A stretch of DNA of 55,306 nt from a virus (Duplodnaviria > Heunggongvirae > Uroviricota > Caudoviricetes). Location: IMG/VR virus record IMGVR_UViG_650377933_000002; one strand, 5' to 3'. Positions 1 through 55,306 of the stretch are shown in pieces. The notes beneath the pieces were generated by a model, which saw only the letters and a list, made by a program, of their open reading frames with translations, made no database searches and had not been told where the DNA came from. How positions within the stretch are numbered: the stretch's first letter is position 1; the number at the start of each line of letters is the position of its first letter. Made by a program: the position numbers and the translations under genes.

Positions 1-1143
1 CTATGCTGTTTTGATATCTACGATAATCCAGTCTTTACCACGATCATCATTGTATCGGTCGGTCATTTTTCTGGATTTATGGCCTAACAACTTTTGCGTA
101 TCCAGACCCTGTTCCCGATATAACCGTTCTGACAGAGATCGCTGCTCATGAAATGTGGGCGCAGTTCCTTGCTCCCATTTTATGCCACATTTTTCCCTGG
201 CCTTTTTAAAAGCCGTTGTCAGAGTATTCGCAGAAACCTGGTCTCCTCTGTTTGCTTGAGAGGTTGTGTGACGGTAATGGACCAGATATTTACTAACAAC
301 AGCATCCCTGCACTGAGATATAACTTCACGAAGGGTAATATTCAGAGCATCGCATTTCAGGTTAAGCGGAATAGCAAGTTTTGAACCGGTTTTTTCCTGA
401 GTAATGTGCAACATGTCGTCCCAGATATCAGAGAATTTCAAATTGCAGATATCGCCTAAACGTTGTCCAGTGACAAGAGCAAGTAGCATCCCGCATTTTA
501 AATAGGGCTGCCGTCTGCTTACGCTGTCAAATATTGCCTGCCATTCGGGCAGTGATAATCTTTGGCGGTTTACTCGATTTCGCGGTTGTTTTGTTGCCTG
601 CGCTGGGTTAAATCCTGGCGGAACATGTCCTGCGTGTTGTGCTTCTTTGAAGACGTCGATTAACACCATTCTCACGACTTGCGCCATCCTGTTATGACCT
701 TCAGCCTTTACAGCATCAATTATTTCGGCAATATCAAGTGCGGTAATATCCTTGAGGTGTTGCATTCCACAATGCTCACGGAAAAGACGAATGGGTTTGC
801 CTTTTTGCCGATAGGAGTTGGGTCTTAGTTCATTATGTTGCAGCCTGTCCTCCTGGATAGAAATATATTTATCAAGCCATTCTGTCACCGTAATGTCTGA
901 GCGCCTGCCTTTCATTCTTTCCAGACGCTCATTGACGCTTAATATTTGTCGGGTACGTTGTTCAGCAATAATGGTATTTGCTTCAGTAGCAACTTGTTTT
1001 GCTTCATTCTCATCAGTTCCTAAGCTATGAAAACGACCGGATAGTGGATGTTTGTATTGCCAATATACCTTTCCGGTTCGCTTATCTAATTTGCAATATA
1101 AATTGGGTATAGAGATTTTGTGAGATCGGGGTCTAGCAGCCAT
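1..1143 (-). CDS. int: phage tyrosine integrase
   Basis: 380-aa ORF with C-terminal tyrosine-recombinase-like region (..LLGHKSRKMTDRY..); its start overlaps the xis stop as in int-xis pairs; stop codon sits at the window edge. Confidence 0.85.
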   Translation of the reverse strand: MAARPRSHKISIPNLYCKLDKRTGKVYWQYKHPLSGRFHSLGTDENEAKQVATEANTIIAEQRTRQILSVNERLERMKGRRSDITVTEWLDKYISIQEDRLQHNELRPNSYRQKGKPIRLFREHCGMQHLKDITALDIAEIIDAVKAEGHNRMAQVVRMVLIDVFKEAQHAGHVPPGFNPAQATKQPRNRVNRQRLSLPEWQAIFDSVSRRQPYLKCGMLLALVTGQRLGDICNLKFSDIWDDMLHITQEKTGSKLAIPLNLKCDALNITLREVISQCRDAVVSKYLVHYRHTTSQANRGDQVSANTLTTAFKKAREKCGIKWEQGTAPTFHEQRSLSERLYREQGLDTQKLLGHKSRKMTDRYNDDRGKDWIIVDIKTA

Positions 1144-1369
1144 CAGCGATTATCCGTTGGAGTTTTGGGTTTGCGTTTATTGGGAGTTGCGGTTCTGCAA
1201 GCGTTCCTACAAAACGGGAATTTCGGTCAATCATCCAGTAGCGACCAACTTTTATAGCGGGTGGGGCCATCATTTTCCCTTGCGCGTATTTTTTCAGAAC
1301 TCGCTCACTTGGTGCTAAGTCCCCAAATTCTTCTTTAGCCCAGTCCTGTAAAGTGATTAGTCGAGACAT
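1133..1369 (-). CDS. xis: excisionase-like protein
   Basis: 78-aa ORF immediately upstream of and overlapping int; small basic protein typical of excisionase-like proteins; not lambda Xis. Confidence 0.6.
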   Translation of the reverse strand: MSRLITLQDWAKEEFGDLAPSERVLKKYAQGKMMAPPAIKVGRYWMIDRNSRFVGTLAEPQLPINANPKLQRIIADGC

Positions 1370-1508
1370 TTGTCCTCCTCTTAGCTACTGAGGGAGTTTG
1401 TGACCGATATATCTGACATGATATTAAGCTCATGGCAGGTACATCTCTTGACTGGTCATAGAGATAAATTTAATGCTGAGAAATGCAGTATTGAATTTAT
1501 CAATTTTT

Positions 1509-1748
1509 CTATTTCCTGCGTATGGCACGTAACTTCTTAATGTGTTCTGCTGTATCGATCTCTTCGGCTATCCGATCTGCATCAGCTTTATTCACAGGTT
1601 CAAAGTCATGATTAAAGCGGAACATGCTGGCGATACATGTTCTGCCTTTTCGGATGTAGTGAACTTTGTTGTGGGTAGAACGCAGGATTTTGCAGGGAGT
1701 GCCGTGGTGGTCGACGTACCAGGTGTTAGGAAAAATGATTCTGAACAT
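1509..1748 (-). CDS. hypothetical phage protein
   Basis: 79-aa ORF in the early-left operon between xis and a zinc-finger gene; no recognised motif. Confidence 0.35.
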   Translation of the reverse strand: MFRIIFPNTWYVDHHGTPCKILRSTHNKVHYIRKGRTCIASMFRFNHDFEPVNKADADRIAEEIDTAEHIKKLRAIRRK

Positions 1749-1795
1749 TTTTACACCTCAGTTGGACGATGTTGAAATTTGCTGCTTTGAGGCCA

Positions 1796-2014
1796 TCACA
1801 GTCCCCATTGTTTGTTCTTAAGTTCGATCTCCTCCTGGCAACTTGCACAAGTCCGACAACCCTGAACGGCCAGGCGTCTTCGTTCATCTATCGGATCGCC
1901 ACACTCACAACAATGAGTGGCAGATATAGCCTGGTGGTTCAGGCGGCGCATTTTTATTGCTGTGTTGCGCTGTAATTCTTCAATTTCTGATGCTGAATCA
2001 ATGATGTCTGCCAT
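1796..2014 (-). CDS. TraR/DksA-family C4 zinc-finger protein
   Basis: 72-aa ORF with CxxC..(17)..CxxC (CCECGDPIDERRRLAVQGCRTCASC), typical of phage TraR-like proteins. Confidence 0.7.
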   Translation of the reverse strand: MADIIDSASEIEELQRNTAIKMRRLNHQAISATHCCECGDPIDERRRLAVQGCRTCASCQEEIELKNKQWGL

Positions 2015-2112
2015 CTTTCATTAATCCCTGAATTGTTGGTTAATACGCTTGAGGGTGAATGCGAATAATAAAAAAGGAGCCTGTAGCTCCATGATGATTT
2101 TATTTTTCATGT

Positions 2113-2328
2113 TCACCGTTCCTTAAAGACGCCGTTTAACATGCCGATCGCCAGGCTTAAATGAGTCGGTGTGAATCCCATCAGCGTTACCGTTTCGCGG
2201 TGCTTCTTCAGTACGCTACGGCAAATGTCATCGACGTTTTTATCCGGAAACTGCTGTCTGGCTTTTTTGATTTCATAATTAGCCTGACGGGCAATACTGC
2301 GAAGGGCGTTTTCTTGCTGAGGTGTCAT
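2113..2328 (-). CDS. lambda orf61-like protein
   Basis: ORF 2113..2394; likely start at internal ATG (MTPQQENALRS..), giving 71 aa; position downstream of exo matches the lambda orf60a-orf63-orf61 series. Confidence 0.55.
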   Translation of the reverse strand: MTPQQENALRSIARQANYEIKKARQQFPDKNVDDICRSVLKKHRETVTLMGFTPTHLSLAIGMLNGVFKER

Positions 2329-2404
2329 TGAGCAAGTCCCATGTCGGCAAGCATAAGCACACAGAATATGAAGCCCGCTGCCAGAAAAATGCATTCAGTG
2401 GTTG

Positions 2405-2596
2405 TCATACCTGGTCTCTCTCATCTGCTTCTGCTTTCGCCACCATCATTTCCAGCTTTTGTGAAAGGGATGTGGCTAACGTATGAAATTCTTCGTCTGT
2501 TTCTACTGGTATTGGCACAAACCTGACTCCAATTTGAGCGAGGCTATGTGCCATCTCGATACTCGTTCTTAACTCAACGGGAGATGCTTTGTGCAT
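2405..2596 (-). CDS. lambda orf63-like protein
   Basis: 63-aa ORF ([23 protein letters not shown]..) matching my recollection of lambda orf63; same position. Confidence 0.6.
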   Translation of the reverse strand: MHKASPVELRTSIEMAHSLAQIGVRFVPIPVETDEEFHTLATSLSQKLEMMVAKAEADERDQV

Positions 2597-2757
2597 ACAG
2601 CCCCCCGTTTATTATTTATCTCCTCAGCCAGCCGCTGGGCTTTCAGTGGATTTTGGATAACAGAAAGGCCGGGAAATACCCAGCCTCGCTTTGTAACGGA
2701 GTAGACGAAAGTGATCGCGCCTACCCGGATATTATCGTGAGGATGCGTCATCGCCAT
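2569..2757 (-). CDS. lambda orf60a-like protein
   Basis: 62-aa ORF ([25 protein letters not shown]..) directly downstream of exo, matching lambda orf60a. Confidence 0.6.
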
Positions 2758-3428
2758 TGCTCCCCAAATACAAAACCAATTTCAGCCAGTGCCTCGTCCA
2801 TTTTTTCGATGAACTCCGGCACCATCTCGTCAAAACTCGCCATGTACTTTTCATCCCGCTCAACCACGACATAATGCAGTCCTTCACGCTTCATACGCGG
2901 GTCATAGTTGGCAAAGTACCAGGCATCTTTTCGCGTCACCCACATGCTGTACTGCACCTGGGCCATGTAAGCCGACTTTATGGCCTCGAAACCACCGAGC
3001 CGGAACTTCATGAAATCCCGGGAGGTAAACGGGCATTTCAGCTCAAGGCCATTGCCGTCACTGCATAAACCATCGGGAGAGCAGGCGGTGCGCATACTTT
3101 CGTCGCGATAGATGATCGGGGATTCAGTAACATTCACGCCGGAAGTGAATTTAAACAGGGTTCTGGCGTCGTTCTCGTACTGTTTTCCCCAGGCCAGCGC
3201 CTTAGCATTAACTTCCGGAGCCACACCGGTGCAAACCTCAGCCAGCAAGGTGTGGAAGTAGGACATTTTCATGTCAGGCCACTTCTTTCCTGAGCGGGGC
3301 TTTGCTATCACGTTGTGAACTTCTGAAGCGGTGATGACGCCGAGCCGTAATTTGTGCCATGCATCATCCCCCTGTTCGACAGCTCTCACGTCGATCCCGG
3401 TACGCTGCAGGATAATGTCCGGTGTCAT
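2748..3428 (-). CDS. exo: lambda exonuclease (Red alpha)
   Basis: 226-aa ORF near-identical over its length to recalled lambda Exo ([50 protein letters not shown]..). Confidence 0.95.
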
Positions 3429-4210
3429 GCTGCCACCTTCTGCTCAGTGGCTTTCTGTTTCAGGAATCCAAGAGCTTTCACTGCTTCGGCTTGTGTCAGT
3501 TCTGACGATGCGCGAATGTCGCGGCGAAATATCTGGGAACAGAGCGGCAATAAGTCGTCATCCCATGTTTTATCCAGGGCGATCAGCAGAGTGTTAATCT
3601 CCTGCATGGTTTCATCGTTAACCGGAGTGATGTCGCGTTCCGGCTGACGTTCCGCAGTGTATGCAGTATTTTCGACAATGCGCTCGGCTTCATCCTTGTC
3701 ATAGATACCAGCAAATCCGAAGGCCAGACGGGCACACTGAATCATGGCTTTATGCCGTAACATCCGTTTGGGATGCGACTGCCACGGCCCCGTGATTTCT
3801 CTGCCTTCGCGAGTTTTGAATGGTTCGCGGCGGCATTCATCCATCCATTCGGTAACGCAGATCGGATGATTGCGGTCTTTGCGGTAAATCCGGCACGTAC
3901 ATGATTCATTGTCCTGCTCAAAGTCCATGCCATCAAACTGCTGGTTTTCATTGATGATGCGGGACCAGCCATCAACGCCCACCACCGGAACGATGCCGTT
4001 CTGCTTATCAGGGAAGGCGTAAATTTCTTTCGTCCACGGATTAAGGCCGTACTGGTTGGCGACGATCAGCAATGCGATGAACTGCGCATCGCTGGCATCA
4101 CCTTTAAATGCCGTCTGACGAAGAGTGGTGATCAGTTCCTGTGGGTCGACAGAATCCATGCCGACACGTTCAGCCAGCTTCCCGGCTAGCGTTGCGAGTG
4201 CTGTACTCAT
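3425..4210 (-). CDS. bet: Red beta single-strand annealing protein
   Basis: 261-aa ORF matching lambda Beta ([66 protein letters not shown]..); overlaps the exo start. Confidence 0.95.
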
Positions 4211-4215
4211 CCGTT

Positions 4216-4512
4216 TTATACCTCTGAATCAATATCAACATGGTGGTGAGCAATGGTTTCAACCATGTACCGGATGTGTTCTGCCATGCGCTCCTGAAAC
4301 TCAACATCGTCATCAAACGCACGGGTAATGGCTTTTTTGTTGGCCCCGCAGCGTTGCAAATGATCGATGCAGAGTGATTCAAACAGGTGCTGTGGAAGAC
4401 CTTTTTCCATGTCGTCTGCCAGTTCTGCCTCTTTCTCTTCACGGGCGATCTGCTGGTAGTGACGCGCCCAGCTTTGAGCCTCAAGACGATCCTGAATGTA
4501 ATAAGCGTTCAT
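4216..4512 (-). CDS. gam: Gam, RecBCD inhibitor (short GamS form)
   Basis: 98-aa ORF matching the C-terminal 98 aa of lambda Gam ([30 protein letters not shown]). Confidence 0.9.
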
Positions 4513-4587
4513 GGCTGAACTCCTGAAAATGGCTGTGAAAATATCGCCTGCGAAATGCCGGGCTGATTAGGTAAACAGGAAAGGGGA

Positions 4588-4998
4588 TTAGTGATTCAGG
4601 CCGTTGCCGCGTCCGTCGAGAAAAACTTCCACGAGCAAATCACGGGTATAAGTGCGCTCGATGCCGCGATGCAGATAAAGCCGTCCGCGTAAATTAGCTG
4701 ATGCAGTCCAGGTACCATCTTTGTGTTTGACCAGCATTCCTGGCATGACCGCACCGCGATTAACGGTCTGCGTTCCGTAATGTTGATGAACCATAAAAAC
4801 TCCTGCCCGTAAGCTGGGCTGCTGAACATATAGAGACTTCTGCGCGTATTCAGGCGGTGGATGGCCACCGGTTGTCATAACTAAGCCGCCTCGTTGAAGC
4901 GACTGAGGTATGAGGTGTTGAGTTGATTTCAGCTGGTCACACCGACGTTCACGCGTCCGCTTCACCCCTCGCACTCCCCGGAGCCTGCTGAAATTCAA
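4588..4998 (-). CDS. hypothetical early-left protein, possibly Kil-like; start uncertain
   Basis: 136-aa ORF in the slot after gam; Arg-rich N-terminus, protein-like C-terminal half (..[46 protein letters not shown]..); an alternative-frame ORF 4596..4868 overlaps it, so the frame is not certain. Confidence 0.3.
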
Positions 4999-4999
4999 G

Positions 5000-5270
5000 C
5001 TGCGGATCTAAGCGGTCATCGCAACGGTGAATCAGGTGATTGCCGTATCGTTGTGTTGTTGCGACATGGTGATAATAGCTATTGCTATTGGCTGTATCAA
5101 TACTTATTGCTATTGATTGATGTGTTTTGATATTAACTGTTTGATAGCAAAAAGAATTAATTTTGTGACTTGTATCGCATAGCGATAACTGAAGGGAGGA
5201 TGTGGTGGTTTTTCGAACGGTTTGTGTGATGAGGGGACAAAAGAAAACCCGGCACGGTGGCCGGGATTCT
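5000..5270. promoter_or_regulatory. AT-rich intergenic region with TTGCTATTG repeats (candidate OL/pL-type operator-promoter)
   Basis: Non-coding AT-rich stretch with the TTGCTATTG motif at least twice (5040..5110); the same motif recurs between the repressor and cro-like gene. Confidence 0.4.
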
Positions 5271-5647
5271 TACGCAGGTAGGTAAAGATATGATTGTGGT
5301 GGCTTAATATTACTACCTAGAGCAGAGATAGGAATTGGTTCTTTATATCTTTCCACTTCACCAATTTTTATTGCGTAGGCCTTTTCTCTACCTGAATAAT
5401 ATGAGTCATAAAATTGCTTAGAAATACCTGCGTGTTTTTCCGTCTTTTTCCAAAGAGATTCCGGTTCGTCACTTAGTATTGATTCAATACGGAATTGACC
5501 AACAACTTTACCTAATGGCATCGTGGCATAAATAACAACGGTGCTAATTTGCGGATTTTTGAATATACCTTTACGAAACTCGAACCGCTTTGTTCCGTTC
5601 AATATTTTTTCTGCAAACTCAGGCTTAATGGATAATAAAACTTTCAT
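5270..5647 (-). CDS. ASCH-domain protein
   Basis: 125-aa ORF with the ASCH signature GxKxxExR near the N-terminus (NGTKRFEFRKG); ATG start overlaps the 3' end of the upstream gene by 23 nt (operon). Confidence 0.7.
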   Translation of the reverse strand: MKVLLSIKPEFAEKILNGTKRFEFRKGIFKNPQISTVVIYATMPLGKVVGQFRIESILSDEPESLWKKTEKHAGISKQFYDSYYSGREKAYAIKIGEVERYKEPIPISALGSNIKPPQSYLYLPA

Positions 5648-6698
5648 TTATCTTGCCTAACTCGATGATCTTTAAGAACTGCTCATTTGTGAGTTTAAAG
5701 TGACTCCATCGGAATGCACGCGAACCATTTAGCCCCACATGATCTATTAAAATAGCACGATTGGGTCTCTTTGACAAAGACAGATTGTATGTGAATCTTA
5801 TAATGAAAGGGTATCGACGTTCTTTATAGATTTTTCTGAGTTCATCTTCAGAAAATACGCTAAAACGAATACAATAGTCTACAAAACTATCTTCGCTTAA
5901 AAATTCAGAAATATTTTTTACGCTCTCAACTACACATAATGTACTGGCTACAGAACGATAGCGAGCTGGCCCTTTTTTGTCTCCGGTTCTATAGATGACA
6001 ATGATATCTCCTCTTTTCATTCCCATCACAGAACGCATTCCACATATGTAAATTTTATGAATGCTGTTAGCATGGGATATATCTTTGACAATATCTGGTG
6101 ATTCATTTACAAGTTTTGAATCAGGGAATAGTCTAGTGTGATATTCGGGATAAATCGCCAGTAAATATTTGTTGGCCCTTGATGTCATTATTCGAGGGTA
6201 ATCTAATAAAATATCACCATAAGGCTCATGCAAAGACCTCGCATATACAAACTCTTTCCCGTTATGTGTTTCTTTTTCACCATGAATGTAAAATCCGTAC
6301 GTTTGGAAAAGTTTTATTAGATGGACGTGTTTGTCGAAAACAGTAACATAAATATCATCAGATTTTGATGAAAATGCATGGTCAAACGCTTTTTTTAGAA
6401 ATCGTTGTCCGCGAAGGGTGCCTTTAGATTCAAATTTGAATGTTCCTATCTTTAGATGACGTCCTGGTGGGAGCGCTGGATTAATGTCATTTGCATCATC
6501 ATTTTCTTTTAGATACATAAAACCTTCGATTTTATGCTTGTCATCATAGAGCACATAAGCTGATTCTCCTTCTCTGGCTTTTTTTTCTAACCAAAGAGGA
6601 AACTCTTTATAATCTTTTTTTAAAGAGTCAAAAAATGGGTCATTGTGATCAAAATCAGAGAATTTCTCATATTTTAAAGTATCCATTAAGTTCTCCAT
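5625..6698 (-). CDS. hypothetical two-domain protein (N-terminal GNAT-like, C-terminal PUA/ASCH-like beta-barrel?)
   Basis: 357-aa ORF, AT-rich; probable true start at the second ATG (6686, MDTLKYEKF..) preceded by GGAGA; N-terminal region has a GNAT-like pattern (..KGTLRGQRFLKKAFDHAF....IYVTVFDKHVHLIKLFQTYGF); domain calls are from motif resemblance only. Confidence 0.55.
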   Translation of the reverse strand: MENLMDTLKYEKFSDFDHNDPFFDSLKKDYKEFPLWLEKKAREGESAYVLYDDKHKIEGFMYLKENDDANDINPALPPGRHLKIGTFKFESKGTLRGQRFLKKAFDHAFSSKSDDIYVTVFDKHVHLIKLFQTYGFYIHGEKETHNGKEFVYARSLHEPYGDILLDYPRIMTSRANKYLLAIYPEYHTRLFPDSKLVNESPDIVKDISHANSIHKIYICGMRSVMGMKRGDIIVIYRTGDKKGPARYRSVASTLCVVESVKNISEFLSEDSFVDYCIRFSVFSEDELRKIYKERRYPFIIRFTYNLSLSKRPNRAILIDHVGLNGSRAFRWSHFKLTNEQFLKIIELGKINESFIIH

Positions 6699-6766
6699 TC
6701 TAAAATGAATAATTAAGTTGTTTTACTGAATGAGCACAATGCCCGGTTGATAATTTTTAATTGGTA

Positions 6767-7459
6767 CTATCCATGCTTCCTATACGTCTGCGGCATGCTC
6801 CCAATAACTTTCCCGAAGATAAATACCCGGTTCATCTCATCTTTCTCGATCGGGTCCCACGGTGAGTAGCTTTTGTTATCAGAGATAACCAGCAGCTTAT
6901 CCTTCATCATTTGCAGGCGCTTTACATGGGCTGTGTCGTCGTACAGAAACGCATAGATACCATCACCGTCGAAAGATTTAACCGTGATATCAACGAATAG
7001 AAGATCACCAGGTTCAATCGTTCCTGACATGCTGTCACCGCGTACGTTAATGATGCGGATATTTTCTGCCTTCCTACCATCGAACATGTGACGAGCATCG
7101 TCAAACGAGTACTCAACCGAGCGTAGAACTTCTACAAACTCACGGTTGATGACTCCCGGCCCGGCACTCACTTCTATATCAAGAACGTCAATCTTGAAGT
7201 ATTTGGGATGGTTGGCAGTAGGCTTCCCTAATTGTTGACCGTCATTTCTCATCGGGCCTATGCCTGATGAGAGCCACTCTGTTCGAACACCCAATGCATT
7301 AGCTATTTCAACAATTTTTGTTGAGCCGCGCGCGTTGCCGCTTGTCAGTCTCCAGATTGTGGGTTGAGCTACGCCAGACGCCTTTGCAAGAGCGCCTTGA
7401 GACATTCCAGATTGTTCCATCGCTAGGTTTAAGCGATCAGCAAGAGTTTCTTTTTTCAT
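6767..7459 (-). CDS. CI-like repressor (HTH + LexA/S24 peptidase-like domain)
   Basis: ORF 6767..7495; ATG at 7459 (MKKETLADRLNLAMEQSGMSQGALAKASGVAQPTIWRL..) gives 230 aa with an N-terminal XRE-type HTH and a C-terminal S24-like region (..GDSMSGTIEPGDLLFVD..); the 7495 start would be TTG and would cover an operator-like palindrome; no SD, consistent with a leaderless repressor mRNA. Confidence 0.8.
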   Translation of the reverse strand: MKKETLADRLNLAMEQSGMSQGALAKASGVAQPTIWRLTSGNARGSTKIVEIANALGVRTEWLSSGIGPMRNDGQQLGKPTANHPKYFKIDVLDIEVSAGPGVINREFVEVLRSVEYSFDDARHMFDGRKAENIRIINVRGDSMSGTIEPGDLLFVDITVKSFDGDGIYAFLYDDTAHVKRLQMMKDKLLVISDNKSYSPWDPIEKDEMNRVFIFGKVIGSMPQTYRKHG

Positions 7460-7569
7460 AAGTTTTAATTTATACGCTTGCGTATTGATGGTCAAAACAC
7501 GTTTTGCTATTGTTATGATTAATACGCATTGCTATTATTTATTCATTGTAATACCAATAGGAATTAATA
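7460..7569. promoter_or_regulatory. OR-type operator-promoter region between divergent repressor and cro-like genes
   Basis: 110-bp AT-rich divergent intergenic region with palindrome TACGCTTGCGTA and TTGCTATTG/TTGCTATTA repeats. Confidence 0.55.
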
Positions 7570-7797
7570 ATGACAAATCAAACCATTCAACTCGCAATCA
7601 GTATTACAGGTAGTCAAAAACGACTGGCAGATCTATGCGGTGTAGCCCAGCCCACTGTTTGGCGTTGGCTACACGGTGGCGGAATTGATGCCCGCTATGT
7701 AATGAAAATTGTCTCAGCCACTGGTGGAAAGATTAAACCAGCAGATATTCGTCCCGACCTCGCACCATTGTTTAACGCGAGTAATTCTGCCGCCTAA
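7570..7797 (+). CDS. Cro/YdaS-like HTH regulator
   Basis: 75-aa ORF divergent from the repressor, with HTH (..QKRLADLCGVAQPTVWRWLHGG..); AGGA-type RBS upstream. Confidence 0.75.
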   Translation: MTNQTIQLAISITGSQKRLADLCGVAQPTVWRWLHGGGIDARYVMKIVSATGGKIKPADIRPDLAPLFNASNSAA

Positions 7798-7821
7798 TCT
7801 GCGGCGTTAACTGATAAGGCA

Positions 7822-8367
7822 ATGACTATGCAACCACTTACATACCAACAGACTAGCGGATTTAGCCCGACTGCGGTGATAAATCGTTCTCAAACAAAAC
7901 AGGCGCCAGGCCACGAAAAAATCCGTGATGCCGTTCGCGCCTGGTCGGCTGCAGATAATCAGGATGTTGTTGCCGCACTCATTGTGAATGAGTATCGGGA
8001 GCAGGGCGGCGGCACCATCGATTTTCCTGATGATGTCAGCCGTGCACGCCAGAAGCTGTTCCGCTTCCTCGATAACAAATTCGATTCTGAAAAATACCGA
8101 AATAACGTGCGTGAACTGACCCCGGCAATTCTGGCGGTACTACCGCTGGAATATCGCGGCCACCTGGTTGAGCAGGATAGCTTCATGGCTCGGCTGGCTG
8201 AAATGGAAAAGGAACTCAGTGAGGCAAAACAGGCTGTCATTCTCAACGCACCACGCCACCAGAAACTGAAGGAGATGAGTGAAGGCATTGTGTCGATGTT
8301 TCGTGTGGACCCGGATCTGGCTGGTCCACTGATGGCGATGGTCACCACCATGCTGGGGGCAATATGA
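7822..8367 (+). CDS. CII-position regulatory protein (YdaT-like?)
   Basis: 181-aa ORF between cro-like and O genes; family assignment from recollection only. Confidence 0.45.
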   Translation: MTMQPLTYQQTSGFSPTAVINRSQTKQAPGHEKIRDAVRAWSAADNQDVVAALIVNEYREQGGGTIDFPDDVSRARQKLFRFLDNKFDSEKYRNNVRELTPAILAVLPLEYRGHLVEQDSFMARLAEMEKELSEAKQAVILNAPRHQKLKEMSEGIVSMFRVDPDLAGPLMAMVTTMLGAI

Positions 8368-8453
8368 CAGGTTCGGAAATGGCGAAAGCCGGTCTGCGCG
8401 AACAGAACCGACTTTCAGGTGCAAATCGTAACACACTCATTGCGGGAGGAATT

Positions 8454-9383
8454 ATGGCAAACACTGCTGAGATATTCAATTTTCCAGTGCCGGATGTGGC
8501 ACAAAAGGAGCCGCGCGTGGCAGATCTCGATGATGGTTATACGCGCATTGCAAATGAGTTGCTGGAAGCTGTGATGCTGGCCGGATTAACACAGCACCAG
8601 CTTCTGGTCTTCCTGGCTGTCATGCGCAAAACATATGGCTTTAATAAAAAACTGGATTGGGTGAGCAACGAGCAACTTTCCGAGTTGACCGGGATATTGC
8701 CGCACAAGTGTTCTGCTGCAAAAAGTGTTCTGGTAAAGCGTGGGATTTTTATTCAGAGCGGGCGGAATATCGGCATTAATAATGTGGTCAGTGAATGGTC
8801 AACATTACCCGAATCAGGTAAGAAAAATAAAGTTTACCTGAAAGAGGTAAATTTACCTGAATCAGGTAAGAAAAGTTTACCCAAATCAGGTAAAGGCGTT
8901 TACCCGAATCAGGTAAACACAAAAGACAAACTAACAAAAGACAATATAAAACCTTTTTCGTCCGAGAATTCTGACGAATCCTCTGACCAGCCAGAAAACG
9001 ATCTTCCTGTGGTGAAACCGGATGCTGCAATTCAGAGCGGCAGCAAGTGGGGGACAGCAGAAGACCTGACCGCCGCAGAGTGGATGTTTGACATGGTGAA
9101 GACCATCGCGCCATCAGCCAGAAAACCAAATTTTGCAGGGTGGGCTAACGATATCCGCCTGATGCGTGAACGTGACGGACGTAACCACCGCGACATGTGC
9201 GTGCTGTTCCGCTGGGCATGCCAGGACAACTTCTGGTCCGGTAACGTGCTGAGTCCGGCCAAACTCCGCGACAAGTGGACTCAACTCGAAATCAACCGTA
9301 ACAAGCAACAGGCTGGCGTGACAGCCGGAAAATCAAAACTCGACCTGACAAACACTGACTGGATTTACGGGGTGGATTTATGA
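8454..9383 (+). CDS. O: replication initiator O-like protein
   Basis: ORF 8364..9383; alignment with lambda O N-terminus (MTNTAKILNF.. versus MANTAEIFNF..ADLDDGYTRIANELLEA..) puts the start at ATG 8454 with GGGAGGA RBS; contains the iteron array; overlaps the P start. Confidence 0.8.
   Translation: MANTAEIFNFPVPDVAQKEPRVADLDDGYTRIANELLEAVMLAGLTQHQLLVFLAVMRKTYGFNKKLDWVSNEQLSELTGILPHKCSAAKSVLVKRGIFIQSGRNIGINNVVSEWSTLPESGKKNKVYLKEVNLPESGKKSLPKSGKGVYPNQVNTKDKLTKDNIKPFSSENSDESSDQPENDLPVVKPDAAIQSGSKWGTAEDLTAAEWMFDMVKTIAPSARKPNFAGWANDIRLMRERDGRNHRDMCVLFRWACQDNFWSGNVLSPAKLRDKWTQLEINRNKQQAGVTAGKSKLDLTNTDWIYGVDL
8805..8955. repeat. phage replication origin: four to five iterons (TTTACCCGAATCAGGTAA) plus AT-rich segment, inside O
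   Basis: Repeats of TTTACC(C/T)GAATCAGGTAA at about 8805, 8834, 8852, 8876 and 8899, followed by an A-rich tract, as in lambda ori. Confidence 0.8.
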
Positions 9384-10081
9384 AAAACATCGCCGCACAG
9401 ATGGTTAACTTTGACCGTGAGCAGATGCGCCGGATCGCCAACAACATGCCGGAACAGTACGACGAAAAGCCGCAGGTACAGCAGGTAGCGCAGATCATCA
9501 ACGGTGTGTTCAGCCAGTTACTGGCAACTTTCCCGGCGAGTCTGGCTAACCGTGACCAGAACGAACTGAATGAAATCCGCCGCCAGTGGGTTCTGGCTTT
9601 CCGGGAAAACGGGATCACCACAATGGAACAGGTTAACGCAGGAATGCGCGTAGCCCGTCGGCAGAATCGACCATTTCTGCCATCACCCGGGCAGTTTGTT
9701 GCATGGTGCCGGGAAGAAGCATCCGTTATCGCCGGACTGCCAAACGTCAGCGAGCTGGTTGATATGGTTTACGAGTATTGCCGGAAGCGAGGCCTGTATC
9801 CGGATGCGGAGTCTTATCCGTGGAAATCAAACGCGCACTACTGGCTGGTTACCAACCTGTATCAGAACATGCGGGCCAATGCGCTTACTGATGCGGAATT
9901 ACGCCGTAAGGCCGCAGATGAGCTTGTCCATATGACTGCGAGAATTAACCGTGGTGAGGCGATCCCTGAACCAGTAAAACAACTTCCTGTCATGGGCGGT
10001 AGACCTCTAAATCGTGCACAGGCTCTGGCGAAGATCGCAGAAATCAAAGCTAAGTTCGGACTGAAAGGAGCAAGTGTATGA
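9380..10081 (+). CDS. P: replication protein P (DnaB loader)
   Basis: 233-aa ORF essentially identical to recalled lambda P (MKNIAAQMVNFDREQMRRIANNMPEQYDEKPQVQQVAQIINGVFSQLLATFPASLANRDQNE..). Confidence 0.95.
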   Translation: MKNIAAQMVNFDREQMRRIANNMPEQYDEKPQVQQVAQIINGVFSQLLATFPASLANRDQNELNEIRRQWVLAFRENGITTMEQVNAGMRVARRQNRPFLPSPGQFVAWCREEASVIAGLPNVSELVDMVYEYCRKRGLYPDAESYPWKSNAHYWLVTNLYQNMRANALTDAELRRKAADELVHMTARINRGEAIPEPVKQLPVMGGRPLNRAQALAKIAEIKAKFGLKGASV

Positions 10082-10380
10082 CGGGCAAAGAGGCAATTAT
10101 TCATTACCTGGGGACGCATAAGAGCTTCTGTGCACAGGACGTTGCCGCGGTAACAGGCGCAACCGTAACCAGCATAAATCAGGCTGTGGCTAAAATGGCG
10201 CGGGCAGGAATCCTGGTCGTTGATGGTAAGGTCTGGCGAACGGTGTATTATCGGTTCGCTACCAGAGAAGAACGGGAAGGAAAGGTGAGCGCGAATTTGA
10301 TTTTTAAGGAGTGTCGCCAGAGTGCCGCGATGAAACGGGTATTGAGGGTATATAAAAGAACATCAATGGGTACACAATGA
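10078..10380 (+). CDS. ren: Ren protein
   Basis: 100-aa ORF matching lambda Ren (MTGKEAIIHYLGTH.SFCA.DVAA.TGATVTSINQA.AKMARAG..). Confidence 0.85.
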   Translation: MTGKEAIIHYLGTHKSFCAQDVAAVTGATVTSINQAVAKMARAGILVVDGKVWRTVYYRFATREEREGKVSANLIFKECRQSAAMKRVLRVYKRTSMGTQ

Positions 10381-10447
10381 TGAAACAGGTGAGTTGAGTT
10401 CAAACTGTAGTACAATTCTCTCCAGTTTGAACAGGAAAGAATATGCT

Positions 10448-10780
10448 ATGAACCCTTATATTTATCTTGGTGGTGCAATACTTGCAGAGGTCATTGGTAC
10501 AACCTTAATGAAGTTTTCAGAAGGTTTTACACGGTTATGGCCATCTGTTGGTACAATTATTTGTTATTGTGCATCATTCTGGTTATTAGCTCAGACGCTG
10601 GCTTATATACCTACAGGGATTGCTTATGCTATCTGGTCAGGAGTCGGTATTGTCCTGATTAGCTTACTATCATGGGGATTTTTCGGCCAACGGTTGGACC
10701 TGCCAGCCATTATAGGCATGATGTTGATTTGTGCCGGTGTGTTGGTTATTAATTTATTGTCACGAAGCACACCACATTAA
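10448..10780 (+). CDS. emrE: SMR-family multidrug efflux transporter EmrE
   Basis: ORF 10394..10780; from ATG 10448 the 110-aa product matches EmrE (MNPYIYLGGAILAEVIGTTLMKFSEGFTRLWPSVGTIICYCASFWLLAQTLAYIPTGIAYAIWSGVGIVLISLLSWGFFGQRLDLPAIIGMMLICAGVL.INLLSRSTPH). Confidence 0.95.
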   Translation: MNPYIYLGGAILAEVIGTTLMKFSEGFTRLWPSVGTIICYCASFWLLAQTLAYIPTGIAYAIWSGVGIVLISLLSWGFFGQRLDLPAIIGMMLICAGVLVINLLSRSTPH

Positions 10781-11035
10781 AAATAATTTATTTTTAAACG
10801 ACTAAAATATGGAGGTTCGTATATTTGTATGGGCCTCGTTTTATGCTTTTTGTTAATGTCTTTAGTTTTTATTCATTCTTTTGATCTTTCAAGATCATGG
10901 TGTAAGAAAATTGCAATACGATTATTGTTGTATATTCAAGATAATGTGACCTTAATTGTCTTTTTAAATAAAAATTAAACAAAAATCATATCTCACCACT
11001 AAGGTTTATAAAAGCATACTTTAGCAGGTGTCACC

Positions 11036-12562
11036 ATGAAAAAAGCCATAGCATATATGCGATTTTCATCACCAGGTCAGATGTCTGGTGATTCATTAAA
11101 CCGCCAGAGAAGGCTTATTACTGAATGGCTAAAGGTAAATAGTGATTATTACCTTGATACCGTAACGTATGAAGATTTGGGGTTAAGCGCATTCAATGGA
11201 AAGCATGCACAATCAGGAGCTTTTTCGGAATTTTTAGATGCTATAGAACATGGTTACATATTGCCAGGGACTACATTGTTAGTTGAAAGTCTGGACAGAC
11301 TTTCAAGAGAAAAAGTCGGTGAAGCGATTGAGCGTCTGAAATTGATTTTGAATCACGGTATTGATGTTATAACTCTTTGCGATAATACAGTCTATAATAT
11401 AGACTCATTGAATGAGCCATATTCATTAATAAAAGCCATACTTATAGCACAAAGGGCAAATGAAGAAAGCGAGATAAAGTCAAGTCGGGTTAAATTATCA
11501 TGGAAGAAAAAACGGCAGGATGCACTGGAATCAGGCACGATTATGACGGCGTCTTGTCCGAGATGGCTCTCATTGGATGACAAAAGAACAGCTTTTATTC
11601 CAGACCCCGACAGGGTGAAAACGATTGAGCTAATTTTTAAACTCAGGATGGAAAGGCGATCATTGAATGCAATAGCTAAGTATTTAAATGATCATGCTGT
11701 AAAAAATTTTTCAGGAAAAGAAAGTGCATGGGGGCCTTCTGTAATTGAAAAATTATTAGCGAATAAAGCTCTGATAGGTATATGCGTACCTTCATATCGT
11801 GCAAGAGGGAAAGGGATAAGTGAAATCGCTGGCTATTATCCCAGAGTCATATCAGATGATTTGTTTTACGCTGTACAGGAAATTCGGTTGGCACCTTTTG
11901 GTATTAGCAATAGTAGCAAGAATCCTATGCTAATAAATCTACTTCGAACAGTTATGAAGTGTGAGGCTTGTGGTAATACCATGATTGTTCATGCGGTATC
12001 TGGACGTTTGCATGGCTATTATGTTTGTCCGATGAGAAGATTACATCGATGTGACAGGCCATCAATAAAAAGAGATTTGGTTGATTATAATATCATTAAT
12101 GAATTGCTTTTTAATTGTAGCAAAATTCAACCAGTTGAAAACAAGAAAGATGCTAATGAAACTTTAGAGTTAAAAATTATTGAGCTTCAGATGAAAATTA
12201 ATAATTTAATCGTTGCATTGTCTGTCGCGCCTGAAGTTACCGCTATAGCAGAGAAAATAAGACTATTAGATAAGGAATTACGAAGGGCTTCGGTATCATT
12301 AAAAACTTTGAAGAGTAAAGGGGTGAGTTCACTTGGTGATTTTCATGCTATTGATTTAACCAGTAAAAATGGGCGAGAGCTATGTCGTACACTTGCCTAT
12401 AAAATATTCGAAAAAATTATAATTAATACAGATAATAAAACCTGTGATATCTATTTTATGAATGGCATTGTTTTTAAACACTATCCTTTAATGAAAGTAA
12501 TATCCGCCCAGCAGGCGATAAGTACTCTTAAATATATGGTTGATGGTGAGGTTTATTTTTGA
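11036..12562 (+). CDS. ybcK: serine recombinase (resolvase N-terminal domain + recombinase domain), DLP12 YbcK-like
   Basis: 508-aa ORF; N-terminal resolvase-like region (..AYMRFSSPGQMSGDSLNRQRRLI..LLVESLDRLSRE..), Cys-rich zinc-ribbon-like segment and coiled-coil C-terminus; AT-rich; adjacent to emrE as in DLP12. Confidence 0.8.
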   Translation: MKKAIAYMRFSSPGQMSGDSLNRQRRLITEWLKVNSDYYLDTVTYEDLGLSAFNGKHAQSGAFSEFLDAIEHGYILPGTTLLVESLDRLSREKVGEAIERLKLILNHGIDVITLCDNTVYNIDSLNEPYSLIKAILIAQRANEESEIKSSRVKLSWKKKRQDALESGTIMTASCPRWLSLDDKRTAFIPDPDRVKTIELIFKLRMERRSLNAIAKYLNDHAVKNFSGKESAWGPSVIEKLLANKALIGICVPSYRARGKGISEIAGYYPRVISDDLFYAVQEIRLAPFGISNSSKNPMLINLLRTVMKCEACGNTMIVHAVSGRLHGYYVCPMRRLHRCDRPSIKRDLVDYNIINELLFNCSKIQPVENKKDANETLELKIIELQMKINNLIVALSVAPEVTAIAEKIRLLDKELRRASVSLKTLKSKGVSSLGDFHAIDLTSKNGRELCRTLAYKIFEKIIINTDNKTCDIYFMNGIVFKHYPLMKVISAQQAISTLKYMVDGEVYF

Positions 12563-12886
12563 GTAATAATCACTTTTTCAACCGTGCTATGGTATGAAAG
12601 TAAAGTAACTAATATGATATTAACTATCTTGAACGAAGCGCCCTGAGCTATAGTTTTACTATAGGCACTGTCACTGGATGTTGGCATTCTTGCTCTAGTA
12701 GCTCAACAATACCCAATCACAAAACAATTCACTGATAACAAACTTTGTGCACGTGCTTGGTTATGGCGAACAGGTGATGTTAACCTCTTGCCAGAATGCC
12801 ACTCCACTTCATTAAGTATCTGAGCACCGAGAGGCTGGTCACGCCCCCATTAAAAATAATTTCTTTTGAATCGAGTGAAATAGGTT

Positions 12887-12914
12887 AGCCCGCATAAGTG
12901 CGGGCTGCTTTTTA
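12887..12914. terminator. intrinsic terminator-like hairpin (probably bidirectional)
   Basis: AGCCCGCATAAGTGCGGGCT hairpin followed by GCTTTTTA on the plus strand; lies directly at the 3' end of the minus-strand esterase gene. Confidence 0.55.
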
Positions 12915-13955
12915 CAGGTCAGCGTTTGTTTTTTGTTGTTGGGTAGCGGTTTTTATGGGGGTTCCCAGGTTTTTAGTAAACCACTCAACAACTCTGTTTA
13001 TAATAATTGGCTGATACCATGTATTATCGCCATGCTCGGCCCCTTCTACCAGCACGTACTCAGCGTTATCACCGTTCTTCTTCAACATCCTGAATAGTTT
13101 GGCGCTTTGCTCAGGTGAAACCAGAGTGTCTTTGCTACCATGCATAATAAGAAATGGGGGTTTTACTCCTTTCATATGTCCGATTGGACTGGCGTTTAGC
13201 GCTTTTTCTTTTGACGCTGTGATGGGGGCTCCCGCAAAATTTCTGAATGCAGGGCCATTGATCATTAAGGCTTCGGTTACGGCAGGAGAGCGATGAACCT
13301 CCTGCACTGATTCAGGGAACCCCTCGCCAATATTCAACAAGTCAGAAATCCCATAAAGTGTGGCAACTGCCTGAACATCTGAGGATTGCTGAAGAAAGTC
13401 ACCTTTATCAAAGGTTTTGTCACCATTTGTAGTTCCCATCATCTGGGCAAGCCATCCACCGGCAGAGTCACCCAGAACTCCGATTCTTTGAGGATCAATC
13501 CCATAATTGCTGGCATGCTCTCTCAGGTAACGTATTGCAGCTTTTCCATCCTCAACTGGTGCTGGAAATGTATCAGGAATTGTTCTGTATTCTACAGCGG
13601 CCACAACAAAACCAGCTTCTGCCAGAGCCATTCTCATTTCAATAAATTTGTCATGTTCAGAAGACATGAATCCGCCGCCGGGATAATAAATAATGGCTGG
13701 TTTTAAATCATTTGTTCGCGGGACAAGAACTGACATGTGAAGCTGTCTGACAGAACGAGTTCCTTTTATCTGGGAATAAACAACATCACCAATGAGATCG
13801 ACCTGGTTTCTGGTCGGTGAAACACTAATGATATCTGCACCCGGGGTGTAACCAGGAAGATTAGTCTGGACAGGTGTTGCACAACTCCCGACCGACATGG
13901 CCATTGACATACCATACAATAGTGTTGCAGATGATAATATCTTGTTAATTTTCAT
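12912..13955 (-). CDS. secreted alpha/beta-hydrolase (esterase/lipase family)
   Basis: 347-aa ORF with N-terminal signal-peptide-like segment (MKINKILSSATLLYGMSMAMSVGSCA), HGGG-type oxyanion motif (YYPGGGF), nucleophile elbow GDSAGG, and a downstream His. Confidence 0.8.
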   Translation of the reverse strand: MKINKILSSATLLYGMSMAMSVGSCATPVQTNLPGYTPGADIISVSPTRNQVDLIGDVVYSQIKGTRSVRQLHMSVLVPRTNDLKPAIIYYPGGGFMSSEHDKFIEMRMALAEAGFVVAAVEYRTIPDTFPAPVEDGKAAIRYLREHASNYGIDPQRIGVLGDSAGGWLAQMMGTTNGDKTFDKGDFLQQSSDVQAVATLYGISDLLNIGEGFPESVQEVHRSPAVTEALMINGPAFRNFAGAPITASKEKALNASPIGHMKGVKPPFLIMHGSKDTLVSPEQSAKLFRMLKKNGDNAEYVLVEGAEHGDNTWYQPIIINRVVEWFTKNLGTPIKTATQQQKTNADL

Positions 13956-14402
13956 GTTTTACATGCCTTGACTTATCGGATGAAATTCTCTTACTGAATT
14001 TAACGGCAGTTTAATAGCCGTACAACTCGTGGTAGCCAGAGAAATATCCCAGTCGTGGTTAAGGTTGTACTTGACGGCTATTATTTCAACAATGCTTAAA
14101 GTGAGAGCTTAAGGTTATGCGTATGTTTTACAGTCCGAGTAGATTCTGACCAATAGCTTCTTTGTATAATTCTGTCAGAAATAAATCTTGGCTTGCATGA
14201 AGTTTGAGACCTTATCTTGTTTGATTATGAATAATCAATTCGCCATAATTGTATCACCGGAGCCTGAACAACTCCGGTGACTTCTGCGCTAAACGGGGAC
14301 GTTTATGCGCACACACAATCCAAACTCTCTTCTCCCTTCACAGATGCAGAAATGCACCTGCGTTTTTTTGCATCCAGCGTCTGACCTCTGTGGAGGTGAA
14401 GC

Positions 14403-14858
14403 GTGAACCTACCACAAGATGGCATCAAACTGCATCGCGGTAACTTCATCGCTATCGGCCAGCAGATCCAGCCTTATCTGGAGGACGGAAAATGCTTTCG
14501 CATGGTGCTTAAACCGTGGCGTGAGAAACGCAGTCTTTCCCAGAATGCACTCAGCCATATGTGGTACAGCGAAATCAGTGAATACCTCATCAGCAGGGGG
14601 AAATCGTTCGCTACCGCAGCATGGGTAAAAGATGCTCTCAAACACACATACCTCGGTTATGAAACCAAGGACCTGGTTGATGTCGTAACCGGCGAAATCA
14701 CTACTATCCAGTCGTTACGCCATACCTCCGATCTTGATACCGGAGAGATGTATGTCTTCCTGTGTAAGGTTGAAGCCTGGGCGATGAATATTGGCTGCCA
14801 CCTGACTATTCCGCAGAGCTGCGAGTTCCAGCTGCTGCGCGACAAGCAGGAGGCGTAA
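14403..14858 (+). CDS. ybcN: DLP12 YbcN-like protein (nin-region, DUF1367-type)
   Basis: 151-aa ORF matching recalled E. coli YbcN ([56 protein letters not shown]..). Confidence 0.8.
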
Positions 14859-15028
14859 TGGCTACACCGCTTATTCGTGTCATGAACGGACACATCTACA
14901 AAGTACCAAATCGTCGTAAGCGTAAACCTGAGCTGAAGCCATCCGAAATACCAACACTGCTCGGGTATACCGCCAGCCTGGTTGATAAAAAATGGTTGCG
15001 ACTGGCAGCAAGGAGGAATCATGGCTGA
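14858..15028 (+). CDS. ninE: NinE-like protein
   Basis: 56-codon ORF ([56 protein letters not shown]) starting on the ybcN stop codon (TAATG); absent from the ORF track because it is under 60 aa. Confidence 0.65.
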   Translation: MATPLIRVMNGHIYKVPNRRKRKPELKPSEIPTLLGYTASLVDKKWLRLAARRNHG

Positions 15029-15311
15029 TTTGAGAAAAGCAGCGCGTGGTCGGGAATGCCAGGTAAGAATCCCTGGCGTATGTAATGGCAATCCTGAAAC
15101 GTCAGTACTGGCACATATCCGGCTGGCTGGATTGTGCTGTACCGGTATCAAACCGCCAGACCTGATTGCCACCATTGCATGTTCTGCCTGCCACGACGAA
15201 ATCGACCGTCGCACGCATTTTGTTGACGCTGGATATGCAAAAGAATGCGCGCTGGAAGGTATGGCGAGAACACAGGTTATCTGGTTGAAAGAGGGGGTTA
15301 TTGAGGCGTGA
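15021..15311 (+). CDS. ybcO: YbcO-like protein (DUF1364, Cys-rich putative nuclease)
   Basis: ORF 14982..15311; ATG at 15021 ([35 protein letters not shown]..) gives 96 aa matching recalled YbcO; overlaps the ninE stop. Confidence 0.8.
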
Positions 15312-15670
15312 ATACCTACAGCATCACATTACCCTGGCCGCCGAGCAATAATCGCTATTACCGCCATAATCGCGGACGCACGCATATCAGCGCAGAGGGG
15401 CAGGCATACCGCGATAATGTCGCCCGAATCATTAAAAACGCAATGCTGGATATCGGCCTGGCTATTCCTGTGAAAATCAGCATTGAGTGCCACATGCCGG
15501 ATCGCCGTCGCCGTGACCTTGATAATCTGCAAAAGGCCGCTTTTGACGCACTCACCAAAGCAGGTTTCTGGCTGGATGATGCTCAGGTCGTTGATTACCG
15601 CGTTGTGAAGATGCCCGTTACCAAAGGTGGGAAGCTGGAGCTGACTATCACTGAACTGGGAGATGAATGA
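15308..15670 (+). CDS. rusA: Holliday junction resolvase RusA
   Basis: 120-aa ORF matching RusA ([49 protein letters not shown]..). Confidence 0.9.
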
Positions 15671-15807
15671 TGTTTGAGTCTTATATGGCAGAGCGTCTTC
15701 GCCGCCGCTGGGTGCGCCTGCGCTTATATCGTTTTCCTGGTTCTGTTTTGACCGATTACCGAATACTGAAGAATTACGCCAAAACCCTGACAGGAGCAGG
15801 AGTATGA
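15667..15807 (+). CDS. ylcG: YlcG-like small protein
   Basis: 46-codon ORF ([46 protein letters not shown]) overlapping the rusA stop; matches recalled YlcG; below the ORF-track size cutoff. Confidence 0.6.
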
Positions 15808-15892
15808 AGTCAGAGATAACAATCAACTAATACTGTTTTGTTGATTTTTGCTTGTAATTGGCGTTCTGGTCTGATTTTTGTGGAGTAAGTTG

Positions 15893-16276
15893 ATGCGTGA
15901 TATTCAGATGGTTCTTGAGCGTTGGGGAGCGTGGGCGGCTAATAATCATGAAGATGTGACCTGGTCGTCCGTTGCCGCCGGTTTTAAGGGATTAATTCCT
16001 TCAAAAGTAAAATCTCGCCCGCAATGTTGTGACGATGACGCGATGATCATTTGCGGGTGCATGGCCCGTCTGAAAAAGAACAACAGCGATTTACACGATT
16101 TATTAGTAGATTATTATGTATGTGGTATGACATTCATGTCACTGGCAAGTAAGCATTGCTGCTCGGATGGTTATATCGGGAAAAGGTTACAGAAGGCTGA
16201 GGGCATAATTGAAGGGATGTTAATGGCATTAGATATCCGGTTAGATATGGATATCGTTGCTAATAATTCTAATTGA
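15893..16276 (+). CDS. quuD: late-gene antiterminator Q (phage 21 / QuuD type)
   Basis: ORF 15878..16276; ATG at 15893 ([59 protein letters not shown]..) matches recalled DLP12 QuuD. Confidence 0.85.
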
Positions 16277-16300
16277 TATGCAATTGTTTACTAAAAGTTA

Positions 16301-16327
16301 TTAAAAATGGGGCGTGGAAACGCCCCC
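16301..16327 (-). terminator. intrinsic terminator downstream of the porin gene
   Basis: GGGGCGTGGAAACGCCCC hairpin; on the minus strand it is followed by a U-rich tract (AUUUUUAAUAAC). Confidence 0.55.
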
Positions 16328-16413
16328 AAAATAAAGGGTAATATATAACAGAAGGTTTATATAGTAAGAAGCAAGGTAGTGCTTCTAAAGGAAGTGGCTT
16401 GAGGGCTCCACTT

Positions 16414-16455
16414 ATATGTTGCGGAGGCAAAGCCTCCCGCAACATATCTTTTTCG
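16414..16455 (+). terminator. intrinsic terminator (plus strand, downstream of Q)
   Basis: Perfect 14-bp stem ATATGTTGCGGAGG / CCTCCGCAACATAT with CAAAG loop, followed by CTTTTTCG. Confidence 0.6.
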
Positions 16456-16464
16456 TAAGTCAGA

Positions 16465-17547
16465 TTAGAACTGATAAACCAGACCTACAGCGACGATGTC
16501 GTCGGTATCAATACCAGCTGTTTTGGTAAACTTACTATCGTCAATTAAGTTGATTTTGTAATCAACAAAAGTGGACATGTTTTTATTAAAGTAGTAAGTA
16601 GCACCGACATCGACATACTTGACTAAGTCTCGGTCACCATGAACACCAAGGTCTTTACCTTTTGACTGAAGGTAAGCAACAGATGGTCGCAGACCGAAGT
16701 CAAACTGATATTGTGCTACTGCTTCAAAGTTTTGTGCTTTGTTTGCAATATGGTTATTACCAAAAACGGTCATATTCTGAGTTTCAGAATATGTGGTAGC
16801 CAGATAGATATTGTTCGCATCATATTTCAGGCCTGCAGCCCATACTTCCGCATTTTTGCCGGAGGCATTGAATTTGCTCTTACCATAGGCGACCTGACCG
16901 TCAGTGCGATCTGATTTAGCATAGGTTGCACCCACGCCGAATCCTTCATACTCATAAGTAGTGGAGAAACCGAAACCATCACCATTGGCTTCAGTTACGT
17001 CAGTGCGGTCATTTTTACCCTGATACTGAGCAGCAAAGTTCAGGCCATCGACCAGACCAAAGAAGTCGTTGTTACGATAAGTTGCAACACCAGTAGTGCG
17101 ACCAGTCATGAACACATCTGTTTGGGTCCAGGTATCACCACCGAATTCTGGCAGGACGTCAGTCCACGCACCGATGTCGTATGCTACACCGTAGTTACGG
17201 CCGTAATCGATTGAGCCGTAATCACCAAATTTCAGGCCTGCAAATGCAAGACGGGTTTTGTCTTTGGAAGAACCTTGAGATTCAGCACGGTTGCCTTTGA
17301 ATTCATATTCCCACTGACCGAAACCAGTCAGTTGATCGTTGATTTGGGTTTCACCTTTGAAGCCAAGACGGGCATAAGTAGTATCACCATCATCTGCATC
17401 ATTAGAGGAGAAGTAGTGCTTGGCATTAACTTTCCCGTATAGATCCAGCTTGTTACTGTCTTTATTATAAATTTCAGCTGCCTGAGCAGACATCGCCATC
17501 AGTACTGATGCAGCTACAGCAGAAATTGCCACTGTTAATTTTTTCAT
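16465..17547 (-). CDS. nmpC: outer membrane porin (OmpC/NmpC family)
   Basis: 360-aa ORF with signal peptide ([23 protein letters not shown]), classical porin N-terminus ([16 protein letters not shown]...HYFS) and C-terminal aromatic residue (..VGLVYQF). Confidence 0.9.
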
Positions 17548-17974
17548 TGTACGCCCTTTTTTTTGAACTATTATTAAAAAATGATGTCACTGCGCGATAA
17601 ATATTCATCTAATCAATGCGATTATTTCAAGATGTAAGTTTTAGTTTCTCATTTAATTTGTGAAGTAGATCTCTATTTTTATCTGAACCTTTTCTATCTA
17701 ATCCTATTCATGGCTCTTGTTTGAACGAAAATAAATCTATTAGCTAATTTATATTAATGGCACTTATTTATAAGCACTCTATAATTCTTTAGCTTAATTT
17801 AAACAAACTAAAAATAACATCGGAAATTATTCATTGGTTATTTGTTGAAGTTTTCTTATGTATTTGTGGTGGTGTTTTGAACACTCGGTGGCATTCTCAC
17901 AAATATCATTTAGTAGTTTACGTACGTAAAAAATTGGTTATGCTGTTAAGAGTGGTTACTTCGTCACACAGCTT

Positions 17975-18005
17975 AAACCCGCCGTCGAGCGGGTTTTTCC
18001 ATTTT
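17975..18005 (+). terminator. tR'-like intrinsic terminator upstream of the lysis genes
   Basis: AAACCCGC CGTCGA GCGGGTTT hairpin followed by TTCCATTTTTTG, about 130 nt upstream of the holin gene, the position expected for tR' downstream of a Q-dependent late promoter. Confidence 0.55.
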
Positions 18006-18136
18006 TTGAGTCTCGATATTAGCTGATAACCCAATACCTGAGTTATTCACTGACTCCGAATCTGTTACGTTTCTGCCTTTATTGCGATACGTAGTATCCC
18101 CTTAATTTACACCCGCTTTGTCTGCGAGGTGGGGTT

Positions 18137-18352
18137 ATGAAATCCATGGATAAGTTAACAACGGGTGTCGCCTATGGCACCTCAGCAGGTAGTGCCGGGT
18201 ACTGGTTTTTACAGTTGCTCGATAAAGTCACGCCCTCACAGTGGGCGGCAATAGGTGTGCTGGGTAGCCTGGTATTTGGCCTGCTGACGTACCTGACAAA
18301 CCTTTATTTCAAGATTAAAGAAGATAAGCGTAAGGCTGCACGGGGAGAGTAA
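18137..18352 (+). CDS. essD: class II holin (pinholin, phage 21 S type)
   Basis: 71-aa ORF matching recalled EssD/S21 ([61 protein letters not shown]). Confidence 0.9.
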
Positions 18353-18356
18353 TTCA

Positions 18357-18671
18357 ATGACTCAAAACTATGAACTGATTGTGAAAGGGATCCGCAATTT
18401 TGAGAATAAAGTTACGGTAACTTTAGCGTTACGGGACAAAAAACGCTTTGACGGTGAAATTTTTGACCTGGACATCTCGCTGGACCGTGTTGAAGGTGCC
18501 GCGCTGGAGTTTTATGAGGCTGCAGCCAGAAGGAGCATCAGACAGGTCTTCCTGGATGTTGCTGCCGGGTTATGTGAAGGGGACGAGCTGTTGCCAGAAA
18601 CGCGCCCCTGTTCAGAGGCGCGGTATACCATAAAAATTAACAGTTCAGATAACTCGATTACTGGTTGTTAG
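18357..18671 (+). CDS. hypothetical protein between holin and endolysin
   Basis: 104-aa ORF 4 nt after the holin stop; no recognised motif. Confidence 0.4.
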   Translation: MTQNYELIVKGIRNFENKVTVTLALRDKKRFDGEIFDLDISLDRVEGAALEFYEAAARRSIRQVFLDVAAGLCEGDELLPETRPCSEARYTIKINSSDNSITGC

Positions 18672-18907
18672 CCTTTTGTTTCAGTTGGTTTTCCAATATC
18701 TTTCATTGGTAGCAGCATTTCCAGATTGCTTTTGATATATGGATTATTTACATGTTCATTTAATTGATGAATGATTCCATTTTTTTCATTCTGGTCCAAT
18801 ACGGAAAATATTACTGTAATCATATATTTAAGAGCTTCAATTTCTTTTGCTGTTGATGCAGGAGATGAGCAGTCAGCTGTAATATTGATAAAAACTTCTT
18901 TTTGCAT
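18668..18907 (-). CDS. hypothetical protein (AT-rich, opposite strand within the lysis cassette)
   Basis: 79-aa ORF in a markedly AT-rich segment, antisense to the flanking lysis genes. Confidence 0.3.
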   Translation of the reverse strand: MQKEVFINITADCSSPASTAKEIEALKYMITVIFSVLDQNEKNGIIHQLNEHVNNPYIKSNLEMLLPMKDIGKPTETKG

Positions 18908-19041
18908 ATCAAATCCTCAGATGGGGTAGCTCAGCCAGCATCCCCCATAATCCTTAACCAGAGCGCCAGTGTCCTACCACTGACGGGCTGAATGCTTAAC
19001 ATATCCAGGGTTCAGAAACCGATAAATCCTGATAAATATCC

Positions 19042-19575
19042 ATGAACGTAAAAATCAGATACGGCCTGTCGGCTGCTGTTCTGGCGCTGATTGCCGCAGG
19101 CGCGTCTGCTCCTCAGATACTTGACCAGTTTCTGGACGAAAAAGAGGGTAACCACACAAAGGCATACCGCGATGGTTCCGGCATATGGACCATTTGCCGG
19201 GGTGCCACGGTGGTGGATGGTAAACCTGTTATTCCGGGCATGAAACTGTCGAAGGAAAAATGCGCCCAGGTTAACGCCATTGAGCGGGATAAGGCGCTGG
19301 CATGGGTGGAGCGTAATATAAAAGTTCCACTGACCGAGCCACAAAAAGCAGGTATCGCGTCATTTTGCCCCTATAACATTGGCCCCGGTAAGTGTTTCCC
19401 GTCGACGTTTTATAAGCGGCTTAATGCCGGTGATCGTAAAGGTGCCTGTGAGTCGATTCGCTGGTGGATTAAGGACGGTGGGCGTGATTGCCGCACACGT
19501 TCAAATAACTGCTACGGACAGGTTATTCGTCGTGACCAGGAAAGCGCATTAGCCTGTTGGGGGATAGATCAGTGA
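19042..19575 (+). CDS. R: endolysin, lysozyme with SAR-type N-terminal signal-anchor
   Basis: 177-aa ORF; N-terminal Gly/Ala-rich weakly hydrophobic segment ([15 protein letters not shown]) followed by lysozyme-like region (..[22 protein letters not shown]..); stop overlaps the Rz start. Confidence 0.8.
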
Positions 19576-20033
19576 GAAGAGTTGCCGCGATTATCTCCGC
19601 TCTGGTTATCTGCATCATCGTCTGCCTGTCTTGGGCTGTTAATCATTACCGCGATAACGCGATTACCTACAAAGCCCAGCGCGACAAAAATGCCAGAGAA
19701 CTGACGCTGGCGAACGCGGCAATTACTGACATACAGATGCGTCAGCGTGATGTTGCTGCGCTCGATGCAAAATACACGAAGGAGTTAGCTGATGCGAAAG
19801 CTGAAAATGATGCTCTGCGTGATGATGTTGCCGCTGGTCGTCGTCGGTTGCACATCAAAGCAGTCTGTCAGTCAGTGCGTGAAGCCACCACCGCCTCCGG
19901 CGTGGATAATGCAGCCTCCCCCCGACTGGCAGACACCGCTGAACGGGATTATTTCACCCTCAGAGAGAGGCTGATCACTATGCAAAAACAACTGGAAGGA
20001 ACCCAGAAGTATATTAATGAGCAGTGCAGATAG
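19572..20033 (+). CDS. Rz: i-spanin Rz
   Basis: ORF 19557..20033 (TTG); GTG at 19572 gives a product matching lambda Rz (..[42 protein letters not shown]..); overlaps the endolysin stop. Confidence 0.85.
19792..19974 (+). CDS. Rz1: o-spanin Rz1 (lipoprotein, embedded in Rz in the +1 frame)
   Basis: 60-aa ORF matching lambda Rz1 ([59 protein letters not shown]) with lipobox VGC and Pro-rich tract. Confidence 0.85.
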
Positions 20034-20064
20034 AGCTGCCCATATCGATGGGCAACTCATGCAA

Positions 20065-20358
20065 CTATTGTGAGCAATATACCCGGGCTTCCAGCGGAGT
20101 ATAGATGCCAAAAGTGATAAAACCGAGCAATCCATTTACGAATGTTTGCTGAGTTTCTGTTTTAACAACATTTTCTGCACCGCCACAAATTTTGGCTGCA
20201 TCAACAGTTTTCTCTTGTCCAATTCCCGAAACGAAGAAATGATGAGTGATGGTTTCCTTTGGTGTTACTGCTGTCGGTTTGTTTCCAACAGTAAACGTTT
20301 GTTGAGCACATCCTGTAATAAGCATTGCCAGAGCGGCAGAAAATAACATTTTTTTCAT
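20065..20358 (-). CDS. bor: Bor lipoprotein (serum resistance)
   Basis: ORF 20065..20373; from MKKML the 97-aa product matches lambda Bor (..ITGCAQQTFTV.NKP.AV.PKETITHHFFVSGIGQ.KTVDAAKICGGAENVVKTETQQTFVNGLLGFIT.GIYTPLEARVYCSQ). Confidence 0.9.
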   Translation of the reverse strand: MKKMLFSAALAMLITGCAQQTFTVGNKPTAVTPKETITHHFFVSGIGQEKTVDAAKICGGAENVVKTETQQTFVNGLLGFITFGIYTPLEARVYCSQ

Positions 20359-20838
20359 CTTATTATCCTGCATTGTTAAAAACGGCAGAATCCTATGTCA
20401 TAATAATTAAACGATAGCTAAATGGATTGATGAAAATTAAAACTACACAGGTGGGCTCAGACTATTGGAGGAAGTTGGGGACACTCAGAATCCTGTGGAA
20501 TGAAATAAACCGGTCTATCCGTCCATTACCCTTTTAGCTGCGCTGTATCGTCGCCGTATTCCCGCATTAACCATGACCGTAGCCCGACGGGGAATTCCTT
20601 CTGCGTGAGTGTGCGGGAATAATTAAAAACGATGCACACCGGGTTTTTACCGCGTTAATGATTCGCGGGTTTATCCCGGTGCGATGGTGGAAGAAACAGG
20701 AAGCTGTATTACAGAAAGTGCTACTACTGTATCCCGATGCGATGTATGTAATGTGAGTCAGATAATGGCACAGGATGTGGTGATGTGGCAGTCTGGAACA
20801 CAGGATATATTGTCAGAATAAGACCCGTAGGAATAAAA

Positions 20839-21165
20839 ATGAAAAGACGCCTTTTACTACTTTTTCTGTTATCTGTCCTGGCAGTGGGATGCTCGCAGCA
20901 AAAAGCTGATGAGCCCCGGCAATTAGTGACGGTGTATCCACGATATCCGGAATATGCTGCAGCAAATTATATCAAGGGGCTGGTTGAGGTTAAGTTCGAT
21001 ATTGGTGCTGATGGGACTGTGACACGGATCGTTTTTCTCCGCTCAGAGCCTCATAATTTGTTTCGTGATGAAGTGGTGAAGGCCATGGCGAAATGGCGAT
21101 TTGAAAAGAATCGCCCCTGTCAGGGAGTGAAGAGACAATTTATCTTTACGCCGTCACGTCCTTGA
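20839..21165 (+). CDS. putative envelope lipoprotein (TonB C-terminal-like?)
   Basis: ORF 20785..21165; ATG at 20839 with upstream AGGA; signal peptide plus lipobox (MKRRLLLLFLLSVLAVGCSQ); domain call is tentative. Confidence 0.45.
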   Translation: MKRRLLLLFLLSVLAVGCSQQKADEPRQLVTVYPRYPEYAAANYIKGLVEVKFDIGADGTVTRIVFLRSEPHNLFRDEVVKAMAKWRFEKNRPCQGVKRQFIFTPSRP

Positions 21166-21287
21166 TGCTTCCAGGTAGAGAGGGGCTGGAAGCAGGAGAA
21201 AAATGAAAGAGCCAGCGGTTATATTTTTGTCATGGCTGACGAGGAATGATGGAAGAAGGCGTTGTATGCCACACAACGCCTCACTGT

Positions 21288-21467
21288 TCATTTCTTCTTT
21301 TTCTCTGGTGGAACCCGATGAATAAGAGTTGCACTGGTTTCCGATGAGATGGCGATATACTCGGGCAAAGTATGCTGGCAGTTTTCCAACTGGTCAAAAA
21401 TACCTGCTCTCGTCTGTTGCAATGCCTGCAGCATGCGGCGGCAATGCGCCTTGCTTTTACTAACCAT
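21288..21467 (-). CDS. hypothetical small protein (DLP12 YbcW-like?)
   Basis: ORF 21288..21641; plausible start at internal ATG (MVSKSKAHCRRMLQALQQTRAGIFDQLE..); overlaps another minus-strand ORF in a different frame, so uncertain. Confidence 0.3.
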   Translation of the reverse strand: MVSKSKAHCRRMLQALQQTRAGIFDQLENCQHTLPEYIAISSETSATLIHRVPPEKKKK

Positions 21468-21528
21468 CTTTCCTTCCTCTATCAGTCGCTGCGTGAACTC
21501 ATCATGGAATACCAGGTAAATGCGGATG

Positions 21529-21780
21529 TTATCGGTTTTGGCTACGCAGCATAGTACAAAACGGACAGGTGCATCCCGGGACGGGGGAGGCGTCACATGT
21601 CCCTGTGATGGTTGTTCCGGGTAATGTACTGTGTGGGGCATAAAAATGTCCGATAATTTTACTTTCTACCGCAGTTAGTTGATTCGTTGGTCCTGGTAGC
21701 ACATTGGGCGAGGATTTAAATGCCAGGCAACTGAAGGATGATGTCGCAAGGGAGATAGCGAGAATATTTCTGATTTTCAT
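21529..21780 (-). CDS. hypothetical secreted Cys-rich small protein
   Basis: ORF 21529..21849; from internal ATG at 21780 an 84-aa product with signal-peptide-like N-terminus (MKIRNILAISLATSSFSCLA) and Cys-rich C-terminus. Confidence 0.3.
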   Translation of the reverse strand: MKIRNILAISLATSSFSCLAFKSSPNVLPGPTNQLTAVESKIIGHFYAPHSTLPGTTITGTCDASPVPGCTCPFCTMLRSQNR

Positions 21781-21900
21781 TTGATGATGCCTCTGTGTGA
21801 AATGACGGTAAACGACGCACTTGTGCCGGCACATAATAGCAAGCACCATAATAGATCAGATTCGATTCTTGCTGTAAGTGATAATTATTCTCGTTTTCGG

Positions 21901-22117
21901 GTCCTTTCCGTCGATCCAACAGGTTACGGGGCGGCGACCTCGCGGGTTTTCGCTATTTATGAAAATTTTCCGGTTTAAGGCGTTTCCGTTCTTCTTCGCC
22001 GTAACCTAATGTTTTTATTTAAAACACCCCCTGAAAAGAAAGGAAACGACAGGTGCTGAAAACGGGCTTTTTAGCCTCTGTCGTTTCCTTTCTCTGTTTT
22101 TGTCCGTGGAATGAACA
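21901..22117 (+). other. phage cos site (cosQ-cosN-cosB); cosN cohesive-end sequence GGGCGGCGACCT at 21929..21940
   Basis: Matches lambda ..CAACAGGTTACG|GGGCGGCGACCTCGCGGGTTTTCGCTATTTATGAAAATTTTCCGGTTTAAGGCGTTTCCGTTCTTCTTCG.. immediately upstream of Nu1. Confidence 0.9.
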
Positions 22118-22637
22118 ATGGAAGTCAACAAAAAGCAGCTGGCTGACATTTTCGGTGCGAGTATCCGTACCATTCAGAACTGGCAGGAGCAGGGAATGCC
22201 CGTTCTGCGAGGTGGTGGGAAGGGTAATGAGGTGCTTTATGACTCTGCCGCCGTCATAAAATGGTATGCCGAAAGGGATGCTGAAATTGAGAACGAAAAG
22301 CTGCGCCGGGAGGTTGAAGAACTGCGGCAGGCCAGCGAGGCAGATCTCCAGCCAGGGACTATTGAGTACGAACGCCATCGACTTACGCGTGCGCAGGCCG
22401 ACGCACAGGAACTGAAGAATGCCAGAGACTCCGCTGAAGTGGTGGAAACCGCATTCTGTACTTTCGTGTTGTCGCGGATCGCAGGTGAAATTGCCAGTAT
22501 TCTCGACGGGCTCCCCCTGTCGGTGCAGCGGCGTTTTCCGGAACTGGAAAACCGACATGTTGATTTCCTGAAACGGGATATCATCAAAGCCATGAACAAA
22601 GCAGCCGCGCTGGATGAACTGATACCGGGGTTGCTGA

Positions 22638-22663
<26 letters not shown>
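22118..22663 (+). CDS. nu1: terminase small subunit Nu1
   Basis: 181-aa ORF identical to recalled lambda Nu1 (MEVNKKQLADIFGASIRTIQNWQEQGMPVLRGGGKGNEVLYDSAAVIKWYAERDAEIENEKLRREVEELRQ..). Confidence 0.95.
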
Positions 22664-26344
<3,681 letters not shown>

Positions 26345-26364
<20 letters not shown>

Positions 26365-27676
26365 TCTCCCGCATATTGCCAGCATGGCCTTTAATGAGCC
26401 GCTGATGCTTGAACCCGCCTATGCGCGGGTTTTCTTTTGTGCGCTTGCAGGCCAGCTTGGGATCAGCCGCCTGACGGATGCGGTGTCCGGCGACAGCCTG
26501 ACTGCCCAGGAGGCACTCGCGACGCTGGCATTATCCGGTGATGATGACGGACCACGACAGGCCCGGAGTTATCAGGTCATGAACGGCATCGCCGTGCTGC
26601 CGGTGTCCGGCACGCTGGTCAGCCGGACGCGGGCGCTGCAGCCGTACTCGGGGATGACCGGTTACAACGGCATTATCGCCCGTCTGCAACAGGCTGCCAG
26701 CGACCCGATGGTGGACGGCATTCTGCTCGATATGGACACGCCAGGCGGAATGGTGGCGGGGGCATTTGACTGCGCTGACATCATCGCCCGTGTGCGTGAC
26801 ATAAAACCGGTATGGGCGCTGGCCAACGACATGAACTGCAGTGCAGGTCAGCTGCTTGCCAGTGCCGCCTCCCGGCGTCTGGTCACGCAGACCGCCCGGA
26901 CAGGCTCCATCGGCGTCATGATGGCTCACAGTAATTACGGTGCTGTCCTGGAGAAACAGGGTGTGGAAATCACGCTGATTTACAGCGGCAGCCATAAGGT
27001 GGATGGCAATCCCTACAGCCATCTTCCGGATGACGTCCGGGAGACACTGCAGTCCCGGATGGACGCAACCCGCCAGATGTTTGCGCAGAAGGTGTCGGCA
27101 TATACCGGCCTGTCTGTGCAGGCTGTGCTGGATACCGAGGCTGCAGTGTACAGCGGTCAGGAGGCCATTGATGCCGGACTGGCTGATGAACTTGTTAACA
27201 GCAGCGATGCGATCACCGTCATGCGTGATGCACTGGATGCACGTAAATCCCGTCTCTCAGGAGGGCGAATGACCAAAGAGACTCAATCAACAACTGTTTC
27301 AGCCACTGCTTCGCAGGCTGACATCACCACCGTGGAGCCTGCGAAGGAGGGCGAAAACGCCAGCGCGGCGCAGCCGGATGTGAACGCACAGATCACCGCA
27401 GCGGTTGCGGCAGAAAACAGCCGCATTATGGGGATCCTCAACTGTGAGGAGGCTCACGGACGCGAAGAACAGGCGCGCGTTCTGGCAGAAACCCCCGGAA
27501 TGACCGTGGAAACGGCCCGCCGCATTCTGGCCGCAGCACCACAGAGTGCACAGGCGCGCAGTGACACTGCGCTGGATCGTCTGATGCAGGGTGCACCGGC
27601 ACCGCTGGCTGCAGGTAACCTGGCATCTGATACCAATAAAGAATTACTTAATACACCTGAAGCTTTACCGGTATAA
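26345..27676 (+). CDS. C: prohead protease/scaffold C (with in-frame nested Nu3 scaffold)
   Basis: ORF 26198..27676; GTG at 26345 (VTAELRNLPHIASMAFNEPLMLEPAYARVFF..) matches the lambda C start and overlaps the B stop; ClpP/S49-like region present. Confidence 0.9.
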
Positions 27677-27685
27677 GAGGCAGTT

Positions 27686-28018
27686 ATGGCGACAAAAGAA
27701 GAGTTTAACCATTACCAGCCGCTGGGTAACAGTGATCCGGCTCATACAGCAATTGCGCCTGGCGGATTGAGTGCGAAAACGCCTGCAATGACCCCACTGA
27801 TGCTGGATGGCACTACCCGTAAGCTGGTTGTGTGGGATGGCACCACCGACGGTGCAGCCGTTGGCATTCTTGCGGTTGCTGCTGACCAGACCAGCACCAC
27901 ACTGACGTTCTACAAGTCCGGCTCGTTCCGTTATGAGGATGTGCTCTGGCCGGAGGCTGCCAGCGACGAGACGAAAAAACGGACCGCGTTTGCCGGAACG
28001 GCAATCAGCATCGTTTAA
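27686..28018 (+). CDS. D: head decoration protein D
   Basis: 110-aa ORF matching lambda gpD (..[30 protein letters not shown]...[64 protein letters not shown]). Confidence 0.9.
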
Positions 28019-28037
28019 TCTTCCCCTTCATCAACAA

Positions 28038-28060
28038 AGGCCGCCTGTGCGGCTTTTTTT
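28038..28060 (+). terminator. short hairpin plus T7 run between D and E (weak terminator-like element)
   Basis: GCCGC CTGT GCGGC followed by TTTTTTT; the stem is only 5 bp, so function is doubtful. Confidence 0.3.
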
Positions 28061-28073
28061 ATGGAAATAATTT

Positions 28074-28349
28074 ATGTCTGTATATACAACTGCAGAATTA
28101 CTGGCATCGACCCAGCATCACTTTAAGTTCGATCCGCTGTTTCTGCGCCTGTTTTTCCGTGAAACCTATCCTTTCACCACGGAAAAAGTCTATCTCTCAC
28201 AAATTCCGGGACTGGTAAACATGGCGCTGTACGTTTCGCCGATTGTTTCCGGTGAGGTTATCCGATCCCGTGGCGGCTCCACCTCTGAATTTACGCCGGG
28301 TTATGTCAAACCCAAGCACTTAGCATGGCTTTCTGAGGCTTTCGTGTAG
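28074..28349 (+). pseudogene. E: major capsid protein E, 5' fragment (interrupted by insertion)
   Basis: First 82 codons match lambda E (MS.YTTA.LLA.....FKFDPLFLRLFFRE.YPFTTEKVYLSQIPGLVNMALYVSPIVSGEVIRSRGGSTSEFTPGYVKPKH), then 9 unrelated codons and a stop; the remainder of E resumes at 39388. Confidence 0.9.
28309..28318. repeat. left copy of 10-bp direct repeat AACCCAAGCA (candidate att core)
   Basis: Identical 10-mer at both E/insert junctions (28309..28318 and 39386..39395). Confidence 0.65.
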
Positions 28350-28481
28350 TTGCTGGTTTTTACACTTAATCTTTTGATAATAAAGAATAAGTTTATCTGG
28401 CGCTTTCACTGAATTTTCCTCGTTATCTGTGTGTTGCAATCATCTCTGTATTGCAGCTTGTATTGCTTTTTGGGGCTAAAA

Positions 28482-29717
28482 ATGGCTGGCGAGAACAAAC
28501 TGAGCGACAAAGCGCTTAAAGGATATCTGGGGAAACCCAGAGAAAAGCAGATCACCATTGCTGATGGAAAGGGGCTTTCTATTCGTGTGAGTACTAAAGG
28601 GGCTGTGAGCTTTGTTTTCTTCTACAGGTTAGCAGGTGGCCGGGATGCTCCGGTCTGGCTAACGTTGGGTAAATATCCTGATATGTCACTCAAACAGGCA
28701 AGGGAAAAGCGCGACGAGTGCCGTGGTTGGTTGGCTGACAAACGTGATCCGCGTATCCAGATTAAGATTCAGGCTGAAGAACGCTTAAAGCCGGTCACAG
28801 TGGAGGATGCACTAAATTACTGGTATGAAAATTACTGTAAGGTGCGTCGTAAAACTCATGCTGTAACGCTTGGCAGATTTCGAAAGCATATCTTTCCCTA
28901 TATCGGTCATTTGCCCGTAAATGACACTCACCTATATGAATGGCTGGACTGTTTTGACCGAATTAAACGTAATGCACCAGTTATGGCGGCGTATGTTTTT
29001 TCTGACACTAAATTAGCTCTTCGTTTTTGTCGGGTACGCCAGTACGCGACGTGTGATGCTTTAAAGGATTTGCGCATGAGTGATGTGGGGCAGATTGCAG
29101 GTAAGCGGGATCGGGTTCTGGATGAAGCCGAACTGGGCCAGCTCTGGAAGGCAATTTTTGTCGAGCCTGATTTAAAACTAATGTCTGAATACACGCGAAA
29201 AATGTTTGTGCTTTGTACAGTATTTGGATGTCGAATGAGTGAAGCCCGATTATCTGAATGGAGCGAATGGGATCTCGAAAGTTGGGTTTGGACTGTACCA
29301 AAAGATCACTCAAAAACTGGTGTTGAAATCGTCAGACCAGTACCTGAAATTCTACGACAGTGGGTAACGGATGTTCACGAAGAGACAAAACATACTGGTT
29401 ATGTGCTGGGAAGTCTGCGAATTAGAGAAAGCGTAAGCAAGATTGGGGGGAAAATCGGTAAACGTTTGGGCCATGAAAAACAATGGTCACTACACGACCT
29501 TAGAAGAACGCTATCTACTCATCTAAGTGATCTCGGTGTTGAATTTTATGTAGTAGAACAACTGTTAGGCCATGCGCTACCTGGCGTGGCAGGTGTTTAC
29601 AACCGGAGTAAGTTTATGGCTAAAAAACTGGATGCTCTGGAACTCTGGACTACATATCTCAATAGCATCGCAGGTGCTGATTCAAAAGTGACAATCCTCA
29701 AACAAAAGGCTGGTTAA
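28482..29717 (+). CDS. int: P4-type tyrosine integrase of the inserted element
   Basis: ORF 28431..29717; plausible ATG at 28482 (MAGENKLSDKALKGYLGKP..); C-terminal catalytic region (..WSLHDLRRTLSTHLSDLGV....LLGHALPGVAGVYNRS..). Confidence 0.85.
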   Translation: MAGENKLSDKALKGYLGKPREKQITIADGKGLSIRVSTKGAVSFVFFYRLAGGRDAPVWLTLGKYPDMSLKQAREKRDECRGWLADKRDPRIQIKIQAEERLKPVTVEDALNYWYENYCKVRRKTHAVTLGRFRKHIFPYIGHLPVNDTHLYEWLDCFDRIKRNAPVMAAYVFSDTKLALRFCRVRQYATCDALKDLRMSDVGQIAGKRDRVLDEAELGQLWKAIFVEPDLKLMSEYTRKMFVLCTVFGCRMSEARLSEWSEWDLESWVWTVPKDHSKTGVEIVRPVPEILRQWVTDVHEETKHTGYVLGSLRIRESVSKIGGKIGKRLGHEKQWSLHDLRRTLSTHLSDLGVEFYVVEQLLGHALPGVAGVYNRSKFMAKKLDALELWTTYLNSIAGADSKVTILKQKAG

Positions 29718-29718
29718 C

Positions 29719-29946
29719 ATGAAAAAAATGGCAATTGTTGATAAAAAGGGTCTGGAGTACATTCCTAACATCGATCGTATGATCCGTGAGAAAGAATGTC
29801 GGGAGCTAACCACTCTTGCAAACAGCACACGCTGGAAGCTGGAGAAGGAAGGAAAATTTCCTAAGCGGATCAAGATTGGTTCCACTGCTGTTGCATATCG
29901 TCTTTCAGAAGTGCAGGCATGGATTCGAGGTGAGTGGGTAGTTTAA
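29719..29946 (+). CDS. alpA: AlpA-family transcriptional regulator/excisionase
   Basis: 75-aa ORF 1 nt after the int stop, with AlpA-like HTH (..RELTTLANSTRWKLEKEGKFPKRIKIGSTAVAYRLSEVQAWI..). Confidence 0.8.
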   Translation: MKKMAIVDKKGLEYIPNIDRMIREKECRELTTLANSTRWKLEKEGKFPKRIKIGSTAVAYRLSEVQAWIRGEWVV

Positions 29947-30015
29947 ATTATCTCAGAATAAAATATTATGAATTACTGATTTGAGAATTTGTACTCAAAT
30001 CAGTAATAACATTCT

Positions 30016-30552
30016 TTATAAGAGATTAAATCCAAATAAAGAGTAATCATATACCGGGGTGCATTGCATCCCACTGAATATGCTGATGTTTTTTTCTGTT
30101 TCTATCCTTTTTTCAATAAGTTGTTGTATATTTTTACAGTACAATTTGTGTGTGATGTTATTATCGTAAGCCTGATATAGCAACGTCAATGTTGACGCTA
30201 GGAAACATACAGATAAAATTAAAATAATATATGCAGTTTTTTTATTTTTTGTCCATGATCTATTTGTTTGTGAAATATAAAGAATTCTGAGGTGGATAAT
30301 GGTGAGAGACAATAGCAGGCCACTCAATAAAATAAGTATTGGGTTTGCGTATTTTATTAATGGTTGAGAGCAAAAAACTATTATAGCTCCTGTGACTGCG
30401 TATGAGAAAAAGGAGTGATTAAACTTCTTACTCCTTCTCTCAAGTATTTTAATTTCATCTTGCGTGGGGGTTTTAGATGCCTCTAATATAAGTTTATTGA
30501 ATTTTTCTGTTATCTTGTTTTTTGTGTTTGTGGCTATTTTTTTTAGATTCAT
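30016..30552 (-). CDS. hypothetical membrane protein (AT-rich accessory gene)
   Basis: 178-aa ORF in a very AT-rich segment; at least three hydrophobic helices (..VTGAIIVFCSQPLI..ILILLSGLLLSLTIIHL..AYIILILSVCFLASTLTLLY..). Confidence 0.45.
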   Translation of the reverse strand: MNLKKIATNTKNKITEKFNKLILEASKTPTQDEIKILERRSKKFNHSFFSYAVTGAIIVFCSQPLIKYANPILILLSGLLLSLTIIHLRILYISQTNRSWTKNKKTAYIILILSVCFLASTLTLLYQAYDNNITHKLYCKNIQQLIEKRIETEKNISIFSGMQCTPVYDYSLFGFNLL

Positions 30553-30902
30553 AGCATTCTAACTCCCTTAACTTATTTATTACTTTCTCTTTATGATAAG
30601 AGAGGGGAATGACTTGGTAAAGTGATTTGTCATTAATAATGATAATCCTTGCGATAAATATTTCTGCAAGTTATTTATCTGTTTGTTGCTATCTTGTTAA
30701 GCGTTGGGTGTGGTTTATGTTTGGAGTGACTTTATTTAATCGTGATTTTATGGATTTATATTTATATCCTGTAAGATAAGCGCATGTTAGTTCAGGAGTA
30801 GTGTCAGATAAAATTATTCGGAGTAGAACTACCTTTTCTGTTTATTGCCAGTATTTACATAGCAATGCGCCGTAGTTACTCACATCACGGCGCTGATACT
30901 AA

Positions 30903-31205
30903 TTATTCAGATTCTTTGGCTTTACGCCGCTGGAGTTCTTCACGAGCGACGGCTACGAGTTGCCCGATTTCCTCCGCTACCTTGATGCCGATTTGTTCGA
31001 CCTTAGCTAAGGCATCCAGTGAAGACACGAGGGGATTTTCTCCGCTTCCTTCTGCCTGGCGGCGGGCGATCTCACCGCGCATGGCGGTTACTATGAATCC
31101 GGCGTTGCTTTCGCCGTCCAGTTTTACGGATTCCATGCCCTCCATAACATCGTGGGGAACCCTGATCGTTGTCATTTGCGATTTTGCATTTTTGTATACA
31201 GACAT
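30903..31205 (-). CDS. putative transcriptional regulator of the element
   Basis: 100-aa ORF divergent from the replication operon and separated from it by an operator-like repeat region; charged coiled-coil-like C-terminus; function inferred from position only. Confidence 0.4.
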   Translation of the reverse strand: MSVYKNAKSQMTTIRVPHDVMEGMESVKLDGESNAGFIVTAMRGEIARRQAEGSGENPLVSSLDALAKVEQIGIKVAEEIGQLVAVAREELQRRKAKESE

Positions 31206-31413
31206 AGTTAATCACCAATTTGTTATGTGTATATCACTATACACAAAAGTGAGATATAAAAACACTTGCAATGTATATCACCACAATATAATGTATATCT
31301 CACATTATGGTCGCTATGTATCTCACAATGATCGATTCATAAAAACGACGAAACCCGGCAGTGCGCGAACACTAACCGGGCTTCTAACCAAACCGTTAAA
31401 CGAGGTAACGACT
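31206..31413. promoter_or_regulatory. divergent promoter region with repeated TGTATATC(A/T)CA operator-like motifs
   Basis: Four or more copies/inverted copies of GTGTATATCAC, GTGAGATATA, TGTATATCACC, TGTATATCTCACA, TGTATCTCACA within about 110 bp. Confidence 0.5.
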
Positions 31414-31704
31414 ATGGCTGGAACACAGCATACCCAAACTCACCCTAAATTTATATACATCTTTCTGGCGCTACATCGCGATCGCATAGCAGATGGAGCA
31501 ACTACGGTACATGTAGCCGCTGACACGCTGTTTATTCAGAAATGTGAAAACAATTTCATCTGGCGTTTTATCGCCCTGAGTACGGCACAACCGCGCGTGA
31601 TTACCATCGAGGCCACCAGCGAACAGGAAGCCCGCCAGCAATCCCCAACTGGCTGCGTGATGATATTCGCCGCCCGTATTCGTCAGGAGGTGTGCCATGA
31701 ATGA
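31414..31704 (+). CDS. hypothetical protein (first gene of the rightward operon)
   Basis: ORF 30865..31704 is long only because of an upstream GC-rich read-through; ATG at 31414 with GAGG RBS gives 96 aa; stop overlaps the next start. Confidence 0.4.
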   Translation: MAGTQHTQTHPKFIYIFLALHRDRIADGATTVHVAADTLFIQKCENNFIWRFIALSTAQPRVITIEATSEQEARQQSPTGCVMIFAARIRQEVCHE

Positions 31705-31921
31705 TCTTTATTTTAAAGTGCTGACACATGCTGAAAACGCGCTCGTTTGTGGCAAAAATATGCGAGAAATCTTATCAACCTGGCTTGATGGGACAACAAA
31801 TGCGGAACACGATGAACGGGATGCTAATTTAGCTGGAGCGTTAATTACGTTACTTGATCCTGTCATCAAAGAGCTGGATGAAGCTATAAAAATACACGAC
31901 CAGAGCTATACCGGAGAATAA
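31697..31921 (+). CDS. hypothetical protein
   Basis: 74-aa ORF, start overlapping the previous stop (translational coupling). Confidence 0.4.
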   Translation: MNDLYFKVLTHAENALVCGKNMREILSTWLDGTTNAEHDERDANLAGALITLLDPVIKELDEAIKIHDQSYTGE

Positions 31922-31923
31922 AA

Positions 31924-32211
31924 ATGAAAAATAAATTTTCTGGCTTTATTGCCAGCGGTCAAACTCATTCAAAAATCAGCCTTGGGGATATTTTCAAAGA
32001 TAGCTATGGCTATCGAGTAAAGATTATTTCGGTTGATGATCGCCGTGTCTCTTATTTGCGTGATGGTTATGATTTTGAATGTGTTATGCCGCGTCAGCAG
32101 TTCGAAAGAGATTTCATTCTGGTAAAAAATTGCAAGACAGATAATCAGAGGCGTTCCGCAGGCTATATCCGCAAAATTCGGGCAATGTTAGTTGCCGGAG
32201 GTAACAAATGA
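31924..32211 (+). CDS. hypothetical protein
   Basis: 95-aa ORF; stop overlaps the primase start. Confidence 0.4.
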   Translation: MKNKFSGFIASGQTHSKISLGDIFKDSYGYRVKIISVDDRRVSYLRDGYDFECVMPRQQFERDFILVKNCKTDNQRRSAGYIRKIRAMLVAGGNK

Positions 32212-34028
32212 AACGTGCTCCGAACTTAAAATACCAACCGCGCGACAAAATGACAGAAGTCATCATTTTTGCTGGCAGTGATGCCTGGAGCCATGCAAAA
32301 GAATGGAATGAATGGGCGGGTAAGCATATTGCAGCAGATGATACACCACCAGTCATTCTGGGTACGGAACAACTGGAAAACCTGGATGATATGCAAATTA
32401 TCGATGAAGGCCGTCATTATGTGCGTGTTTATCGTGCCGGAAAGATCGCAGAGAAAAATCTGACGAAGGTTGCGACATTACTTGCTATTGCAGGCGTAAA
32501 GGAAGCACGTTGTTACCGTAGCTTTGTTGATCGAGAGCCTGAAGACTGGACTCCGCGCCTTGTCGGCCTAAAAGCTGAAGCGGAGCATGGGGAAAGTCTG
32601 GTGATTGAACTGCCAGTGAAGAAGGCAGAGCGCAAAAATGACGAGCGTGCTTCATCTTTGGCGTTGAATCAGATGGGGGCCAGCCAGCGCGGTGAAGTTC
32701 TCCTGGCACATTACGGCGGCGAACTGGCAATCAATGCCGACTCTGACACCGTTCATCATTACAACGGCGTTGTATGGGAGCCGGTTCAGGATAAAGAGTT
32801 ACAGCGTGCTATGGCGCAGATTTTCATTGATGCGGAGATCAGCTATTCGCAGAACGCCATTAAATCGGCGGTAGATACCATGAAGTTAAGTTTGCCTGTA
32901 ATGGGGAATACAGCCCGTAACCTGATTGGATTCAGTAACGGGGTATTTGATACCAGAACTGGTAATTTTCGGGAGCATAACAAAAACGACTGGTTGTTAA
33001 TTGCCAGTGAATTACCTTTCAGCCCACCAGCAGAGGGGGAAACGCTGGCAACACATGCGCCGAATTTCTGGAAGTGGTTGCGCCGTTCGGTGGCTGAGAA
33101 TGACCGCAAGGCAGATCGCGTACTGGCGGCATTATTCATGGTGCTGGCGAACCGGTACGACTGGCAGTTATTCATTGAGGTAACAGGGCCGGGGGGAAGT
33201 GGTAAAAGTGTGATGGCGGAGATTTGCACCATGCTGGCGGGTAAGGCTAATACAGTATCAGCAAGCATGAAGGCGCTGGAAGATGCAAGGGAACGTGCGT
33301 TAGTGGTTGGCTTTTCGCTGATTATCATGCCGGATATGACCCGCTACGCTGGTGATGGGGCAGGGATTAAGGCCATTACAGGCGGTGACAAGGTGGCAAT
33401 TGACCCGAAACACAAAGCCCCCTATTCAACGCGTATTCCGGCAGTAGTGCTGGCGGTTAACAATAACGCCATGTCATTCAGTGACCGCAGCGGGGGGATC
33501 TCACGTCGTCGGGTGATATTCAATTTTTCGGAAGTTGTACCGGAGAACGAACGCGATTCGATGCTGGCGGAAAAAATAGAAGGTGAGCTGGCGGTAGTGA
33601 TTCGCCATCTGCTTACACGGTTTGCTGATCAGGACGAAGCCAGACGCCTGTTATATGAGCAGCAGAAATCTGAAGAAGCACTGGCGATAAAGCGAGAGGG
33701 GGATTCGCTGGTGGACTTCTGCGGCTATCTCATGGCATCGGTAATGTGTGATGGCCTGTTAGTGGGTAATGCTGAAATTGTGCCATTCAGCCCACGCAGG
33801 TATCTCTATCATGCCTATCTGGCTTATATGAGGGCACATGGGTTTGGTAAACCTGTAACACTGACGCGCTTCGGTAAAGATATGCCGGGGGCAATGGCGG
33901 AATATGGCAGGGAGTATATGAAACGGAAAACGAAGCACGGTTTGCGTTCAAACGTGACACTGACGGAGGAATCAGAAGACTGGATGCCATCATGTGTATC
34001 GGTCACTAATGACGATAGCAAAAATTAA
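32208..34028 (+). CDS. primase/helicase (P4-alpha-like, SF3-type P-loop NTPase)
   Basis: 606-aa ORF with GGAGG RBS; Walker A VTGPGGSGKS and downstream Walker B-like acidic stretch (LIIMPDMT); followed by an iteron array. Confidence 0.8.
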   Translation: MKRAPNLKYQPRDKMTEVIIFAGSDAWSHAKEWNEWAGKHIAADDTPPVILGTEQLENLDDMQIIDEGRHYVRVYRAGKIAEKNLTKVATLLAIAGVKEARCYRSFVDREPEDWTPRLVGLKAEAEHGESLVIELPVKKAERKNDERASSLALNQMGASQRGEVLLAHYGGELAINADSDTVHHYNGVVWEPVQDKELQRAMAQIFIDAEISYSQNAIKSAVDTMKLSLPVMGNTARNLIGFSNGVFDTRTGNFREHNKNDWLLIASELPFSPPAEGETLATHAPNFWKWLRRSVAENDRKADRVLAALFMVLANRYDWQLFIEVTGPGGSGKSVMAEICTMLAGKANTVSASMKALEDARERALVVGFSLIIMPDMTRYAGDGAGIKAITGGDKVAIDPKHKAPYSTRIPAVVLAVNNNAMSFSDRSGGISRRRVIFNFSEVVPENERDSMLAEKIEGELAVVIRHLLTRFADQDEARRLLYEQQKSEEALAIKREGDSLVDFCGYLMASVMCDGLLVGNAEIVPFSPRRYLYHAYLAYMRAHGFGKPVTLTRFGKDMPGAMAEYGREYMKRKTKHGLRSNVTLTEESEDWMPSCVSVTNDDSKN

Positions 34029-34039
34029 ACTTATGGAAT

Positions 34040-34275
34040 AACTGTTCACCACTGTTCACCCTGTCATAAATATCTTTTATATCAGTATATTATAGGGTGA
34101 ACAGTTATTTATGAACTGTTCACCAAACTATTCACTGTTCACCTTTTTGATTGTTTATTGAGCTTCAAGGGTGAACAGTAGTGAACAGTTGGTGAATAGT
34201 TTTTGTGAAACTGTTCACCCATTAACATTATGAATTAAAAGAGAAAATATCAAAAGGTGAACAGGTGAAGGGTTA
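34040..34275. repeat. iteron array (about 9 copies of CTGTTCACC in both orientations), candidate replication origin of the element
   Basis: ACTGTTCACC at 34041 and 34051, GGGTGAACAGTT at 34095, AACTGTTCACC at 34114, CACTGTTCACC at 34133, GGGTGAACAGTAGTGAACAGTTGGTGAATAG at 34169..34199, CTGTTCACCC at 34211, GGTGAACAGGTGAAG at 34257. Confidence 0.75.
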
Positions 34276-34315
34276 AAACGCAAAAATTTTAATTTACTGC
34301 TGTGAGATAAAGCCT

Positions 34316-34561
34316 ATGACAGCGAAGCACACAAAAAAATCACAATCGCACGCCCTTGATTTGACGGAACACTGGTTAAGGGTGTCGATAAAAATCATCG
34401 ACCGCAACGCCGGGGAAGGATACGCGAAAGCACATCCCGAACTGATTAGCGCATTCATGACAACGGCGGCTGCAAACTTTGCCACTCTGACCGAACGGGA
34501 GATTGCTGAAGCGGAGGAAGTGACAACAATCAATATTAAGTCCGGAGAGCAGGCAGCATGA
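34316..34561 (+). CDS. hypothetical protein
   Basis: 81-aa ORF; stop overlaps the start of the downstream SSB-like gene (ATGA). Confidence 0.4.
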   Translation: MTAKHTKKSQSHALDLTEHWLRVSIKIIDRNAGEGYAKAHPELISAFMTTAAANFATLTEREIAEAEEVTTINIKSGEQAA

Positions 34562-35007
34562 CGGCGCAAATATCAGTTTACGGGCGGTTGGTGGACGACC
34601 CGCAGACAAAACAGACCAGCAAGGGCACCCCCATGACGCTGGCGCGTATGGCGTTATCACTGCCCTGCAGTCAGTCGGATGACGGTCAGGCGACGATGTG
34701 GTTATCTGTCCTGGCGTTTGGCAGACAAGCCGACGCGCTGGCAAAGCATCACAAAGGCGAACTCCTGAGCGTGGCGGGTAATATGCAGGTGAGCCAGTGG
34801 ACTGGACAGAACGGTGAAACGCGGCAGGGCTGGCAGGTTATCGCAGACAGCGTAATCAGTGCGCGAACGGTGCGACCGGGCGGCAAAAAAGGTCAACAGG
34901 GTCAGGCTACTGACGCACTGAACAGAGCAAAACAACAGGCAGATCAGCAAGGAAGCCATCCACCAGTGGGAGATAATGAACAATGGGGAGATGATATTCC
35001 GTTTTAA
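34558..35007 (+). CDS. SSB-like single-stranded DNA-binding protein
   Basis: 149-aa ORF ending in the canonical SSB acidic tail ..DDIPF preceded by a Gly/Gln-rich linker. Confidence 0.7.
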   Translation: MTAQISVYGRLVDDPQTKQTSKGTPMTLARMALSLPCSQSDDGQATMWLSVLAFGRQADALAKHHKGELLSVAGNMQVSQWTGQNGETRQGWQVIADSVISARTVRPGGKKGQQGQATDALNRAKQQADQQGSHPPVGDNEQWGDDIPF

Positions 35008-35224
35008 ATATTGCCAATAAAAAAGGCCGGAAAAAAATAAATTTTCCGGCATGCTACATAAATCCCGACCAAAGGGAGTGAAGATATTAACACTAATTAT
35101 CCGCGCTGAAGTTGTTATCCCAAAACTTTATACAACATTGCACTCGGTTGCATGTATTCGCATGACAAATATCGGTGATAGCATATATCCACAATTATTT
35201 TTAATGAATGCAAAGAGGATGCGT

Positions 35225-36265
35225 ATGGTTGATTTATATTCGCCTACCCAGCTTGTACAGGTGGTTAATGCTGTAGATGTACAAAAACAACTAAATGCGT
35301 TGTTTACCAGTTTGTTTTTTACTCGCTCGGTAATGTTTGAATCGCGCGATATTATTCTTGATACAATCGACGATCCAAATATCCCAATTGCAGCGTTTTG
35401 TTCTCCTATGGTGGGTAGTAAAGTTTCACGTGACGAAGGGTACGAATCAAAAACAATTCGTCCAGGCTATATGAAGCCGAAAAGCAGCATTGATCCAAAT
35501 AAGTTAGCTGTGCGCCCTGCTGGTGTATCACCTGAGCAATACAATGCTTTTGGAGCGCGTAATATTAAAGTTAAACAGGCGATTGTAAATCAGGCTAAAG
35601 CTATTCGTGCACGTATTGAATGGCTTGCCGTTCAGGCAATCACAACGGGGAAAAATATCATTGAGGGCGATGGTATTGAACGTTATGAGCTGGACTGGAA
35701 TATTAAACCACAAAATATCATCACTCAGTCTGGCGGTGCTGAGTGGTCAGGTAAGGATAAAGAAACTTTTGATCCAAATGATGATATTGAGAGCTACGCA
35801 GAATTTAGTGAGGGCGTCACTAATATCATCATTATGGGCGGTAATGTATGGAAGAAATACCGTTCATTCAGAGCGATAAAAGAGGCTCTGGATACCCGTC
35901 GTGGTTCTAATTCCGAACTGGAAACGGCTCTTAAAGACCTTGGTGATTCGGTGAGTTTTAAAGGGTATATGGGCGATGTTGCGATTGTTGTATACAGCGG
36001 GCGTTATACCGACGAGGACGGAACTGAAAAACATTTCCTTGATCCTGATTTGATGGTGCTTGGCAATACGGCTCTTCAGGGGATTGTCGCCTATGGCGGT
36101 ATTCAGGATCCGGAGCTAATCCGAATGGGGCTGACTAAAGCCGAACTTGCACCGAAAAACTATATTGTGCCTGGTGATCCGGCTATTGAATATGTGCAGA
36201 CACATTCAGCACCACAGCCAATACCGGCCCGCATCAATCGTTTTGTTACCGTTCGCATTGGCTAA
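35225..36265 (+). CDS. lambda E-like major capsid protein encoded by the inserted element
   Basis: ORF 35051..36265; ATG at 35225 with AAGAGG RBS gives 346 aa; clear homology to lambda E (RPGYMKPKSSIDP / ITQSGGAEWSGKDKETFDPNDDIESYAE / DTRRGSNSELETALKDLGDSVSFKGYMGDVAIVVYSGRY versus lambda TPGYVKPKHEVNP / ITQSGGTEWSKRDKSTYDPTDDIEAYAL / DTRRGSNSELETAVKDLGKAVSYKGMYGDVAIVVYSGQY). Confidence 0.8.
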   Translation: MVDLYSPTQLVQVVNAVDVQKQLNALFTSLFFTRSVMFESRDIILDTIDDPNIPIAAFCSPMVGSKVSRDEGYESKTIRPGYMKPKSSIDPNKLAVRPAGVSPEQYNAFGARNIKVKQAIVNQAKAIRARIEWLAVQAITTGKNIIEGDGIERYELDWNIKPQNIITQSGGAEWSGKDKETFDPNDDIESYAEFSEGVTNIIIMGGNVWKKYRSFRAIKEALDTRRGSNSELETALKDLGDSVSFKGYMGDVAIVVYSGRYTDEDGTEKHFLDPDLMVLGNTALQGIVAYGGIQDPELIRMGLTKAELAPKNYIVPGDPAIEYVQTHSAPQPIPARINRFVTVRIG

Positions 36266-36274
36266 GGGGGAGCA

Positions 36275-36616
36275 ATGGCTACTCATTACACTGAACTCAT
36301 GGCTGGCACTGAAGCACTGGTGACTACGCTGGGGATATTTTCAGCTAATAAAGGGGTAATTCCTGCATTTACGCCACTGATGCAGGAAGATGCAACAGGT
36401 GCACTGGTGGTATGGGATGGTTCGAGCGTAGGTAAAGCGGTTTATGTTTCCGCTGTACAAATCGACACCGCGAAAAAAACACAGGCTCAGGTCTATAAGA
36501 CAGGTGTCTTAAATGTTGATGCTCTGAACTGGCCTGAGTCTGTAAAAGAACTGTCAGTAAAGATTGCAGCGTTTGTTGGCTCAGGTATTTCTGTTCAGCC
36601 GCTGGCTCGTGTGTAA
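36275..36616 (+). CDS. D-like head decoration protein encoded by the inserted element
   Basis: 113-aa ORF directly after the E-like gene; weaker similarity to lambda D (..ALVVWDGSSVGKAVYVSAV.. / ..AAFVGSGISV.. versus ..[19 protein letters not shown].. / ..[11 protein letters not shown]). Confidence 0.55.
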   Translation: MATHYTELMAGTEALVTTLGIFSANKGVIPAFTPLMQEDATGALVVWDGSSVGKAVYVSAVQIDTAKKTQAQVYKTGVLNVDALNWPESVKELSVKIAAFVGSGISVQPLARV

Positions 36617-36627
36617 AGGGGGATACA

Positions 36628-37011
36628 ATGCAGAATGATTACAATGACCTTAAGCCAATTGCCGAAATGATGTACCCGAATCCAGCTGTAGAGGAATTAA
36701 AAGCTATCGCTGACAAAATGTGTTTAAGCGAGCGCCTTGTTGATATGAATCAGGTGATGGAAATTACAACCCTGAGTCGGCGTACACTGCTAAACCTTGA
36801 GGCTAGTGGAGAGTTCCCGGAGCGTGTGCAGGTTACGGAAGGGCGTAAGGCCTGGTATTTAAGTGAAGTGATCGACTGGATAAATAATATTCCTCGCGCT
36901 TCTGAATATTGCCGCGTACCTGTCCCAAAAAAGCCAGATGCGGCGCTATGCCTCAAGATTGAGCGTGTACGCCGCAATGCACGGGATGGTCGCTATAAGC
37001 TGATTGGTTGA
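36628..37011 (+). CDS. AlpA-like HTH DNA-binding protein directly upstream of the element cos site
   Basis: 127-aa ORF; central AlpA-like motif (..MNQVMEITTLSRRTLLNLEASGEFPERVQVTEGRKAWYLSEVIDWI..). Confidence 0.5.
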   Translation: MQNDYNDLKPIAEMMYPNPAVEELKAIADKMCLSERLVDMNQVMEITTLSRRTLLNLEASGEFPERVQVTEGRKAWYLSEVIDWINNIPRASEYCRVPVPKKPDAALCLKIERVRRNARDGRYKLIG

Positions 37012-37019
37012 TGAAATTA

Positions 37020-37256
37020 GGGCCCGCTCTGGCTGGCGGGTCCTTTCCGGCGATCTGACAGGCTACGGGGCGTCAGGCGCGCAGTTTTTCTCTATTTATG
37101 GAAATTTTCCGGTTTAAGGCATTTCCGTTCTTCTTCGCCGTAACTTTATGTTTTTATTTAAAATACCCCCTGAAAAGAAAGGAAATGACAGGCGCTGAAA
37201 ACGGGCATTTTGGCCTCTGTCGTTTCCTTTCTCTGTTTTTGTCCGTGGAATGAACA
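37020..37256 (+). other. second cos-like site carried by the inserted element (divergent cosN, conserved cosB)
   Basis: About 215 bp homologous to the phage cos/Nu1 leader at 21901..22117; cosB side nearly identical (..TATTTATG.AAATTTTCCGGTTTAAGGC.TTTCCGTTCTTCTTCGCCGTAAC..GAAAAGAAAGGAAA.GACAGG.GCTGAAAACGGGC.TTTT.GCCTCTGTCGTTTCCTTTCTCTGTTTTTGTCCGTGGAATGAACAATG) but the cosN segment differs (ACGGGGCGTCAGGCGCGCAG versus ACGGGGCGGCGACCTCGCGG). Confidence 0.8.
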
Positions 37257-37451
37257 ATGGAAGTCAACAAAGATCAACTGGCTGACATTTTGGGCAAGAG
37301 TTGTGCAATACTTTTGTCAGACGTAAATATTTTTGAGGAACATTATTATATTGATGTAATTAGAGATATGTTTGATAGGACTAGAAATAAAGCAGACGCC
37401 TTAGTTATGTCAATTGCTGAAATAATAAAGGAAAATAGCAATGATAAATAG
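37257..37451 (+). pseudogene. Nu1 5' remnant fused to unrelated AT-rich sequence
   Basis: First about 12 codons resemble Nu1 (MEVNKDQLADILG versus MEVNKKQLADIFG) then diverge into AT-rich sequence; 64-codon ORF ends at a convergent terminator. Confidence 0.5.
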
Positions 37452-37453
37452 AA

Positions 37454-37477
37454 AAAAGCGGTCACGCGACCGCTTTT
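37454..37477. terminator. bidirectional intrinsic terminator between convergent genes
   Basis: AAAAGCGGTC ACG CGACCGCTTTT palindromic hairpin flanked by A-run and T-run. Confidence 0.65.
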
Positions 37478-37514
37478 ATTATTTGCAAGTTATTTTTTTG
37501 CTGGAGATAAACTA

Positions 37515-38063
37515 TTACTGTTCACCAATTTGCTCTCTAAACTGTGTACTGAACGTATCTAGTTGAGAGACAAATGAATGTGCATTTAAAAATTTATTAT
37601 AAATCTCTTCAGCTGTGCTTTCTAATACAAAAGTAGCATAATTATTATGTGCTAATTTATTTCTTAGCTCTCCGATTTCCATAAAATCAGAGATAGACTT
37701 GGTCAACTCTGTGCTTGATTTTACCTTCTCAATCATAAACTCTTTAAATTTTGGGCCAAAAAAGGAAAAAAACTGGTTTGCATTCCTTTTTTTCCAATCA
37801 AAGAGTGTATGATACTGCCTGGTTAGGGCCTTATTATCGATAAAATCGTGTGTAAGATTACATTGGCTTGGGTTAAGCATACAATGTATCTTAGTTACAA
37901 CTAAAGTTTCAAAATAGCTAGCACATGCTAATAGCATTACTTTTGAAAATTGTGATTTGTAATCATTAGCAAAACTAATCTCATTATGAGTTAGAAGAAA
38001 ATCATAATAACACTTATAGTTATTAAACATACTTTCAATAGAAGTATATCCCATATCCTCCAT
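37515..38063 (-). CDS. HEPN-like protein (Rx4H motif), downstream gene of the DUF262 operon
   Basis: ORF 37515..38096 (GTG); ATG at 38063 lies 4 nt after the upstream stop; C-terminal ..EIGELRNKLAHNNY.. fits the HEPN Rx4-6H motif; strongly AT-rich. Confidence 0.5.
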   Translation of the reverse strand: MEDMGYTSIESMFNNYKCYYDFLLTHNEISFANDYKSQFSKVMLLACASYFETLVVTKIHCMLNPSQCNLTHDFIDNKALTRQYHTLFDWKKRNANQFFSFFGPKFKEFMIEKVKSSTELTKSISDFMEIGELRNKLAHNNYATFVLESTAEEIYNKFLNAHSFVSQLDTFSTQFREQIGEQ

Positions 38064-38067
38064 TATT

Positions 38068-39231
38068 TTACATTCCCTCCAAAATTGTTCTTGCACGTTC
38101 TAGACGTCCAATTACATGCTCTCTTCTTGTTGTTTTATCAGTACTAAATGTCAGAAATTCAGGATCATTTTTAAGCTTATCGATGTAATTCACCGTCACT
38201 TGTCTTATTTTTAGATCTTTATCTTTAAATGAGTCATAAGTTGCAGCATAAAAAATTGACTCAAATAAAGTTATACTCATACGATTCCCACCAGTTCTGA
38301 AATTGATTTCATCAATTCCATCAACACTATCCATAAATTCATTCCATATATTACTAAATAAAGTTATGTCTTTAGTGTCGTAGTTTTTTGCATAATTTGA
38401 GAAATTGTTCAAAAAACCGCTAACTGAGCTTTTGTATTGAGATGTAAAAAGGGACATAGCAAATGTGCGCAATATCGCTTCAATATCACTCAATCGCATG
38501 TCAACAACATTTTTTGAAAGAATTTTTCTCCATGTCTTGTTTTCATTCAATGAAACAAGATTTGAAAGAAAGTCTGAGTGATATAAACTCATACGAATTT
38601 CTTGAGGAGAAAGGTTCATTCCCCCACTATTTAGGCGGTTAAATATTTCAAACATTGCACCATCTTCCGAATCTTGTGCAACCGGTTTGATTACCATATT
38701 TCGTATGGTTGCCAGATTTAAAGTGGTTTGAAATTCGTTTAATGTTTCATAGTTTTTCCCATTAAACTTGTTTTTTTGGGTGTCTGATAGACCATCAAGT
38801 TTTAGGTTGAACTTTGTGAAGTATTCATCATTGTGAAGAATGTTTTCTGGAATGTTTCCATTATCTTCAAAGATTTTTCTCAGTTCAGAACGTTTCTCTT
38901 TTCTAGGGAATACACCATTTACAAAGTAATAAAGGGTCATTAATCTCTGCTGACCATCTATCACTAAAAATTCATTTTTATCTTGTTCATATAAAAATAT
39001 TTGAGGTATAGGAAGGCCTATTAAAAGAGATTCAATGAGTTTTGATGCTCGTTTGATATCCCAAACATAATGCCTTTGAAAGTTAGGGATTTTAAAAACT
39101 TTTGATTTAATAAAACTTATAATTGTGATTATATTAAAATCATTGGGCGTAGTAGTAAGTTGAAACTCATCAATTGGATAGGATTCTGGCTCATCCTCGT
39201 ATTGCTTTTCTTCATAATCTTCTGGTTGCAT
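38068..39231 (-). CDS. DUF262 (ParB-like nuclease/NTPase superfamily) protein
   Basis: ORF 38068..39279 (GTG); ATG at 39231 (MQPEDYEE..) preceded by AAGGA; hallmark DUF262 motif ..FLVIDGQQRLMTLYYF..; strongly AT-rich. Confidence 0.7.
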   Translation of the reverse strand: MQPEDYEEKQYEDEPESYPIDEFQLTTTPNDFNIITIISFIKSKVFKIPNFQRHYVWDIKRASKLIESLLIGLPIPQIFLYEQDKNEFLVIDGQQRLMTLYYFVNGVFPRKEKRSELRKIFEDNGNIPENILHNDEYFTKFNLKLDGLSDTQKNKFNGKNYETLNEFQTTLNLATIRNMVIKPVAQDSEDGAMFEIFNRLNSGGMNLSPQEIRMSLYHSDFLSNLVSLNENKTWRKILSKNVVDMRLSDIEAILRTFAMSLFTSQYKSSVSGFLNNFSNYAKNYDTKDITLFSNIWNEFMDSVDGIDEINFRTGGNRMSITLFESIFYAATYDSFKDKDLKIRQVTVNYIDKLKNDPEFLTFSTDKTTRREHVIGRLERARTILEGM

Positions 39232-39385
39232 CGTGTCATCCTTTTTCTTCGTGAATATGGTTTTTAGACAAGTCCTCACTACACATATCTGTATTGCAGA
39301 AAGTATTGCAGTGATAGGAGTTGCGTAGATATATAAACCACAAAGCTAAGTGAAATCAAATAGTTCTTTCGGGATTGACTCATGT

Positions 39386-39395
39386 AACCCAAGCA
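39386..39395. repeat. right copy of 10-bp direct repeat AACCCAAGCA (candidate att core)
   Basis: Identical to 28309..28318; immediately followed by the in-frame continuation of E. Confidence 0.65.
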
Positions 39396-40176
39396 TGAGG
39401 TGAATCCGCAGATGACCCTGCGTCGCCTGCCGGATGAAGATCCGCAGAACCTGGCTGACCCGGCTTACCGTCGTCGCCGTATTATTCGGCAGAATATGCT
39501 GGATGAAAATCTGGCGATTGCCCAGGTCGAAGAGATGCAGGCAGTTTCTGCCGTGCTTAAGGGCAAATATACCATGACCGGTGAAGCCTTCGATCCGGTT
39601 GAGGTGGATATGGGCCGCAGTGAGGCGAATAACATCACGCAGTCCGGCGGCACGGAGTGGAGCAAGCGTGACAAGTCCACGTATGACCCGACCGACGATA
39701 TCGAAGCCTACGCGCTGAACGCCAGCGGTGTGGTGAATATCATCGTGTTTGATCCGAAAGGCTGGGCGCTGTTCCGTTCCTTCAAAGCCGTCAAGGAGAA
39801 GCTGGATACCCGTCGCGGCTCTCATTCCGAGCTGGAGACAGCGGTAAAAGACCTGGGCAAAGCGGTGTCTTATAAGGGAATGTATGGCGATGTGGCCATC
39901 GTCGTGTATTCCGGACAGTACGTGGAAAACGGCGTCAAAAAGAACTTCCTGCCGGACAACACGATGGTGCTGGGGAACACTCAGGCACGCGGTCTGCGCA
40001 CCTATGGTTGCATTCAGGATGCGGACGCACAGCGCGAAGGCATTAACGCCTCTGCCCGTTACCCGAAAAACTGGGTGACCACCGGCGACCCGGCGCGTGA
40101 GTTCACCATGATTCAGTCAGCACCGCTGATGCTGCTGGCTGACCCTGATGAGTTCGTGTCTGTACAACTGGCGTAA
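39388..40176 (+). pseudogene. E: major capsid protein E, 3' fragment (codons 80-341)
   Basis: In-frame from CCC AAG CAT GAG GTG AAT CCG CAG (PKHEVNPQMTLRRLPDEDPQNLADPAYRRRRII..SVQLA), matching the lambda E C-terminal 259 aa; joined to 28074..28319 it gives a full 341-aa E. Confidence 0.9.
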
Positions 40177-40217
40177 TCATGGCCCTTCGGGGCCATTGTT
40201 TCTCTGTGGAGGAGTCC

Positions 40218-40613
40218 ATGACGAAAGATGAACTGATTGCCCGTCTCCGCTCGCTGGGTGAACAACTGAACCGTGATATCAGCCTGACGGGGACGAAAGA
40301 AGAACTGGCGCTCCGTGTGGCAGAACTGGAAGAAGAGCTTGATGACACGGGCGACACTGCCGGTCAGGATATCCCTCTCAGCCCGGAAAATGTGCTGACC
40401 GGACATGAAAATGAGGTTGTATCAGCGCAGCCGGATACCGTGACTGATACGGCTGATCTGGTCACGGTTGTGGCACTGGTGACGCTGCATACTGATGCAC
40501 TTCACGCCACGCGGGATGAGGCTGTGGCATTTGTGCTGCCGGGAACGGCGTTCCGTGTCTCTGCCGGTGTGGCAGCTGAAATGACAGAGCGCGGCCTGGC
40601 CAGAATACAATAA
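40218..40613 (+). CDS. FI: DNA packaging protein FI
   Basis: ORF 40179..40613; ATG at 40218 (MTKDELIARLRSLGEQLNRD.SLTGTKEELALRVAEL..) matches lambda FI. Confidence 0.9.
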   Translation: MTKDELIARLRSLGEQLNRDISLTGTKEELALRVAELEEELDDTGDTAGQDIPLSPENVLTGHENEVVSAQPDTVTDTADLVTVVALVTLHTDALHATRDEAVAFVLPGTAFRVSAGVAAEMTERGLARIQ

Positions 40614-40624
40614 CGGGAGGCGCT

Positions 40625-40978
40625 GTGGCTGATTTCGATAACCTGTTCGATGCTGCCATTGCCTGCGCCGATGAAACGATACACGGGTACATGGGAACGT
40701 CAGCCACCATGACATCCGGTGAGCAGTCCGGTGCTGTGATACGTGGTGTTTTTGATGACCCTGAAAATATCAGCTATGCCGGACAGGGCGTGCGCGTTGA
40801 AGGCTCCAGCCCGTCCCTGTTTGTCCGGACTGATGATGTGCGGCAGCTGCGGCGCGGCGACACGCTGACCATCGGTGAGGAAAACTTCTGGATAGACCGG
40901 ATTTCGCCGGATGATGGCGGAAGCTGTCATCTCTGGCTTGGGCGGGGCGTACCGCCTGCCGTTAACCGTCGCCGCTGA
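40625..40978 (+). CDS. FII: head-tail connector FII
   Basis: 117-aa ORF matching lambda FII (MADFDNLFDAAIA.ADETI.GYMG..). Confidence 0.9.
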   Translation: MADFDNLFDAAIACADETIHGYMGTSATMTSGEQSGAVIRGVFDDPENISYAGQGVRVEGSSPSLFVRTDDVRQLRRGDTLTIGEENFWIDRISPDDGGSCHLWLGRGVPPAVNRRR

Positions 40979-40989
40979 AAGGGGGATGT

Positions 40990-41568
40990 ATGGCCATAAA
41001 AGGTCTTGAGCAGGCCGTTGAAAACCTCAGCCGTATCAGCAGAACGGCGGTGCCCGGTGCCGCCGCAATGGCCATTAACCGCGTTGCTTCATCCGCGATA
41101 TCGCAGTCGGTGGCACAGGTTGCCCGTGAGACAAAGGTACGCCGGAAACTGGTAAAGGAAAGGGCCAGGCTGAAAAGGGCCACAGTCAAAAATCCGCAGG
41201 CCAGAATCAAAGTTAACCGGGGGGATTTGCCCGTAATCAGGCTGGGTAACGCGCGGGTTGTCCTGTCCCGACGCAGGCGTCGTAAAAAGGGGCAGCGTTC
41301 ATCCCTGAAAGGTGGCGGCAGCGTGCTTGTGGTGGGAAACCGTCGTATTCCCGGCGCGTTTATTCAGCAACTGAAAAATGGCCGCTGGCATGTCATGCAG
41401 CGTGTGGCCGGGAAAAACCGTTACCCCATTGATGTGGTGAAAATTCCGATGGCGGTGCCGCTGACCACGGCGTTTAAACAGAATATTGAGCGGATACGGC
41501 GTGAGCGTCTTCCGAAAGAGCTGGGCTATGCGCTGCAGCATCAACTGAGGATGGTAATAAAGCGATGA
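40990..41568 (+). CDS. Z: tail completion protein Z
   Basis: 192-aa ORF matching lambda Z (MAIKGLEQAVENLSRIS.TAVPGAAAMAINRVASSAISQS..). Confidence 0.9.
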   Translation: MAIKGLEQAVENLSRISRTAVPGAAAMAINRVASSAISQSVAQVARETKVRRKLVKERARLKRATVKNPQARIKVNRGDLPVIRLGNARVVLSRRRRRKKGQRSSLKGGGSVLVVGNRRIPGAFIQQLKNGRWHVMQRVAGKNRYPIDVVKIPMAVPLTTAFKQNIERIRRERLPKELGYALQHQLRMVIKR

Positions 41569-41960
41569 AACATACTGAACTCCGTGCAGCCGTACTGGAT
41601 GCACTGGAAAAATATGACACCGGGGCGACGCTTTTTGATGGTCGCCCCGCTGTTTTTGATGAGGCGGATTTTCCGGCAATTGCCGTTTATCTCACCGGCG
41701 CTGAATACACGGGCGAAGAGCTGGACAGCGATACCTGGCAGGCGGAGCTGCATATTGAAGTTTTCCTGCCTGCTCAGGTGCCGGATTCAGCGCTGGATTC
41801 GTGGATGGAGTCCCGGATTTATCCGGTGATGAGCGATATCCCGGCACTGTCAGATTTGATCACCAGTATGGTGGCCAGTGGCTATGACTACCGACGCGAC
41901 GATGATGCGGGCCTGTGGAGTTCAGCCGATCTGACTTATGTCATTACCTATGAAATGTGA
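41565..41960 (+). CDS. U: tail terminator U
   Basis: 131-aa ORF matching lambda U ([68 protein letters not shown]..). Confidence 0.9.
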
Positions 41961-41967
41961 GGACGAT

Positions 41968-42708
41968 ATGCCTGTACCAAATCCTACAATGCCGGTGAAA
42001 GGTGCCGGGACCACACTGTGGGTTTATAAGGGGAACGGTGACCCTTATGCGAACCCGCTTTCAGACGTGGACTGGTCGCGTCTGGCAAAAGTTAAAGACC
42101 TGACGCCCGGCGAACTGACCGCTGAGTCCTATGACGACAGCTATCTCGATGATGAAGATGCGGACTGGACTGCGACCGGGCAGGGGCAGAAATCAGCCGG
42201 AGATACCAGCTTCACGCTGGCGTGGATGCCCGGAGAACAGGGGCAGCAGGCGCTGCTGGCGTGGTTTAATGAAGGTGATACCCGTGCCTATAAAATCCGC
42301 TTCCCGAACGGCACGGTCGATGTGTTCCGTGGCTGGGTCAGCAGTATCGGTAAAGCGGTGACGGCGAAGGAAGTGATCACCCGCACGGTGAAGGTCACCA
42401 ATGTGGGACGCCCGTCGATGGCAGAAGATCGCAGCACGGTCACAGCGGCAACCGGCATGACCGTGACGCCTGCCAGCACCTCGGTGGTGAAAGGGCAGAG
42501 CACGACGCTGACCGTGGCATTCCAGCCGGAAGGCGCAACCGACAAGAGCTTCCGTGCGGTGTCTGCGGATAAAACAAAAGCCACCGTGTCGGTCAGTGGT
42601 ATGACCATCACCGTGAACGGCGTTGCTGCAGGCAGGGTCAACATTCCGGTTGTATCCGGTAATGGTGAGTTTGCTGCGGTTGCAGAAATCACCGTCACCG
42701 CCAGTTAA
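41968..42708 (+). CDS. V: major tail protein V
   Basis: ORF 41938..42708; ATG at 41968 ([49 protein letters not shown]..) matches lambda V, 246 aa. Confidence 0.9.
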
Positions 42709-42723
42709 TCCGGAGAGTCAGCG

Positions 42724-43146
42724 ATGTTCCTGAAAACCGAATCATTTGAACATAACGGCGTGACCGTCACGCTTTCTGAACTGTCAGCCCTGCAGCGTAT
42801 TGAGCATCTTGCCCTGATGAAACGGCAGGCAGAACAGGCGGAGTCAGACAGCAACCGGCAGGTTACTGTGGAAGACGTCATCAGAACCGGTGCTTTTGTG
42901 GTGGCGATGTCCCTGTGGCATAACCATCCGAAGAAGACGCAGATGCCGTCCATGAATGAGGCCGTTAAACAGATTGAGCAGGAAGTGCTTACCACCTGGC
43001 CCACAGAGGCAATTTCTCATGCTGAAAACGTGGTGTACCGGCTGTCCGGTATGTCTGAGTTTGTGGTGAATAATGCCCCTGAACAGGCAGAGGACGCCGG
43101 GCCTGCAGAGCCTGTTTCTGCGGGAAAGTGTTCGACGGTGAGCTGA
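42724..43146 (+). CDS. G: tail assembly chaperone G
   Basis: 140-aa ORF matching lambda G; contains the slippery heptamer near its 3' end. Confidence 0.9.
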   Translation: MFLKTESFEHNGVTVTLSELSALQRIEHLALMKRQAEQAESDSNRQVTVEDVIRTGAFVVAMSLWHNHPKKTQMPSMNEAVKQIEQEVLTTWPTEAISHAENVVYRLSGMSEFVVNNAPEQAEDAGPAEPVSAGKCSTVS

Positions 43147-43562
43147 GTTTTGCCCTGAAACTGGCGCGTGAGATGGGGCGACCCGACTGGCGCGCCATGC
43201 TTGCCGGGATGTCATCCACGGAGTATGCCGACTGGCACCGCTTTTACAGTACCCACTATTTTCATGATGTTCTGCTGGATATGCACTTTTCCGGGCTGAC
43301 GTACACCGTACTCAGCCTGTTTTTCAGCGATCCGGATATGCATCCGCTGGATTTCAGTCTGCTGAACCGGCGTGAGGCTGACGAAGAGCCTGAAGATGAT
43401 GTGCTGATGCAGAAAGCGGCAGGGCTTGCCGGAGGCGTCCGCTTTGACCCGGACGGGAATGAAGTTATCCCCGCTTCCCCGGATGTGACGGGCATGACGG
43501 AGGATGACGTAATGCTGATGACAGTATCAGAAGGGATCGCAGGAGGAGTCCGGTATGGCTGA
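43128..43562 (+). CDS. T: T segment of the G-T fusion (made by -1 programmed frameshift from G)
   Basis: Open -1 frame downstream of the slippery site GGGAAAG (43122..43128), matching lambda gpT; it has no independent start (the ORF-track start is a GTG artefact). Confidence 0.8.
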   Translation: MFDGELSFALKLAREMGRPDWRAMLAGMSSTEYADWHRFYSTHYFHDVLLDMHFSGLTYTVLSLFFSDPDMHPLDFSLLNRREADEEPEDDVLMQKAAGLAGGVRFDPDGNEVIPASPDVTGMTEDDVMLMTVSEGIAGGVRYG

Positions 43563-46116
43563 ACCGGTAGGCGATCTGGTCGTTGATTTAAGTCTGGATG
43601 CGGCCAGATTTGACGAGCAGATGGCCAGAGTCAGGCGTCATTTTTCCGGTACGGAAACTGATGCGAAAAAAACAGCGGCAGTCGTTGAACAGTCGATGAA
43701 CCGGCAGGCGCTGGCTGCACAGAAAGCGGGGATTTCCGTCGGGCAGTATAAAGCTGCCATGCGTATGCTGCCTGCGCAGTTCACCGACGTGGCCACGCAG
43801 CTTGCAGGCGGGCAAAGTCCGTGGCTGATCCTGCTGCAACAGGGTGGTCAGGTTAAGGACTCCTTCGGCGGGATGATCCCCATGTTCCGGGGGCTTGCCG
43901 GTGCGATCACCCTGCCGATGGTCGGGGCCACCTCGCTGGCGGTGGCGACCGGTGCGCTGGCGTATGCCTGGTATCAGGGTAACTCAACCCTGTCCGATTT
44001 CAACAAAACGCTGGTCCTTTCCGGTAATCAGTCGGGTCTGACGGCAGATCGTATGCTGGTCCTGTCCAGAGCCGGGCAGGCGGCAGGGCTGACGTTTAAC
44101 CAGACCAGCGAGTCACTCAGTGCACTGGTTAAGGCGGGGGTAAGCGGTGAGGCTCAGATTGCGTCCATCAGCCAGAGTGTGGCGCGTTTCTCCTCTGCAT
44201 CCGGCGTGGAGGTGGACAAGGTCGCTGAAGCCTTCGGGAAGCTGACCACTGACCCGACGTCGGGGCTGACGGCGATGGCGCGCCAGTTCCATAACGTGAC
44301 GGCGGAGCAAATTGCGTATGTTGCTCAGTTGCAGCGTTCCGGCGATGAGGCCGGGGCATTGCAGGCAGCGAACGAGGCCGCAACGAAAGGGTTTGATGAC
44401 CAGACCCGCCGCCTGAAAGAGAACATGGGCACGCTGGAGACCTGGGCAGACAGGACTGCGCGGGCATTCAAATCCATGTGGGATGCGGTGCTGGATATTG
44501 GTCGTCCTGATACCGCGCAGGAGATGCTGATTAAGGCAGAGGCTGCGTTTAAGAAAGCAGACGACATCTGGAATCTGCGCAAGGATGATTATTTTGTTAA
44601 CGATGAAGCGCGGGCGCGTTACTGGGATGATCGTGAAAAGGCCCGTCTTGCGCTTGAAGCCGCCCGAAAGAAGGCTGAACAGCAGAGTCAACAGGACAAA
44701 AATGCGCAGCAGCAGAGCGATACCGAAGCGTCACGGCTGAAATATACCGAAGAGGCGCAGAAGGCTTACGAACGGCTGCAGACGCCGCTGGAGAAATATG
44801 CCGCCCGTCAGGAAGAACTGAATAAGGCCCTGAAAGACGGAAAAATCCTGCAGGCAGATTACAACACGCTGATGGCGGCAGCGAAAAAGGACTATGAAAC
44901 GACACTGAAAAAGCCGAAGCAGTCCGGCGTGAAGGTGTCTGCGGGCGATCGTCAGGAAGACAGTGCTCATGCTGCCCTGCTGACGCTTCAGGCTGAACTC
45001 CGGACGCTGGAGAAGCATGCCGGAGCAAATGAGAAAATCAGCCAGCAGCGCCGGGATTTGTGGAAGGCGGAGAGTCAGTTCGCGGTACTGGAGGAGGCGG
45101 CGCAACGTCGCCAGCTGTCTGCACAGGAGAAATCCCTGCTGGCGCATAAAGATGAGACGCTGGAGTACAAACGCCAGCTGGCTGCACTTGGCGACAAGGT
45201 TACGTATCAGGAGCGCCTGAACGCGCTGGCGCAGCAGGCGGATAAATTCGCACAGCAGCAACGGGCAAAACGGGCCGCCATTGATGCGAAAAGCCGGGGG
45301 CTGACTGACCGGCAGGCAGAACGGGAAGCCACGGAACAGCGCCTGAAGGAACAGTATGGCGATAATCCGCTGGCGCTGAATAACGTCATGTCAGAGCAGA
45401 AAAAGACCTGGGCGGCTGAAGACCAGCTTCGCGGGAACTGGATGGCAGGCCTGAAGTCCGGCTGGAGTGAGTGGGAAGAGAGCGCCACGGACAGTATGTC
45501 GCAGGTAAAAAGTGCAGCCACGCAGACCTTTGATGGTATTGCACAGAATATGGCGGCGATGCTGACCGGCAGTGAGCAGAACTGGCGCAGCTTCACCCGT
45601 TCCGTGCTGTCCATGATGACAGAAATTCTGCTTAAGCAGGCAATGGTGGGGATTGTCGGGAGTATCGGCAGCGCCATTGGCGGGGCTGTTGGTGGCGGCG
45701 CATCCGCGTCAGGCGGTACAGCCATTCAGGCCGCTGCGGCGAAATTCCATTTTGCAACCGGAGGATTTACGGGAACCGGCGGCAAATATGAGCCAGCGGG
45801 GATTGTTCACCGTGGTGAGTTTGTCTTCACGAAGGAGGCAACCAGCCGGATTGGCGTGGGGAATCTTTACCGGCTGATGCGCGGCTATGCCACCGGCGGT
45901 TATGTCGGTACACCGGGCAGCATGGCAGACAGCCGGTCGCAGGCGTCCGGGACGTTTGAGCAGAATAACCATGTGGTGATTAACAACGACGGCACGAACG
46001 GGCAGATAGGTCCGGCTGCTCTGAAGGCGGTGTATGACATGGCCCGCAAGGGTGCCCGTGATGAAATTCAGACACAGATGCGTGATGGTGGCCTGTTCTC
46101 CGGAGGTGGACGATGA
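43555..46116 (+). CDS. H: tail tape measure protein H
   Basis: 853-aa ORF, same length and sequence character as lambda gpH; overlaps the T end and M start. Confidence 0.95.
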   Translation: MAEPVGDLVVDLSLDAARFDEQMARVRRHFSGTETDAKKTAAVVEQSMNRQALAAQKAGISVGQYKAAMRMLPAQFTDVATQLAGGQSPWLILLQQGGQVKDSFGGMIPMFRGLAGAITLPMVGATSLAVATGALAYAWYQGNSTLSDFNKTLVLSGNQSGLTADRMLVLSRAGQAAGLTFNQTSESLSALVKAGVSGEAQIASISQSVARFSSASGVEVDKVAEAFGKLTTDPTSGLTAMARQFHNVTAEQIAYVAQLQRSGDEAGALQAANEAATKGFDDQTRRLKENMGTLETWADRTARAFKSMWDAVLDIGRPDTAQEMLIKAEAAFKKADDIWNLRKDDYFVNDEARARYWDDREKARLALEAARKKAEQQSQQDKNAQQQSDTEASRLKYTEEAQKAYERLQTPLEKYAARQEELNKALKDGKILQADYNTLMAAAKKDYETTLKKPKQSGVKVSAGDRQEDSAHAALLTLQAELRTLEKHAGANEKISQQRRDLWKAESQFAVLEEAAQRRQLSAQEKSLLAHKDETLEYKRQLAALGDKVTYQERLNALAQQADKFAQQQRAKRAAIDAKSRGLTDRQAEREATEQRLKEQYGDNPLALNNVMSEQKKTWAAEDQLRGNWMAGLKSGWSEWEESATDSMSQVKSAATQTFDGIAQNMAAMLTGSEQNWRSFTRSVLSMMTEILLKQAMVGIVGSIGSAIGGAVGGGASASGGTAIQAAAAKFHFATGGFTGTGGKYEPAGIVHRGEFVFTKEATSRIGVGNLYRLMRGYATGGYVGTPGSMADSRSQASGTFEQNNHVVINNDGTNGQIGPAALKAVYDMARKGARDEIQTQMRDGGLFSGGGR

Positions 46117-46442
46117 AGACCTTCCGCTGGAAAGTGAAACCCGGTATGGATGTGGCTTCGGTCCCTTCTGTAAGAAAGGTGCGCTTTGGTGATGGCTATT
46201 CTCAGCGAGCGCCTGCCGGGCTGAATGCCAACCTGAAAACGTACAGCGTGACGCTTTCTGTCCCCCGTGAGGAGGCCACGGTACTGGAGTCGTTTCTGGA
46301 AGAGCACGGGGGCTGGAAATCCTTTCTGTGGACGCCGCCTTATGAGTGGCGGCAGATAAAGGTGACCTGCGCAAAATGGTCGTCGCGGGTCAGTATGCTG
46401 CGTGTTGAGTTCAGCGCAGAGTTTGAACAGGTGGTGAACTGA
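46113..46442 (+). CDS. M: tail tip protein M
   Basis: 109-aa ORF matching lambda M (MKTFRWKVKPGMDVASVPSVRKVRFGDGYSQRAPAGLNANLKTYSVTLSVPREEATVLESFLEEHGGWKSFLWTPPYEWRQIKVTCAKWSSRVSMLRVEFSAEFEQVVN). Confidence 0.9.
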   Translation: MKTFRWKVKPGMDVASVPSVRKVRFGDGYSQRAPAGLNANLKTYSVTLSVPREEATVLESFLEEHGGWKSFLWTPPYEWRQIKVTCAKWSSRVSMLRVEFSAEFEQVVN

Positions 46443-47140
46443 TGCAGGATATCCGGCAGGAAACACTGAATGAATGCACCCGTGCGGAGCAGTCGGCCAG
46501 CGTGGTGCTCTGGGAAATCGACCTGACAGAGGTCGGTGGAGAACGTTATTTTTTCTGTAATGAGCAGAACGAAAAAGGTGAGCCGGTCACCTGGCAGGGG
46601 CGACAGTATCAGCCGTATCCCATTCAGGGGAGCGGTTTTGAACTGAATGGCAAAGGCACCAGTACGCGCCCCACGCTGACGGTTTCTAACCTGTACGGTA
46701 TGGTCACCGGGATGGCGGAAGATCTGCAGAGTCTGGTCGGCGGAACGGTGGTCCGGCGTAAGGTTTACGCCCGTTTTCTGGATGCGGTGAACTTCGTCAA
46801 CGGAAACAGTTATGCCGATCCGGAGCAGGAGGTGATCAGCCGCTGGCGCATTGAGCAGTGCAGCGAACTGAGCGCGGTGAGTGCCTCCTTTGTACTGTCC
46901 ACGCCGACGGAAACGGATGGCGCTGTTTTTCCGGGACGTATCATGCTGGCCAACACCTGCACCTGGACCTATCGCGGTGACGAGTGCGGTTATAGCGGTC
47001 CGGCTGTCGCGGATGAATATGACCAGCCAACGTCCGATATCACGAAGGATAAATGCAGCAAATGCCTGAGCGGTTGTAAGTTCCGCAATAACGTCGGCAA
47101 CTTTGGCGGCTTCCTTTCCATTAACAAACTTTCGCAGTAA
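46442..47140 (+). CDS. L: tail tip protein L
   Basis: 232-aa ORF matching lambda L, including the Cys-rich C-terminal region. Confidence 0.9.
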   Translation: MQDIRQETLNECTRAEQSASVVLWEIDLTEVGGERYFFCNEQNEKGEPVTWQGRQYQPYPIQGSGFELNGKGTSTRPTLTVSNLYGMVTGMAEDLQSLVGGTVVRRKVYARFLDAVNFVNGNSYADPEQEVISRWRIEQCSELSAVSASFVLSTPTETDGAVFPGRIMLANTCTWTYRGDECGYSGPAVADEYDQPTSDITKDKCSKCLSGCKFRNNVGNFGGFLSINKLSQ

Positions 47141-47144
47141 TCCC

Positions 47145-47888
47145 ATGACACAGACAGAATCAGCGATTCTGGCGCACGCCCGGCGATGTGCGCCAGCGGA
47201 GTCGTGTGGCTTCGTGGTGAGAACGCCGAAGGGGGAAAGATATTTTCCCTGCGTGAATATCTCCGGTGAGCCGGAGGCGTATTTCCGGATGTCGCCGGAG
47301 GACTGGCTGCGGGCAGAGATGCAGGGTGAGATTGTGGCGCTGGTCCACAGCCACCCCGGTGGTCTGCCCTGGCTGAGTGAGGCTGACAGGCGGCTGCAGG
47401 TGCAGAGCGATTTGCCGTGGTGGCTGGTCTGCCGGGGTGAGATTCATAAATTCCGCTGTGTGCCGCATCTTACCGGGCGGCGCTTTGAGCACGGGGTGAC
47501 GGACTGTTACACGCTGTTCCGGGATGCTTATCATCTGGCGGGGATTGAGATGCCGGATTTTCATCGCGGGGATGACTGGTGGCGTCACGGTCAGAATCTC
47601 TATCTGGATAATCTGGAGGCCACAGGGCTGTATCAGGTGCCGTTGTCATCAGCACAACCGGGCGATGTGCTGCTGTGCTGTTTTGGTTCATCGGTGCCGA
47701 ATCATGCCGCCATTTACTGTGGTGATGGCGAGCTGCTGCACCATATTCCTGAACAACTGAGCAAACGAGAGAGGTATACCGACAAATGGCAGCGACGCAC
47801 ACACTCCCTCTGGCGTCACCGGGCATGGCGCGCATCTGCCTTTACGGGGATTTACAACGATTTGGCCGCCGCATCGACCTTCGTGTGA
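47145..47888 (+). CDS. K: tail tip assembly protein K (MPN/JAMM + NlpC/P60-like)
   Basis: ORF 47103..47888; ATG at 47145 (MTQTESAILAHARRCAPAESCGFVV..ALVHSHPGG..) includes the full JAMM motif; the shorter lambda-annotated start would be the internal Met (..EMQGEIVALVHSHP..); overlaps I by about 100 nt as in lambda. Confidence 0.85.
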   Translation: MTQTESAILAHARRCAPAESCGFVVRTPKGERYFPCVNISGEPEAYFRMSPEDWLRAEMQGEIVALVHSHPGGLPWLSEADRRLQVQSDLPWWLVCRGEIHKFRCVPHLTGRRFEHGVTDCYTLFRDAYHLAGIEMPDFHRGDDWWRHGQNLYLDNLEATGLYQVPLSSAQPGDVLLCCFGSSVPNHAAIYCGDGELLHHIPEQLSKRERYTDKWQRRTHSLWRHRAWRASAFTGIYNDLAAASTFV

Positions 47889-48457
47889 AAACGGGGGCTG
47901 AAGCCATCCGGGCGCTGGCCACACAGCTCCCGGCGTTTCGTCAGAAACTGAGCGACGGCTGGTATCAGGTACGGATTGCCGGGCGGGACGTCAGCACGTC
48001 CGGATTGACGGCGCAGTTACATGAGGTTCTGCCTGACGGCGCTGTGATTCATATTGTTCCCAGAGTCGCCGGGGCCAAGTCAGGGGGCGTATTCCAGATT
48101 GTTCTGGGGGCTACCGCCATTGCCGGATCATTCTTTACTGCCGGAGCCACCCTTGCAGCATGGGGGGCAGCCATTGGGGCCGGTGGTATGACCGGTATCC
48201 TGTTTTCTCTCGGTGCCAGTATGGTACTTGGTGGTGTGGCGCAGATGCTGGCACCGAAAGCTAGAACTCCCCGTACACAGACAACGGATAACGGTAAGCA
48301 GAACACCTATTTCTCCTCACTGGATAACATGGTTGCCCAGGGCAATGTTCTGCCTGTTCTGTACGGTGAAATGCGCGTGGGGTCGCGGGTGGCTTCTCAG
48401 GAGATCAGCACGGCAGACGAGGGGGACGGTGGTCAGGTTGTGGTGATTGGTCGTTGA
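47786..48457 (+). CDS. I: tail assembly protein I
   Basis: 223-aa ORF matching lambda I, with Gly/Ala-rich hydrophobic C-terminal half. Confidence 0.9.
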   Translation: MAATHTLPLASPGMARICLYGDLQRFGRRIDLRVKTGAEAIRALATQLPAFRQKLSDGWYQVRIAGRDVSTSGLTAQLHEVLPDGAVIHIVPRVAGAKSGGVFQIVLGATAIAGSFFTAGATLAAWGAAIGAGGMTGILFSLGASMVLGGVAQMLAPKARTPRTQTTDNGKQNTYFSSLDNMVAQGNVLPVLYGEMRVGSRVASQEISTADEGDGGQVVVIGR

Positions 48458-48517
48458 TGAAAAACGTTTTATGTGAAACCGCCTCAGGGCGGTTTTGTCG
48501 TTTCTGGAGCGTGAGGA

Positions 48518-51500
48518 ATGGGTAAAGGCAGCAGTAAGGGGCATACCCCGCGCGAAGCGAAGGACAACCTGAAGTCCACGCAGATGCTGAGCGTGATAGA
48601 CGCCATCAGTGAAGGGCCGATTGAAGGTCCGGTGGACGGATTAAAAAGTGTGCTGCTGAACAGTACGCCAGTGCTGGACAGTGAGGGGAATACCAATATC
48701 TCCGGTGTCACGGTGGTTTTCCGGGCAGGTGAGCAGGAGCAGACACCGCCGGAGGGATTTGAATCCTCCGGCTCCGAGACGGTGCTGGGTACGGAAGTGA
48801 AGTACGACACGCCGATTACCCGGACCATCACGTCTGCAAACATCGACCGTCTGCGCTTTACCTTCGGTGTGCAGGCACTGGTGGAAACCACCTCAAAGGG
48901 GGACCGGAATCCGTCGGAAGTCCGCCTGCTGGTTCAGATACAGCGTAACGGTGGCTGGGTGACGGAAAAAGACATCACCATTAAAGGCAAAACCACCTCA
49001 CAGTATCTGGCATCGGTGGTGGTGGGTAACCTGCCGCCGCGCCCGTTTAATATCCGGATGCGCAGGATGACACCGGACAGCACCACAGACCAGCTGCAGA
49101 ACAAAACGCTCTGGTCGTCATACACCGAAATCATCGATGTGAAACAGTGCTACCCGAACACGGCACTGGTCGGCGTGCAGGTGGACTCGGAACAGTTCGG
49201 CAGCCAGCAGGTGAGTCGTAATTATCATCTTCGCGGGCGCATTCTGCAGGTGCCGTCGAACTATAACCCGCAGACGCGACAATACAGCGGTATCTGGGAC
49301 GGAACGTTTAAGCCAGCATACAGCAACAACATGGCCTGGTGTCTGTGGGATATGCTGACCCATCCGCGCTACGGCATGGGAAAACGTCTTGGTGCGTCGG
49401 ATGTGGATAAATGGGCGCTGTATGTCATCGGCCAGTACTGCGACCAGTCGGTGCCGGACGGCTTTGGCGGCACGGAGCCGCGCATCACCTGTAATGCCTG
49501 GCTGACCACGCAGCGTAAGGCGTGGGATGTGCTCAGTGATTTCTGCTCGGCGATGCGCTGTATGCCGGTATGGAACGGGCAGACGCTGACGTTCGTGCAG
49601 GACCGACCATCAGATAAGGTGTGGACCTATAACCGCAGTAATGTGGTGATGCCGGATGATGGCGCGCCGTTCCGCTACAGCTTCAGCGCCCTGAAGGACC
49701 GCCATAATGCCGTTGAGGTGAACTGGATTGACCCGAACAACGGCTGGGAGACGGCGACAGAGCTTGTGGAGGATACGCAGGCCATTGCCCGTTACGGTCG
49801 TAATGTCACGAAGATGGATGCCTTTGGCTGTACCAGCCGGGGGCAGGCACACCGCGCCGGGCTGTGGCTGATTAAAACGGAACTGCTGGAGACGCAGACC
49901 GTGGATTTCAGCGTGGGTGCTGAAGGGCTTCGCCATGTACCGGGCGATGTCATTGAAATCTGCGATGATGACTATGCCGGTATCAGCACCGGTGGTCGCG
50001 TGCTGGCGGTGAACAGCCAGACCCGGACGCTGACGCTCGACCGTGAAATCACGCTGCCATCCTCCGGTACCACGCTGATAAGCCTGGTTGACGGAAGTGG
50101 TAATCCGGTCAGCGTGGAGGTTCAGTCCGTCACCGACGGACTTAAGGTGAAAGTGAATCGGGTTCCTGACGGCGTTGCAGAATACAGTGTGTGGGGGCTG
50201 AAGTTGCCGACGTTGCGTCAGCGCCTGTTCCGCTGTGTGAGTATCCGTGAGAACGATGACGGCACGTATGCCATCACTGCCGTGCAGCATGTACCGGAAA
50301 AAGAAGCCATCGTGGATAACGGGGCGCACTTTGACGGCGACCAGAGCGGCACGGTGAATGGTGTCACGCCGCCAGCGGTGCAGCACCTGACCGCCGAAGT
50401 CACCGCAGACAGCGGGGAATACCAGGTGCTGGCGCGCTGGGATACGCCGAAGGTGGTGAAGGGCGTGAGCTTTATGCTTCGCCTGACCGTGGCAGCGGAT
50501 GACGGCAGTGAGCGGCTGGTCAGCACGGCCCGGACGACGGAAACCACATACCGCTTCAGGCAGCTGGCTCTGGGAAATTACAGTCTGACAGTCCGGGCGG
50601 TAAATGCGTGGGGGCAGCAGGGCGATCCGGCGTCGGTATCGTTCCGGATTGCCGCACCGGCAGCACCATCGCGGATTGAGCTGACGCCGGGCTATTTTCA
50701 GATAACCGCCACGCCGCATCTTGCGGTTTATGATCCGACGGTACAGTTTGAGTTCTGGTTCTCGGAAAAGCGGATTACCGATATCAGGCAGGTTGAAACC
50801 ACAGCCCGCTATCTTGGTACGGCGCTGTACTGGATAGCCGCCAGTATCAATATCAAACCGGGCCATGATTATTACTTTTATATCCGCAGTGTGAACACCG
50901 TTGGCAAATCGGCATTCGTGGAGGCCGTCGGTCGGGCGAGCGATGATGCGGAAGGTTACCTGGATTTTTTCAAAGGCAAGATAACCGAATCCCATCTCGG
51001 CAAGGAGCTGCTGGAAAAAGTCGAGCTGACGGAGGATAACGCCAGCAGACTGGAGGAGTTTTCGAAAGAGTGGAAGGACGCCAACGATAAGTGGAATGCC
51101 ATGTGGGGCGTCAAAATTGAGCAGACCAAAGACGGCAAACATTATGTCGCGGGTATTGGCCTCAGCATGGAGGACACGGAGGAAGGCAAACTGAGTCAGT
51201 TTCTGGTTGCCGCTAACCGTATCGCATTTATTGACCCGGCAAACGGGAATGAAACGCCGATGTTTGTGGCGCAGGGCAATCAGATATTCATGAACGACGT
51301 GTTCCTGAAGCGCCTGACGGCCCCCACCATTACCAGTGGTGGCAGTCCTCCGGTATTTTCCCTGACATCAGACGGAAAGCTGACCGCTAAAAATGCGGAT
51401 ATCAGTGGCAGTGTGAATGCGAACGCCGGGACGCTCAACAATGTCACGGTAAATGAAAACTGTACGATTAAGGGCATGCTGGAGGCGACTCAGGTCAGAG

Positions 51501-51931
51501 GTGACTTCGTTAAAGCTGTATCCAAATCATTTCCGAAACAGGCTGGTACGTGGGGTAACACGGAAACACCAAACGGGACGGTTACAGTCACCATCAGCGA
51601 TGATCATAACTTTGACCGTCAAATCATTATTCCGCCCATTATCTTTAACGGAATAGCGTATAGCGATCCGGGAAGTGGTAATAACCCGGGAGGTACAAGA
51701 TACACGGGTTATGGTTTTGAAGTTCGCAAAAACGGTGTATTAATCGCATCCAGAGAAACTAAAGGGGCCATTCCCGGTAGCTACAGTGCGGTTATTGATA
51801 TGCCGAGTGGCAGGGGAAGCGTCACTCTGGAGTTTAAGGTTTTCCATAAAGGCAATCAGTGGGCAGGTAATATCACCGACTGTACGGTGATTGTGACCAA
51901 AAAAGCCGCTTCCGGCATCAGTATTCGTTGA
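48518..51931 (+). CDS. J: central tail fiber / host specificity protein J
   Basis: 1137-aa ORF; length, position and sequence character match lambda gpJ (1132 aa). Confidence 0.95.
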
Positions 51932-52000
51932 AATTGTTATAACCCATATAAGGGCACCAGAAATGGTGCCTTTTTTATTGCAGAAAAGCGAGAGGTAATT

Positions 52001-52600
52001 ATGCGTAAACTTTATGCCGCCATTTTGTCCGCAGCCATTTGTCTGGCCGTATCCGGTGCGCCTGCATGGGCATCTGAACATCAGTCCACGCTGAGCGCGG
52101 GGTATCTTCATGCCTCGACGAACGTTCCCGGCAGCGATGATCTTAACGGGATTAACGTGAAATACCGTTATGAGTTTACGGACACACTGGGGCTGGTGAC
52201 GTCATTCAGCTATGCAGGAGACAAGAATCGCCAGCTTACCCGTTACAGCGATACCCGCTGGCATGAAGATTCCGTGCGTAACCGCTGGTTCAGCGTGATG
52301 GTGGGGCCGTCTGTGCGCGTGAATGAATGGTTCAGCGCGTATGCGATGGCGGGTATGGCTTACAGCCGTGTGTCGACTTTCTCCGGGGATTATCTCCGCG
52401 TAACTGACAACAAGGGGAAAACGCACGACGTGCTGACCGGAAGTGATGACGGTCGCCACAGCAACACGTCTCTGGCGTGGGGAGCTGGCGTGCAGTTTAA
52501 CCCGACCGAATCCGTGGCCATTGATATTGCTTATGAAGGCTCCGGCAGTGGCGACTGGCGCACTGACGGTTTCATCGTGGGTGTCGGTTATAAGTTCTGA
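52001..52600 (+). CDS. lom: outer membrane protein Lom (Ail/Lom family)
   Basis: 199-aa ORF with signal peptide ([24 protein letters not shown]) and beta-barrel C-terminus ending ..VGVGYKF, as in lambda Lom. Confidence 0.9.
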
Positions 52601-52626
52601 TTAGCCAGGTAACACAGTGTTATGAC

Positions 52627-52655
52627 AGCCCGCCGGTTCAGGCGGGCTTTTTTGT
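52627..52655 (+). terminator. intrinsic terminator after lom
   Basis: AGCCCGCC GGTTCA GGCGGGCT hairpin followed by TTTTTTG. Confidence 0.7.
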
Positions 52656-52664
52656 GGGGTGAAT

Positions 52665-54725
52665 ATGGCAGTAAAGATTTCAGGTGTACTGAAAGACGGC
52701 ACAGGAAAACCGGTACAGAACTGCACAATCCAGCTGAAAGCAAAACGTAACAGCACCACAGTTGTGGTGAACACGGTGGCCTCAGAAAATCCGGATGAAG
52801 CCGGACGTTACAGCATGGATGTTGAGTATGGCCAGTACAGCGTCGCCCTGCTGGTTGAAGGTTTTCCGCCTTCACATGCCGGGACCATCACCGTGTATGA
52901 GGATTCTAAGCCGGGGACATTGAATGATTTTCTGGGCGCTGCAACAGAAGATGATGTTTGTCCGGAGGCACTGTATCGTTTTGAAAAGATGGTGGAAGAG
53001 GCGGCACGCAACGCTGAAGCCGCCTCTCAGAGCGCAGCGGCAGCAAAGAAATCAGAAACAGCAGCGGCATCGTCCAGGAACGCGGCGAAAACATCAGAGA
53101 CGAATGCAGGTAACAGCGCGAAAGCGGCAGCTTCTTCAAAAACAGCCGCACAAAACGCAGCAACAGCGGCAGAACGTTCAGAGACAAATGCCCGTGCGTC
53201 AGAAGAAGCCTCCGCAGACAGTGAAGAGGCTTCCCGCCGTAATGCAGAGTCAGCCGCTGAAAATGCCGGAGTCGCCACCACAAAAGCGCGGGAGGCCGCA
53301 GCAGACGCAACAAAGGCCGGGCAGAAAAAGGATGAGGCTCTGTCGGCAGCGACACGAGCTGAAAAGGCGGCAGACCGCGCAGAAGCCGCAGCGGAAGTGA
53401 CTGCAGAGCCCTGTGCGAATATAGTGCCGCCGCTGCCTGATGTGTGGATACCGTTTAACGATTCACTGGATATGATTGCGGGTTTTTCTCCGGGCTATAA
53501 AAAAATAGCTATTGGTGACGATGTGGTTCAGGTCGCCAGTGATAAACAGGTTAATTTCAGTCGCGCATCAACGGCAACATATATCAACAAATCTGGCGAA
53601 CTGAAAACGGCGGAAATTAATGAGCCGCGATTTGAGTGTGATGGCCTGCTTATTGAGGGACAAAGAACGAACTACATGCTCAATTCGGAAAGTCCAGCCA
53701 GCTGGGGGAAGTCATCAAACATGGATGTGCCCGAAACCGGGACGGATAGTTTTGGTTTTACTTATGGAAAGTTTGTCTGCAACGATTCTCTGGTTGGGCA
53801 AACTTCGGCTATTAATATGGCATCAATTGCTGCAACAAAGTCAGTTGATGTCTCAGGCGATAACAAGTACGTGACAACCTCATGCCGTTTTAAAACAGAA
53901 CGACAGGTAAGGTTACGTATACGGTTTGATAAGTATGATGGTAGTGCAACAACTTTTCTTGGCGATGCGTACATTGATACGCAAACGCTTGAAATTAGTA
54001 TGACAGGTGGTGCTGCCGGCAGAATTACGGCACGAGTCAGGAAGGATAAGACCACGGGCTGGATTTTTGCAGAGGCAACGATTCAGGCAATTGATGGTGA
54101 GTTAAAAATAGGCTCTCAGATACAGTATTCTCCTGGGCAGGGTGGGGCAACAGTATCTGGTGACTATATTTATCTTGCCACCCCACAAGTAGAGAATGGG
54201 CCGTGTGTATCATCATTTATTATTTCAGGAGGCAGCGCAACGACAAGAGCCAGTGATTTGGTTAGTATCCCCACCAGAAATAATCTTTATAAGTTACCAT
54301 TTACTTTTTTACTTGAGATTCATAAAAACTGGGATATTGCACCAAACGCCGCACCCCGCGTGTGGGATATAGCAGCAGCCAATACCGGGCAATCAGCAAT
54401 TGCAGCAATCAACAGAGGTAGTGGTAAGTTATATATGAGTCTGTCAAACCCTTCAGGCTCGTATGTTAATAGCGCAGCGACAGATGTATTTGCAGAGAAA
54501 ACCACATTTGGATGTATTGCAAAAGCTGATGGTCACTTTCATGTGGTGACAAATGGTAAAGCGGTTAATGAAGTTTATTGTGAATATAATGGCGTGACCG
54601 CTGATAAAAATATCCGATTTGGAGGGCAGACGAATACTGGAGAACGACATCTGTTTGGCCATATTCGCAATTTCCGCATATGGCATAAAGAATTAAATGA
54701 CAGGCAATTAAAAGAGGTCGTATGA
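52665..54725 (+). CDS. stf: side tail fiber protein (lambda Stf-like N-terminus, divergent C-terminal receptor-binding region)
   Basis: ORF 52659..54725; ATG at 52665 (MAVKISGVLKDGTGKPVQNCTIQLKAKRNSTTVVVNTV.SENPDEAGRYSMDVEYGQYSV..) matches the lambda Stf N-terminus, followed by an Ala/Ser-rich repeat shaft and an AT-richer C-terminal domain unlike lambda Stf. Confidence 0.8.
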   Translation: MAVKISGVLKDGTGKPVQNCTIQLKAKRNSTTVVVNTVASENPDEAGRYSMDVEYGQYSVALLVEGFPPSHAGTITVYEDSKPGTLNDFLGAATEDDVCPEALYRFEKMVEEAARNAEAASQSAAAAKKSETAAASSRNAAKTSETNAGNSAKAAASSKTAAQNAATAAERSETNARASEEASADSEEASRRNAESAAENAGVATTKAREAAADATKAGQKKDEALSAATRAEKAADRAEAAAEVTAEPCANIVPPLPDVWIPFNDSLDMIAGFSPGYKKIAIGDDVVQVASDKQVNFSRASTATYINKSGELKTAEINEPRFECDGLLIEGQRTNYMLNSESPASWGKSSNMDVPETGTDSFGFTYGKFVCNDSLVGQTSAINMASIAATKSVDVSGDNKYVTTSCRFKTERQVRLRIRFDKYDGSATTFLGDAYIDTQTLEISMTGGAAGRITARVRKDKTTGWIFAEATIQAIDGELKIGSQIQYSPGQGGATVSGDYIYLATPQVENGPCVSSFIISGGSATTRASDLVSIPTRNNLYKLPFTFLLEIHKNWDIAPNAAPRVWDIAAANTGQSAIAAINRGSGKLYMSLSNPSGSYVNSAATDVFAEKTTFGCIAKADGHFHVVTNGKAVNEVYCEYNGVTADKNIRFGGQTNTGERHLFGHIRNFRIWHKELNDRQLKEVV

Positions 54726-55000
54726 AAGATTTAACTTTGAAGTTTCATGACAAACTGCAGTTTAAGGCCTTCCTGTCATCTCTTGGCTGGGCGGAAGATG
54801 AAGACCTCCAGAATAAACTGTTAGTTGATGAAATTGGTTTCACCTACACAGAAACAGGGGTAACAGAAGAGGGAGAACCTGTCTGTATCCGGAATGATGG
54901 TTATTTTGTCAACATTCGCATTCTTGATGACTTGTTTGATGTTTCTGTATTCTCTGATTATGTCGTGGAGCTGGAAACACCGCTTCGGGAATGGAGCTGA
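54722..55000 (+). CDS. hypothetical protein in the tail-fiber-assembly (tfa) position
   Basis: 92-aa acidic ORF overlapping the stf stop; no resemblance to lambda Tfa that I can recognise. Confidence 0.35.
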   Translation: MKDLTLKFHDKLQFKAFLSSLGWAEDEDLQNKLLVDEIGFTYTETGVTEEGEPVCIRNDGYFVNIRILDDLFDVSVFSDYVVELETPLREWS

Positions 55001-55012
55001 AAGGAGGAAATA

Positions 55013-55306
55013 ATGGATATAAGCCCCTTACTTCATGCACTTTGTGCTGTGGCTGCGCAGATACTGGTTGGTCTTTTTACCGGAAACTGGGCTTACGGAG
55101 CGATAGCCGGTTGTACGTTCTTCATTGCGCGTGAACATACCCAGGCAGAATATCGCTGGATTGAAATGTTCGGGCATGGCAAGCGAATGAATATGCCGTG
55201 GTGGGGCGGTTTTGATCCGCGAGCTTGGGATGTGGCAAGCCTGATGGATTTTGCTGTGCCGGTGGTGGCGTGTCTGCTGGTCTGGCTGTTGGTTAATCGT
55301 GGGTGA
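55013..55306 (+). CDS. hypothetical membrane protein
   Basis: 97-aa ORF with two hydrophobic segments (..LCAVAAQILVGLF.. and ..FAVPVVACLLVWLLV..); stop codon at the window end. Confidence 0.35.
   Translation: MDISPLLHALCAVAAQILVGLFTGNWAYGAIAGCTFFIAREHTQAEYRWIEMFGHGKRMNMPWWGGFDPRAWDVASLMDFAVPVVACLLVWLLVNRG

What the first reader, a model, noticed from the sequence alone, without database searches (positions are those of the whole stretch)
5000..5270. TTGCTATTG repeats flank the immunity cassette on both sides
Seen in sequence: the TTGCTATTG motif occurs twice in the AT-rich region at 5040..5110 and again, with a variant TTGCTATTA, in the cI/cro intergenic region (7500..7540), alongside the palindrome TACGCTTGCGTA. 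Inference: OL- and OR-type operators for the CI-like repressor that bracket the repressor plus the GNAT/ASCH cassette, so the cassette would be in a lysogen-expressed operon.
Basis: partly seen in the sequence, partly recalled or inferred. Interest (0 to 1): 0.4.

Follow-up and report, generated by a model that had tools for sequence, protein, structure and literature searches.

The report
Repressor operators flanking a prophage immunity region
The repeated TTGCTATT motif is real and marks the left and right operator sites of a lambda-like prophage repressor, which bracket the repressor gene and a swappable toxin-antitoxin/defence cassette sitting where lambda carries rexAB: a well-known design with a repressor specificity that has apparently not been described.

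Summary
TTGCTATTG occurs exactly at 5082, 5107 and 7504, and as TTGCTATTA at 7529. One further exact copy lies at 32482, which is the chance level (4 found, 0.81 expected).

The motif is the better-conserved half of a 16-bp pseudo-dyad, AATA[C/G][G/C]-N4-[G/C][C/G]TATT. Sites lie at 5074-5089 and 5099-5114 (OL) and at 7471-7486, 7496-7511 and 7521-7536 (OR), each 25 bp from the next. A matrix built only from Salmonella and Klebsiella phages ranks these five sites first among all positions of the window.

The sites overlap predicted PL, PR and PRM promoters with lambda-like geometry.

The decisive evidence is comparative. In 20 related phages and prophages, the 91-bp OL segment (5065-5155) switches together with the cI DNA-binding domain, OR and cro (7212-7826). 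This holds whatever cargo lies between them. PhiR47_2 carries the same GevT/GevA cassette but another cI type, and it has the other motif at both OL and OR.

Cargo always sits between the cI stop codon and a shared terminator (5248-5265), and in the annotated relatives on the cI strand, so co-transcription with cI is likely though not shown.

This is a new member of a known kind. The closest precedents are lambda cI-rexAB and CP-933P paaR2-paaA2-parE2.

The parts
5074..5089 (.). OL1-like operator AATAGCTATTGCTATT (contains TTGCTATTG 5082-5090). It overlaps the PL -10 and is centred about -16.5 from the predicted PL start.
   Evidence: Matrix score 21.0, third best in the window. The position is conserved in all 14 type-A loci.
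5099..5114 (.). OL2-like operator AATACTTATTGCTATT (contains TTGCTATTG 5107-5115). It overlaps the PL -35 and is centred about -41.5.
   Evidence: Matrix score 20.9. It lies 25 bp from OL1 in every type-A locus.
5119..5134 (.). Candidate weak third left site GATGTGTTTTGATATT, 20 bp from OL2.
   Evidence: Score is only 8.2 here, but the same offset holds a strong site in L012 (17.8) and L017 (15.1). Low confidence.
5143..5158 (.). Candidate fourth left element GATAGCAAAAAGAATT (a GATAGC half-site plus GAATT).
   Evidence: Score 10.3, not significant alone. However, GATAGCnAAAnGAATT sits at the same offset in 13 type-A loci from several genera. It resembles 7550-7565 (D6). Type-B phages have a type-B half-site (GGTTGT) at the equivalent place.
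5072..5100 (-). Predicted PL promoter: -35 TTGATA (5100..5095), 17-nt spacer, -10 TATTAT (5077..5072). The start at about 5065 reads leftward into kil, gam, bet and exo.
   Evidence: Promoter scan, 10 of 12 matches. Hexamers are retained in distant type-A loci. The predicted start coincides with the type A/B homology boundary at 5064/5065.
5065..5155 (.). Immunity-specific left segment (91 bp) holding PL and OL.
   Evidence: Together with 7212-7826 it is the only stretch of 4000-9000 that has no homology to type-B phages. It has the same length in both types.
5160..5247 (.). Spacer conserved in both immunity types, containing the palindrome TATCGCATAGCGATA (5173-5187). It is not repressor-type-specific and its function is unknown.
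5239..5265 (-). Intrinsic terminator CCCGGCCACCGTGCCGGG plus a T-tract. It ends the leftward cI-cargo transcription unit, like lambda tIMM by position.
   Evidence: Terminator scan. Fold -17.5 kcal/mol, z -3.59. It is conserved downstream of every cargo variant and of cargo-less phages.
5270..5647 (-). ASCH-domain gene, annotated GevA antitoxin in PhiR47_2. PADLOC family PDC-M11B.
   Evidence: Pfam ASCH 2.5e-8. PDC-M11B 6.8e-52. Annotation.
5625..6698 (-). 357-aa gene, annotated GevT toxin in PhiR47_2. PADLOC family PDC-M11A. The N-terminal part is acetyltransferase-like.
   Evidence: PDC-M11A 1.9e-133. phrog_13728 acetyltransferase on residues 8-151, 4e-24. No Pfam hit. GC is 34-37% against about 50% in the backbone.
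6767..7459 (-). cI-like repressor, 230 aa: an HTH domain plus an S24 autopeptidase domain with an AG site in EVSAGPG, GDSM and KRL.
   Evidence: Pfam Peptidase_S24 1.3e-18 and HTH_3 1.8e-6. The N-domain is nearest to the 434 repressor DNA-binding domain.
7467..7495 (-). Predicted PRM: -35 TTGACC (7495..7490), -10 TAAATT (7472..7467). The start at about 7460/7459 falls on the A of the cI ATG, giving a leaderless mRNA.
   Evidence: Promoter scan, 9 of 12 matches. No Shine-Dalgarno sequence precedes the ATG. Same design as lambda cI and paaR2 (PMC8630535).
7471..7486 (.). OR3-like operator TATACGCTTGCGTATT (contains the palindrome TACGCTTGCGTA). It lies between the -35 and -10 of PRM.
   Evidence: Score 19.6. 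Invariant in 13 type-A loci.
7496..7511 (.). OR2-like operator AACACGTTTTGCTATT (contains TTGCTATTG 7504-7512). It abuts the PRM -35 and overlaps the PR -35. Its centre is about -43.5 from the PRM start.
   Evidence: Score 21.8. Nearly invariant in 13 loci.
7521..7536 (.). OR1-like operator AATACGCATTGCTATT (contains TTGCTATTA 7529-7537). It overlaps the PR -10 and is centred about -16.5.
   Evidence: Score 23.6, best in the window. Conserved while the flanking spacers vary.
7510..7538 (+). Predicted PR: -35 TTGTTA, 17-nt spacer with TG, -10 TATTAT. The start at about 7545 reads into cro.
   Evidence: Promoter scan, 9 of 12 matches.
7550..7565 (.). Candidate fourth right site: AATACCAATAGGAATT on the + strand, AATTCCTATTGGTATT on the - strand. 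It lies downstream of the PR start and overlaps the cro Shine-Dalgarno sequence.
   Evidence: Score 16.3, equal to the best random score. AATACnnnTAGGAATT is kept in 12 of 13 type-A loci although the preceding spacer varies.
7570..7797 (+). Cro-like (YdaS-family) gene.
   Evidence: Pfam YdaS_toxin 9.6e-15. It co-varies with cI type: 80-100% identity in type A, about 47% in type B.
7212..7826 (.). Immunity-specific right segment: cI codons 1 to about 83, OR and cro.
   Evidence: No homology to type-B phages here, while flanking DNA is 92-99% identical.

Best explanation
The window carries a lambda-like (Bievrevirus, 99.9% identical to phage 4A7 / Lambda_4C10) immunity region.

The TTGCTATT repeats are the stronger half-sites of 16-bp pseudo-dyad operators. 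These can be written AATA[C/G][G/C]-N4-[G/C][C/G]TATT, or as a 434-like 14-bp ATA[C/G]-N6-[C/G]TAT. They are most likely recognised by dimers of the phage's CI-like repressor and probably also by its YdaS-type Cro.

On the right, three sites 25 bp apart overlap the divergent PR and PRM promoters. CI at the two cro-proximal sites would block PR and, from about -43.5, activate leaderless cI transcription. The cI-proximal palindrome would shut PRM when occupied by excess CI or by Cro.

On the left, 2.4 kb away, two strong sites 25 bp apart cover the -10 and -35 of a leftward PL promoter that drives kil, gam, bet and exo. One or two weaker sites follow.

Between the cI stop codon and a shared intrinsic terminator lies a cargo slot in the rexAB position. 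Here it holds a GevT/GevA (PADLOC PDC-M11) toxin-antitoxin-like pair. This pair is most likely read through from the cI promoters and is therefore expressed in the lysogen.

Shown here: the sequence anatomy, the statistics, the covariation and the conservation. Inferred: binding, site order and affinities, promoter activity, co-transcription, and OL-OR looping.
For: Motif statistics.

A direct 49-nt repeat with equal 25-nt spacing.

Predicted PL, PR and PRM overlap the sites, with the two promoter-proximal sites at -16.5 and -41.5 for both PL and PR (plus coordinates).

Gene content: CI with HTH and S24 domains, YdaS-like Cro, YdaT-like CII, O, P, kil, gam.

Covariation: against type-B phages the only non-homologous DNA in 4000-9000 is 5065-5155 and 7212-7826. 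All 14 loci with the type-A recognition helix have matrix clusters both next to cI and 1.1-2.9 kb downstream of it. These are the window, L002, L003, L007-L009, L011, L012, L014-L017, L019 and L020, from Escherichia, Salmonella, Klebsiella, Kluyvera, Citrobacter and Raoultella. All 6 type-B loci lack that motif and instead carry ACAACC-NN-GGTTGT at both places.

PhiR47_2 has the same GevTA cassette but type-B cI and type-B OL.

Operators are invariant while inter-operator spacers vary.

The cargo slot has sharp limits at the cI stop codon and the terminator stem. The annotated relatives alone show eight alternative cargo sets, all on the cI strand, and the unannotated prophages add more with the main ORFs on the cI strand.

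The cI-gevT spacer has no predicted terminator and no significant structure. A strong terminator follows gevA.

Experimental precedent exists for the same design. In CP-933P, paaR2-paaA2-parE2 has OR repeats and an OL/PL, both repressed by the CI analogue and by YdaS, and the repressor mRNA is leaderless (PMC8630535). Its TA genes are described as replacing rexA and rexB (PMC9986795).
Against: There are no binding, footprint or transcript data for this repressor.

Promoter calls are consensus matches; the region as a whole has no more promoter-like hits than shuffles (8 found, 8.0 expected).

The half-sites are only loosely symmetric: AATACG against AATAGC, 5-6 of 8 dyad pairs. The exact operator boundaries are therefore uncertain.

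Many of the related loci share ancestry, so the 14-versus-6 association is not 20 independent events.

The third and fourth sites are weak by score.

The cassette could have its own promoter. Perceval's cI-cargo spacer contains a hairpin that might terminate read-through. TA modules are often autoregulated.
Confidence: 0.85

Rival explanations
1. The repeats are operators of the toxin-antitoxin cassette itself: autoregulation by the ASCH/GevA antitoxin or the GevTA complex, not by the phage repressor.
For: Type II TA operons are commonly autoregulated through repeats near their promoter (general knowledge). The repeats flank the cassette.
Against: The motif persists at both places in phages whose slot holds unrelated cargo or a SIR2 gene. 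It is absent from both places in PhiR47_2, which has the same cassette at 99% identity but another cI type. The left cluster lies beyond the cassette's terminator, downstream of it rather than upstream.
Confidence: 0.02
2. The similarity between 5066-5114 and 7488-7536 is only shared promoter or AT-rich architecture, or a relic of an old duplication. No sequence-specific repressor recognises it.
For: Both stretches are AT-rich promoter regions. The 9-mer with one mismatch is hardly enriched in the window. The repeat is direct although the two promoters diverge.
Against: The 16-mers are conserved across genera while adjacent spacers change. The O157:H7 prophage has a left region too diverged for megablast, yet it keeps two high-scoring sites exactly 25 bp apart. 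The segment switches with the cI recognition helix, and the type-B segment carries type-B repeats at the same positions.
Confidence: 0.04
3. The sites are recognised mainly or only by the YdaS-type Cro, and CI uses a different, unrecognised sequence.
For: cro co-varies with the sites exactly as the cI N-domain does, so the comparison cannot separate the two proteins. In CP-933P, YdaS footprints the same region as the CI analogue (PMC8630535).
Against: In every studied lambdoid switch, CI and Cro share operators (lambda, 434, P22: established knowledge; CP-933P: PMC8630535). No other repeat family common to both regions was found. The site positions fit repression of PL and PR and activation of PRM by CI.
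Confidence: 0.06

Closest known systems
Bacteriophage lambda immunity region (OL/PL - rexB - rexA - cI - PRM/OR/PR - cro)
   Same: The gene order and strands match. A tripartite OR overlaps divergent PR and PRM. OL overlaps PL about 2.4 kb away. The cI mRNA from PRM is predicted to be leaderless. CI has an S24 autocleavage domain. Accessory genes sit between cI and a terminator just before OL, in the rexAB position. Adjacent operators are about 24-25 bp apart, and the OL2-OL3 step is 20 bp.
   Different: The operator sequence is unrelated (lambda uses a 17-bp TATCACCGCCAGTGGTA-like site). Cro and CII are of the YdaS/YdaT type. No N gene lies next to PL. The cargo is a GevTA/PDC-M11 pair instead of rexAB. 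There may be a fourth site on each side.
CP-933P immunity region of E. coli O157:H7 (paaR2-paaA2-parE2 / ydaS-ydaT; PMC8630535, PMC9986795)
   Same: It is a lambdoid immunity region with YdaS as Cro and YdaT as CII. A toxin-antitoxin pair is co-transcribed with the repressor in the rexAB position. The repressor mRNA is leaderless. There are four evenly spaced repeats at OR and an OL/PL beyond the TA genes, both repressed by the repressor and by YdaS; this was shown experimentally.
   Different: PaaR2 is a short repressor without an S24 domain, so it is not SOS-cleavable. Its repeat consensus is different (GTTTAGTAA). The TA family is different (ParE/PaaA2).
Phage 434 repressor and its 14-bp operators (ACAA-N6-TTGT)
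   Same: It is the nearest solved relative of the cI N-terminal domain (E 1.5e-5 to 1e-4). The operators here fit the same layout: 4 conserved outer bases, 6 variable central bases and 4 conserved outer bases (ATA[C/G]-N6-[C/G]TAT).
   Different: The outer bases differ, so the specificity differs. The similarity is remote, and a contact model was not tested.

Membership tests
Lambdoid CI/Cro immunity region with OL and OR | CI-type repressor with an N-terminal HTH and a C-terminal S24 (LexA-like) autocleavage domain | tested here: met
   Pfam Peptidase_S24 1.3e-18, HTH_3 1.8e-6, Phage_CI_repr 0.0053. AG, GDSM and KRL motifs are readable in the translation.
Lambdoid CI/Cro immunity region with OL and OR | A divergently transcribed cro-like gene followed by cII-like and replication genes; recombination and kil genes on the other side | tested here: met
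   YdaS-like Cro, YdaT-like CII, O, Gam. Kil and CII PHROGs. Synteny with annotated phages.
Lambdoid CI/Cro immunity region with OL and OR | The same recognition sequence is repeated at two separate loci that overlap a rightward/cI-ward promoter pair and a leftward promoter | tested here: met
   The top five matrix hits of the window fall only at 5074-5114 and 7471-7536. They overlap predicted PL, PR and PRM.
Lambdoid CI/Cro immunity region with OL and OR | Operator sequence co-varies with repressor specificity (heteroimmune relatives differ at OL, OR and the cI DNA-binding domain together) | tested here: met
   14 type-A and 6 type-B loci show complete association. Non-homology is limited to 5065-5155 and 7212-7826.
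Lambdoid CI/Cro immunity region with OL and OR | Repressor and Cro physically bind the sites and repress PL and PR; CI activates PRM | not testable with these tools
   Needs EMSA or footprinting and reporter assays.
rexAB-position lysogen-expressed cargo (moron co-transcribed with cI) | Cargo lies on the cI strand between the cI stop and a terminator that precedes OL, with no intervening terminator | tested here: met
   The annotated cargo variants share the same slot and orientation.
rexAB-position lysogen-expressed cargo (moron co-transcribed with cI) | A transcript continuous from PRM through the cargo in a lysogen | not testable with these tools
   Needs lysogen RNA-seq or 5' RACE.
PADLOC candidate defence system PDC-M11 (annotated GevT/GevA) | Both component proteins match the PDC-M11A and PDC-M11B profiles and are adjacent | tested here: met
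   1.9e-133 and 6.8e-52; the genes overlap by 23 nt. The toxin/antitoxin roles come only from the GenBank annotation of PV340567. No paper was found.

The most novel reading that the evidence does not exclude
Both control regions may have four sites rather than three. The outermost element on each side (5143-5158 and 7550-7565) would be a distinct class, [A/G]ATA..-N4-.GAATT. It is conserved across genera and, on the right, sits on the cro ribosome-binding site. If it is bound by CI or Cro, it would add a post-initiation or roadblock layer, or extra anchors for OL-OR looping. Because cargo expression would be tied to PRM, CI cleavage at induction would shut off a toxin-antitoxin or defence cassette. 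That would make the slot a state-coupled addiction or abortive-infection module.
Probability: 0.25. Interest if true: 0.45.

Novelty: new member of a known kind. Interest (0 to 1): 0.25.

Why it matters
The result gives a concrete, testable operator definition for a repressor type that is common. Its cI-N/OR segment is present in 718 of 5,426 complete E. coli genomes, including O157:H7 prophages, and in Salmonella, Klebsiella, Kluyvera, Citrobacter and Raoultella prophages.

It also marks a sharply bounded cargo slot between the cI stop codon and the terminator. Across relatives this slot carries GevTA/PDC-M11, HipA-like kinase + DUF3037, SIR2, a lipoprotein and several unknowns. If that slot is transcribed with cI, these defence or TA genes are lysogen-expressed by design. 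This helps predict prophage-encoded defence and heteroimmunity from sequence.

Conceptually it adds nothing beyond the lambda and CP-933P paradigm.

Tried and rejected
1. Literature. GevT/GevA, PDC-M11, Bievrevirus and the operator sequences themselves (TACGCTTGCGTA, GTTTTGCTATTG and others) gave no paper describing this repressor, its operators or the cassette in the held library. Two candidate papers, on svsR sRNA and on Chi-rich lambdoids, were not relevant.

2. Rfam over 4300-8500 gave only sub-threshold chance hits.

3. A put-like or otherwise structured RNA in the 270-nt PL leader: the fold z-score is -1.14, so nothing special.

4. Further copies of the conserved palindrome TATCGCnnnGCGATA as a second regulator's sites: it is unique in the window.

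5. The published YdaT site TTGATT-N6-AATCAA near cro/cII or OL: none there. The only exact copy is at 14221-14238.

7. My first site coordinates were off by one base and were corrected from the matrix scan.

8. A Pfam domain for the 357-aa protein: none, even at E=10.

Full report
**What is in the sequence.**
The 9-mer TTGCTATTG occurs exactly at 5082-5090, 5107-5115 and 7504-7512, plus once at 32482-32490. That is 4 matches against 0.81 expected, and none of 100 dinucleotide shuffles reached 4. TTGCTATTA is at 7529-7537 and the palindrome TACGCTTGCGTA is at 7473-7484. The lone copy at 32482 is what chance predicts for the rest of the window. With one mismatch allowed the word is hardly enriched window-wide (27 against 18.2). 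The signal is therefore the two clusters. Each has two copies 25 nt apart, and together they form a 49-nt direct repeat of 71% identity (5066-5114 against 7488-7536, D1).

**What the region is.**
The window is 99.9% identical over 4600-8400 to Escherichia phages 4A7 and Lambda_4C10 (genus Bievrevirus). Six genes lie on the minus strand:
- exo and bet (named from the annotation of the related phages)
- gam at 4216-4512
- kil at 4588-4794
- an ASCH gene at 5270-5647
- a 357-aa gene at 5625-6698
- a CI-like repressor at 6767-7459, with HTH and Peptidase_S24 domains

On the plus strand lie a YdaS-type Cro (7570-7797), a YdaT-type CII (7822-8367), and O and P. This is the lambda gene order, with the two extra genes where lambda has rexA and rexB.

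**The operator model.**
Read in a wider frame, the 9-mer is the right half of a 16-bp pseudo-dyad, AATA[C/G][G/C]-N4-[G/C][C/G]TATT. I built a weight matrix only from sites in two distant phages that share the cI recognition helix: Salmonella P22-like SPLA1b (L011) and Klebsiella phage 6 LV-2017 (L012). Scanning all 110,000 positions of the window gave these top five:

| Site | Score |
|---|---|
| 7521-7536 | 23.6 |
| 7496-7511 | 21.8 |
| 5074-5089 | 21.0 |
| 5099-5114 | 20.9 |
| 7471-7486 | 19.6 |

The best score in 30 random sequences averaged 14.4 and never exceeded 16.5. The consensus promoter scan places three promoters on these sites:
- a leftward promoter at 5100..5072 (TTGATA-17-TATTAT)
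- a rightward promoter at 7510-7538 (TTGTTA-17-TATTAT)
- a cI-ward promoter at 7495..7467 (TTGACC-17-TAAATT)

The two promoter-proximal sites are centred about -16.5 and -41.5 from the predicted start for both PL and PR. The middle right site is centred about -43.5 from the predicted PRM start, which is the position from which lambda CI activates PRM (established knowledge). The perfect palindrome sits between the PRM hexamers, like OR3. The PRM -10 ends 7 nt before the cI ATG and no Shine-Dalgarno sequence precedes it. A leaderless cI mRNA is therefore predicted, as in lambda and as shown for paaR2 in CP-933P (PMC8630535).

The promoters are consensus matches only. The region as a whole has no excess of such matches.

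**The decisive evidence: a natural swap experiment.**
Related phages fall into two cI types. They differ in the N-terminal DNA-binding domain and share the C-terminal domain. Against four type-B phages, the only parts of 4000-9000 without homology are 5065-5155 and 7212-7826. The first is 91 bp and has the same length in both types. The second covers cI codons 1 to about 83, OR and cro. Everything else is 92-99% identical. The left patch starts exactly at the predicted PL start.

Type-B phages carry a different repeat, ACAACC-NN-GGTTGT. They have two copies 24 bp apart in the left patch and four in the cI/cro intergenic region. The window has none at either place.

The cargo between cI and the left patch varies independently:
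- GevT/GevA in the window and 4A7, and also in type-B PhiR47_2
- HipA/HipD
- several sets of hypothetical proteins
- a lipoprotein
- SIR2 in an O157:H7 prophage
- nothing at all in PhiR34_1 and Turner

PhiR47_2 settles the rival reading that the repeats belong to the cassette. It has the same cassette (99% identity) but type-B cI and type-B repeats on both sides.

**Wider sampling.**
A scan of one genome per species found five more prophages with the type-A recognition helix, in Kluyvera (three), Citrobacter and Raoultella, plus one type-B-like prophage in Klebsiella grimontii. Each type-A locus has matrix hits of 13 or more in exactly two places within 10-12 kb. One is three sites 25 bp apart next to cI. 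The other is two or three sites 1.1-2.2 kb downstream of cI. The type-B-like locus has none there and has type-B repeats at both places instead. The O157:H7 prophage has a left region too diverged for megablast, yet it keeps two strong sites exactly 25 bp apart. In all, 14 type-A loci and 6 type-B loci show complete association. These are not 20 independent events.

Alignments show the 16-mers nearly invariant while the spacers between them change freely.

**Extra sites.**
At the left, a site 20 bp beyond OL2 (5119-5134) is weak here (8.2) but strong in two relatives. A further element at 5143-5158 (GATAGCAAAAAGAATT) is weak by score (10.3) but conserved at the same offset in 13 loci. At the right, 7550-7565 (AATACCAATAGGAATT; score 16.3 on the opposite strand) overlaps the cro Shine-Dalgarno sequence. 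It is kept in 12 of 13 loci although the spacer before it varies. The two outer elements resemble each other (D6). CP-933P likewise has four evenly spaced repeats at OR (PMC8630535). I regard these as candidates only.

**The cassette and the operon claim.**
Homology among relatives breaks at the cI stop codon and resumes at the stem of a hairpin, CCCGGCCACCGTGCCGGG, followed by a T-tract (5265..5239, minus strand). This is a strong terminator (-17.5 kcal/mol, z -3.59). All annotated cargo variants lie on the cI strand, and the longest ORFs in the slot of the unannotated prophages are also on the cI strand. The 68-nt cI-gevT spacer has no predicted terminator, promoter or significant structure. 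The cargo is 34-37% GC against about 50% for the backbone. Co-transcription with cI is therefore the simplest reading and matches lambda rexAB and CP-933P paaA2-parE2. It remains an inference, and an internal promoter cannot be excluded.

The two proteins match PADLOC candidate system PDC-M11A/B (1.9e-133 and 6.8e-52). The small one has an ASCH domain. The large one has no Pfam hit, but residues 8-151 hit a PHROG annotated as acetyltransferase.

**Comparison with known systems.**
The layout works like the lambda switch. It meets every sequence-level criterion I could test for a lambdoid immunity region; see the membership table. The closest experimentally studied relative in design is CP-933P, which has YdaS as Cro, YdaT as CII, and a TA pair in the rexAB position flanked by OR and OL/PL (PMC8630535, PMC9986795). 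The nearest solved relative of the DNA-binding domain is the 434 repressor. The operators fit a 434-like 4-6-4 layout, ATA[C/G]-N6-[C/G]TAT. The operator sequence itself was not found in the searchable literature.

**Verdict.**
The OL/OR interpretation is strongly supported by comparative evidence, and the lysogen-operon inference is likely. It is an ordinary, well-understood kind of element with an apparently undescribed specificity, so it is a new member of a known kind of modest interest.

Noticed in passing
L004 (PhiR34_1) about 1440-1600 and L010 (Turner) about 3640-3800; window 5238-5345 joined to 6722 onward: The two cargo-less type-B phages keep about 75-100 nt of the gevA 3' end fused directly to the spacer that follows cI. 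This looks like a deletion scar of the GevTA cassette.
   Followed up: partly
window 5160-5247, palindrome 5173-5187: An 85-nt stretch between the terminator and OL is conserved in both immunity types and contains the perfect palindrome TATCGCATAGCGATA. The palindrome is unique in the window and absent from the non-Bievrevirus type-A loci. It is not repressor-type-specific. Its function is unknown; it could be a site for a host factor or another phage factor.
   Followed up: partly
window 4795-5065 (minus strand): No N-like antiterminator gene lies between PL and kil. The 270-nt leader is conserved in both immunity types and shows no unusual folding (z -1.14). The ORF 4588-4998 has an in-frame arginine-rich stretch ([12 protein letters not shown]) upstream of kil, and some GenBank records include it in 'Kil'.
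   Followed up: partly
window 14221-14238: TTGATTATGAATAATCAA is an exact match to the published YdaT (CII-equivalent) recognition repeat TTGATT-N6-AATCAA (PMC9986795). It lies in a gap between ORFs, far from cro/cII.
   Followed up: no
L011 5473-5676, L012 5119-5322, L014 8567-8776, L015 8305-8529, L016 7498-7731, L017 6621-6815, L019 7987-8244: Other type-A prophages carry a small 64-85 aa ORF next to OL, on the strand opposite to cI. Several of them share similar sequences (for example MGLGMDMSRDELLEDRAAF...). The one copy tested (L015) has no Pfam hit. It is absent from the window, and it suggests OL may be a divergent promoter region in those elements.
   Followed up: partly
L020 (E. coli O157:H7 G5295) 2342-3943; L014 6951-8524; L019 7016-7933: The cargo slot holds different genes in relatives: a SIR2-family gene, a HipA_2 kinase with DUF3037, and DUF6414. 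The type-A cI-N/OR segment is present in 718 of 5,426 complete E. coli genomes.
   Followed up: partly
L002 (phage 4A7), the OL1 equivalent: 4A7 differs from the window by a C-to-T change inside OL1 (TTGTTATT instead of TTGCTATT). This lowers the matrix score from 21.0 to 16.3.
   Followed up: no
window 31999-32014 and 32482-32490: A perfect palindrome GATAGCTATGGCTATC (score 12.8) and the fourth exact TTGCTATTG lie about 480 bp apart, far from the immunity region. Both are within chance expectation.
   Followed up: no
window 10394-10780: An ORF downstream of the replication genes reads like an EmrE/SMR small multidrug transporter (translation). This was recognised from memory and not tested.
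   Followed up: no

Follow-up and report, generated by a model that had tools for sequence, protein, structure and literature searches.

What kind of locus is the block of genes that lies between ren and ybcN in this lambdoid phage, and does the recombinase encoded in it act on its own surroundings? The DNA analysed here (the window, 55,306 nt) had been described in a preliminary description, which placed emrE, a gene for a 508-aa serine recombinase (ybcK) and a minus-strand alpha/beta hydrolase gene in this interval, proposed that the interval is a variable moron hotspot, and suggested that the recombinase might be a site-specific invertase or integrase with a nearby target. The presence of all three genes was confirmed. 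E. coli LF82 and phage Perceval (OV696612.1) both match the window with 100% identity, and the block is the accessory-gene slot of this published LF82 prophage, largely ordinary apart from the ybcK segment. The Perceval record names the products 'Multidrug transporter EmrE', 'Large serine recombinase' and 'alpha/beta hydrolase', and the RefSeq record of LF82 has emrE, 'ybcK: recombinase family protein' and 'alpha/beta hydrolase'. As listed in Table 1, the gene order is ren, emrE, a ylcJ-like ORF, ybcK, the minus-strand esterase gene, ylcH and ybcN/ninB. The conserved nin genes on the right-hand side begin with this last one, whose match to Pfam NinB is weak (E 6e-5, 23.2 bits, just below the 23.8-bit gathering cut-off). 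A strong hairpin terminator separates the plus-strand genes from the 3' end of the esterase gene.

Table 1. Coordinates of the slot, its flanks and the direct repeats in the window.
Feature	Position	Strand	Remarks
ren	10078-10380	+	conserved left flank; PHROG 142, Ren-like
emrE	10448-10780	+	predicted SMR efflux pump, 110 aa; NCBIfam and Pfam
Direct repeat DR1	10772-10809	+	left edge of ybcK segment; overlaps emrE stop codon
Terminator-like hairpin 3' of emrE	10812-10837	+	
ylcJ-like small ORF	10829-10978	+	49 aa; in ybcK leader
ybcK, large serine recombinase	11036-12562	+	508 aa; three Pfam domains, PHROG 95
Rha/P22AR_C antirepressor-like gene remnant	12674-12842	+	degraded; frameshift and stop codons
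Direct repeat DR2	12845-12882	+	core 12848-12862
Strong G+C-rich hairpin terminator	12886-12907	+	9 pairs, 6 of them G-C, then T run
Esterase cassette	12908-14219	-	CDS 12912-13955 (347 aa) plus 264 bp upstream
ybcN leader	14220-14402	+	conserved right flank; 94-99% in every variant examined
ylcH ORF	14305-14406	+	within ybcN leader
Terminator-like hairpin	14342-14365	+	within ybcN leader
ybcN (NinB/Orf family)	14403-14858	+	PHROG 72, E 4e-52

The slot was delimited by P/ren as the left flank and by the ylcH-ybcN leader, which starts at 14220, as the right flank. Between these same flanks, E. coli genomes and isolated phages carry at least 11 different contents, and the exact block occurs in only 171 of 5,426 complete genomes, which bears out the proposal of a variable hotspot. 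The comparison with DLP12-family prophages that had been recommended showed that the block is not identical across relatives, since the content after ybcK differs: the K-12 layout had been described correctly, with emrE-ylcJ-ybcK in DLP12 followed by ybcL-ybcM, whereas N68 carries a Rha fragment and BstA, and O157:H7 86-24 has nothing after ybcK. Further contents are an inverse autotransporter with the esterase (AR_0104), Rha with HEPN (08_3449), PD-lambda-1 with Rha (PhiR26_1), an acyltransferase with a lipoprotein (PhiR30_1), a Dam methylase with NinX (2G7b-type phages), and emrE with the esterase (F467). The junctions of the variants map to 10071-10353, 12601, 12842, 12908 and 14220, and lambda, phage 21 and HK140-type phages cease to be homologous near 10353. 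The cargo of 08_3449 has a further copy of the right-flank leader on its left side, as exchange by homology would be expected to produce. No defence genes were matched in the present cargo by PADLOC.

In line with the documented gene identities, slot variability, junctions, fixed orientation, purifying selection and lysogen expression, the block is probably a nin-region moron slot of a lambdoid phage, filled with three independently acquired and independently transcribed modules. These would be an AT-rich emrE-ylcJ-ybcK module, a dead Rha-like remnant with its terminator, and, on the opposite strand, an esterase cassette with a single gene; the GC contents of the three modules are 0.41, 0.35 and 0.43, against 0.50-0.51 in the flanks. 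The contents of the slot would be swapped among co-resident lambdoid phages and prophages, and we infer that this occurs by homologous recombination in the conserved flanks (P/ren and the ylcH-ybcN leader), with occasional short-homology or illegitimate joins probably contributing as well. The adjoining recombinase YbcK would not be needed for such exchange. Position, variable content and transcription in the lysogen are all as in lambdoid nin-region morons. According to published RNA-seq data of LF82, emrE, ybcK and the hydrolase gene are transcribed above the silent adjoining lytic genes (PMC9928086), with normalised counts in LB of 22, 9 and 19, respectively, compared to the floor value of 5 for P and NinB, and with log2 fold changes in macrophages of 1.9, 3.7 and 2.3 (PMC9928086 S1/S4). 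In LB, each of the three genes stays under the 5-fold moron threshold of that study (PMC9928086). For K-12, a Rho/NusG-dependent terminator has been described upstream of ybcK, in the ylcJ leader (PMC4150792).

The two outer genes could be assigned to known families. The emrE start given earlier (10394) is a TTG and corresponds to the longest ORF; in the annotation, the 110-aa EmrE begins with the ATG at 10448. EmrE proteins of the SMR family have about 110 aa, four transmembrane helices and a membrane-embedded E14. The predicted product agrees with this in size and in having E14, and it scores as EmrE against NCBIfam NF042984 (240.6 bits, cut-off 226) and as Multi_Drug_Res against Pfam PF00893 (121.5 bits, E 2e-35); it would therefore be expected to export cationic compounds. 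The hydrolase has the profile, G-x-S-x-G elbow and predicted catalytic triad of the BD-FAE group of alpha/beta hydrolases: it matches Pfam BD-FAE PF20434 with 153.9 bits (cut-off 26.8, E 5.5e-45), the GDSAGG motif occupies residues 162-167, and S164, D276 and H308 form a Ser-Asp-His triad that aligns with PDB 6NKF (E 1e-37). It has a hydrophobic N-terminus that is a putative signal sequence, as is the case for the large majority of the 44 homologues listed, several of which are shorter at the N-terminus and are without one. A lipobox-like VGSC (C25) is found in this allele, and this is absent in 41 of the 44 homologues, the 90% cluster representative having Y. Of the three closest non-phage homologues whose gene neighbourhood we examined (74-80% identity), two (P0122 and P0125) have a phenolic acid decarboxylase gene 17-34 nt upstream, and the third (P0123) has a different context with no decarboxylase gene; upstream of the phage esterase gene, no decarboxylase remnant was found. 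For a Dickeya homologue, the source gives the name ferulate esterase. The esterase is probably exported, and judged by its family and its gene neighbourhood, the most likely substrates are plant-fibre esters, from which it would remove hydroxycinnamic (ferulic-type) or acetyl groups. The cassette moves as a unit, with junctions at 12908 and 14220, and it also occurs beside an inverse autotransporter in a setting that lacks ren, emrE and ybcK. It was found in 668 genomes, and together with ybcK in only ~171 of them.

YbcK scores over the gathering thresholds of Pfam Resolvase, Recombinase and Zn_ribbon_recom (catalytic domain PF00239, 68.6 bits with a cut-off of 23.3; Recombinase PF07508, 53.9 bits; zinc ribbon PF13408, 33.8 bits), and its match to PHROG 95 'integrase' has an E value of 6e-120. 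The Pfam search found no DUF4368 domain, and a comparison of the N-terminal domain with solved structures by sequence gave no match. Residues 167-467 align to the C-terminal domain of the A118 integrase (4KIS, E 0.0035), which suggests that YbcK may also contain a coiled coil. Among 13 members of the YbcK family, with 31-61% identity, Y7, R9, S11, Q15, D87, R88 and R91 are invariant, so the catalytic serine region expected of such a recombinase is present on alignment, and the zinc-ribbon residues C309, C312, C331 and C339 are invariant as well. Since, in addition, the dN/dS ratio of ybcK is only 0.06-0.10, the protein is not a decaying relic, and judged by its sequence it is a catalytically competent large serine recombinase that is kept by selection. 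Purifying selection this strong ought to imply some function for YbcK, and the mosaic-hotspot account supplies none. Large serine recombinase genes usually lie at the edge of the element that they integrate. The ybcK gene is internal to the prophage, in the nin region, and would be at an edge only of a hypothetical 2-kb segment. It resides in AT-rich DNA (0.35 GC versus 0.50-0.51 for the adjoining phage genes), and the best phage relative of its product outside E. coli shows 27% identity. We found no published experimental work on YbcK.

One proposed role was that of a DNA invertase flipping adjoining cargo, such as the esterase cassette, as an expression switch. The esterase gene does lie on the strand opposite to its neighbours, serine recombinases include invertases, and PHROG 125 'DNA invertase' matches the N-terminal domain of YbcK. 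However, invertases of the Hin/Gin/Cin/Pin class are about 190 aa long, end in a helix-turn-helix and have inverted crossover sites on both sides of the invertible segment, whereas YbcK has 508 aa with recombinase, zinc-ribbon and putative coiled-coil regions. A search for inverted repeats yielded only short ones at chance level (the best being 14-24 nt with 71-94% complementarity, mostly in coding sequence), and the orientation of the esterase cassette relative to ybcN was the same in 668 of 668 genomes, including ~495 without ybcK. Size, C-terminal half, inverted repeats and fixed orientation all rule against this class, and the idea of an invertase acting on a nearby target is close to refuted. 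A role for YbcK in the service of the whole phage, either as a second integrase for an alternative attachment site or as a resolvase of phage or prophage multimers, is less far-fetched, given the strong selection on ybcK and the annotation of PHROG 95. In prophages of Atlantibacter, Erwinia and Yersinia, genes for relatives with 52-60% identity come last at the tail-fibre end, 540 bp from ssrA in Atlantibacter and adjoining lepA in Erwinia, positions where integrase genes can sit. A subfamily with 39% identity lies at the edge of an island for which Serratia and Rahnella share the core-genome insertion site. Yet Perceval, with its tyrosine integrase and excisionase at icd, and DLP12, with its tyrosine integrase at argU, are served by integrases of their own at typical sites, ybcK was never seen at a prophage end in the E. 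coli genomes examined, no partner site was identified, and in K-12 ybcK is silenced by Rho/NusG and by polyP-Hfq. We therefore consider a whole-phage role very unlikely.

The suggestion of an integrase acting on a nearby target fared differently, and it leads to the new point of this analysis, a repeat-flanked 2-kb ybcK segment that is exactly missing from some related phages. This segment, of 2,073 bp, is bounded by the 38-nt direct repeats DR1 and DR2, which have a 15-bp core in common; in DR1 the core (CATTAAAAATAATTT) lies at 10775-10789, across the emrE stop codon and 247 bp upstream of ybcK. The two repeats match at 32 of 38 positions, far beyond chance (60 local shuffles gave 24.9 +/- 0.8 matches, with a maximum of 28). 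In F467-type phages, emrE is joined straight to the esterase cassette exactly at this core, and the junction consists of the DR1 left arm, the 15-bp core and the DR2 right arm. A second ybcK-less arrangement, the fliE-island locus (emrE'-ybcL-ybcM, 2,627 genomes), diverges from the ybcK-bearing one at the same core, and the junctions of emrE with three different right-hand neighbours all fall within a few bases of each other, ~10 nt past the emrE stop codon. Such joins are clustered tighter than random breakpoints would give, which counts against plain mosaicism; the latter needs a rare short-homology event to account for the exact ybcK-less allele, and leaves the origin of the second repeat unexplained. 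The ybcK segment could thus be a present or former minimal self-inserting element, consisting of a recombinase gene with its own attachment site and hitch-hiking on lambdoid phages, and we regard this as possible, if rather unlikely. Its target would be the dyad-symmetric AT-rich site across the emrE stop codon, DR1 and DR2 would be attL and attR in the LF82 type, the F467 type would represent the unoccupied site, and the junction of an excision circle would read GCCCC-CATTAAAAATAATTT-ATTTTTAAACGAC. Apart from the occupied and empty sites, this reading is favoured by the fact that the recombinase gene is the sole intact full-size gene in the segment, and is selected and expressed, and by family members that travel as gene-only units of 1.7-1.8 kb, with 92-96% identity across genera and unrelated flanks. 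Such genes also occur singly, with unrelated genes on either side, on plasmids and in two distinct prophage slots. Sites of large serine recombinases are typically ~40-50 bp, with imperfect dyad symmetry and a non-palindromic central dinucleotide. DR1 contains a near-perfect palindrome of 21 nt (ten-nt arms and one central base), and the empty site is symmetric at 15 of 26 positions, but the overall dyad symmetry is unremarkable and that of the reconstructed attP is at background level.

Several observations argue against self-insertion. The 'empty' alleles are rare, numbering eight (two genomes and six viral or metagenome contigs), and all have a single emrE haplotype that differs from that of the occupied phages, which points to one old event rather than to recurrent excision. 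None of the 36 retrieved sites had a circle-type (P-core-P') junction, and no repeats were found flanking YbcK homologues in other species. DR2 is confined to LF82-type and 'empty' alleles (173 genomes in total), and the K-12, N68 and Turner types have one copy of the candidate site and lack DR2. The left arm of DR2 resembles a diverged emrE tail (SRPH*), and when aligned directly the repeats are similar over ~55 nt, interrupted by a small indel, as if both had descended from an emrE tail. In addition, the right end falls within the Rha-like remnant, which is 77-83% identical to an intact or longer gene in N68, Turner, 08_3449 and PhiR26_1; other phages have this gene extending beyond the repeat, so that the right-hand junction of LF82 seems to be of secondary origin. 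The right junctions of K-12 and LF82 have nothing in common past 39 nt after the stop codon. Thus, of the integrase proposal, the significant direct repeats and the exact ybcK-less allele stand, and the single origin of this allele, the homology-like repeats and the mostly single site copy weigh against it. YbcK does not visibly rearrange this locus and may well have no local role. The broader notion that YbcK family members are the engines of ~2-kb recombinase-only mobile units, inserting at specific short AT-rich sites, seems unlikely to us; if it were true, such units would spread by hitch-hiking on phages and plasmids of Enterobacterales, with the emrE stop codon as the target here, and LF82-type phages would have kept both junctions and F467-type phages the unoccupied site.

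Compared to known systems, YbcK has the same domain order (a catalytic domain bearing the Ser nucleophile, then the recombinase domain, the zinc ribbon and an extended C-terminal region) as the integrases of phiC31, Bxb1 and A118, and as TnpX, SpoIVCA and SprA, but it is only distantly related to these characterised large serine recombinases and resides in a prophage with its own tyrosine integrase. A likeness to IS607 or Tn4451 (TnpX) would hold only if the recombinase gene were self-mobile and took hardly any cargo along, or none. In IS607 transposases, which are small, the DNA-binding domain is N-terminal, and TnpX-type elements have cargo and a DUF4368 domain. The esterase belongs to the same fold family as the BD-FAE feruloyl and acetyl-xylan esterases (6NKF Lip_vut4, 6MLY, 6XYC), with the GDSAGG elbow and an aligned triad, and differs in being phage-borne and stand-alone, and in its non-conserved lipobox-like signal. 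The moron slot itself resembles the moron and defence hotspots of temperate phages (the lambda nin and b regions; P2/P4, PMC9122126) in having conserved flanks and variable cargo of a few genes. Sister phages have defence genes (BstA, PD-lambda-1, HEPN) in this very slot, whereas the cargo here, a drug pump, a recombinase and an esterase, is not recognisably defensive. The closest counterpart is DLP12 of K-12, with the same position and flanks (renD-emrE-ylcJ-ybcK-ybcL-ybcM-ylcH-ybcN) and an emrE-ylcJ-ybcK module that is 96% identical over 10167-12601; the difference lies after ybcK, where ybcL-ybcM is replaced here by the Rha remnant, a second emrE-tail repeat, a terminator and the opposite-strand esterase gene.

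Between ren and ybcN/ninB lies the LF82/Perceval form of the emrE-ybcK region of DLP12, which public phage and genome records annotate already. Both the chromosome of E. coli LF82, in which the Perceval prophage adjoins icd, and the deposited Perceval genome (OV696612.1) are 100% identical to the window. The preliminary description had named an emrE gene, a serine recombinase gene and an alpha/beta hydrolase gene, and all three calls hold, based on the model and Pfam matches and the motifs listed in the table. The sole correction concerns emrE, the identity of which was right, while its start had been placed at an upstream TTG (10394) instead of at 10448. In class terms, the region contains an EmrE, a protein with large serine recombinase architecture and a BD-FAE esterase, located in a nin-region moron hotspot. 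The GC content is 0.41 for emrE, 0.35 for ylcJ-ybcK and 0.43 for the esterase cassette, versus 0.50-0.51 for the flanking phage genes.

Features of the cargo block and its flanks (window coordinates)
Feature	Position	Strand	Remarks
O, P, then ren	ren 10078-10380		left of the cargo
emrE	10448-10780		240.6 bits against the NCBI EmrE-specific model (cut-off 226); E14 present
Direct repeat DR1	10772-10809		
ylcJ-like ORF	10829-10978		49 aa
ybcK	11036-12562		three Pfam domains of a large serine recombinase
Non-coding stretch			between ybcK and the hairpin terminator
Direct repeat DR2	12845-12882		
Hairpin terminator	12886-12907		strong
Alpha/beta hydrolase (BD-FAE esterase)	12912-13955	minus	GDSAGG at 162-167
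ylcH	14305-14406		
ybcN/ninB	14403-14858		
ninE, ybcO, rusA, Q gene			right of ybcN

Junctions were mapped by BLAST against annotated relatives. Homology ends near 10353, within the 3' end of ren, in lambda-, 21- and HK140-type phages, and at 10071-10091, at the end of P, in phages that do not have ren; it resumes at 14220 in every variant, 183 bp upstream of ybcN. Many different contents were found between these flanks. ybcK is followed by nothing in O157:H7 86-24, by ybcL-ybcM in K-12 and the plaque-forming phage PhiR34_1, by a Rha fragment and the abortive-infection gene BstA in N68, by a Rha fragment and small ORFs in Turner, 55989 and TB06053, and by a Rha remnant, terminator and esterase gene in the LF82/Perceval arrangement of the window. 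emrE is directly followed by the esterase gene in F467, an inverse autotransporter gene and the esterase gene are present without ren, emrE and ybcK in AR_0104, Rha and a HEPN gene in 08_3449, and PD-lambda-1 and Rha in PhiR26_1; an acyltransferase with a lipoprotein, and a Dam methylase with NinX, occur as well. The exact LF82 block is present in 171 of the 5,426 complete E. coli genomes, ybcK in 1,425 (about a quarter) and the esterase gene in 668. An identical block in all related prophages thus proved false, and the earlier reading of the region as a variable moron hotspot stands. The sharply bounded esterase cassette (12908-14219) moves independently. In 08_3449 (locus L005), the Rha-HEPN cargo has on its left a 109-bp copy (4150-4258, 95% identity) of the ylcH-ybcN leader (window 14265-14373), with the leader itself from 6427 onward. 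Direct repeats of the flank thus bracket this cargo, as expected for cassettes that swap through recombination in repeated flank DNA. A search for defence systems with PADLOC gave no match for EmrE, YbcK or the esterase.

Several other features of the region were observed. In approximately 495 genomes, the esterase cassette directly follows a gene for a 1,421-aa inverse autotransporter of the intimin/invasin type (AR_0104, L003 1703-7048), which stands in place of ren-emrE-ybcK in the same phage slot. In E. coli c1-17 (L018 4020-4882), IS1 lies right after ylcJ, the prophage DNA from ybcK on is missing and envY is next, an example of the region's decay. A terminator-like hairpin with a T run (14342-14365) is located within the annotated ORF of ylcH, immediately ahead of ybcN. 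All variants conserve this flank, and the hairpin may be the counterpart of lambda's nin-region terminators. Just past the cI-like repressor gene (6767-7459), on its side facing away from the replication genes, lie two unannotated 'hypothetical' genes on the minus strand (5094-5600 and 5622-6644). One of these two may encode the 'transmembrane protein' of Perceval (LF82_152), for which expression at 81-fold the prophage background is listed (PMC9928086), and might have a role in exclusion or defence.

The esterase scores 153.9 bits against the BD-FAE profile and aligns with the solved lipase/esterase 6NKF (E 1e-37), including the Ser, Asp and His motifs (S164, D276, H308); the next structure matches are bifunctional GH43-CE and acetyl-xylan esterases. 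Homologues with 63-80% identity are encoded on chromosomes or plasmids of Enterobacterales and rhizobia that live with plants, and one Dickeya homologue is named ferulate esterase by its source. We inspected the gene context of the three closest non-phage homologues, P0122, P0123 and P0125. The genes for P0122 and P0125 follow a phenolic acid decarboxylase gene at a distance of 17-34 nt (L137 4478-6047 and L139 1315-2889), at L137 together with a divergent LysR regulator, and the context of P0123 (L135) differs from these two. The decarboxylase neighbours support a putative role in the release of hydroxycinnamic acids from plant esters. Homology between the phage gene and these non-phage genes is limited to the coding region (~75% nucleotide identity), and no decarboxylase remnant was found upstream of the phage esterase. 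An N-terminal signal sequence occurs in nearly all family members listed, and the lipobox-like SVGSC (C25) of the LF82 allele is not conserved, reading SVGSY in the 90% cluster representative (1,454 members). It is therefore reasonable to predict that the esterase is exported, while its being a lipoprotein is uncertain, and the exchange of C25 for tyrosine means that lipid anchoring may differ between alleles.

Judged from its alignments, YbcK is a large serine recombinase of full length. Among 13 family members with 31-61% identity, the nucleophile position S11, the residues R9, D87, R88 and R91 and the four zinc-ribbon cysteines do not vary, so the catalytic serine region is present, and the C-terminal half aligns with the C-terminal domain of A118 integrase. 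A sequence search of solved structures with the catalytic domain gave no meaningful match at E <= 1. All seven E. coli ybcK alleles compared are intact, with dN/dS values of 0.06-0.10 and dS up to 0.18, indicating that YbcK is under selection, even in the cryptic DLP12. In the LF82 RNA-seq data of Misson et al. (PMC9928086, tables S1 and S4), the normalised counts in LB are 22 for emrE, 9 for the recombinase and 19 for the hydrolase, with P and NinB at the floor of 5, and all three genes are up in macrophages versus LB (log2FC 1.87, 3.65 and 2.26, respectively). They fall just below the 5-fold moron threshold of that study, the text of which mentions induction of emrE in DMEM (PMC9928086). Our literature search found no paper on YbcK function, reports being limited to omics listings, to the Rho/NusG-dependent terminator in the ybcK leader that keeps K-12 ybcK low (PMC4150792), and to the K-12 ybcK DNA as a polyP-dependent Hfq binding site (PMC10954037).

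The YbcK family is found mainly in Enterobacterales (40-61% identity), and among phages outside E. coli, gp53 of Burkholderia phage Bcep176 comes closest (27%). Gene-only stretches of 1.7-1.8 kb, 92-96% identical, are shared among Mixta, Serratia, Leclercia and Rahnella, and also between two Pantoea species, with unrelated flanks and with sharp ends that lie 79-222 nt before the gene and 14-56 nt after it (L035-L038 ~5922-7640; L027/L041 ~5778-7583). Other members are found singly on plasmids, with metabolic or defence genes on either side, in a nin-like slot of Pantoea, or as the final gene, beyond those for the tail fibre, of prophages in Atlantibacter, Erwinia and Yersinia. In these settings, the relatives of YbcK behave like self-contained units. 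In Atlantibacter, the prophage that ends with the homologue (59%, L009 11530-12432) has Mu-type baseplate genes, and 540 bp separate this homologue from the 3' end of ssrA, the tmRNA gene and a classic site of integration.

What YbcK acts on was considered in several ways. The preliminary description had suggested that it could be an invertase or integrase acting on a nearby target. The best inverted repeats are imperfect, 14-24 nt long and mostly inside coding sequence; they include a 16-nt pair at 11137/12563, within and just 3' of ybcK, and all are short pairs at chance level. The orientation of the esterase cassette relative to ybcN is the same in 668 of 668 genomes, most of them without ybcK, and YbcK does not classify as a DNA invertase, so that inversion of the neighbouring cargo has practically no probability left. 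It is improbable, too, that this full-length recombinase works phage-wide, as a second integrase or as a resolvase. A lead for excision or integration is provided by the ybcK segment itself. The best direct repeat in the 9.8-14.9 kb interval is the 38-nt pair DR1/DR2, with 32 of 38 matches (24.9 ± 0.8, maximum 28, in 60 composition-preserving shuffles). The copies share an identical 15-bp core, CATTAAAAATAATTT, that overlaps the emrE stop codon, and lie 2,073 bp apart, enclosing ylcJ, ybcK and a degraded Rha remnant. In F467 and Rb-50, emrE is joined to the terminator and esterase, with a junction that consists exactly of the DR1 left arm, the core and the DR2 right arm, which, read from the alignment, is the pattern of an unoccupied versus an occupied site. 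The commoner ybcK-less arrangement, in 2,627 of 5,426 complete E. coli genomes including LF82, is an old emrE'-ybcL-ybcM-porin remnant by fliE. LF82 has there, between yedK and fliE (NC_011993.1 1974525-1976384, L140), a second emrE (92% identity) directly followed by ybcL-ybcM and an nmpC/ompC-like porin gene; this locus appears to be what is left, now fixed, of an old DLP12-like nin region. The surplus of emrE over ybcK genomes (~3,650 vs 1,425) reflects this diverged copy, and counting it as emrE without ybcK in the slot would be misleading.

These data could be explained by a ybcK segment that inserts itself, a reading that we regard as unlikely, even though the 38-nt repeat and the exact empty junction suggest it, the fliE remnant diverges from the ybcK-bearing module at the same core, where K-12 has 2,083 extra bp, and the relatives occur as gene-only units or alone on plasmids. 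Against it, a single emrE haplotype, unlike that of the occupied phages, is common to all eight empty alleles, which come from two genomes, four viral and two metagenome contigs, and the circle-type junction (...GGTCACGCCCC-CATTAAAAATAATTT-ATTTTTAAACGAC) was found at 0 of 36 sites retrieved, viral and metagenome contigs included; one old event fits the empty alleles better than an active excision system. Dyad symmetry was 15/26 at the empty site and 12/26 in the reconstructed attP, the latter not above background (12.3 ± 1.4), a comparison that does not settle the matter, and flanking direct repeats at YbcK homologues were nowhere consistent among 22 Enterobacterales loci and 4 more. DR2 occurs only in the LF82-type arrangement, whereas K-12, N68 and Turner types have a single repeat copy.

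The repeats themselves also weigh against a self-inserting segment. In direct alignment, DR1 and DR2 are alike over ~55 nt with a small indel, and the DR2 left arm reads as a diverged emrE tail (SRPH-stop vs SRSTPH-stop), which looks like common descent and not like two protein-binding sites. The right end of the segment lies inside the Rha pseudogene. Since Rha runs on past the repeat in N68 and Turner, as far as the stop codon proper to it, the junction on this side appears to be secondary in LF82; beyond 39 nt after the ybcK stop codon, it has nothing in common with the right junction of K-12. Moreover, the flanks of F467 are mosaic, with 3 differences in 1,044 nt from the occupied SCU-301 on the esterase side and 17 in 303 on the ren side, which fits an unequal crossover at the short repeat between two different phages. 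Rare recombination between such repeats would make the ybcK-segment indel without a recombinase, and the single haplotype, lone repeat copies, apparent common descent, secondary right junction and mosaic flanks indicate that it would suffice. An origin of DR2 from a donor SMR gene beside the esterase is unsupported, as no SMR gene adjoins the esterase in the three non-phage contexts inspected, with which the phage DNA shares the coding region only.

Taken together, the block is real, had been described correctly and is mostly ordinary; the one item worth an experiment is the ybcK segment, for its bounding repeats and the empty allele that occurs in nature. YbcK is widespread, intact, subject to strong purifying selection and expressed in macrophages, and the repeat-flanked segment offers a handle for finding its target. 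If YbcK recombines the repeat sites, this would define a very small serine-recombinase mobile unit, and a new E. coli-native recombinase/site pair for genome engineering. The phage-borne, predicted exported esterase and its decarboxylase-paired relatives suggest that a prophage gave some gut and extra-intestinal E. coli the ability to cleave plant-fibre esters. The block is a well-behaved example of lambdoid phages carrying and swapping host-benefit genes, and its hotspot behaviour matches the established picture of variable slots in temperate phages that hold morons and defence genes.

Follow-up and report, generated by a model that had tools for sequence, protein, structure and literature searches.

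A candidate antisense moron with a shared promoter-leader beside a common late ydfR gene, between the holin and endolysin genes of a lambdoid prophage

Two open reading frames, ORF104 and ORF79, lie between the holin gene (S) and the endolysin gene (R) in a viral DNA stretch of 55,306 nucleotides, which is called the window here. What are these two ORFs, and do they take part in lysis? An earlier note on this DNA had called an insertion at this place unusual and had proposed a moron or a lysis-timing regulator. The window is the lambdoid prophage Perceval of E. coli LF82: positions 18100-19600 were 100% identical to the LF82 chromosome and to phage Perceval (OV696612.1). On recheck, all coordinates given in the earlier note for both ORFs were correct. 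The AT-rich stretch that it described is also genuine, with a GC content of 30.4% for ORF79 against 48.5% for the window. The features of the locus were as follows.

Upstream of the holin, first in the local gene order: Q antiterminator
16465-17547, antisense: porin
17757-17785 and 17975-17996, 5' of the holin: promoter-like site and terminator, respectively, from a generic scan
18137..18352, + strand: S21-type class II holin (pinholin family, EssD); PF04971, E 2e-35; phrog holin; RefSeq essD
18357..18671, + strand: ORF104, YdfR/DUF1327; PF07041, E 5e-39
18592..18622, - strand: terminator-like hairpin of the ORF79 unit (stem 18601-18622 plus U-tract), script-detected
18668..18907, - strand: ORF79, 79 aa, phrog_21218 family; full-length phrog match
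18908..18991, - strand: conserved 84-nt leader; covariance model R1
18992..19041, - strand: promoter-like block, adjoining the endolysin start codon
19042..19575, + strand: endolysin, T4-lysozyme family; PF00959, E 3e-24; RefSeq lysozyme
19572..20033, + strand: Rz spanin; PF03245, E 8e-54; RefSeq rzpD
19792-19974: Rz1-like lipoprotein ORF embedded in Rz, from the ORF list
After Rz/Rz1, antisense: Bor/Iss

The ORF104 start at 18357 lies 4 nt past the holin stop, the holin ending at 18352, and the stops of ORF104 and ORF79 overlap by 4 nt. The N-terminal segment of the endolysin is Ala/Gly-rich, which is SAR-type by sequence appearance. The S-R gap holds two unrelated things, a common late gene and a passenger. 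A homology search of both proteins, as the earlier note had suggested, identified ORF104 as a DUF1327 protein and found relatives of ORF79 in four genera.

ORF104 scored 132.8 bits against PF07041, above the gathering threshold of 25, and by this profile match it is a protein of the YdfR/DUF1327 family. It shares 65% identity with K-12 YdfR overall and 82% (59/72) over residues 1-72, which form the conserved domain; residues from about 80 to 104 are a variable tail. The same division is seen in the whole family, in which a core of about 75 residues is kept and the C-terminal tails or extensions vary. The family comprises 260 clusters at 90% identity, and the named sources are Escherichia, Shigella or Salmonella. 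In the K-12 Qin prophage the gene order is essQ-ydfR-rrrQ, with a 4-nt overlap of ydfR and rrrQ. The order holin-YdfR-endolysin was also found in mEp460, in Stx1 phages and in many others. Since this order is usual in this type of cassette, ORF104 is not an unusual insertion, and the description of the site as unusual was mistaken for this gene. ORF104 resembles the K-12 Qin YdfR in its family, in its position between an S21-type holin and a lysozyme and in the identity over the conserved domain. It differs in its tail, which lies over the predicted 3' UTR and terminator of ORF79; K-12 has no antisense gene there, and its ydfR overlaps rrrQ directly.

The expression of ORF104 was read from the gene table of an LF82 RNA-seq data set (GSE154648), in which ORF79 is not among the genes. 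In the lysogen, ORF104 was at the background level, with an fpkm of about 11 compared to 8 and 7 for S and R. The Perceval morons NmpC and the TonB fragment, unlike ORF104, reached 69 and 56 fpkm. The idea of a moron therefore does not hold for ORF104, which runs in the late-operon direction, has a normal GC content (47%, with 52% in the endolysin), is transcribed in the lysogen like S and R, and belongs to a widespread family.

A 2026 study dealt with the K-12 protein. Its first 72 residues, obtained in a two-hybrid screen, suffice for the interaction with RNase E 1-597, and in a pull-down of full-length Strep-YdfR, RNase E 1-598 was co-purified and RNA was present in the eluate (PMC13232886). 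Overproduction of K-12 YdfR altered few transcripts, and RNase E binding is the only property of YdfR that has been tested so far (PMC13232886). The AF2 model of ORF104 showed three strands packed on a long helix, with pLDDT values of 73-86 for residues 1-70 and a disordered tail below 50. A Foldseek search of the YdfR model against the PDB gave no informative neighbour (best E 0.02, TM no more than 0.35), and a PDB sequence search with ORF104 and ORF79 gave no match. The anti-phage defence profiles of PADLOC matched neither protein. By analogy with K-12 YdfR, ORF104 would be soluble and bind the N-terminal catalytic half of RNase E, and possibly also RNA. It would be carried on the Q-dependent late transcript and made together with the holin, endolysin and spanins. 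Because of the predicted RNase E binding, ORF104 would act on RNA metabolism in late infection rather than on the membrane steps of lysis. We take ORF104 to be an accessory protein, expressed late, that binds RNase E/RNA, a binding activity assigned by homology.

Is ORF79 a gene at all? Among 240-nt segments, 3.3% are as AT-rich as ORF79. When the segment was shuffled 2000 times, 56 of the shuffles (2.8%) contained a closed ORF of 79 codons or more, so the length alone is weak evidence. The conservation is more informative. ORF79 matched phrog_21218 over residues 1-79 of 79 (E 2e-57), and it is present in the LF82 RefSeq annotation as WP_001168526.1, with no annotation in the Perceval record. 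In three diverged E. coli copies, dN/dS was 0.19-0.28 in its own frame compared to 0.43-2.1 in the other two frames of the strand. Homologues with 38-54% identity were found in Salmonella, Klebsiella and Serratia, and distant members of the family also matched the phrog_21218 profile. Judged by this conservation, ORF79 is a real gene under purifying selection.

ORF79 DNA was present in 102 of 5426 complete E. coli genomes, against a near-ubiquitous surrounding cassette. In many copies a 1-nt deletion in an A7 run leaves a truncated protein of 48 aa. Intact copies are no more common than these frameshifted ones, which suggests that the ORF79 protein may in many cases not be needed. ORF79 encodes an acidic, soluble protein with a pI of 5.6. 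Its AF2 model has three helices, but the low confidence (pLDDT 63) made it unsuitable for a fold search. Pfam, NCBIfam and PADLOC gave nothing significant for ORF79, and no family library provided a function. An exhaustive HMMER search based on the profile of ORF79 yielded three small proteins, P0010, P0012 and P0014, that were retained as true relatives. Large proteins matching in multiple stretches looked compositional and were ignored. A protein-pattern scan of one genome per species found no relatives. Matches of ORF79 to IraP (E 0.09) and DUF1514 (E 0.022) were not significant and were dismissed. One member of the ORF79 family matched the YecF/DUF2594 profile PF10769 below threshold (E 0.015), and hhalign against K-12 YecF gave a probability of 29% over 31 columns only. 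HK022 gp23 (Srb) has 24% identity to ORF79 with a shared motif, and the two were joined by BLAST single linkage. ORF79 is probably a small cytoplasmic protein made of helices and a distant relative of HK022 gp23, and most likely it would act by binding a host or phage protein.

A moron is defined as an extra gene of differing GC content that has its own promoter and terminator and is expressed while the prophage is repressed (PMC3594210). HK97 gene 15, HK022 gp23 (srb) and lambda bor belong to this class (Juhala et al. 2000, summarised in PMC3594210). ORF79 is absent from the same place in a close relative: in mEp460 the S-YdfR-R genes are 95% identical and the ydfR-R gap is only 55 bp. This gap retains the last 44 bp of ORF79, its 3' end, and this remnant indicates that mEp460 is a deletion derivative. 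The base composition of ORF79 also differs from that of its neighbours, with 30.4% GC against 47-52%.

Signals of its own were found on both sides of ORF79, although a generic scan for sigma-70 promoters and terminators called neither for this unit. On the - strand, a -10-like TATGTT (19003-18998) lies 6 nt upstream of the 5' leader element UCAGCC, and a -35-like TTTATC (19026-19021) precedes the -10-like box with a 17-nt spacer. These promoter-like hexamers are weak, matching at 7/12 positions. A terminator-like hairpin, CGCGCCUCU-GAAC-AGGGGCGCG followed by UUUCUGGCA, lies 45 nt past the ORF79 stop, within the last codons of the ORF104 tail. The stem in the window contains one wobble pair and is followed by a weaker tail with only 4 T; differently flanked copies have a perfect GC stem of 7-9 bp followed by TTTTCC. 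The homology of these differently flanked copies runs from just past the hairpin to the base before the endolysin ATG. The type of the ORF104 tail co-varies with the type of the antisense cargo. The tail type travels with ORF79 because the terminator-like hairpin is encoded in the last codons of ORF104.

The family was found in other surroundings as well. In one set of E. coli prophages, ORF79 lies upstream of another lysis cassette (holin_8 / holin_3_7 / M15 peptidase), and the convergent gene before it is not the one of the window. A Logan contig has ORF79 between DUF1327 and lysozyme in a cassette with a PF16080 holin. The Salmonella homologue is located between Q and the holin, and the Klebsiella and Serratia homologues between the lysis genes and the terminase. 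All of these are antisense to late genes, and the neighbours in these three genera are unrelated to YdfR. Genes of the ORF79 family occupy differing positions and are always antisense to late genes.

These results support ORF79 as a moron by sequence criteria, with the promoter, the terminator and the expression predicted. Presence and absence, GC content, its own signals and the leader described below all argue for this part of the earlier suggestion, which stands for ORF79 and falls for ORF104. Like the lambdoid morons, ORF79 is an extra gene with deviant GC and promoter-like and terminator-like signals. Like lambda bor, it lies within the late operon and opposes its direction.

The ydfR-R slot carries other antisense ORFs in other phages. 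Chlobot and 783R2 have a 90-aa ORF (phrog_2411), and PhiR63_1 and 2H10 have an unannotated 86-aa ORF (phrog_2572). No homology among the 79-, 86- and 90-aa ORFs was found by BLASTP or hhalign. All three follow one block beside the R start codon, which begins GGATATTTATCAGGATTTATCGG and ends GGATATGTT. The covariance model R1 of the ORF79 leader (see below) gave no match on the ORF86 leader, the ORF90 leader or K-12 Qin. The ORF86 and ORF90 loci have only the promoter block in common, and ORF86 also has a P2-like hairpin.

Between the promoter-like block and ORF79 lies the 84-nt leader. The conserved elements here, all on the - strand, are ordered as a TAnnnT box exactly 6 nt before UCAGCC (18991-18986), the hairpin P2, the stem H2, the SD GAGGA (18918-18914) and the start codon. 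P2 (18985-18964) has an 8-bp stem and the loop GUAGGA. In H2, 18948-18943 pairs with 18926-18921 and encloses the loop motif GGCUGA (18936-18931), which is written (G)AUGGCUGA. This leader is kept across ORF79-family genes of four genera, despite the divergence of the proteins to 38-54% identity. The covariance model R1 had a single match in the window, at 18905-18991 on the - strand (59.7 bits, E 2e-13).

The evidence for a fold comes from the comparison of leaders. RNAalifold paired UCAGCC with GGCUGA (P1) and nested P2 inside. In a ten-sequence alignment, four P2 pairs had changes on both sides. A larger set was gathered by a motif pattern and then filtered on P2 pairing, and many of its sequences are related by descent. 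Among the matches listed, 48 non-redundant leaders had 5 of 8 P2 pairs doubly changed and 97.9% of cells paired; in H2, 3 of 5 pairs were doubly changed and 89.5% paired. The pattern and the P2 filter inflate these paired percentages, and the covariation at two free P2 positions and in H2 is unaffected by them. For the whole-structure measures, the observed value was reached in 0 of 500 shuffles, and slid controls paired at no more than 45%. P1 was invariant, which is no evidence, as the search pattern required it. Since P1 and H2 cross, the fold would be either a pseudoknot or a pair of alternatives. G-U pairs were confined to the ORF-sense strand, an indication that the fold is one of RNA, not of DNA.

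Single-sequence folding did no better than shuffles, either for the leader (z = -0.03) or for the whole gap. The covariance models of Rfam 15 at E no more than 1 had no match at window positions 15000-22000 or at 8 further loci, and ARAGORN found no tRNA or tmRNA remnant at 18920-18990. No paper turned up in literature searches for three sequence strings of the leader or for a leader common to morons. As in cis-regulatory 5' leaders, a conserved two-hairpin 5' UTR ends at the SD; unlike the known ones, the ORF79 leader has no Rfam family and no known ligand or binding protein. GGA motifs are present in the loop of P2, within H2 and as part of the SD, and in this the leader may resemble the CsrA-type GGA leaders.

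The leader is not confined to ORF79. A motif-pattern search of viral contigs, in which the pattern did not require pairing in P2, gave at least 120 matches, and P2 had at least 7 of 8 pairs in 105 of the 121 matches listed. With duplicates removed, there were at least 91 distinct instances. At least 89 distinct instances had TAnnnT at the same distance (consensus TAaggT), and at least 80 had an ORF of 40 aa or more starting 16-33 nt past GGCUGA, all but two of them at 19-28 nt. Among the matches listed, the cargo ORFs were mostly 63-98 aa long, their GC content was below that of the flanks in 80 of 80 instances (39% compared to 52%), and a terminator-like hairpin followed the cargo stop in 50 of 77. 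The flanking coding length of the matches listed lay on the opposite strand at a median of 78%, with no instance below 20%. BLASTP single linkage gave at least 21 cargo clusters, the largest of which has at least 33 members and includes ORF79. In complete E. coli genomes, part or all of the promoter-leader block was found in 2280 of 5426 (42%) at 4901 places, and the full block in 101 of the 5426; most of the matches listed had no annotation beneath them.

Two annotated morons have this same leader. HK022 gp23 ("srb protein; moron gene product"), an antisense gene between the tail genes I and J, has it 5 nt upstream. In ES18 it precedes gp25 ("possible moron"), likewise an antisense gene with tail genes on both sides; gp25 converges with gp24, a DUF1327 protein of the tail region. 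SPN3UB, mEp213, mEp043, HK633 and others carry the leader too. A promoter-leader with a covarying hairpin that is common to many unrelated moron cargos is a feature that the moron review PMC3594210 does not mention.

Passages of PMC2839356 and PMC4122927 describe PeSL of T4-type phages as promoter and stem-loop blocks that flank variable small ORFs without a known function and mark points of gene insertion, deletion and replacement. Among known systems, the shared leader most resembles PeSL cassettes as they appear in these passages, being likewise a conserved promoter and stem-loop beside variable small ORFs. In comparison with the PeSL cassettes described there, the ORF79-type block differs in occurring in temperate enterobacterial siphoviruses and in having no sequence relation to them. 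It also forms a full 5' UTR at a fixed distance to the start codon, with the cargo antisense to the operon.

We consider that ORF104 is probably a late YdfR gene and ORF79 the cargo of an antisense moron with a shared promoter-leader platform. The ORF79 unit would extend over about 18592-19041 and comprise the promoter-like block, the structured 84-nt leader, the SD, the AT-rich ORF and the terminator-like hairpin. The promoter and leader would serve as a common platform before at least 21 cargos unrelated by BLAST, almost always opposing late genes. Such a platform could allow a prophage gene to be expressed independently of Q and to be controlled post-transcriptionally by the leader fold, and it could double as a homology anchor for cargo swapping. 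The leader itself may form a pseudoknot, or UCAGCC may switch between the GGCUGA loop and a GGYUGA that overlaps the SD. We tentatively propose that the leader, with its promoter, is an undescribed cis-regulatory RNA that acts as a shared expression and exchange platform for a large pool of small accessory genes that turns over quickly in enterobacterial temperate phages, a reading that we put at somewhat below even chances.

An alternative is a role in lysis timing, either by ORF104 modulating the pinholin or SAR endolysin or by an ORF79 antisense RNA that uncouples or damps the expression of endolysin and spanins by pairing and RNase III cleavage. The predicted ORF79 transcript shows full complementarity to the late mRNA between ydfR and R, and ORF104-type genes stand almost always directly after the holin, at a distance of 4 nt from the stop. 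Without exception, the ORF79-family genes run antisense to late genes, in most cases no more than a few kb from the lysis genes, and according to a passage of PMC13232886 a screen tied ydfR to envelope integrity. However, neither ORF104 nor ORF79 has a hydrophobic segment of TM length or a signal peptide, and the antiholin-like features looked for (membrane segment, dual-start product, fixed lysis placement) were found in neither. DUF1327 is also present among the ES18 tail genes. Relatives of ORF79 and the leader cassettes occur before the holin, after the spanins, beside the terminase and between tail genes, and mEp460 is viable after the loss of ORF79. Neither the anatomy nor the distribution supports the lysis-timing regulator proposed earlier, and we regard this role as unlikely. 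For the lysis cassette, a false lead is thus removed, as there is no evident lysis regulator in the S-R gap. A different possibility is that ORF104 and ORF79 form a two-gene module, as effector and inhibitor or as regulator and target, that moves as a convergent pair. This would agree with the tracking of ORF104 tail type and antisense cargo type, and with the convergent gp24/gp25 pair of ES18. A convergent DUF1327-like ORF was also found downstream in 10 of 75 cassettes among the matches listed, with three unrelated cargo clusters; the pairing in the window therefore recurs, as a minority arrangement. Against this, the other 65 of these 75 have no DUF1327 neighbour, most YdfR genes have no antisense partner (as in K-12 Qin, mEp460 and Stx1 phages), and the neighbours of ORF79 homologues in Salmonella, Klebsiella and Serratia are unrelated. 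The co-variation of the tail is explained by physical linkage, as its codons overlap the predicted 3' UTR and terminator of the cargo. Such a module is very unlikely.

The conserved block might also be mainly a PeSL-like recombination anchor at the DNA level, with hairpins that have no RNA function and an ORF79 that is neutral or decaying. The homology breakpoints coincide with the block edges, differing cargos stand behind an identical promoter block in one slot, and frameshifted ORF79 copies are widespread, with six places in one strain. But P2 pairing is preserved by compensatory changes, G-U pairs are restricted to the ORF-sense strand, both the -10-like box and the start codon stand at constant distances from the motifs, and ORF79 is under purifying selection. 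As the main explanation it is quite unlikely, though a role of the block as recombination anchor is compatible with a role as RNA.

It is chiefly through morons that enterobacteria gain new traits from temperate phages; so far these genes have been treated as separate insertions, each with signals of its own. If the shared promoter-leader platform is as proposed, many unrelated morons of enterobacterial temperate phages would stand under one regulatory input, and at least 21 cargo families, including the historical HK022 gp23, would share one regulatory logic. A search for the leader would then be a systematic way to these cargos, which include dozens of uncharacterised small proteins, and exchange at the common anchor may explain mosaic hot spots.

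Other cargos behind the leader included a DUF1883 protein and a 268-aa NucC-like PD-(D/E)xK protein. One contig carried two cassettes, with a retropepsin-like cargo and a 73-aa cargo, both antisense between the lysis and terminase genes.

Frameshifted copies of ORF79, the antisense gene between the DUF1327 gene ydfR and the endolysin gene R, were widespread (L005-L008, 3001-3147; E. coli TUM1881, hit H130). The frameshift was a 1-nt deletion in an A7 run at codons 41-43, after which the copies encode 48 aa, and 351 blocks of the collection list this 48-aa product. One strain displayed such copies in six places, and the lysis cassette that follows them is of another type, with holin_8, holin_3_7, and M15 peptidase. 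In phage mEp460 (L002 3052-3106, compared to window 18672-19041), the last 44 bp of ORF79 were retained, and the ~15 bp that immediately precede the endolysin ATG follow them without a gap. The junction reflects a clean deletion of ~315 bp in which the cargo, the leader (the conserved 5' leader of the cassette), and most of the promoter block are gone.

The ydfR-R slot of other loci contained two more antisense ORFs, which showed no sequence relation and had the same promoter block in front.

L010 2232-2492, L011 2068-2340, and L012 828-1100, minus strand: 86-aa ORF (phrog_2572) and 90-aa ORF (phrog_2411)

In both cases YdfR is a longer variant whose 3' end is overlapped by the ORF, and the 86-aa ORF has no annotation in PhiR63_1.

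Leader cassettes were also found in other phages. ES18 (L175 1875-2427) contains gp24 (DUF1327) and the leader-driven antisense gp25 as a convergent pair as in the window, although this pair is sited among tail genes, unlike that of the window. Leader-driven gp23 (srb) of HK022 (L174 1877-2197) is convergent with gp22 and overlaps it. A single phage contig (L063 1785-2323 and 4078-4375) carried two leader cassettes 2 kb apart between the lysis genes and terminase. The cargo is a retropepsin-like aspartyl protease (154 aa) in one cassette and an Srb-like protein (73 aa) in the second.

Recognisable domains were observed in some leader cargos, as follows.

L120 cargo, 268 aa: DUF6602 / NucC-like PD-(D/E)xK nuclease (PADLOC E 3e-26)
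L062 cargo, 87 aa: DUF1883 (E 4e-27)
L071 cargo, 63 aa: zinc ribbon with a weak match to Lar (restriction alleviation)

These domains hint at defence or counter-defence roles. For the ORF79 family itself, the central helix weakly resembled K-12 YecF/DUF2594 (L021 1819-2043; hhalign probability 29% over 31 columns), and one family member matched PF10769 with an E of 0.015.

The 5' UCAGCC of the leader can pair with GGCUGA of the H2 loop (window 18931-18936, minus strand). In several leader members, it can instead pair with another GGCUGA/GGUUGA, one overlapping the SD (window region 18914-18926, minus strand), namely GGCUGAGGA in L004 and L025 and GGUUGAGGA in Salmonella. The alternative pairing could act as a switch that masks the ribosome-binding site. 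A lone hairpin similar to P2 of the leader, CGTCAGTGGGTGACACTGGCG, was detected on the late-gene strand of an Stx1a phage (L013 1422-1442, plus strand), ~60 nt upstream of the holin. Its covariance model E was 1.4. The hairpin may be what is left of a leader, or a chance match.

Three further accessory genes flank the lysis cassette of the window, and the leader was absent from all three.

16465-17547, minus strand: OmpC/NmpC-type porin
20065-20373, minus strand: Bor/Iss
20839-21165, plus strand: TonB fragment

According to the LF82 study, the porin and the TonB fragment were expressed in the lysogen grown in LB, and Bor was induced in DMEM medium.

Two signals were located between the porin and the holin.

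17757-17785, plus strand: promoter-like site, ATGGCA-17-TATAAT (10/12)
17975-17996, plus strand: strong terminator hairpin, AAACCCGC...GCGGGTTT followed by a T-run

Together they display the layout expected of a Q-dependent pR'/tR' pair.

Follow-up and report, generated by a model that had tools for sequence, protein, structure and literature searches.

The 11-kb insert in the major capsid gene of a lambda-like Escherichia coli prophage is very probably the helper-embedded satellite Eco567.11capE

Satellite P4 integrates into a tRNA gene, and both it and its helper P2 have a 19-nt cos. In active lysogeny, or phage regulatory switches (e.g., phi10403S in Listeria comK), an interrupted gene is made whole again at a defined time when the integrated element reversibly excises. 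Among Gram-negative cos PICIs the model is EcCICFT073 (Fillol-Salom et al. 2018, ISME J; 2019, Mol Cell), with a canonical cosN and a foreign cosB read via Rpp-TerS heterodimers; it is chromosomal (in locus L044 the late genes adjoin phoQ), and its interactions with the helper are all in trans. Capsid-forming PICIs (cf-PICIs) carry the full set of head and packaging genes, including one for their own major capsid protein (Alqurainy et al. 2023). Closest to the locus described here is Eco567.11capE (11capE) of E. coli NRG857c, the founding or type helper-embedded PICI (HE-PICI) (Tommasini, Mageeney & Williams, NAR Genom Bioinform 2023;5:lqad036; PMC10111431).

The window (the whole stretch of DNA analyzed, 55,306 bp) comes from E. 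coli O83:H1 NRG 857C and is identical to NC_017634.1 (100% over 11,087 bp). Between helper genes D and FI it contains an insert that breaks the lambda-type major capsid gene E after codon 82 (..GYVKPKH, 28319), with int, alpA, and pri on the late-operon strand. The pieces of E and the junctions are as follows.

28074-28319, plus strand: 5′ fragment of helper E, codons 1-82 (RefSeq pseudogene "major capsid protein, missing C-terminus")
28309-28318, plus strand: attL core AACCCAAGCA, a 10-bp repeat matching the published core
39386-39395, plus strand: attR core AACCCAAGCA, a 10-bp repeat matching the published core
39388-40176, plus strand: 3′ fragment of helper E, codons 80-341 and stop, the frame resuming at PKHEVNPQMTLRRL..

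In the integrated state the 5′ fragment reads on into a stop codon at 28347-28349. Joined (28074-28319 with 39397-40176), the two pieces give 1026 nt that translate into exactly the 341-aa E expected, plus stop. The core AACCCAAGCA occurs only twice in the window, both strands considered (at 28309 and 39386); the bases flanking the two copies differ, which fixes the repeat at exactly 10 bp and the insert at 11,077 bp. Recomputation from the sequence agrees with the original prediction on the split after codon 82, the repeat at both junctions, and the length of the insert.

Our analysis supports, with a probability of about 95%, the identification of the insert as Eco567.11capE, a Gram-negative PICI of the helper-embedded type within the lambda-like prophage 50icd (at icd). 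The supplementary entry for that element (Eco567.11.E_Phage_cap_E_80; CP001855.1/1199333-1210409; identity block aacccaagca; marked "original") (Tommasini et al. 2023) can be compared directly, and the published coordinates, identity block, and attL/attR sequences all agree with the window. Strain, 10-bp core, a 258-bp cos homology of 90%, and a doubled TGTATTGC motif are likewise the same, and there is no difference in identity. The HE-PICI-specific attP arm carries two co-oriented doubled TGTATTGC motifs, ~81 bp upstream and ~132 bp downstream of the attP center (PMC10111431); their spacing in the insert agrees with these distances.

28445-28467, plus strand: doubled TGTATTGC motif, copy ctcTGTATTGCagctTGTATTGC, beginning ~131-132 bp after the att center
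39288-39311, plus strand: doubled TGTATTGC motif, second copy atcTGTATTGCagaaaGTATTGCa, ending ~80-81 bp before the att center

Membership in the HE-PICI integrase clade follows from identity with the founding sequence (coordinates and att) and rests on that match rather than on a new tree. The insert in the capsid gene was already known and has been correctly rediscovered rather than newly found; the statement that no described satellite family targets a helper capsid gene was wrong, HE-PICI Eco567.11capE having been published in 2023. The reading of the insert as a phage satellite with its attachment site inside E stands, since the sequence and the published same-strain experiments agree, and the anatomy of 11capE had been rebuilt correctly from sequence alone. 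Checking keeps an already described insert from being carried on as a discovery; added to the published account are the count of attL junctions (173/5,426), the isogenic empty site in LF82, and the clustering of cos mismatches in cosN. As biology this is striking, for a virus has its own parasite lodged in its capsid gene and cannot form heads until the parasite leaves.

An uninterrupted E with the same core, the comparison proposed with the original prediction, is present in LF82 and many other genomes, so that the precise att identity block and intact attB in related prophages that mark HE-PICIs are both found. In the sister strain LF82 the same prophage has E as an intact 341-aa gene, the difference being exactly the 11,077-bp insert. 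Alignment to the window is collinear, at 99.9% for window 8019-28318 and 99.5% for 39386-55306, and the two aligned blocks overlap in LF82 by exactly the 10-bp core; LF82 is a natural, isogenic empty site for the insert. The joined intact E has a 100% identical match across the junction in many other genomes. Searching 5,426 complete E. coli genomes for the attL junction gave 173 that have it, and 30 genomes contain 80% or more of the element. Flanks were read in three (NRG 857C, 22KM0354, and 1218KP), and each time the element is bordered by an E piece on either side; in 1218KP, IS3 has degraded the prophage around it, and the satellite itself carries an IS5. No supporting evidence was found for the idea that the junctions are an assembly chimera with no real element within E, and it has next to no chance of being correct: the attL junction recurs in 173 independently assembled complete genomes, the element sits between the E pieces wherever flanks were read, the LF82 site is cleanly and exactly empty, and the formation of attB and attP upon induction is seen in published deep-sequencing data (PMC10111431). 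An assembly artifact was rejected on the recurrence of the junction and the clean LF82 site.

The gene order is that of a Gram-negative PICI: int-alpA at one end, a variable zone, pri followed by the iterons of a putative ori, and a late zone of capsid genes plus cos. The element is mostly unidirectional and, at 11,077 bp, falls within 10-20 kb. Its features are listed below.

28482-29717, plus strand: satellite tyrosine integrase, 411 aa (Pfam Arm-DNA-bind_3 and Phage_integrase)
29719-29946, plus strand: AlpA, 75 aa (Pfam)
30016-30552, minus strand: hypothetical 178-aa protein in an AT-rich stretch, no family match above any curated cut-off
30903-31205, minus strand: YlcI/YnfO-family protein (phrog_6522)
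31414-31704, plus strand: Icd-like protein, also matching PHROG "transcriptional repressor" families
31697-32211, plus strand: two small genes, for a 74-aa hypothetical protein (phrog_2196) and a DUF4222 protein
32208-34028, plus strand: primase-helicase, 606 aa (Pfam D5_N, DUF5906, and Pox_D5)
34040-34266, no strand assigned: putative ori immediately 3′ of pri, ~10 ACTGTTCACC / GGTGAACAGT iterons in both orientations
34316-35007, plus strand: 81-aa hypothetical protein (phrog_1231), then SSB (149 aa, by Pfam)
35225-36265, plus strand: satellite E-family major capsid protein, 346 aa (Pfam Phage_cap_E; 42% identity to helper E)
36275-36616, plus strand: satellite D-family head decoration protein, 113 aa (Pfam HDPD; 41% identity to helper D)
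36628-37011, plus strand: second AlpA-family protein, 127 aa, just 5′ of the cos-like segment
37257-37451, plus strand: 64-aa ORF whose first 13-15 codons are the Nu1 N-terminus (terS remnant)
37454-37477: bidirectional hairpin, 3′ of the 64-aa ORF
37515-38063, minus strand: AT-rich cargo, HEPN protein of RiboL-PSP type
38068-39231, minus strand: AT-rich cargo, DUF262/GmrSD_N protein

None of the int, alpA, pri, SSB, and capsid reading frames is disrupted. Pfam matches bear out the predicted integrase, AlpA, primase-helicase, SSB, and capsid homologs; the iteron origin (about ten ACTGTTCACC copies at 34040-34266) and the AT-rich cargo (31% GC at 37500-39000 versus 56-59% in the helper head genes) were also correctly called. 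At the position equivalent to the att core, the satellite E-like gene reads AGCCGAAAAG, not AACCCAAGCA. The cargo pair matches PADLOC models NsnA and PD-T4-2_A/B and is predicted to be defense-like. Rfam was scanned over 27500-40500 for RNAs of any kind, P4-like immunity RNAs included, and no match reached a gathering score. Neither a Pfam scan of 17 ORFs nor the annotation revealed terminase, portal, tail, or lysis genes in the insert; the lack of its own terminase, tail, and lysis genes, combined with a helper-related cos (the 258-bp homology), is a further Gram-negative PICI trait. EcCICFT073 shares the int-alpA, pri-ori, E-like, D-like, and cos organization, the 10-20 kb size class, and lambda-like helpers; it differs in being chromosomal, whereas 11capE lies inside its helper.

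The label "P4/PICI-like" holds for a Gram-negative PICI with P4-type integrase and primase, but must be narrowed to the helper-embedded type, as no P4 capsid-size or regulatory protein is matched in Pfam. Assigning the element to the P4-family satellites or the cf-PICIs in place of the classical Gram-negative PICIs is very improbable, even with its P4-type integrase arm domain, D5-like primase-helicase, and own major capsid and decoration genes. Like P4, 11capE is small and is predicted to depend on helper structural genes; however, none of the 17 ORFs scanned matches a P4 capsid-size or regulatory family (Psu, Sid, Delta, and Ash), the cos is of the 12-nt lambda type and not P2-type, and the element sits in a helper gene. 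Like cf-PICIs it encodes a major capsid protein, but it has only the E-like and D-like genes in place of a complete head module and terminase small subunit; lacking its own genes for portal, protease, head-tail connector, or terminase, it would be unable to build capsids independently as cf-PICIs do.

The cos regions of helper and satellite can be compared within the window.

21898-22155, plus strand: helper cos region, with canonical lambda cosN GGGCGGCGACCT at 21929-21940, cosB, and a Nu1-like terS start at 22118
37037-37294, plus strand: satellite cos-like segment, 258 bp, 90% identical to helper cos, with cosN GGGCGTCAGGCG at 37068-37079

The predicted "cos copy" lacks the helper 12-nt cosN. 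In the satellite cosB, R3 (bp 55-63) and R1 match the helper base for base and R2 is one base off; the mismatches cluster in cosN, where 6 of 12 overhang positions differ. EcCICFT073 shows the reverse, and the Rpp-type subgroup that it represents was rejected, given the helper-like cosB, the variant cosN, and no Rpp homolog among the three small post-ori proteins tested: PDB sequence searches with the second AlpA-family, 81-aa, and 64-aa proteins listed no Rpp entry, the first matching an AlpA structure and the other two having no match below E = 0.1.

A native origin of the variant cosN in some sequenced phage was also rejected: no match in INPHARED exceeds 89.5% over 76 nt, and the 37 IMG/VR contigs with the variant 20-mer show it in a satellite setting, never adjoining a large terminase gene. 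The satellite capsid-decoration-AlpA module is found just upstream of it in 35 of these contigs; of the other two, that of L009 contains the module, and the upstream stretch in L038 is too short to judge. The second AlpA-family gene is directly 5′ of the cos-like segment in 36 of the 37 relatives, the exception being L038, which starts only ~100 bp upstream of the cosN match. The variant is not a fixed family trait, since among 80 loci sampled by the neighboring AlpA-family gene, cosN is variant in 48, canonical in 29, and of other types in 2 (one locus is without an anchor). In satellites sharing at least 95% identity in the adjacent AlpA-family gene, GGGCGTCAGGCG alternates with GGGCGGCGACCT and two rarer alleles. 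It is conceivable, if doubtful, that 11capE-type satellites package in the opposite way to EcCICFT073 with its Rpp, keeping the helper cosB for direct TerS binding while using GGGCGTCAGGCG as a private 12-nt cohesive end. If helper terminase cuts the variant cosN, satellite ends could not anneal to helper ends and the genomes would be kept separate; if it does not, the satellites would be stranded or in need of another helper.

Mitomycin C treatment of NRG857c leads to precise excision of 11capE, detected by qPCR and by deep sequencing with attB and attP reads; excision is first seen at 2 h, after the composite prophage has excised and replicated, and reaches 42-98% of excised composites (PMC10111431). 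These reads, from the same strain, confirm the expectation that precise excision restores E. For 11capE and 50icd, neither virions nor plaques nor transfer were detected after induction (PMC10111431), so helper dependence, packaging, and horizontal transfer are what we infer. The missing phage and satellite particles, a helper side tail fiber gene truncated in NRG857c and LF82 alike, and the IS3-degraded prophage and IS5-bearing satellite of 1218KP could all suit a dead, immobile island in a decaying prophage, with no working satellite-helper cycle. Such an island is improbable, given the intact int, alpA, pri, SSB, and capsid frames, the precise, temporally ordered, and efficient excision, and the occurrence of near-identical modules with different cargo, primases, and even integrase, which indicates ongoing mobility and recombination.

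Active lysogeny of the phi10403S kind interrupts a host gene, whereas 11capE interrupts a gene of another mobile element, its helper phage. The insertion might still be mainly a host- or prophage-serving switch ("regulated gene integrity") that throttles helper virions, not a self-transmitting parasite: E is not expressible before excision, excision lags replication (PMC10111431), and defense-like cargo could benefit the host. We consider this unlikely as the main role, because the element's own replication module, cos-like site, and PICI-organized integrase clade point to selection on its transfer, and the regulation has been argued to serve the satellite (Tommasini et al. 2023; PMC10111431). 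The switch is compatible with the HE-PICI explanation.

In the HE-PICI cycle that we propose, the tyrosine integrase recombined the 10-bp attP core with the identical core at E codons 79-82 of 50icd, and the helper is unable to make major capsid protein while the satellite is integrated. Upon SOS induction the whole 61-kb composite excises and replicates first, the satellite being copied passively, after which the satellite excises precisely, restoring E and forming an 11-kb circle (steps experimentally shown in the literature). The circle may then replicate from its own pri and iteron ori, and concatemers may be packaged by helper terminase, with helper TerS recognizing the helper-type cosB; particles would use helper heads and tails, possibly joined by the satellite E-like and D-like proteins. 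New integration would need a recipient that already has a prophage bearing this E core. Packaging and transfer of 11capE, and the roles of its E-like and D-like proteins and variant cosN, are worth experiments.

Excision would be timed by Q-antiterminated helper late transcription that crosses D and the E stub and enters int and alpA. Because int, alpA, and pri are co-oriented with the helper late operon, such read-through is plausible, and it was also proposed by Tommasini et al. 2023 (PMC10111431). Scans for promoters and terminators gave counts not above those in shuffled sequence and are uninformative about read-through. Between D and E, a terminator-like hairpin followed by a T-run can be read at ~28040-28059; it should be irrelevant under Q antitermination.

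Gene E of the helper, the lambda-like prophage surrounding the insert, begins at 28074 and agrees with lambda E up to and including codon 82 (..GYVKPKH, to 28319), past which the frame enters unrelated sequence and reaches a stop at 28347-28349; in the window it picks up again at 39388 (PKHEVNPQMTLRRL..) and runs to 40176. Joined, the two pieces (E' and 'E) amount to 1026 nt and encode 341 aa followed by a stop. The sequence AACCCAAGCA has only two copies in the window, both strands counted, at 28309 and 39386; since the bases flanking them differ, the repeat has a length of exactly 10 bp and the insert one of 11,077 bp. Reading frames and repeat positions thus bear out the original prediction of an E gene broken after codon 82 and resuming in frame, 341 aa when rejoined, with the same 10-bp core at both junctions of an 11,077-bp insert.

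In RefSeq, a "major capsid protein" pseudogene half is annotated on either side of the insert, and both belong to a lambda-like operon that is complete for head and tail. The head genes run Nu1-like terS, terL, W, portal, S49 protease, D, and E', and the insert is followed by 'E, FI, FII, Z, U, V, G/T, H, M, L, K, I, J, lom, and a tail fibre gene that is truncated. Genes upstream of the head operon comprise int/xis, exo/bet/gam, repressor, O/P, Q (quuD), and those for lysis. The helper also carries DLP12-like accessory genes (10448-13955, 16465-17547, and 20065-20358) encoding EmrE, a recombinase (YbcK), an alpha/beta hydrolase, a porin resembling OmpC/NmpC, whose gene follows Q and precedes the lysis genes, and Iss/Bor. 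A GC-rich hairpin (GCCGCCTGTGCGGC) with seven T's after it is found on the coding strand at 28040-28059, downstream of D and ahead of E; it resembles a terminator within the late operon and lies shortly before the satellite.

In E. coli O83:H1 NRG 857C (NC_017634.1) the window spans 1171022-1226327, and the insert is identical over its full length to 1199330-1210416 of that genome. The prophage of a sister strain, LF82, is collinear with the window (99.9% for 8019-28318 and 99.5% for 39386-55306); the two blocks overlap by the 10-bp core and no more, and the E gene is whole, at 341 aa, the uninterrupted relative that had been proposed as a check. Many genomes match a 600-nt joined-E probe at 100% identity, and 3,098 of the 5,426 complete E. 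coli genomes cover 80% or more of it; in the same set, a 321-nt left-junction probe has at least 80% coverage in 173 genomes, and 30 contain 80% or more of the element as a whole, with differing cargo (TIR, Abi, DUF2971, and others). Given the LF82 empty site and this recurrence, the junctions are neither chance nor artefact, and chimeric assembly, named beforehand as a possible refutation, is ruled out.

The gene content of the insert is as predicted: integrase, AlpA, primase-helicase, iterons, SSB, capsid homologues, and AT-rich cargo.

Features of the insert
28482-29717, tyrosine integrase with P4-type arm domain
29719-29946, AlpA
after AlpA, AT-rich variable zone holding an Icd-like gene and two genes on the opposite strand
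between variable zone and primase-helicase, DUF4222 protein
32208-34028, D5-type primase-helicase
34040-34266, about ten iterons (ACTGTTCACC)
34558-35007, SSB
35225-36265, E-family capsid protein, 42% identical to helper E
36275-36616, D-family decoration protein, 41% identical to helper D
36628-37011, second AlpA-family protein
37037-37294, cos-like segment of 258 bp, 90% identical to helper 21898-22155
37257-37451, 64-aa ORF after cos, holding only the first 13-15 codons of Nu1
37515-39231, minus strand, DUF262/GmrSD_N and HEPN pair, 31% GC

PADLOC models match the last pair to NsnA (2e-59) and PD-T4-2_A/B. Annotation and family scans of the insert found no terminase, portal, protease, tail, or lysis genes, and the element cannot be an autonomous phage. 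At the position homologous to the att core, its own capsid gene reads AGCCGAAAAG; integration there is unlikely.

The original prediction knew of no satellite family targeting a helper capsid gene, which is wrong: the element is the already published Eco567.11capE (11capE) from E. coli NRG857c, founding element and type specimen of the helper-embedded PICIs (HE-PICIs) (Tommasini et al. 2023; PMC10111431). The supplementary table of that paper lists it as CP001855.1/1199333-1210409, with identity block aacccaagca and the flag "original," and attL and attR as printed agree with the window. After mitomycin C, attB and attP form precisely, as measured by qPCR and deep sequencing; the 61-kb composite of helper and satellite is excised at 1 h and 11capE only from 2 h, its excision reaching 42-98% of excised composites (PMC10111431). 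A doubled TGTATTGC motif, whose published distances from the centre of attP are 81 and 132 bp (PMC10111431), lies at 39290-39310 and 28445-28466, exactly as far away. The motif and the published record agree, and the proposal of a satellite that uses a site inside E for attachment and restores E on excision is therefore correct, though not new. 11capE has all HE-PICI and Gram-negative PICI features that can be tested in silico; tests for P4-like, cf-PICI, and Rpp-type membership exclude it from each.

Plaques were not detectable (PMC10111431). The helper side tail fibre gene (52665-54369) is annotated as truncated, lacking its C-terminus, in NRG857c and LF82 alike, which may or may not be linked to that failure.

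Three steps have been shown for 11capE (PMC10111431): insertion at a specific site, the 10-bp core; precise excision, which restores E; and the timing of this excision after the composite has replicated. Because int and alpA are co-oriented with the late operon, they may be driven by Q-antiterminated late transcription; that helper late transcription continues into the satellite is also the published authors' hypothesis (PMC10111431). The excised circle may replicate independently from pri and the iterons, and the helper terminase may package it. Such packaging is plausible since cosB of the satellite has hardly changed (R1 and R3 bp 55-63 the same as in the helper, one mismatch in R2); in lambda, TerS anchoring at cosB positions TerL for nicking (PMC9026076).

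The predicted cos copy stands as regards the 258-bp, 90% homology, which had already been reported (PMC10111431), but its 12-nt cosN differs from the helper's, a difference absent from the published description. Seven of the 25 mismatches fall within 21934-21946; the satellite has GGGCGTCAGGCG at 37068-37079, and the helper the canonical lambda GGGCGGCGACCT at 21929-21940. With mismatches so clustered, the satellite cohesive end would be GGGCGTCAGGCG, not GGGCGGCGACCT. The variant also occurs in two other E-site satellites, even with diverged cosB. All 37 IMG/VR contigs carrying it show satellite context; none has a large terminase gene beside it, 35 have the capsid-decoration-AlpA module just upstream, and four have a full Nu1-like terS (72% identical) after it. 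One locus, L009, is part of a contig where the module was found; another, L038, begins only about 100 bp upstream of the variant match, and its context is not readable. Among INPHARED phages, no match to the variant region is better than 89.5% over 76 nt. The variant is not a fixed trait: 80 loci sampled by a neighbouring AlpA-family gene at least 95% identical are polymorphic (48 variant, 29 canonical, two other, and one without anchor). Vahanian et al. 2017 (as cited in PMC9026076) catalogued the cosN variation that occurs naturally in lambda-like phages. The model PICI EcCICFT073, in contrast to 11capE, has canonical cosN at both its cos sites and a foreign cosB, read through Rpp, whereas cosB in 11capE is almost identical to the helper's; PDB sequence searches with three small post-ori 11capE proteins listed no Rpp entry.

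Between cos and attR lies a hotspot for cargo, holding DUF262/GmrSD_N and HEPN in 11capE and TIR, Abi, DUF2971, or other genes in sister elements otherwise about 99% identical (e.g., locus L002, 12377-13519). Four relatives (L008, L012, L034, and L037) have a full-length Nu1-like small terminase after cos, about 72% identical to the helper's; as only 13-15 Nu1 codons are retained in 11capE, it appears, from this comparison of sequences, to be a terS-deleted derivative. The late module (capsid-decoration-AlpA-cos, 98-100% identical) is joined to a different primase (about 47% identical) in L012, L017, L024, and others, and to a different integrase (53% identical) in L030; satellite zones thus shuffle as modules. 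In locus L003 (strain 1218KP), the prophage has decayed around a satellite that is now stranded: IS3 and unrelated genes replace the helper head genes upstream of D (1-3011), and an IS5 lies within the satellite itself (4962-5942).

Follow-up and report, generated by a model that had tools for sequence, protein, structure and literature searches.

The stretch of DNA analysed here (the window, 55,306 nucleotides) includes, on its minus strand, an ATG-initiated open reading frame of 178 amino acids at positions 30016–30552, which was obtained by ORF calling on the window and is referred to as ORF178. It is located near the integrase end of a satellite, as the initial annotation had stated: the element spans approximately positions 28309–39395 and is bounded by direct repeats that lie inside a split major capsid gene. 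The features of the locus are listed below, with window positions, strand, description and the basis of each assignment.

28309–39395, plus: helper-embedded PICI of the '11capE' type, about 11 kb (annotation, junction sequences, PMC10111431)
28482–29946, plus: integration module, with tyrosine integrase (28482–29717) and AlpA (29719–29946) (ORFs, annotation)
29938 to about 31360/31548, no strand: variable block, 'dynamic/Bro zone', 5′ hotspot (similarity limits; PMC10111431)
29972–30007, no strand: perfect AT-rich hairpin with a 14-bp stem and T-rich stretches on either side, in the gap that separates the stop codons of the convergent genes alpA and ORF178 (sequence)
30016–30552, minus: ORF178 coding sequence, predicted inner-membrane protein with three transmembrane (TM) helices (ORF, hydropathy, AlphaFold2)
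30055–30165, minus: C-terminal motif HDxxCxxLQ...EKNxxIFxxMxCR with an invariant Cys pair, codons 130–166, predicted periplasmic (alignment)
30193–30312, minus: hyperdivergent patch, codons 81–120, comprising the end of TM2, cytoplasmic loop 2 and TM3 (allele comparison)
30563–30569, minus: Shine-Dalgarno-like AAGGGAG, 10 nt 5′ of the ORF178 start codon (read from sequence)
30593–30621, minus: candidate sigma-70 promoter, TTTACC-17-TATCAT (9 of 12 positions match), some 40 nt 5′ of the start codon (motif scan)
30867–30893, minus: GC-rich hairpin that has a poor U-tract and directly adjoins the 3′ end of the ylcI-like gene (sequence)
30903–31205, minus: YlcI/YnfO-family small protein, 100 aa (annotation, family comparison)
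37515–39231, minus: 3′ hotspot cargo, HEPN protein and DUF262 protein (PADLOC models)

The satellite is inserted in a lambdoid prophage, at about codon 82 of its lambda-E-like major capsid gene, and capsid gene fragments are present on both flanks. A 10-bp direct-repeat core, AACCCAAGCA, is found at positions 28309–28318 and 39386–39395. The flanking capsid fragments and the 10-bp core are those of the capE group of helper-embedded PICIs, and the int-alpA genes, the dynamic zone, the replication zone with primase and SSB, and the late zone with a capsid gene are all present. The gene order was read from the RefSeq annotation of an E. coli locus that is 99.4–99.9% identical. The left part includes int and alpA (plus strand), ORF178 and the YlcI/YnfO-family gene (minus strand), and then the icd-like, DUF4222, primase and SSB genes; the right part includes capsid and decoration genes that belong to the satellite itself, another AlpA-like regulator, and the HEPN and DUF262 genes (minus strand). 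This latter pair matches the PADLOC models PD-T4-2_B and PD-T4-2_A / NsnA, and the right end of the satellite is, judging from these matches, the site of a recognised defence system which is PD-T4-2-like. In an Rfam scan of the satellite no hit reached the gathering score, and immunity RNAs of the C4/isrK type were not found.

ORF178 is encoded on the strand opposite to int and alpA, as had been claimed, and belongs to a block that is not shared by sister satellites. Similarity to these ends nine bases short of the alpA stop codon, at 29937/29938, and restarts at 31361 or 31549. In the same slot, sister satellites code for DUF2971, TIR or SWIM-finger proteins or for unnamed proteins of 241–305 aa, and their block also has a small reverse-strand gene, either YlcI-like or 'HicB-like'. 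The right end is variable among satellites as well, being occupied by the HEPN and DUF262 genes, by TIR or DUF2971 genes, or by an Abi-family gene. When 5426 complete E. coli genomes were searched by megablast, int-alpA was present in 178 and ORF178 in 67 (approximately 38%), in the E. coli genomes searched invariably together with the same ylcI allele. Both the occurrence of ORF178 in 67 of the 178 int-alpA genomes and the replacement of the block by unrelated genes in sister satellites give good support to the earlier view of an accessory gene; these comparisons point to optional cargo of the int-proximal variable slot. Immune systems are reported to be located at the 5′ or 3′ end of PICIs (PMC11364771). 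Because of this, and because the cargo of sister satellites is variable, the slot of ORF178 is one where defence cargo is expected. The support that such a location lends to a defence role is circumstantial, as hotspot cargo is not always defensive.

The ylcI gene is transcribed divergently from the icd-like/primase operon, and ORF178 follows it on the same strand, 350 nt downstream. The hairpin at 29972–30007 is likely a bidirectional terminator, and that at 30867–30893 is possibly a partial terminator between ylcI and ORF178. The candidate promoter upstream of ORF178 is a weak call, since AT-rich DNA has many matches of this kind (10 were found vs. 6.7 expected). As ORF178 lies downstream of ylcI on the same strand and is convergent with int-alpA, its transcription in the quiescent state of the satellite is probable. 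Two other satellite lineages also have a homologous small gene, 29–66 nt upstream of their ORF178 homologue. More than 1000 E. coli genomes that lack ORF178 have the YlcI-like gene, which occupies the standard regulatory position of these satellites; for these two reasons, it is not a dedicated partner of ORF178.

ORF178 and its predicted product

Stop codons are common in DNA as AT-rich as the interval between alpA and ylcI. When this 956-bp region was shuffled with its dinucleotides preserved, none of 2000 shuffles reached 178 codons or more (longest ORFs, mean of 56 codons and maximum of 164), and the probability of 178 open codons at the base composition of the coding strand is about 7e-7. 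ORF178 is a genuine gene. The 178-aa frame of the initial annotation is thus upheld by shuffles that are never as long and by homologues that keep both its length and its helices. Its description as lying in the most AT-rich part of the element is nearly right: GC content is 30.5% for ORF178 vs. 42.1% for the whole satellite, but about 4% of equal-length satellite windows are below ORF178, all of them within the HEPN/DUF262 genes at the far end, where the minimum is 28.3%. A 30%-GC gene might be silenced in E. coli, which would speak against a functional reading.

Comparison of E. coli alleles gave dN/dS values of 0.1–0.2 for residues 1–80 and of at most 0.2 for residues 121–178, and one allele pair shows zero substitutions across the latter. 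Codons 81–120 differ from this, with dS and dN both of about 0.4 in a gene that is otherwise nearly identical. Judged from these substitution rates, ORF178 is under purifying selection outside residues 81–120, and residues 81–120 look like an imported divergent segment with little constraint beyond hydrophobicity. Nearly all of the 67 genomes and 21 viral contigs, which comprise two replication-module backgrounds, have an intact 178-aa frame. In the near-identical strain L1PEag1, a +1 frameshift in an A7 run leads to loss of the conserved C-terminal motif; either ORF178 is dispensable there, or the frameshift is a homopolymer sequencing error. Truncated variants (P0006–P0008) are also present in the databases.

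The hydrophobic helices that had been noticed correspond, in a Kyte-Doolittle scan, to three segments, at about residues 48–66 (weaker, 1.6), 71–92 and 106–128, and these are kept in every homologue. Several polar residues are located inside the TM helices. Topology prediction, which had been proposed as a check, gives an N-in/C-out inner-membrane protein with three TM helices; following the positive-inside rule, this orientation is predicted because loop 2 is rich in lysine and arginine and has nearly no acidic residues. The protein would then comprise a cytoplasmic N-terminus of about 47 aa, rich in lysine and arginine, a short periplasmic turn between TM1 and TM2, the basic loop 2 in the cytoplasm and, at the C-terminus, a helical hairpin in the periplasm. 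Since in a C-out topology the C-terminal region of about 50 residues, which bears the invariant C139 and C164, is in the periplasm, disulfide formation would be possible there, and the hairpin is probably pinned by a C139–C164 disulfide. A first AlphaFold2 model, built with near-identical sequences only, had a pLDDT of 43 and was discarded as useless; with a diverse alignment, pLDDT was 83. This latter model is all-alpha, with helices at residues 3–26, 31–66, 71–94, 104–147 and 152–161.

The ORF178 family

A word-indexed search retrieved only E. coli copies, at 82% identity or above. When 1.84 billion cluster representatives were searched exhaustively with HMMER, 11 clusters, at the 50% identity level, had E ≤ 1e-3. 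In 10 of these 11 clusters, identity to ORF178 is 24–37% over the matched stretches and 21–34% in full-length alignment, and most homologues are of similar length (148–175 aa). Three hydrophobic segments are common to all full-length members. In the alignment, P71, G78, C139, Q143, F159 and C164 are invariant, and a motif QPxxKxxNP is located between helices 1 and 2. Loop 2 is rich in lysine and arginine across the family, with acidic residues in one member only. The Cys pair of the C-terminal region is kept throughout, and one allele has three Cys there. Mean conservation is 0.75 at the TM1–TM2 turn and 0.51 in the C-terminal domain, and it is lowest, about 0.3, in the cytoplasmic N-terminus and loop 2. 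As conservation peaks at the turn and at the C-terminus, the constrained surface would be the predicted periplasmic face.

Homologues were found in a variety of elements. Kosakonia sp. S29 has a 35%-identical homologue in a capE-embedded satellite with a different replication module; it has the same place and orientation as ORF178 and is located 66 nt downstream of an unannotated 59-aa YlcI-like ORF. A 31%-identical homologue, in a metagenomic viral contig, belongs to a third capE satellite lineage (integrase 92% identical); it, too, is placed and oriented like ORF178, and 29 nt separate it from the 61-aa DUF3950/YlcI-like ORF upstream. The 21 E. coli-type loci from IMG/VR all show the order int-alpA-ORF178-ylcI, in two primase backgrounds. 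Outside these satellites, a prophage homologue is an opposite-strand insert, of 34% GC, between the head genes of a lambdoid prophage; others adjoin a small integrase gene and umuDC, and one from Pantoea is located by ssrA, in an island remnant that also contains an HNH gene and a D5-primase fragment. The plasmid search gave one copy, on a Pantoea megaplasmid, with metabolic neighbours that are uninformative. Copies in Pseudomonas are chromosomal, with no obvious mobile-element genes around them. Every copy is below the GC content of its surroundings, and none of the contexts of the family copies revealed a conserved partner gene. A tblastn search of 50,697 phage records with ORF178 and the prophage homologue gave no match. 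What alignments and contexts show is a single-gene family which is constrained, horizontally mobile and associated with mobile elements.

ORF178 and 15 family members were scanned against Pfam, PHROGs, PADLOC and NCBIfam. Hits in these collections were scattered and sub-threshold, of the kind typical of hydrophobic sequences, and none was obtained in more than three members; with PADLOC-DB 2.0 (5027 models) there were no hits at E ≤ 1 for ORF178 or for any of the 15 members. The family profile did not match PDB sequences, and fold searches with the ORF178 model returned generic helical hairpins only, without a match to the fold of a known protein. A lead to the SLATT and SAVED-fused 2TM families (DUF4231, Saf_2TM; E of about 0.04, 14–15 bits vs. 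cut-offs of 25–30, one of 15 members) was dropped because it is sub-threshold and not common to the family members; no cyclase or SAVED neighbour was present in any context examined. Relation to P22 SieA was rejected (hhalign probability 0.1%, E = 0.5; no PHROG hit), as was relation to SieB (PF14163) or RexB-type proteins, for which there was no such Pfam hit at E ≤ 10 and an hhalign probability of 0.35% against P22 SieB. A class I holin with three TM helices was likewise discarded, with no Pfam holin hit and with alpA and ylcI, no lysis genes, as neighbours; among PHROG holin/anti-holin families there was one marginal hit (E = 0.03, one of 15 members), which is not significant. Immunity proteins to pore-forming colicins or bacteriocins gave no Pfam match, and an adjacent toxin gene is absent in the satellite, prophage, plasmid and chromosomal contexts. 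By the outcome of these searches, the ORF178 family is uncharacterised and is without detectable relatives among known exclusion, defence, holin and immunity proteins.

Function of ORF178

The initial annotation had suggested superinfection exclusion or abortive infection. That idea fits the location of the gene, its low GC content, its distribution, restricted to mobile elements, and the predicted membrane topology. The most likely reading, which we put forward tentatively, is that ORF178 mediates superinfection exclusion at the envelope. According to this proposal, ORF178 would be expressed in the quiescent satellite from its own weak promoter, by read-through from ylcI past the weak hairpin, or by both. 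The conserved periplasm-facing surface of the protein would then interfere with the genome-delivery apparatus of an incoming phage or with an inner-membrane entry factor, and exclusion would protect the cell bearing the helper-satellite composite. Counting against this reading are the negative sequence and fold comparisons with verified exclusion and defence proteins, the Pseudomonas copies in chromosomal surroundings, the frameshifted L1PEag1 copy and the weakness of the promoter call. Since three diverged helper-embedded satellites have the gene at the same locus and the conserved surface of its product is predicted to face the periplasm, ORF178 is a reasonable candidate for phage exclusion, sharper than the average hypothetical membrane protein. 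A more specific version, which we regard as possible but rather doubtful, is that of a new family of periplasm-facing, disulfide-stabilised inner-membrane exclusion proteins of helper-embedded satellites and prophages, co-expressed with ylcI and blocking the genome entry of lambdoid phages, the helper type, or of rival satellites. If so, the satellite would encode an entry block without homology to SieA, Imm or gp15, and the variable patch at residues 81–120, together with types of about 30% identity at one locus, would reflect an arms race with phage delivery proteins.

Membrane effectors are frequent in defence systems, and ORF178 might be an abortive-infection or toxin-like effector that permeabilises or depolarises the inner membrane upon infection or upon loss of the YlcI-like protein, both genes forming an antitoxin-toxin-like pair. 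The tight arrangement of a small gene followed by a TM gene (29–66 nt) in two satellite lineages, the RefSeq name 'HicB family antitoxin' of some of these small proteins and the polar residues in the TM helices of ORF178 are consistent with this. In E. coli, however, ylcI and ORF178 are separated by 350 nt with a hairpin between them, the YlcI-like gene is not a dedicated partner, and the prophage, plasmid and chromosomal homologues stand alone. Furthermore, conservation on the periplasmic side and a Cys pair are unexpected for a simple pore-former triggered from the cytoplasm, and the SLATT/Saf_2TM hits, sub-threshold and in one of 15 members, are noise; we consider such an effector unlikely. 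Immunity proteins to pore-forming colicins are typically small inner-membrane proteins with three to four TM helices and periplasmic determinants. It is therefore conceivable, but quite unlikely, that ORF178 is an orphan immunity or protection protein against a toxin that acts on the envelope (for example, a T6SS or contact-dependent effector or a pore-forming bacteriocin) or is another host-fitness membrane factor unrelated to phages. Some homologues do lie a few kb from a pyocin S gene, an Imm42 gene or a T6SS cluster, but these neighbours are neither adjacent nor conserved: the ssrA-linked copy of Pantoea adjoins a T6SS cluster and is not inside it, and the plasmid copy has metabolic neighbours only. 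No colicin- or toxin-immunity family of Pfam was matched, and the cargo found in the same slot of sister satellites has domains of phage-defence type (TIR, DUF2971).

A function in the satellite life cycle, either in lysis timing, as a holin or antiholin would have, or in interference with the helper from the membrane, would agree with the same position of the gene in three diverged capE lineages. Class I holins also have three TM helices, a count that ORF178 shares with them, and one marginal PHROG match (E = 0.03) points the same way, but it was obtained in one of 15 members and is not significant. The lack of ORF178 in about 62% of E. coli satellites that are near-identical in other respects, its orientation opposite to the induced operons, homologues outside satellites, long soluble extensions and a Cys pair that are unlike holins, and no lysis cassette nearby make this very unlikely. 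Least probable of all is a decaying or silent hitch-hiker with no current function in E. coli: against the very low GC content, the weak promoter prediction, the frameshifted L1PEag1 copy and the truncated variants stand the intact 178-aa frame in nearly all of the 67 genomes and 21 viral contigs, selection that is purifying everywhere but in residues 81–120, and motifs that are kept deep into the family.

Envelope exclusion by ORF178, the reading that we favour, is of relevance because the variable slots of satellites and prophages have become a place to look for new immune genes. Small membrane proteins encoded by single genes are the class that such searches miss most often, as they have no domains and match no models. 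Should ORF178 exclude phages, it would represent a new family of exclusion proteins, and helper-embedded satellites would protect the helper-satellite composite at the entry step; should it do nothing, it is one further hypothetical membrane protein. To specialists, nothing about ORF178 is surprising.

Comparison with known systems

The satellite type and the hotspot logic are already published, and accessory membrane-protein cargo of temperate elements is a known kind, to which ORF178 adds a sequence orphan. The '11capE' helper-embedded PICI of E. coli NRG857c was described by Tommasini, Mageeney and Williams (2023; PMC10111431). The carrier of ORF178 resembles it in its 11 kb, its lambda-E-like capsid target, its 10-bp identity block and its own capsid gene, as well as in the order of its zones, Integration / dynamic ('Bro') / Replication / Late (PMC10111431). 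Unlike in the published element, the dynamic zone is made up here of ORF178 and ylcI, with no Bro-network gene. In that work, proteins without Pfam hits were left as anonymous 'H' families, and the ORF178 membrane protein is unmentioned (PMC10111431).

Immune cargo is located in the 5′ and 3′ hotspots of PICIs and in P4 and P2 hotspots (PMC11364771; PMC9122126). ORF178 is like such cargo in that it occupies a variable int-proximal slot of a Gram-negative PICI, with TIR and DUF2971 proteins in sister satellites, and differs from it in that it matches no known or candidate defence family. It is, in addition, encoded on the reverse strand behind a YlcI-like gene, whereas PICI hotspot cargo follows alpA on the forward strand. 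A further parallel is given by lambda rexA/rexB and HK97 gp15, accessory 'moron' genes of low GC content with a membrane-protein product, which are expressed in the lysogenic state. Moron genes sit behind a repressor gene or among late genes, and RexB needs RexA. One ORF178 homologue, an opposite-strand insert among prophage head genes, is similarly placed. There is no homology between ORF178 and RexB (nothing in Pfam or PHROGs), and ORF178 does not have a conserved partner. HK97 gp15 (cited in PMC11364771) is another protein, and no similarity between it and ORF178 could be detected.

In P22, the order is mnt, which is a small repressor gene, then a terminator, the promoter PsieA and sieA, the last on the strand opposite to the late genes; its product SieA, an exclusion protein of 164 aa, is located in the inner membrane and blocks the delivery of DNA (PMC10883804). 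The carrier of SieA is a phage, that of ORF178 a satellite; the helix layout is different, and ORF178 has a C-terminal domain with a conserved Cys pair. Both proteins are of comparable size (164 aa for SieA, 178 aa for ORF178) and are multi-pass inner-membrane proteins, as predicted in the case of ORF178. Both genes are opposite to the neighbouring operon and behind a small gene, which is a DNA-binding-type repressor in the case of mnt and ylcI in that of ORF178, with a hairpin and a promoter, a candidate one in the case of ORF178, in between. At both loci, types of about 30% identity or less are found at the same locus in related elements (PMC10883804). The proteins are not homologous, and it is in its layout that the ylcI-ORF178 locus resembles P22 mnt-sieA, its closest working analogy.

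Cargo positions of the satellite

Downstream of the small YlcI/YnfO-family gene (YlcI-like; 'HicB-like' in some relatives), the contents vary between the sister satellites L003 and L023-L026: the position holds a gene of the family of ORF178 (the gene for a 178-aa predicted inner-membrane protein), a gene for a 118-aa SWIM zinc-finger protein, a gene for a 241-aa unnamed protein, or is empty. This position appears to be a separate sub-slot. Two related loci carry an extra gene between alpA and the ORF178 homologue:

L012 (Kosakonia capE satellite), 10543-11154: unnamed gene, 203 aa, without Pfam match
L049 (metagenomic capE satellite), 6536-7483: unnamed gene, 315 aa, without Pfam match

As in both cases this gene lies beside the ORF178 homologue, the 5′ slot is able to carry two cargo genes simultaneously.

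At the 3′ end of the satellite, a pair of defence-type genes was matched by PADLOC:

37515-39231, minus strand: HEPN protein and DUF262 protein

The models matched are PD-T4-2_B, and PD-T4-2_A / NsnA (NsnA E = 2e-59). In sister satellites, TIR, DUF2971 or Abi-family genes occupy the same position instead of this pair.

Alleles of ORF178

When E. coli alleles of ORF178 were compared, a hyperdivergent patch was found:

30193-30312: ORF178 codons 81-120

Nucleotide identity between alleles is 80-88% within the patch (dS ~0.4 and dN ~0.4) vs. 97-100% in the surrounding module, non-coding spacer included. The patch has the look of a short segment brought in by recombination or, alternatively, of diversification of TM2-loop2-TM3.

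In the most similar strain, L1PEag1 (NZ_CP145513.1), an A7 run has gained one base around 12070-12100 (window ~30070-30090). ORF178 is thereby frameshifted and loses its conserved C-terminal motif, the RefSeq product being of 168 aa. This is either a genuine inactivation or a sequencing error at the homopolymer.

In E. coli IAI39 (region 9194-11768 of NC_011750.1), the satellite is a decayed copy in which ORF178 is still intact. An IS3 element has left its integrase truncated, and its primase contains an internal stop. The helper prophage lacks its left half, and therefore the satellite adjoins a tRNA-Arg gene.

Replication zone

Just downstream of the primase gene (pri), the following cluster is located:

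34039-34275: direct and inverted repeats, motif GGTGAACAGTT

As PICIs of this type have been described with ori downstream of pri, the cluster is probably the satellite replication origin. Matches to microRNA families (Rfam) at these repeats are spurious.

In antisense orientation to the beginning of the icd-like gene (start ~31414), Rfam gives a sub-threshold match to the SymR antisense RNA (31347-31419, minus strand; 33.6 bits, gathering score 61). Nucleotide-level conservation with the Kosakonia satellite and with locus L005 is confined to a few stretches, one of which is the ~100 nt around this match (79.6% and 90.8% identity, respectively). This candidate stretch may correspond to a regulatory RNA or to an operator region.

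Insertion in the capsid gene

The satellite interrupts the lambda-E-like major capsid gene of the prophage, the N-terminal fragment of which ends at ~28349 and the C-terminal fragment of which starts at ~39400:

28309-39395: satellite, 11 kb
35225-36265: satellite-encoded capsid gene
36275-36616: satellite-encoded decoration gene

The configuration of the satellite in the capsid gene is that of the published HE-PICI '11capE' (PMC10111431).
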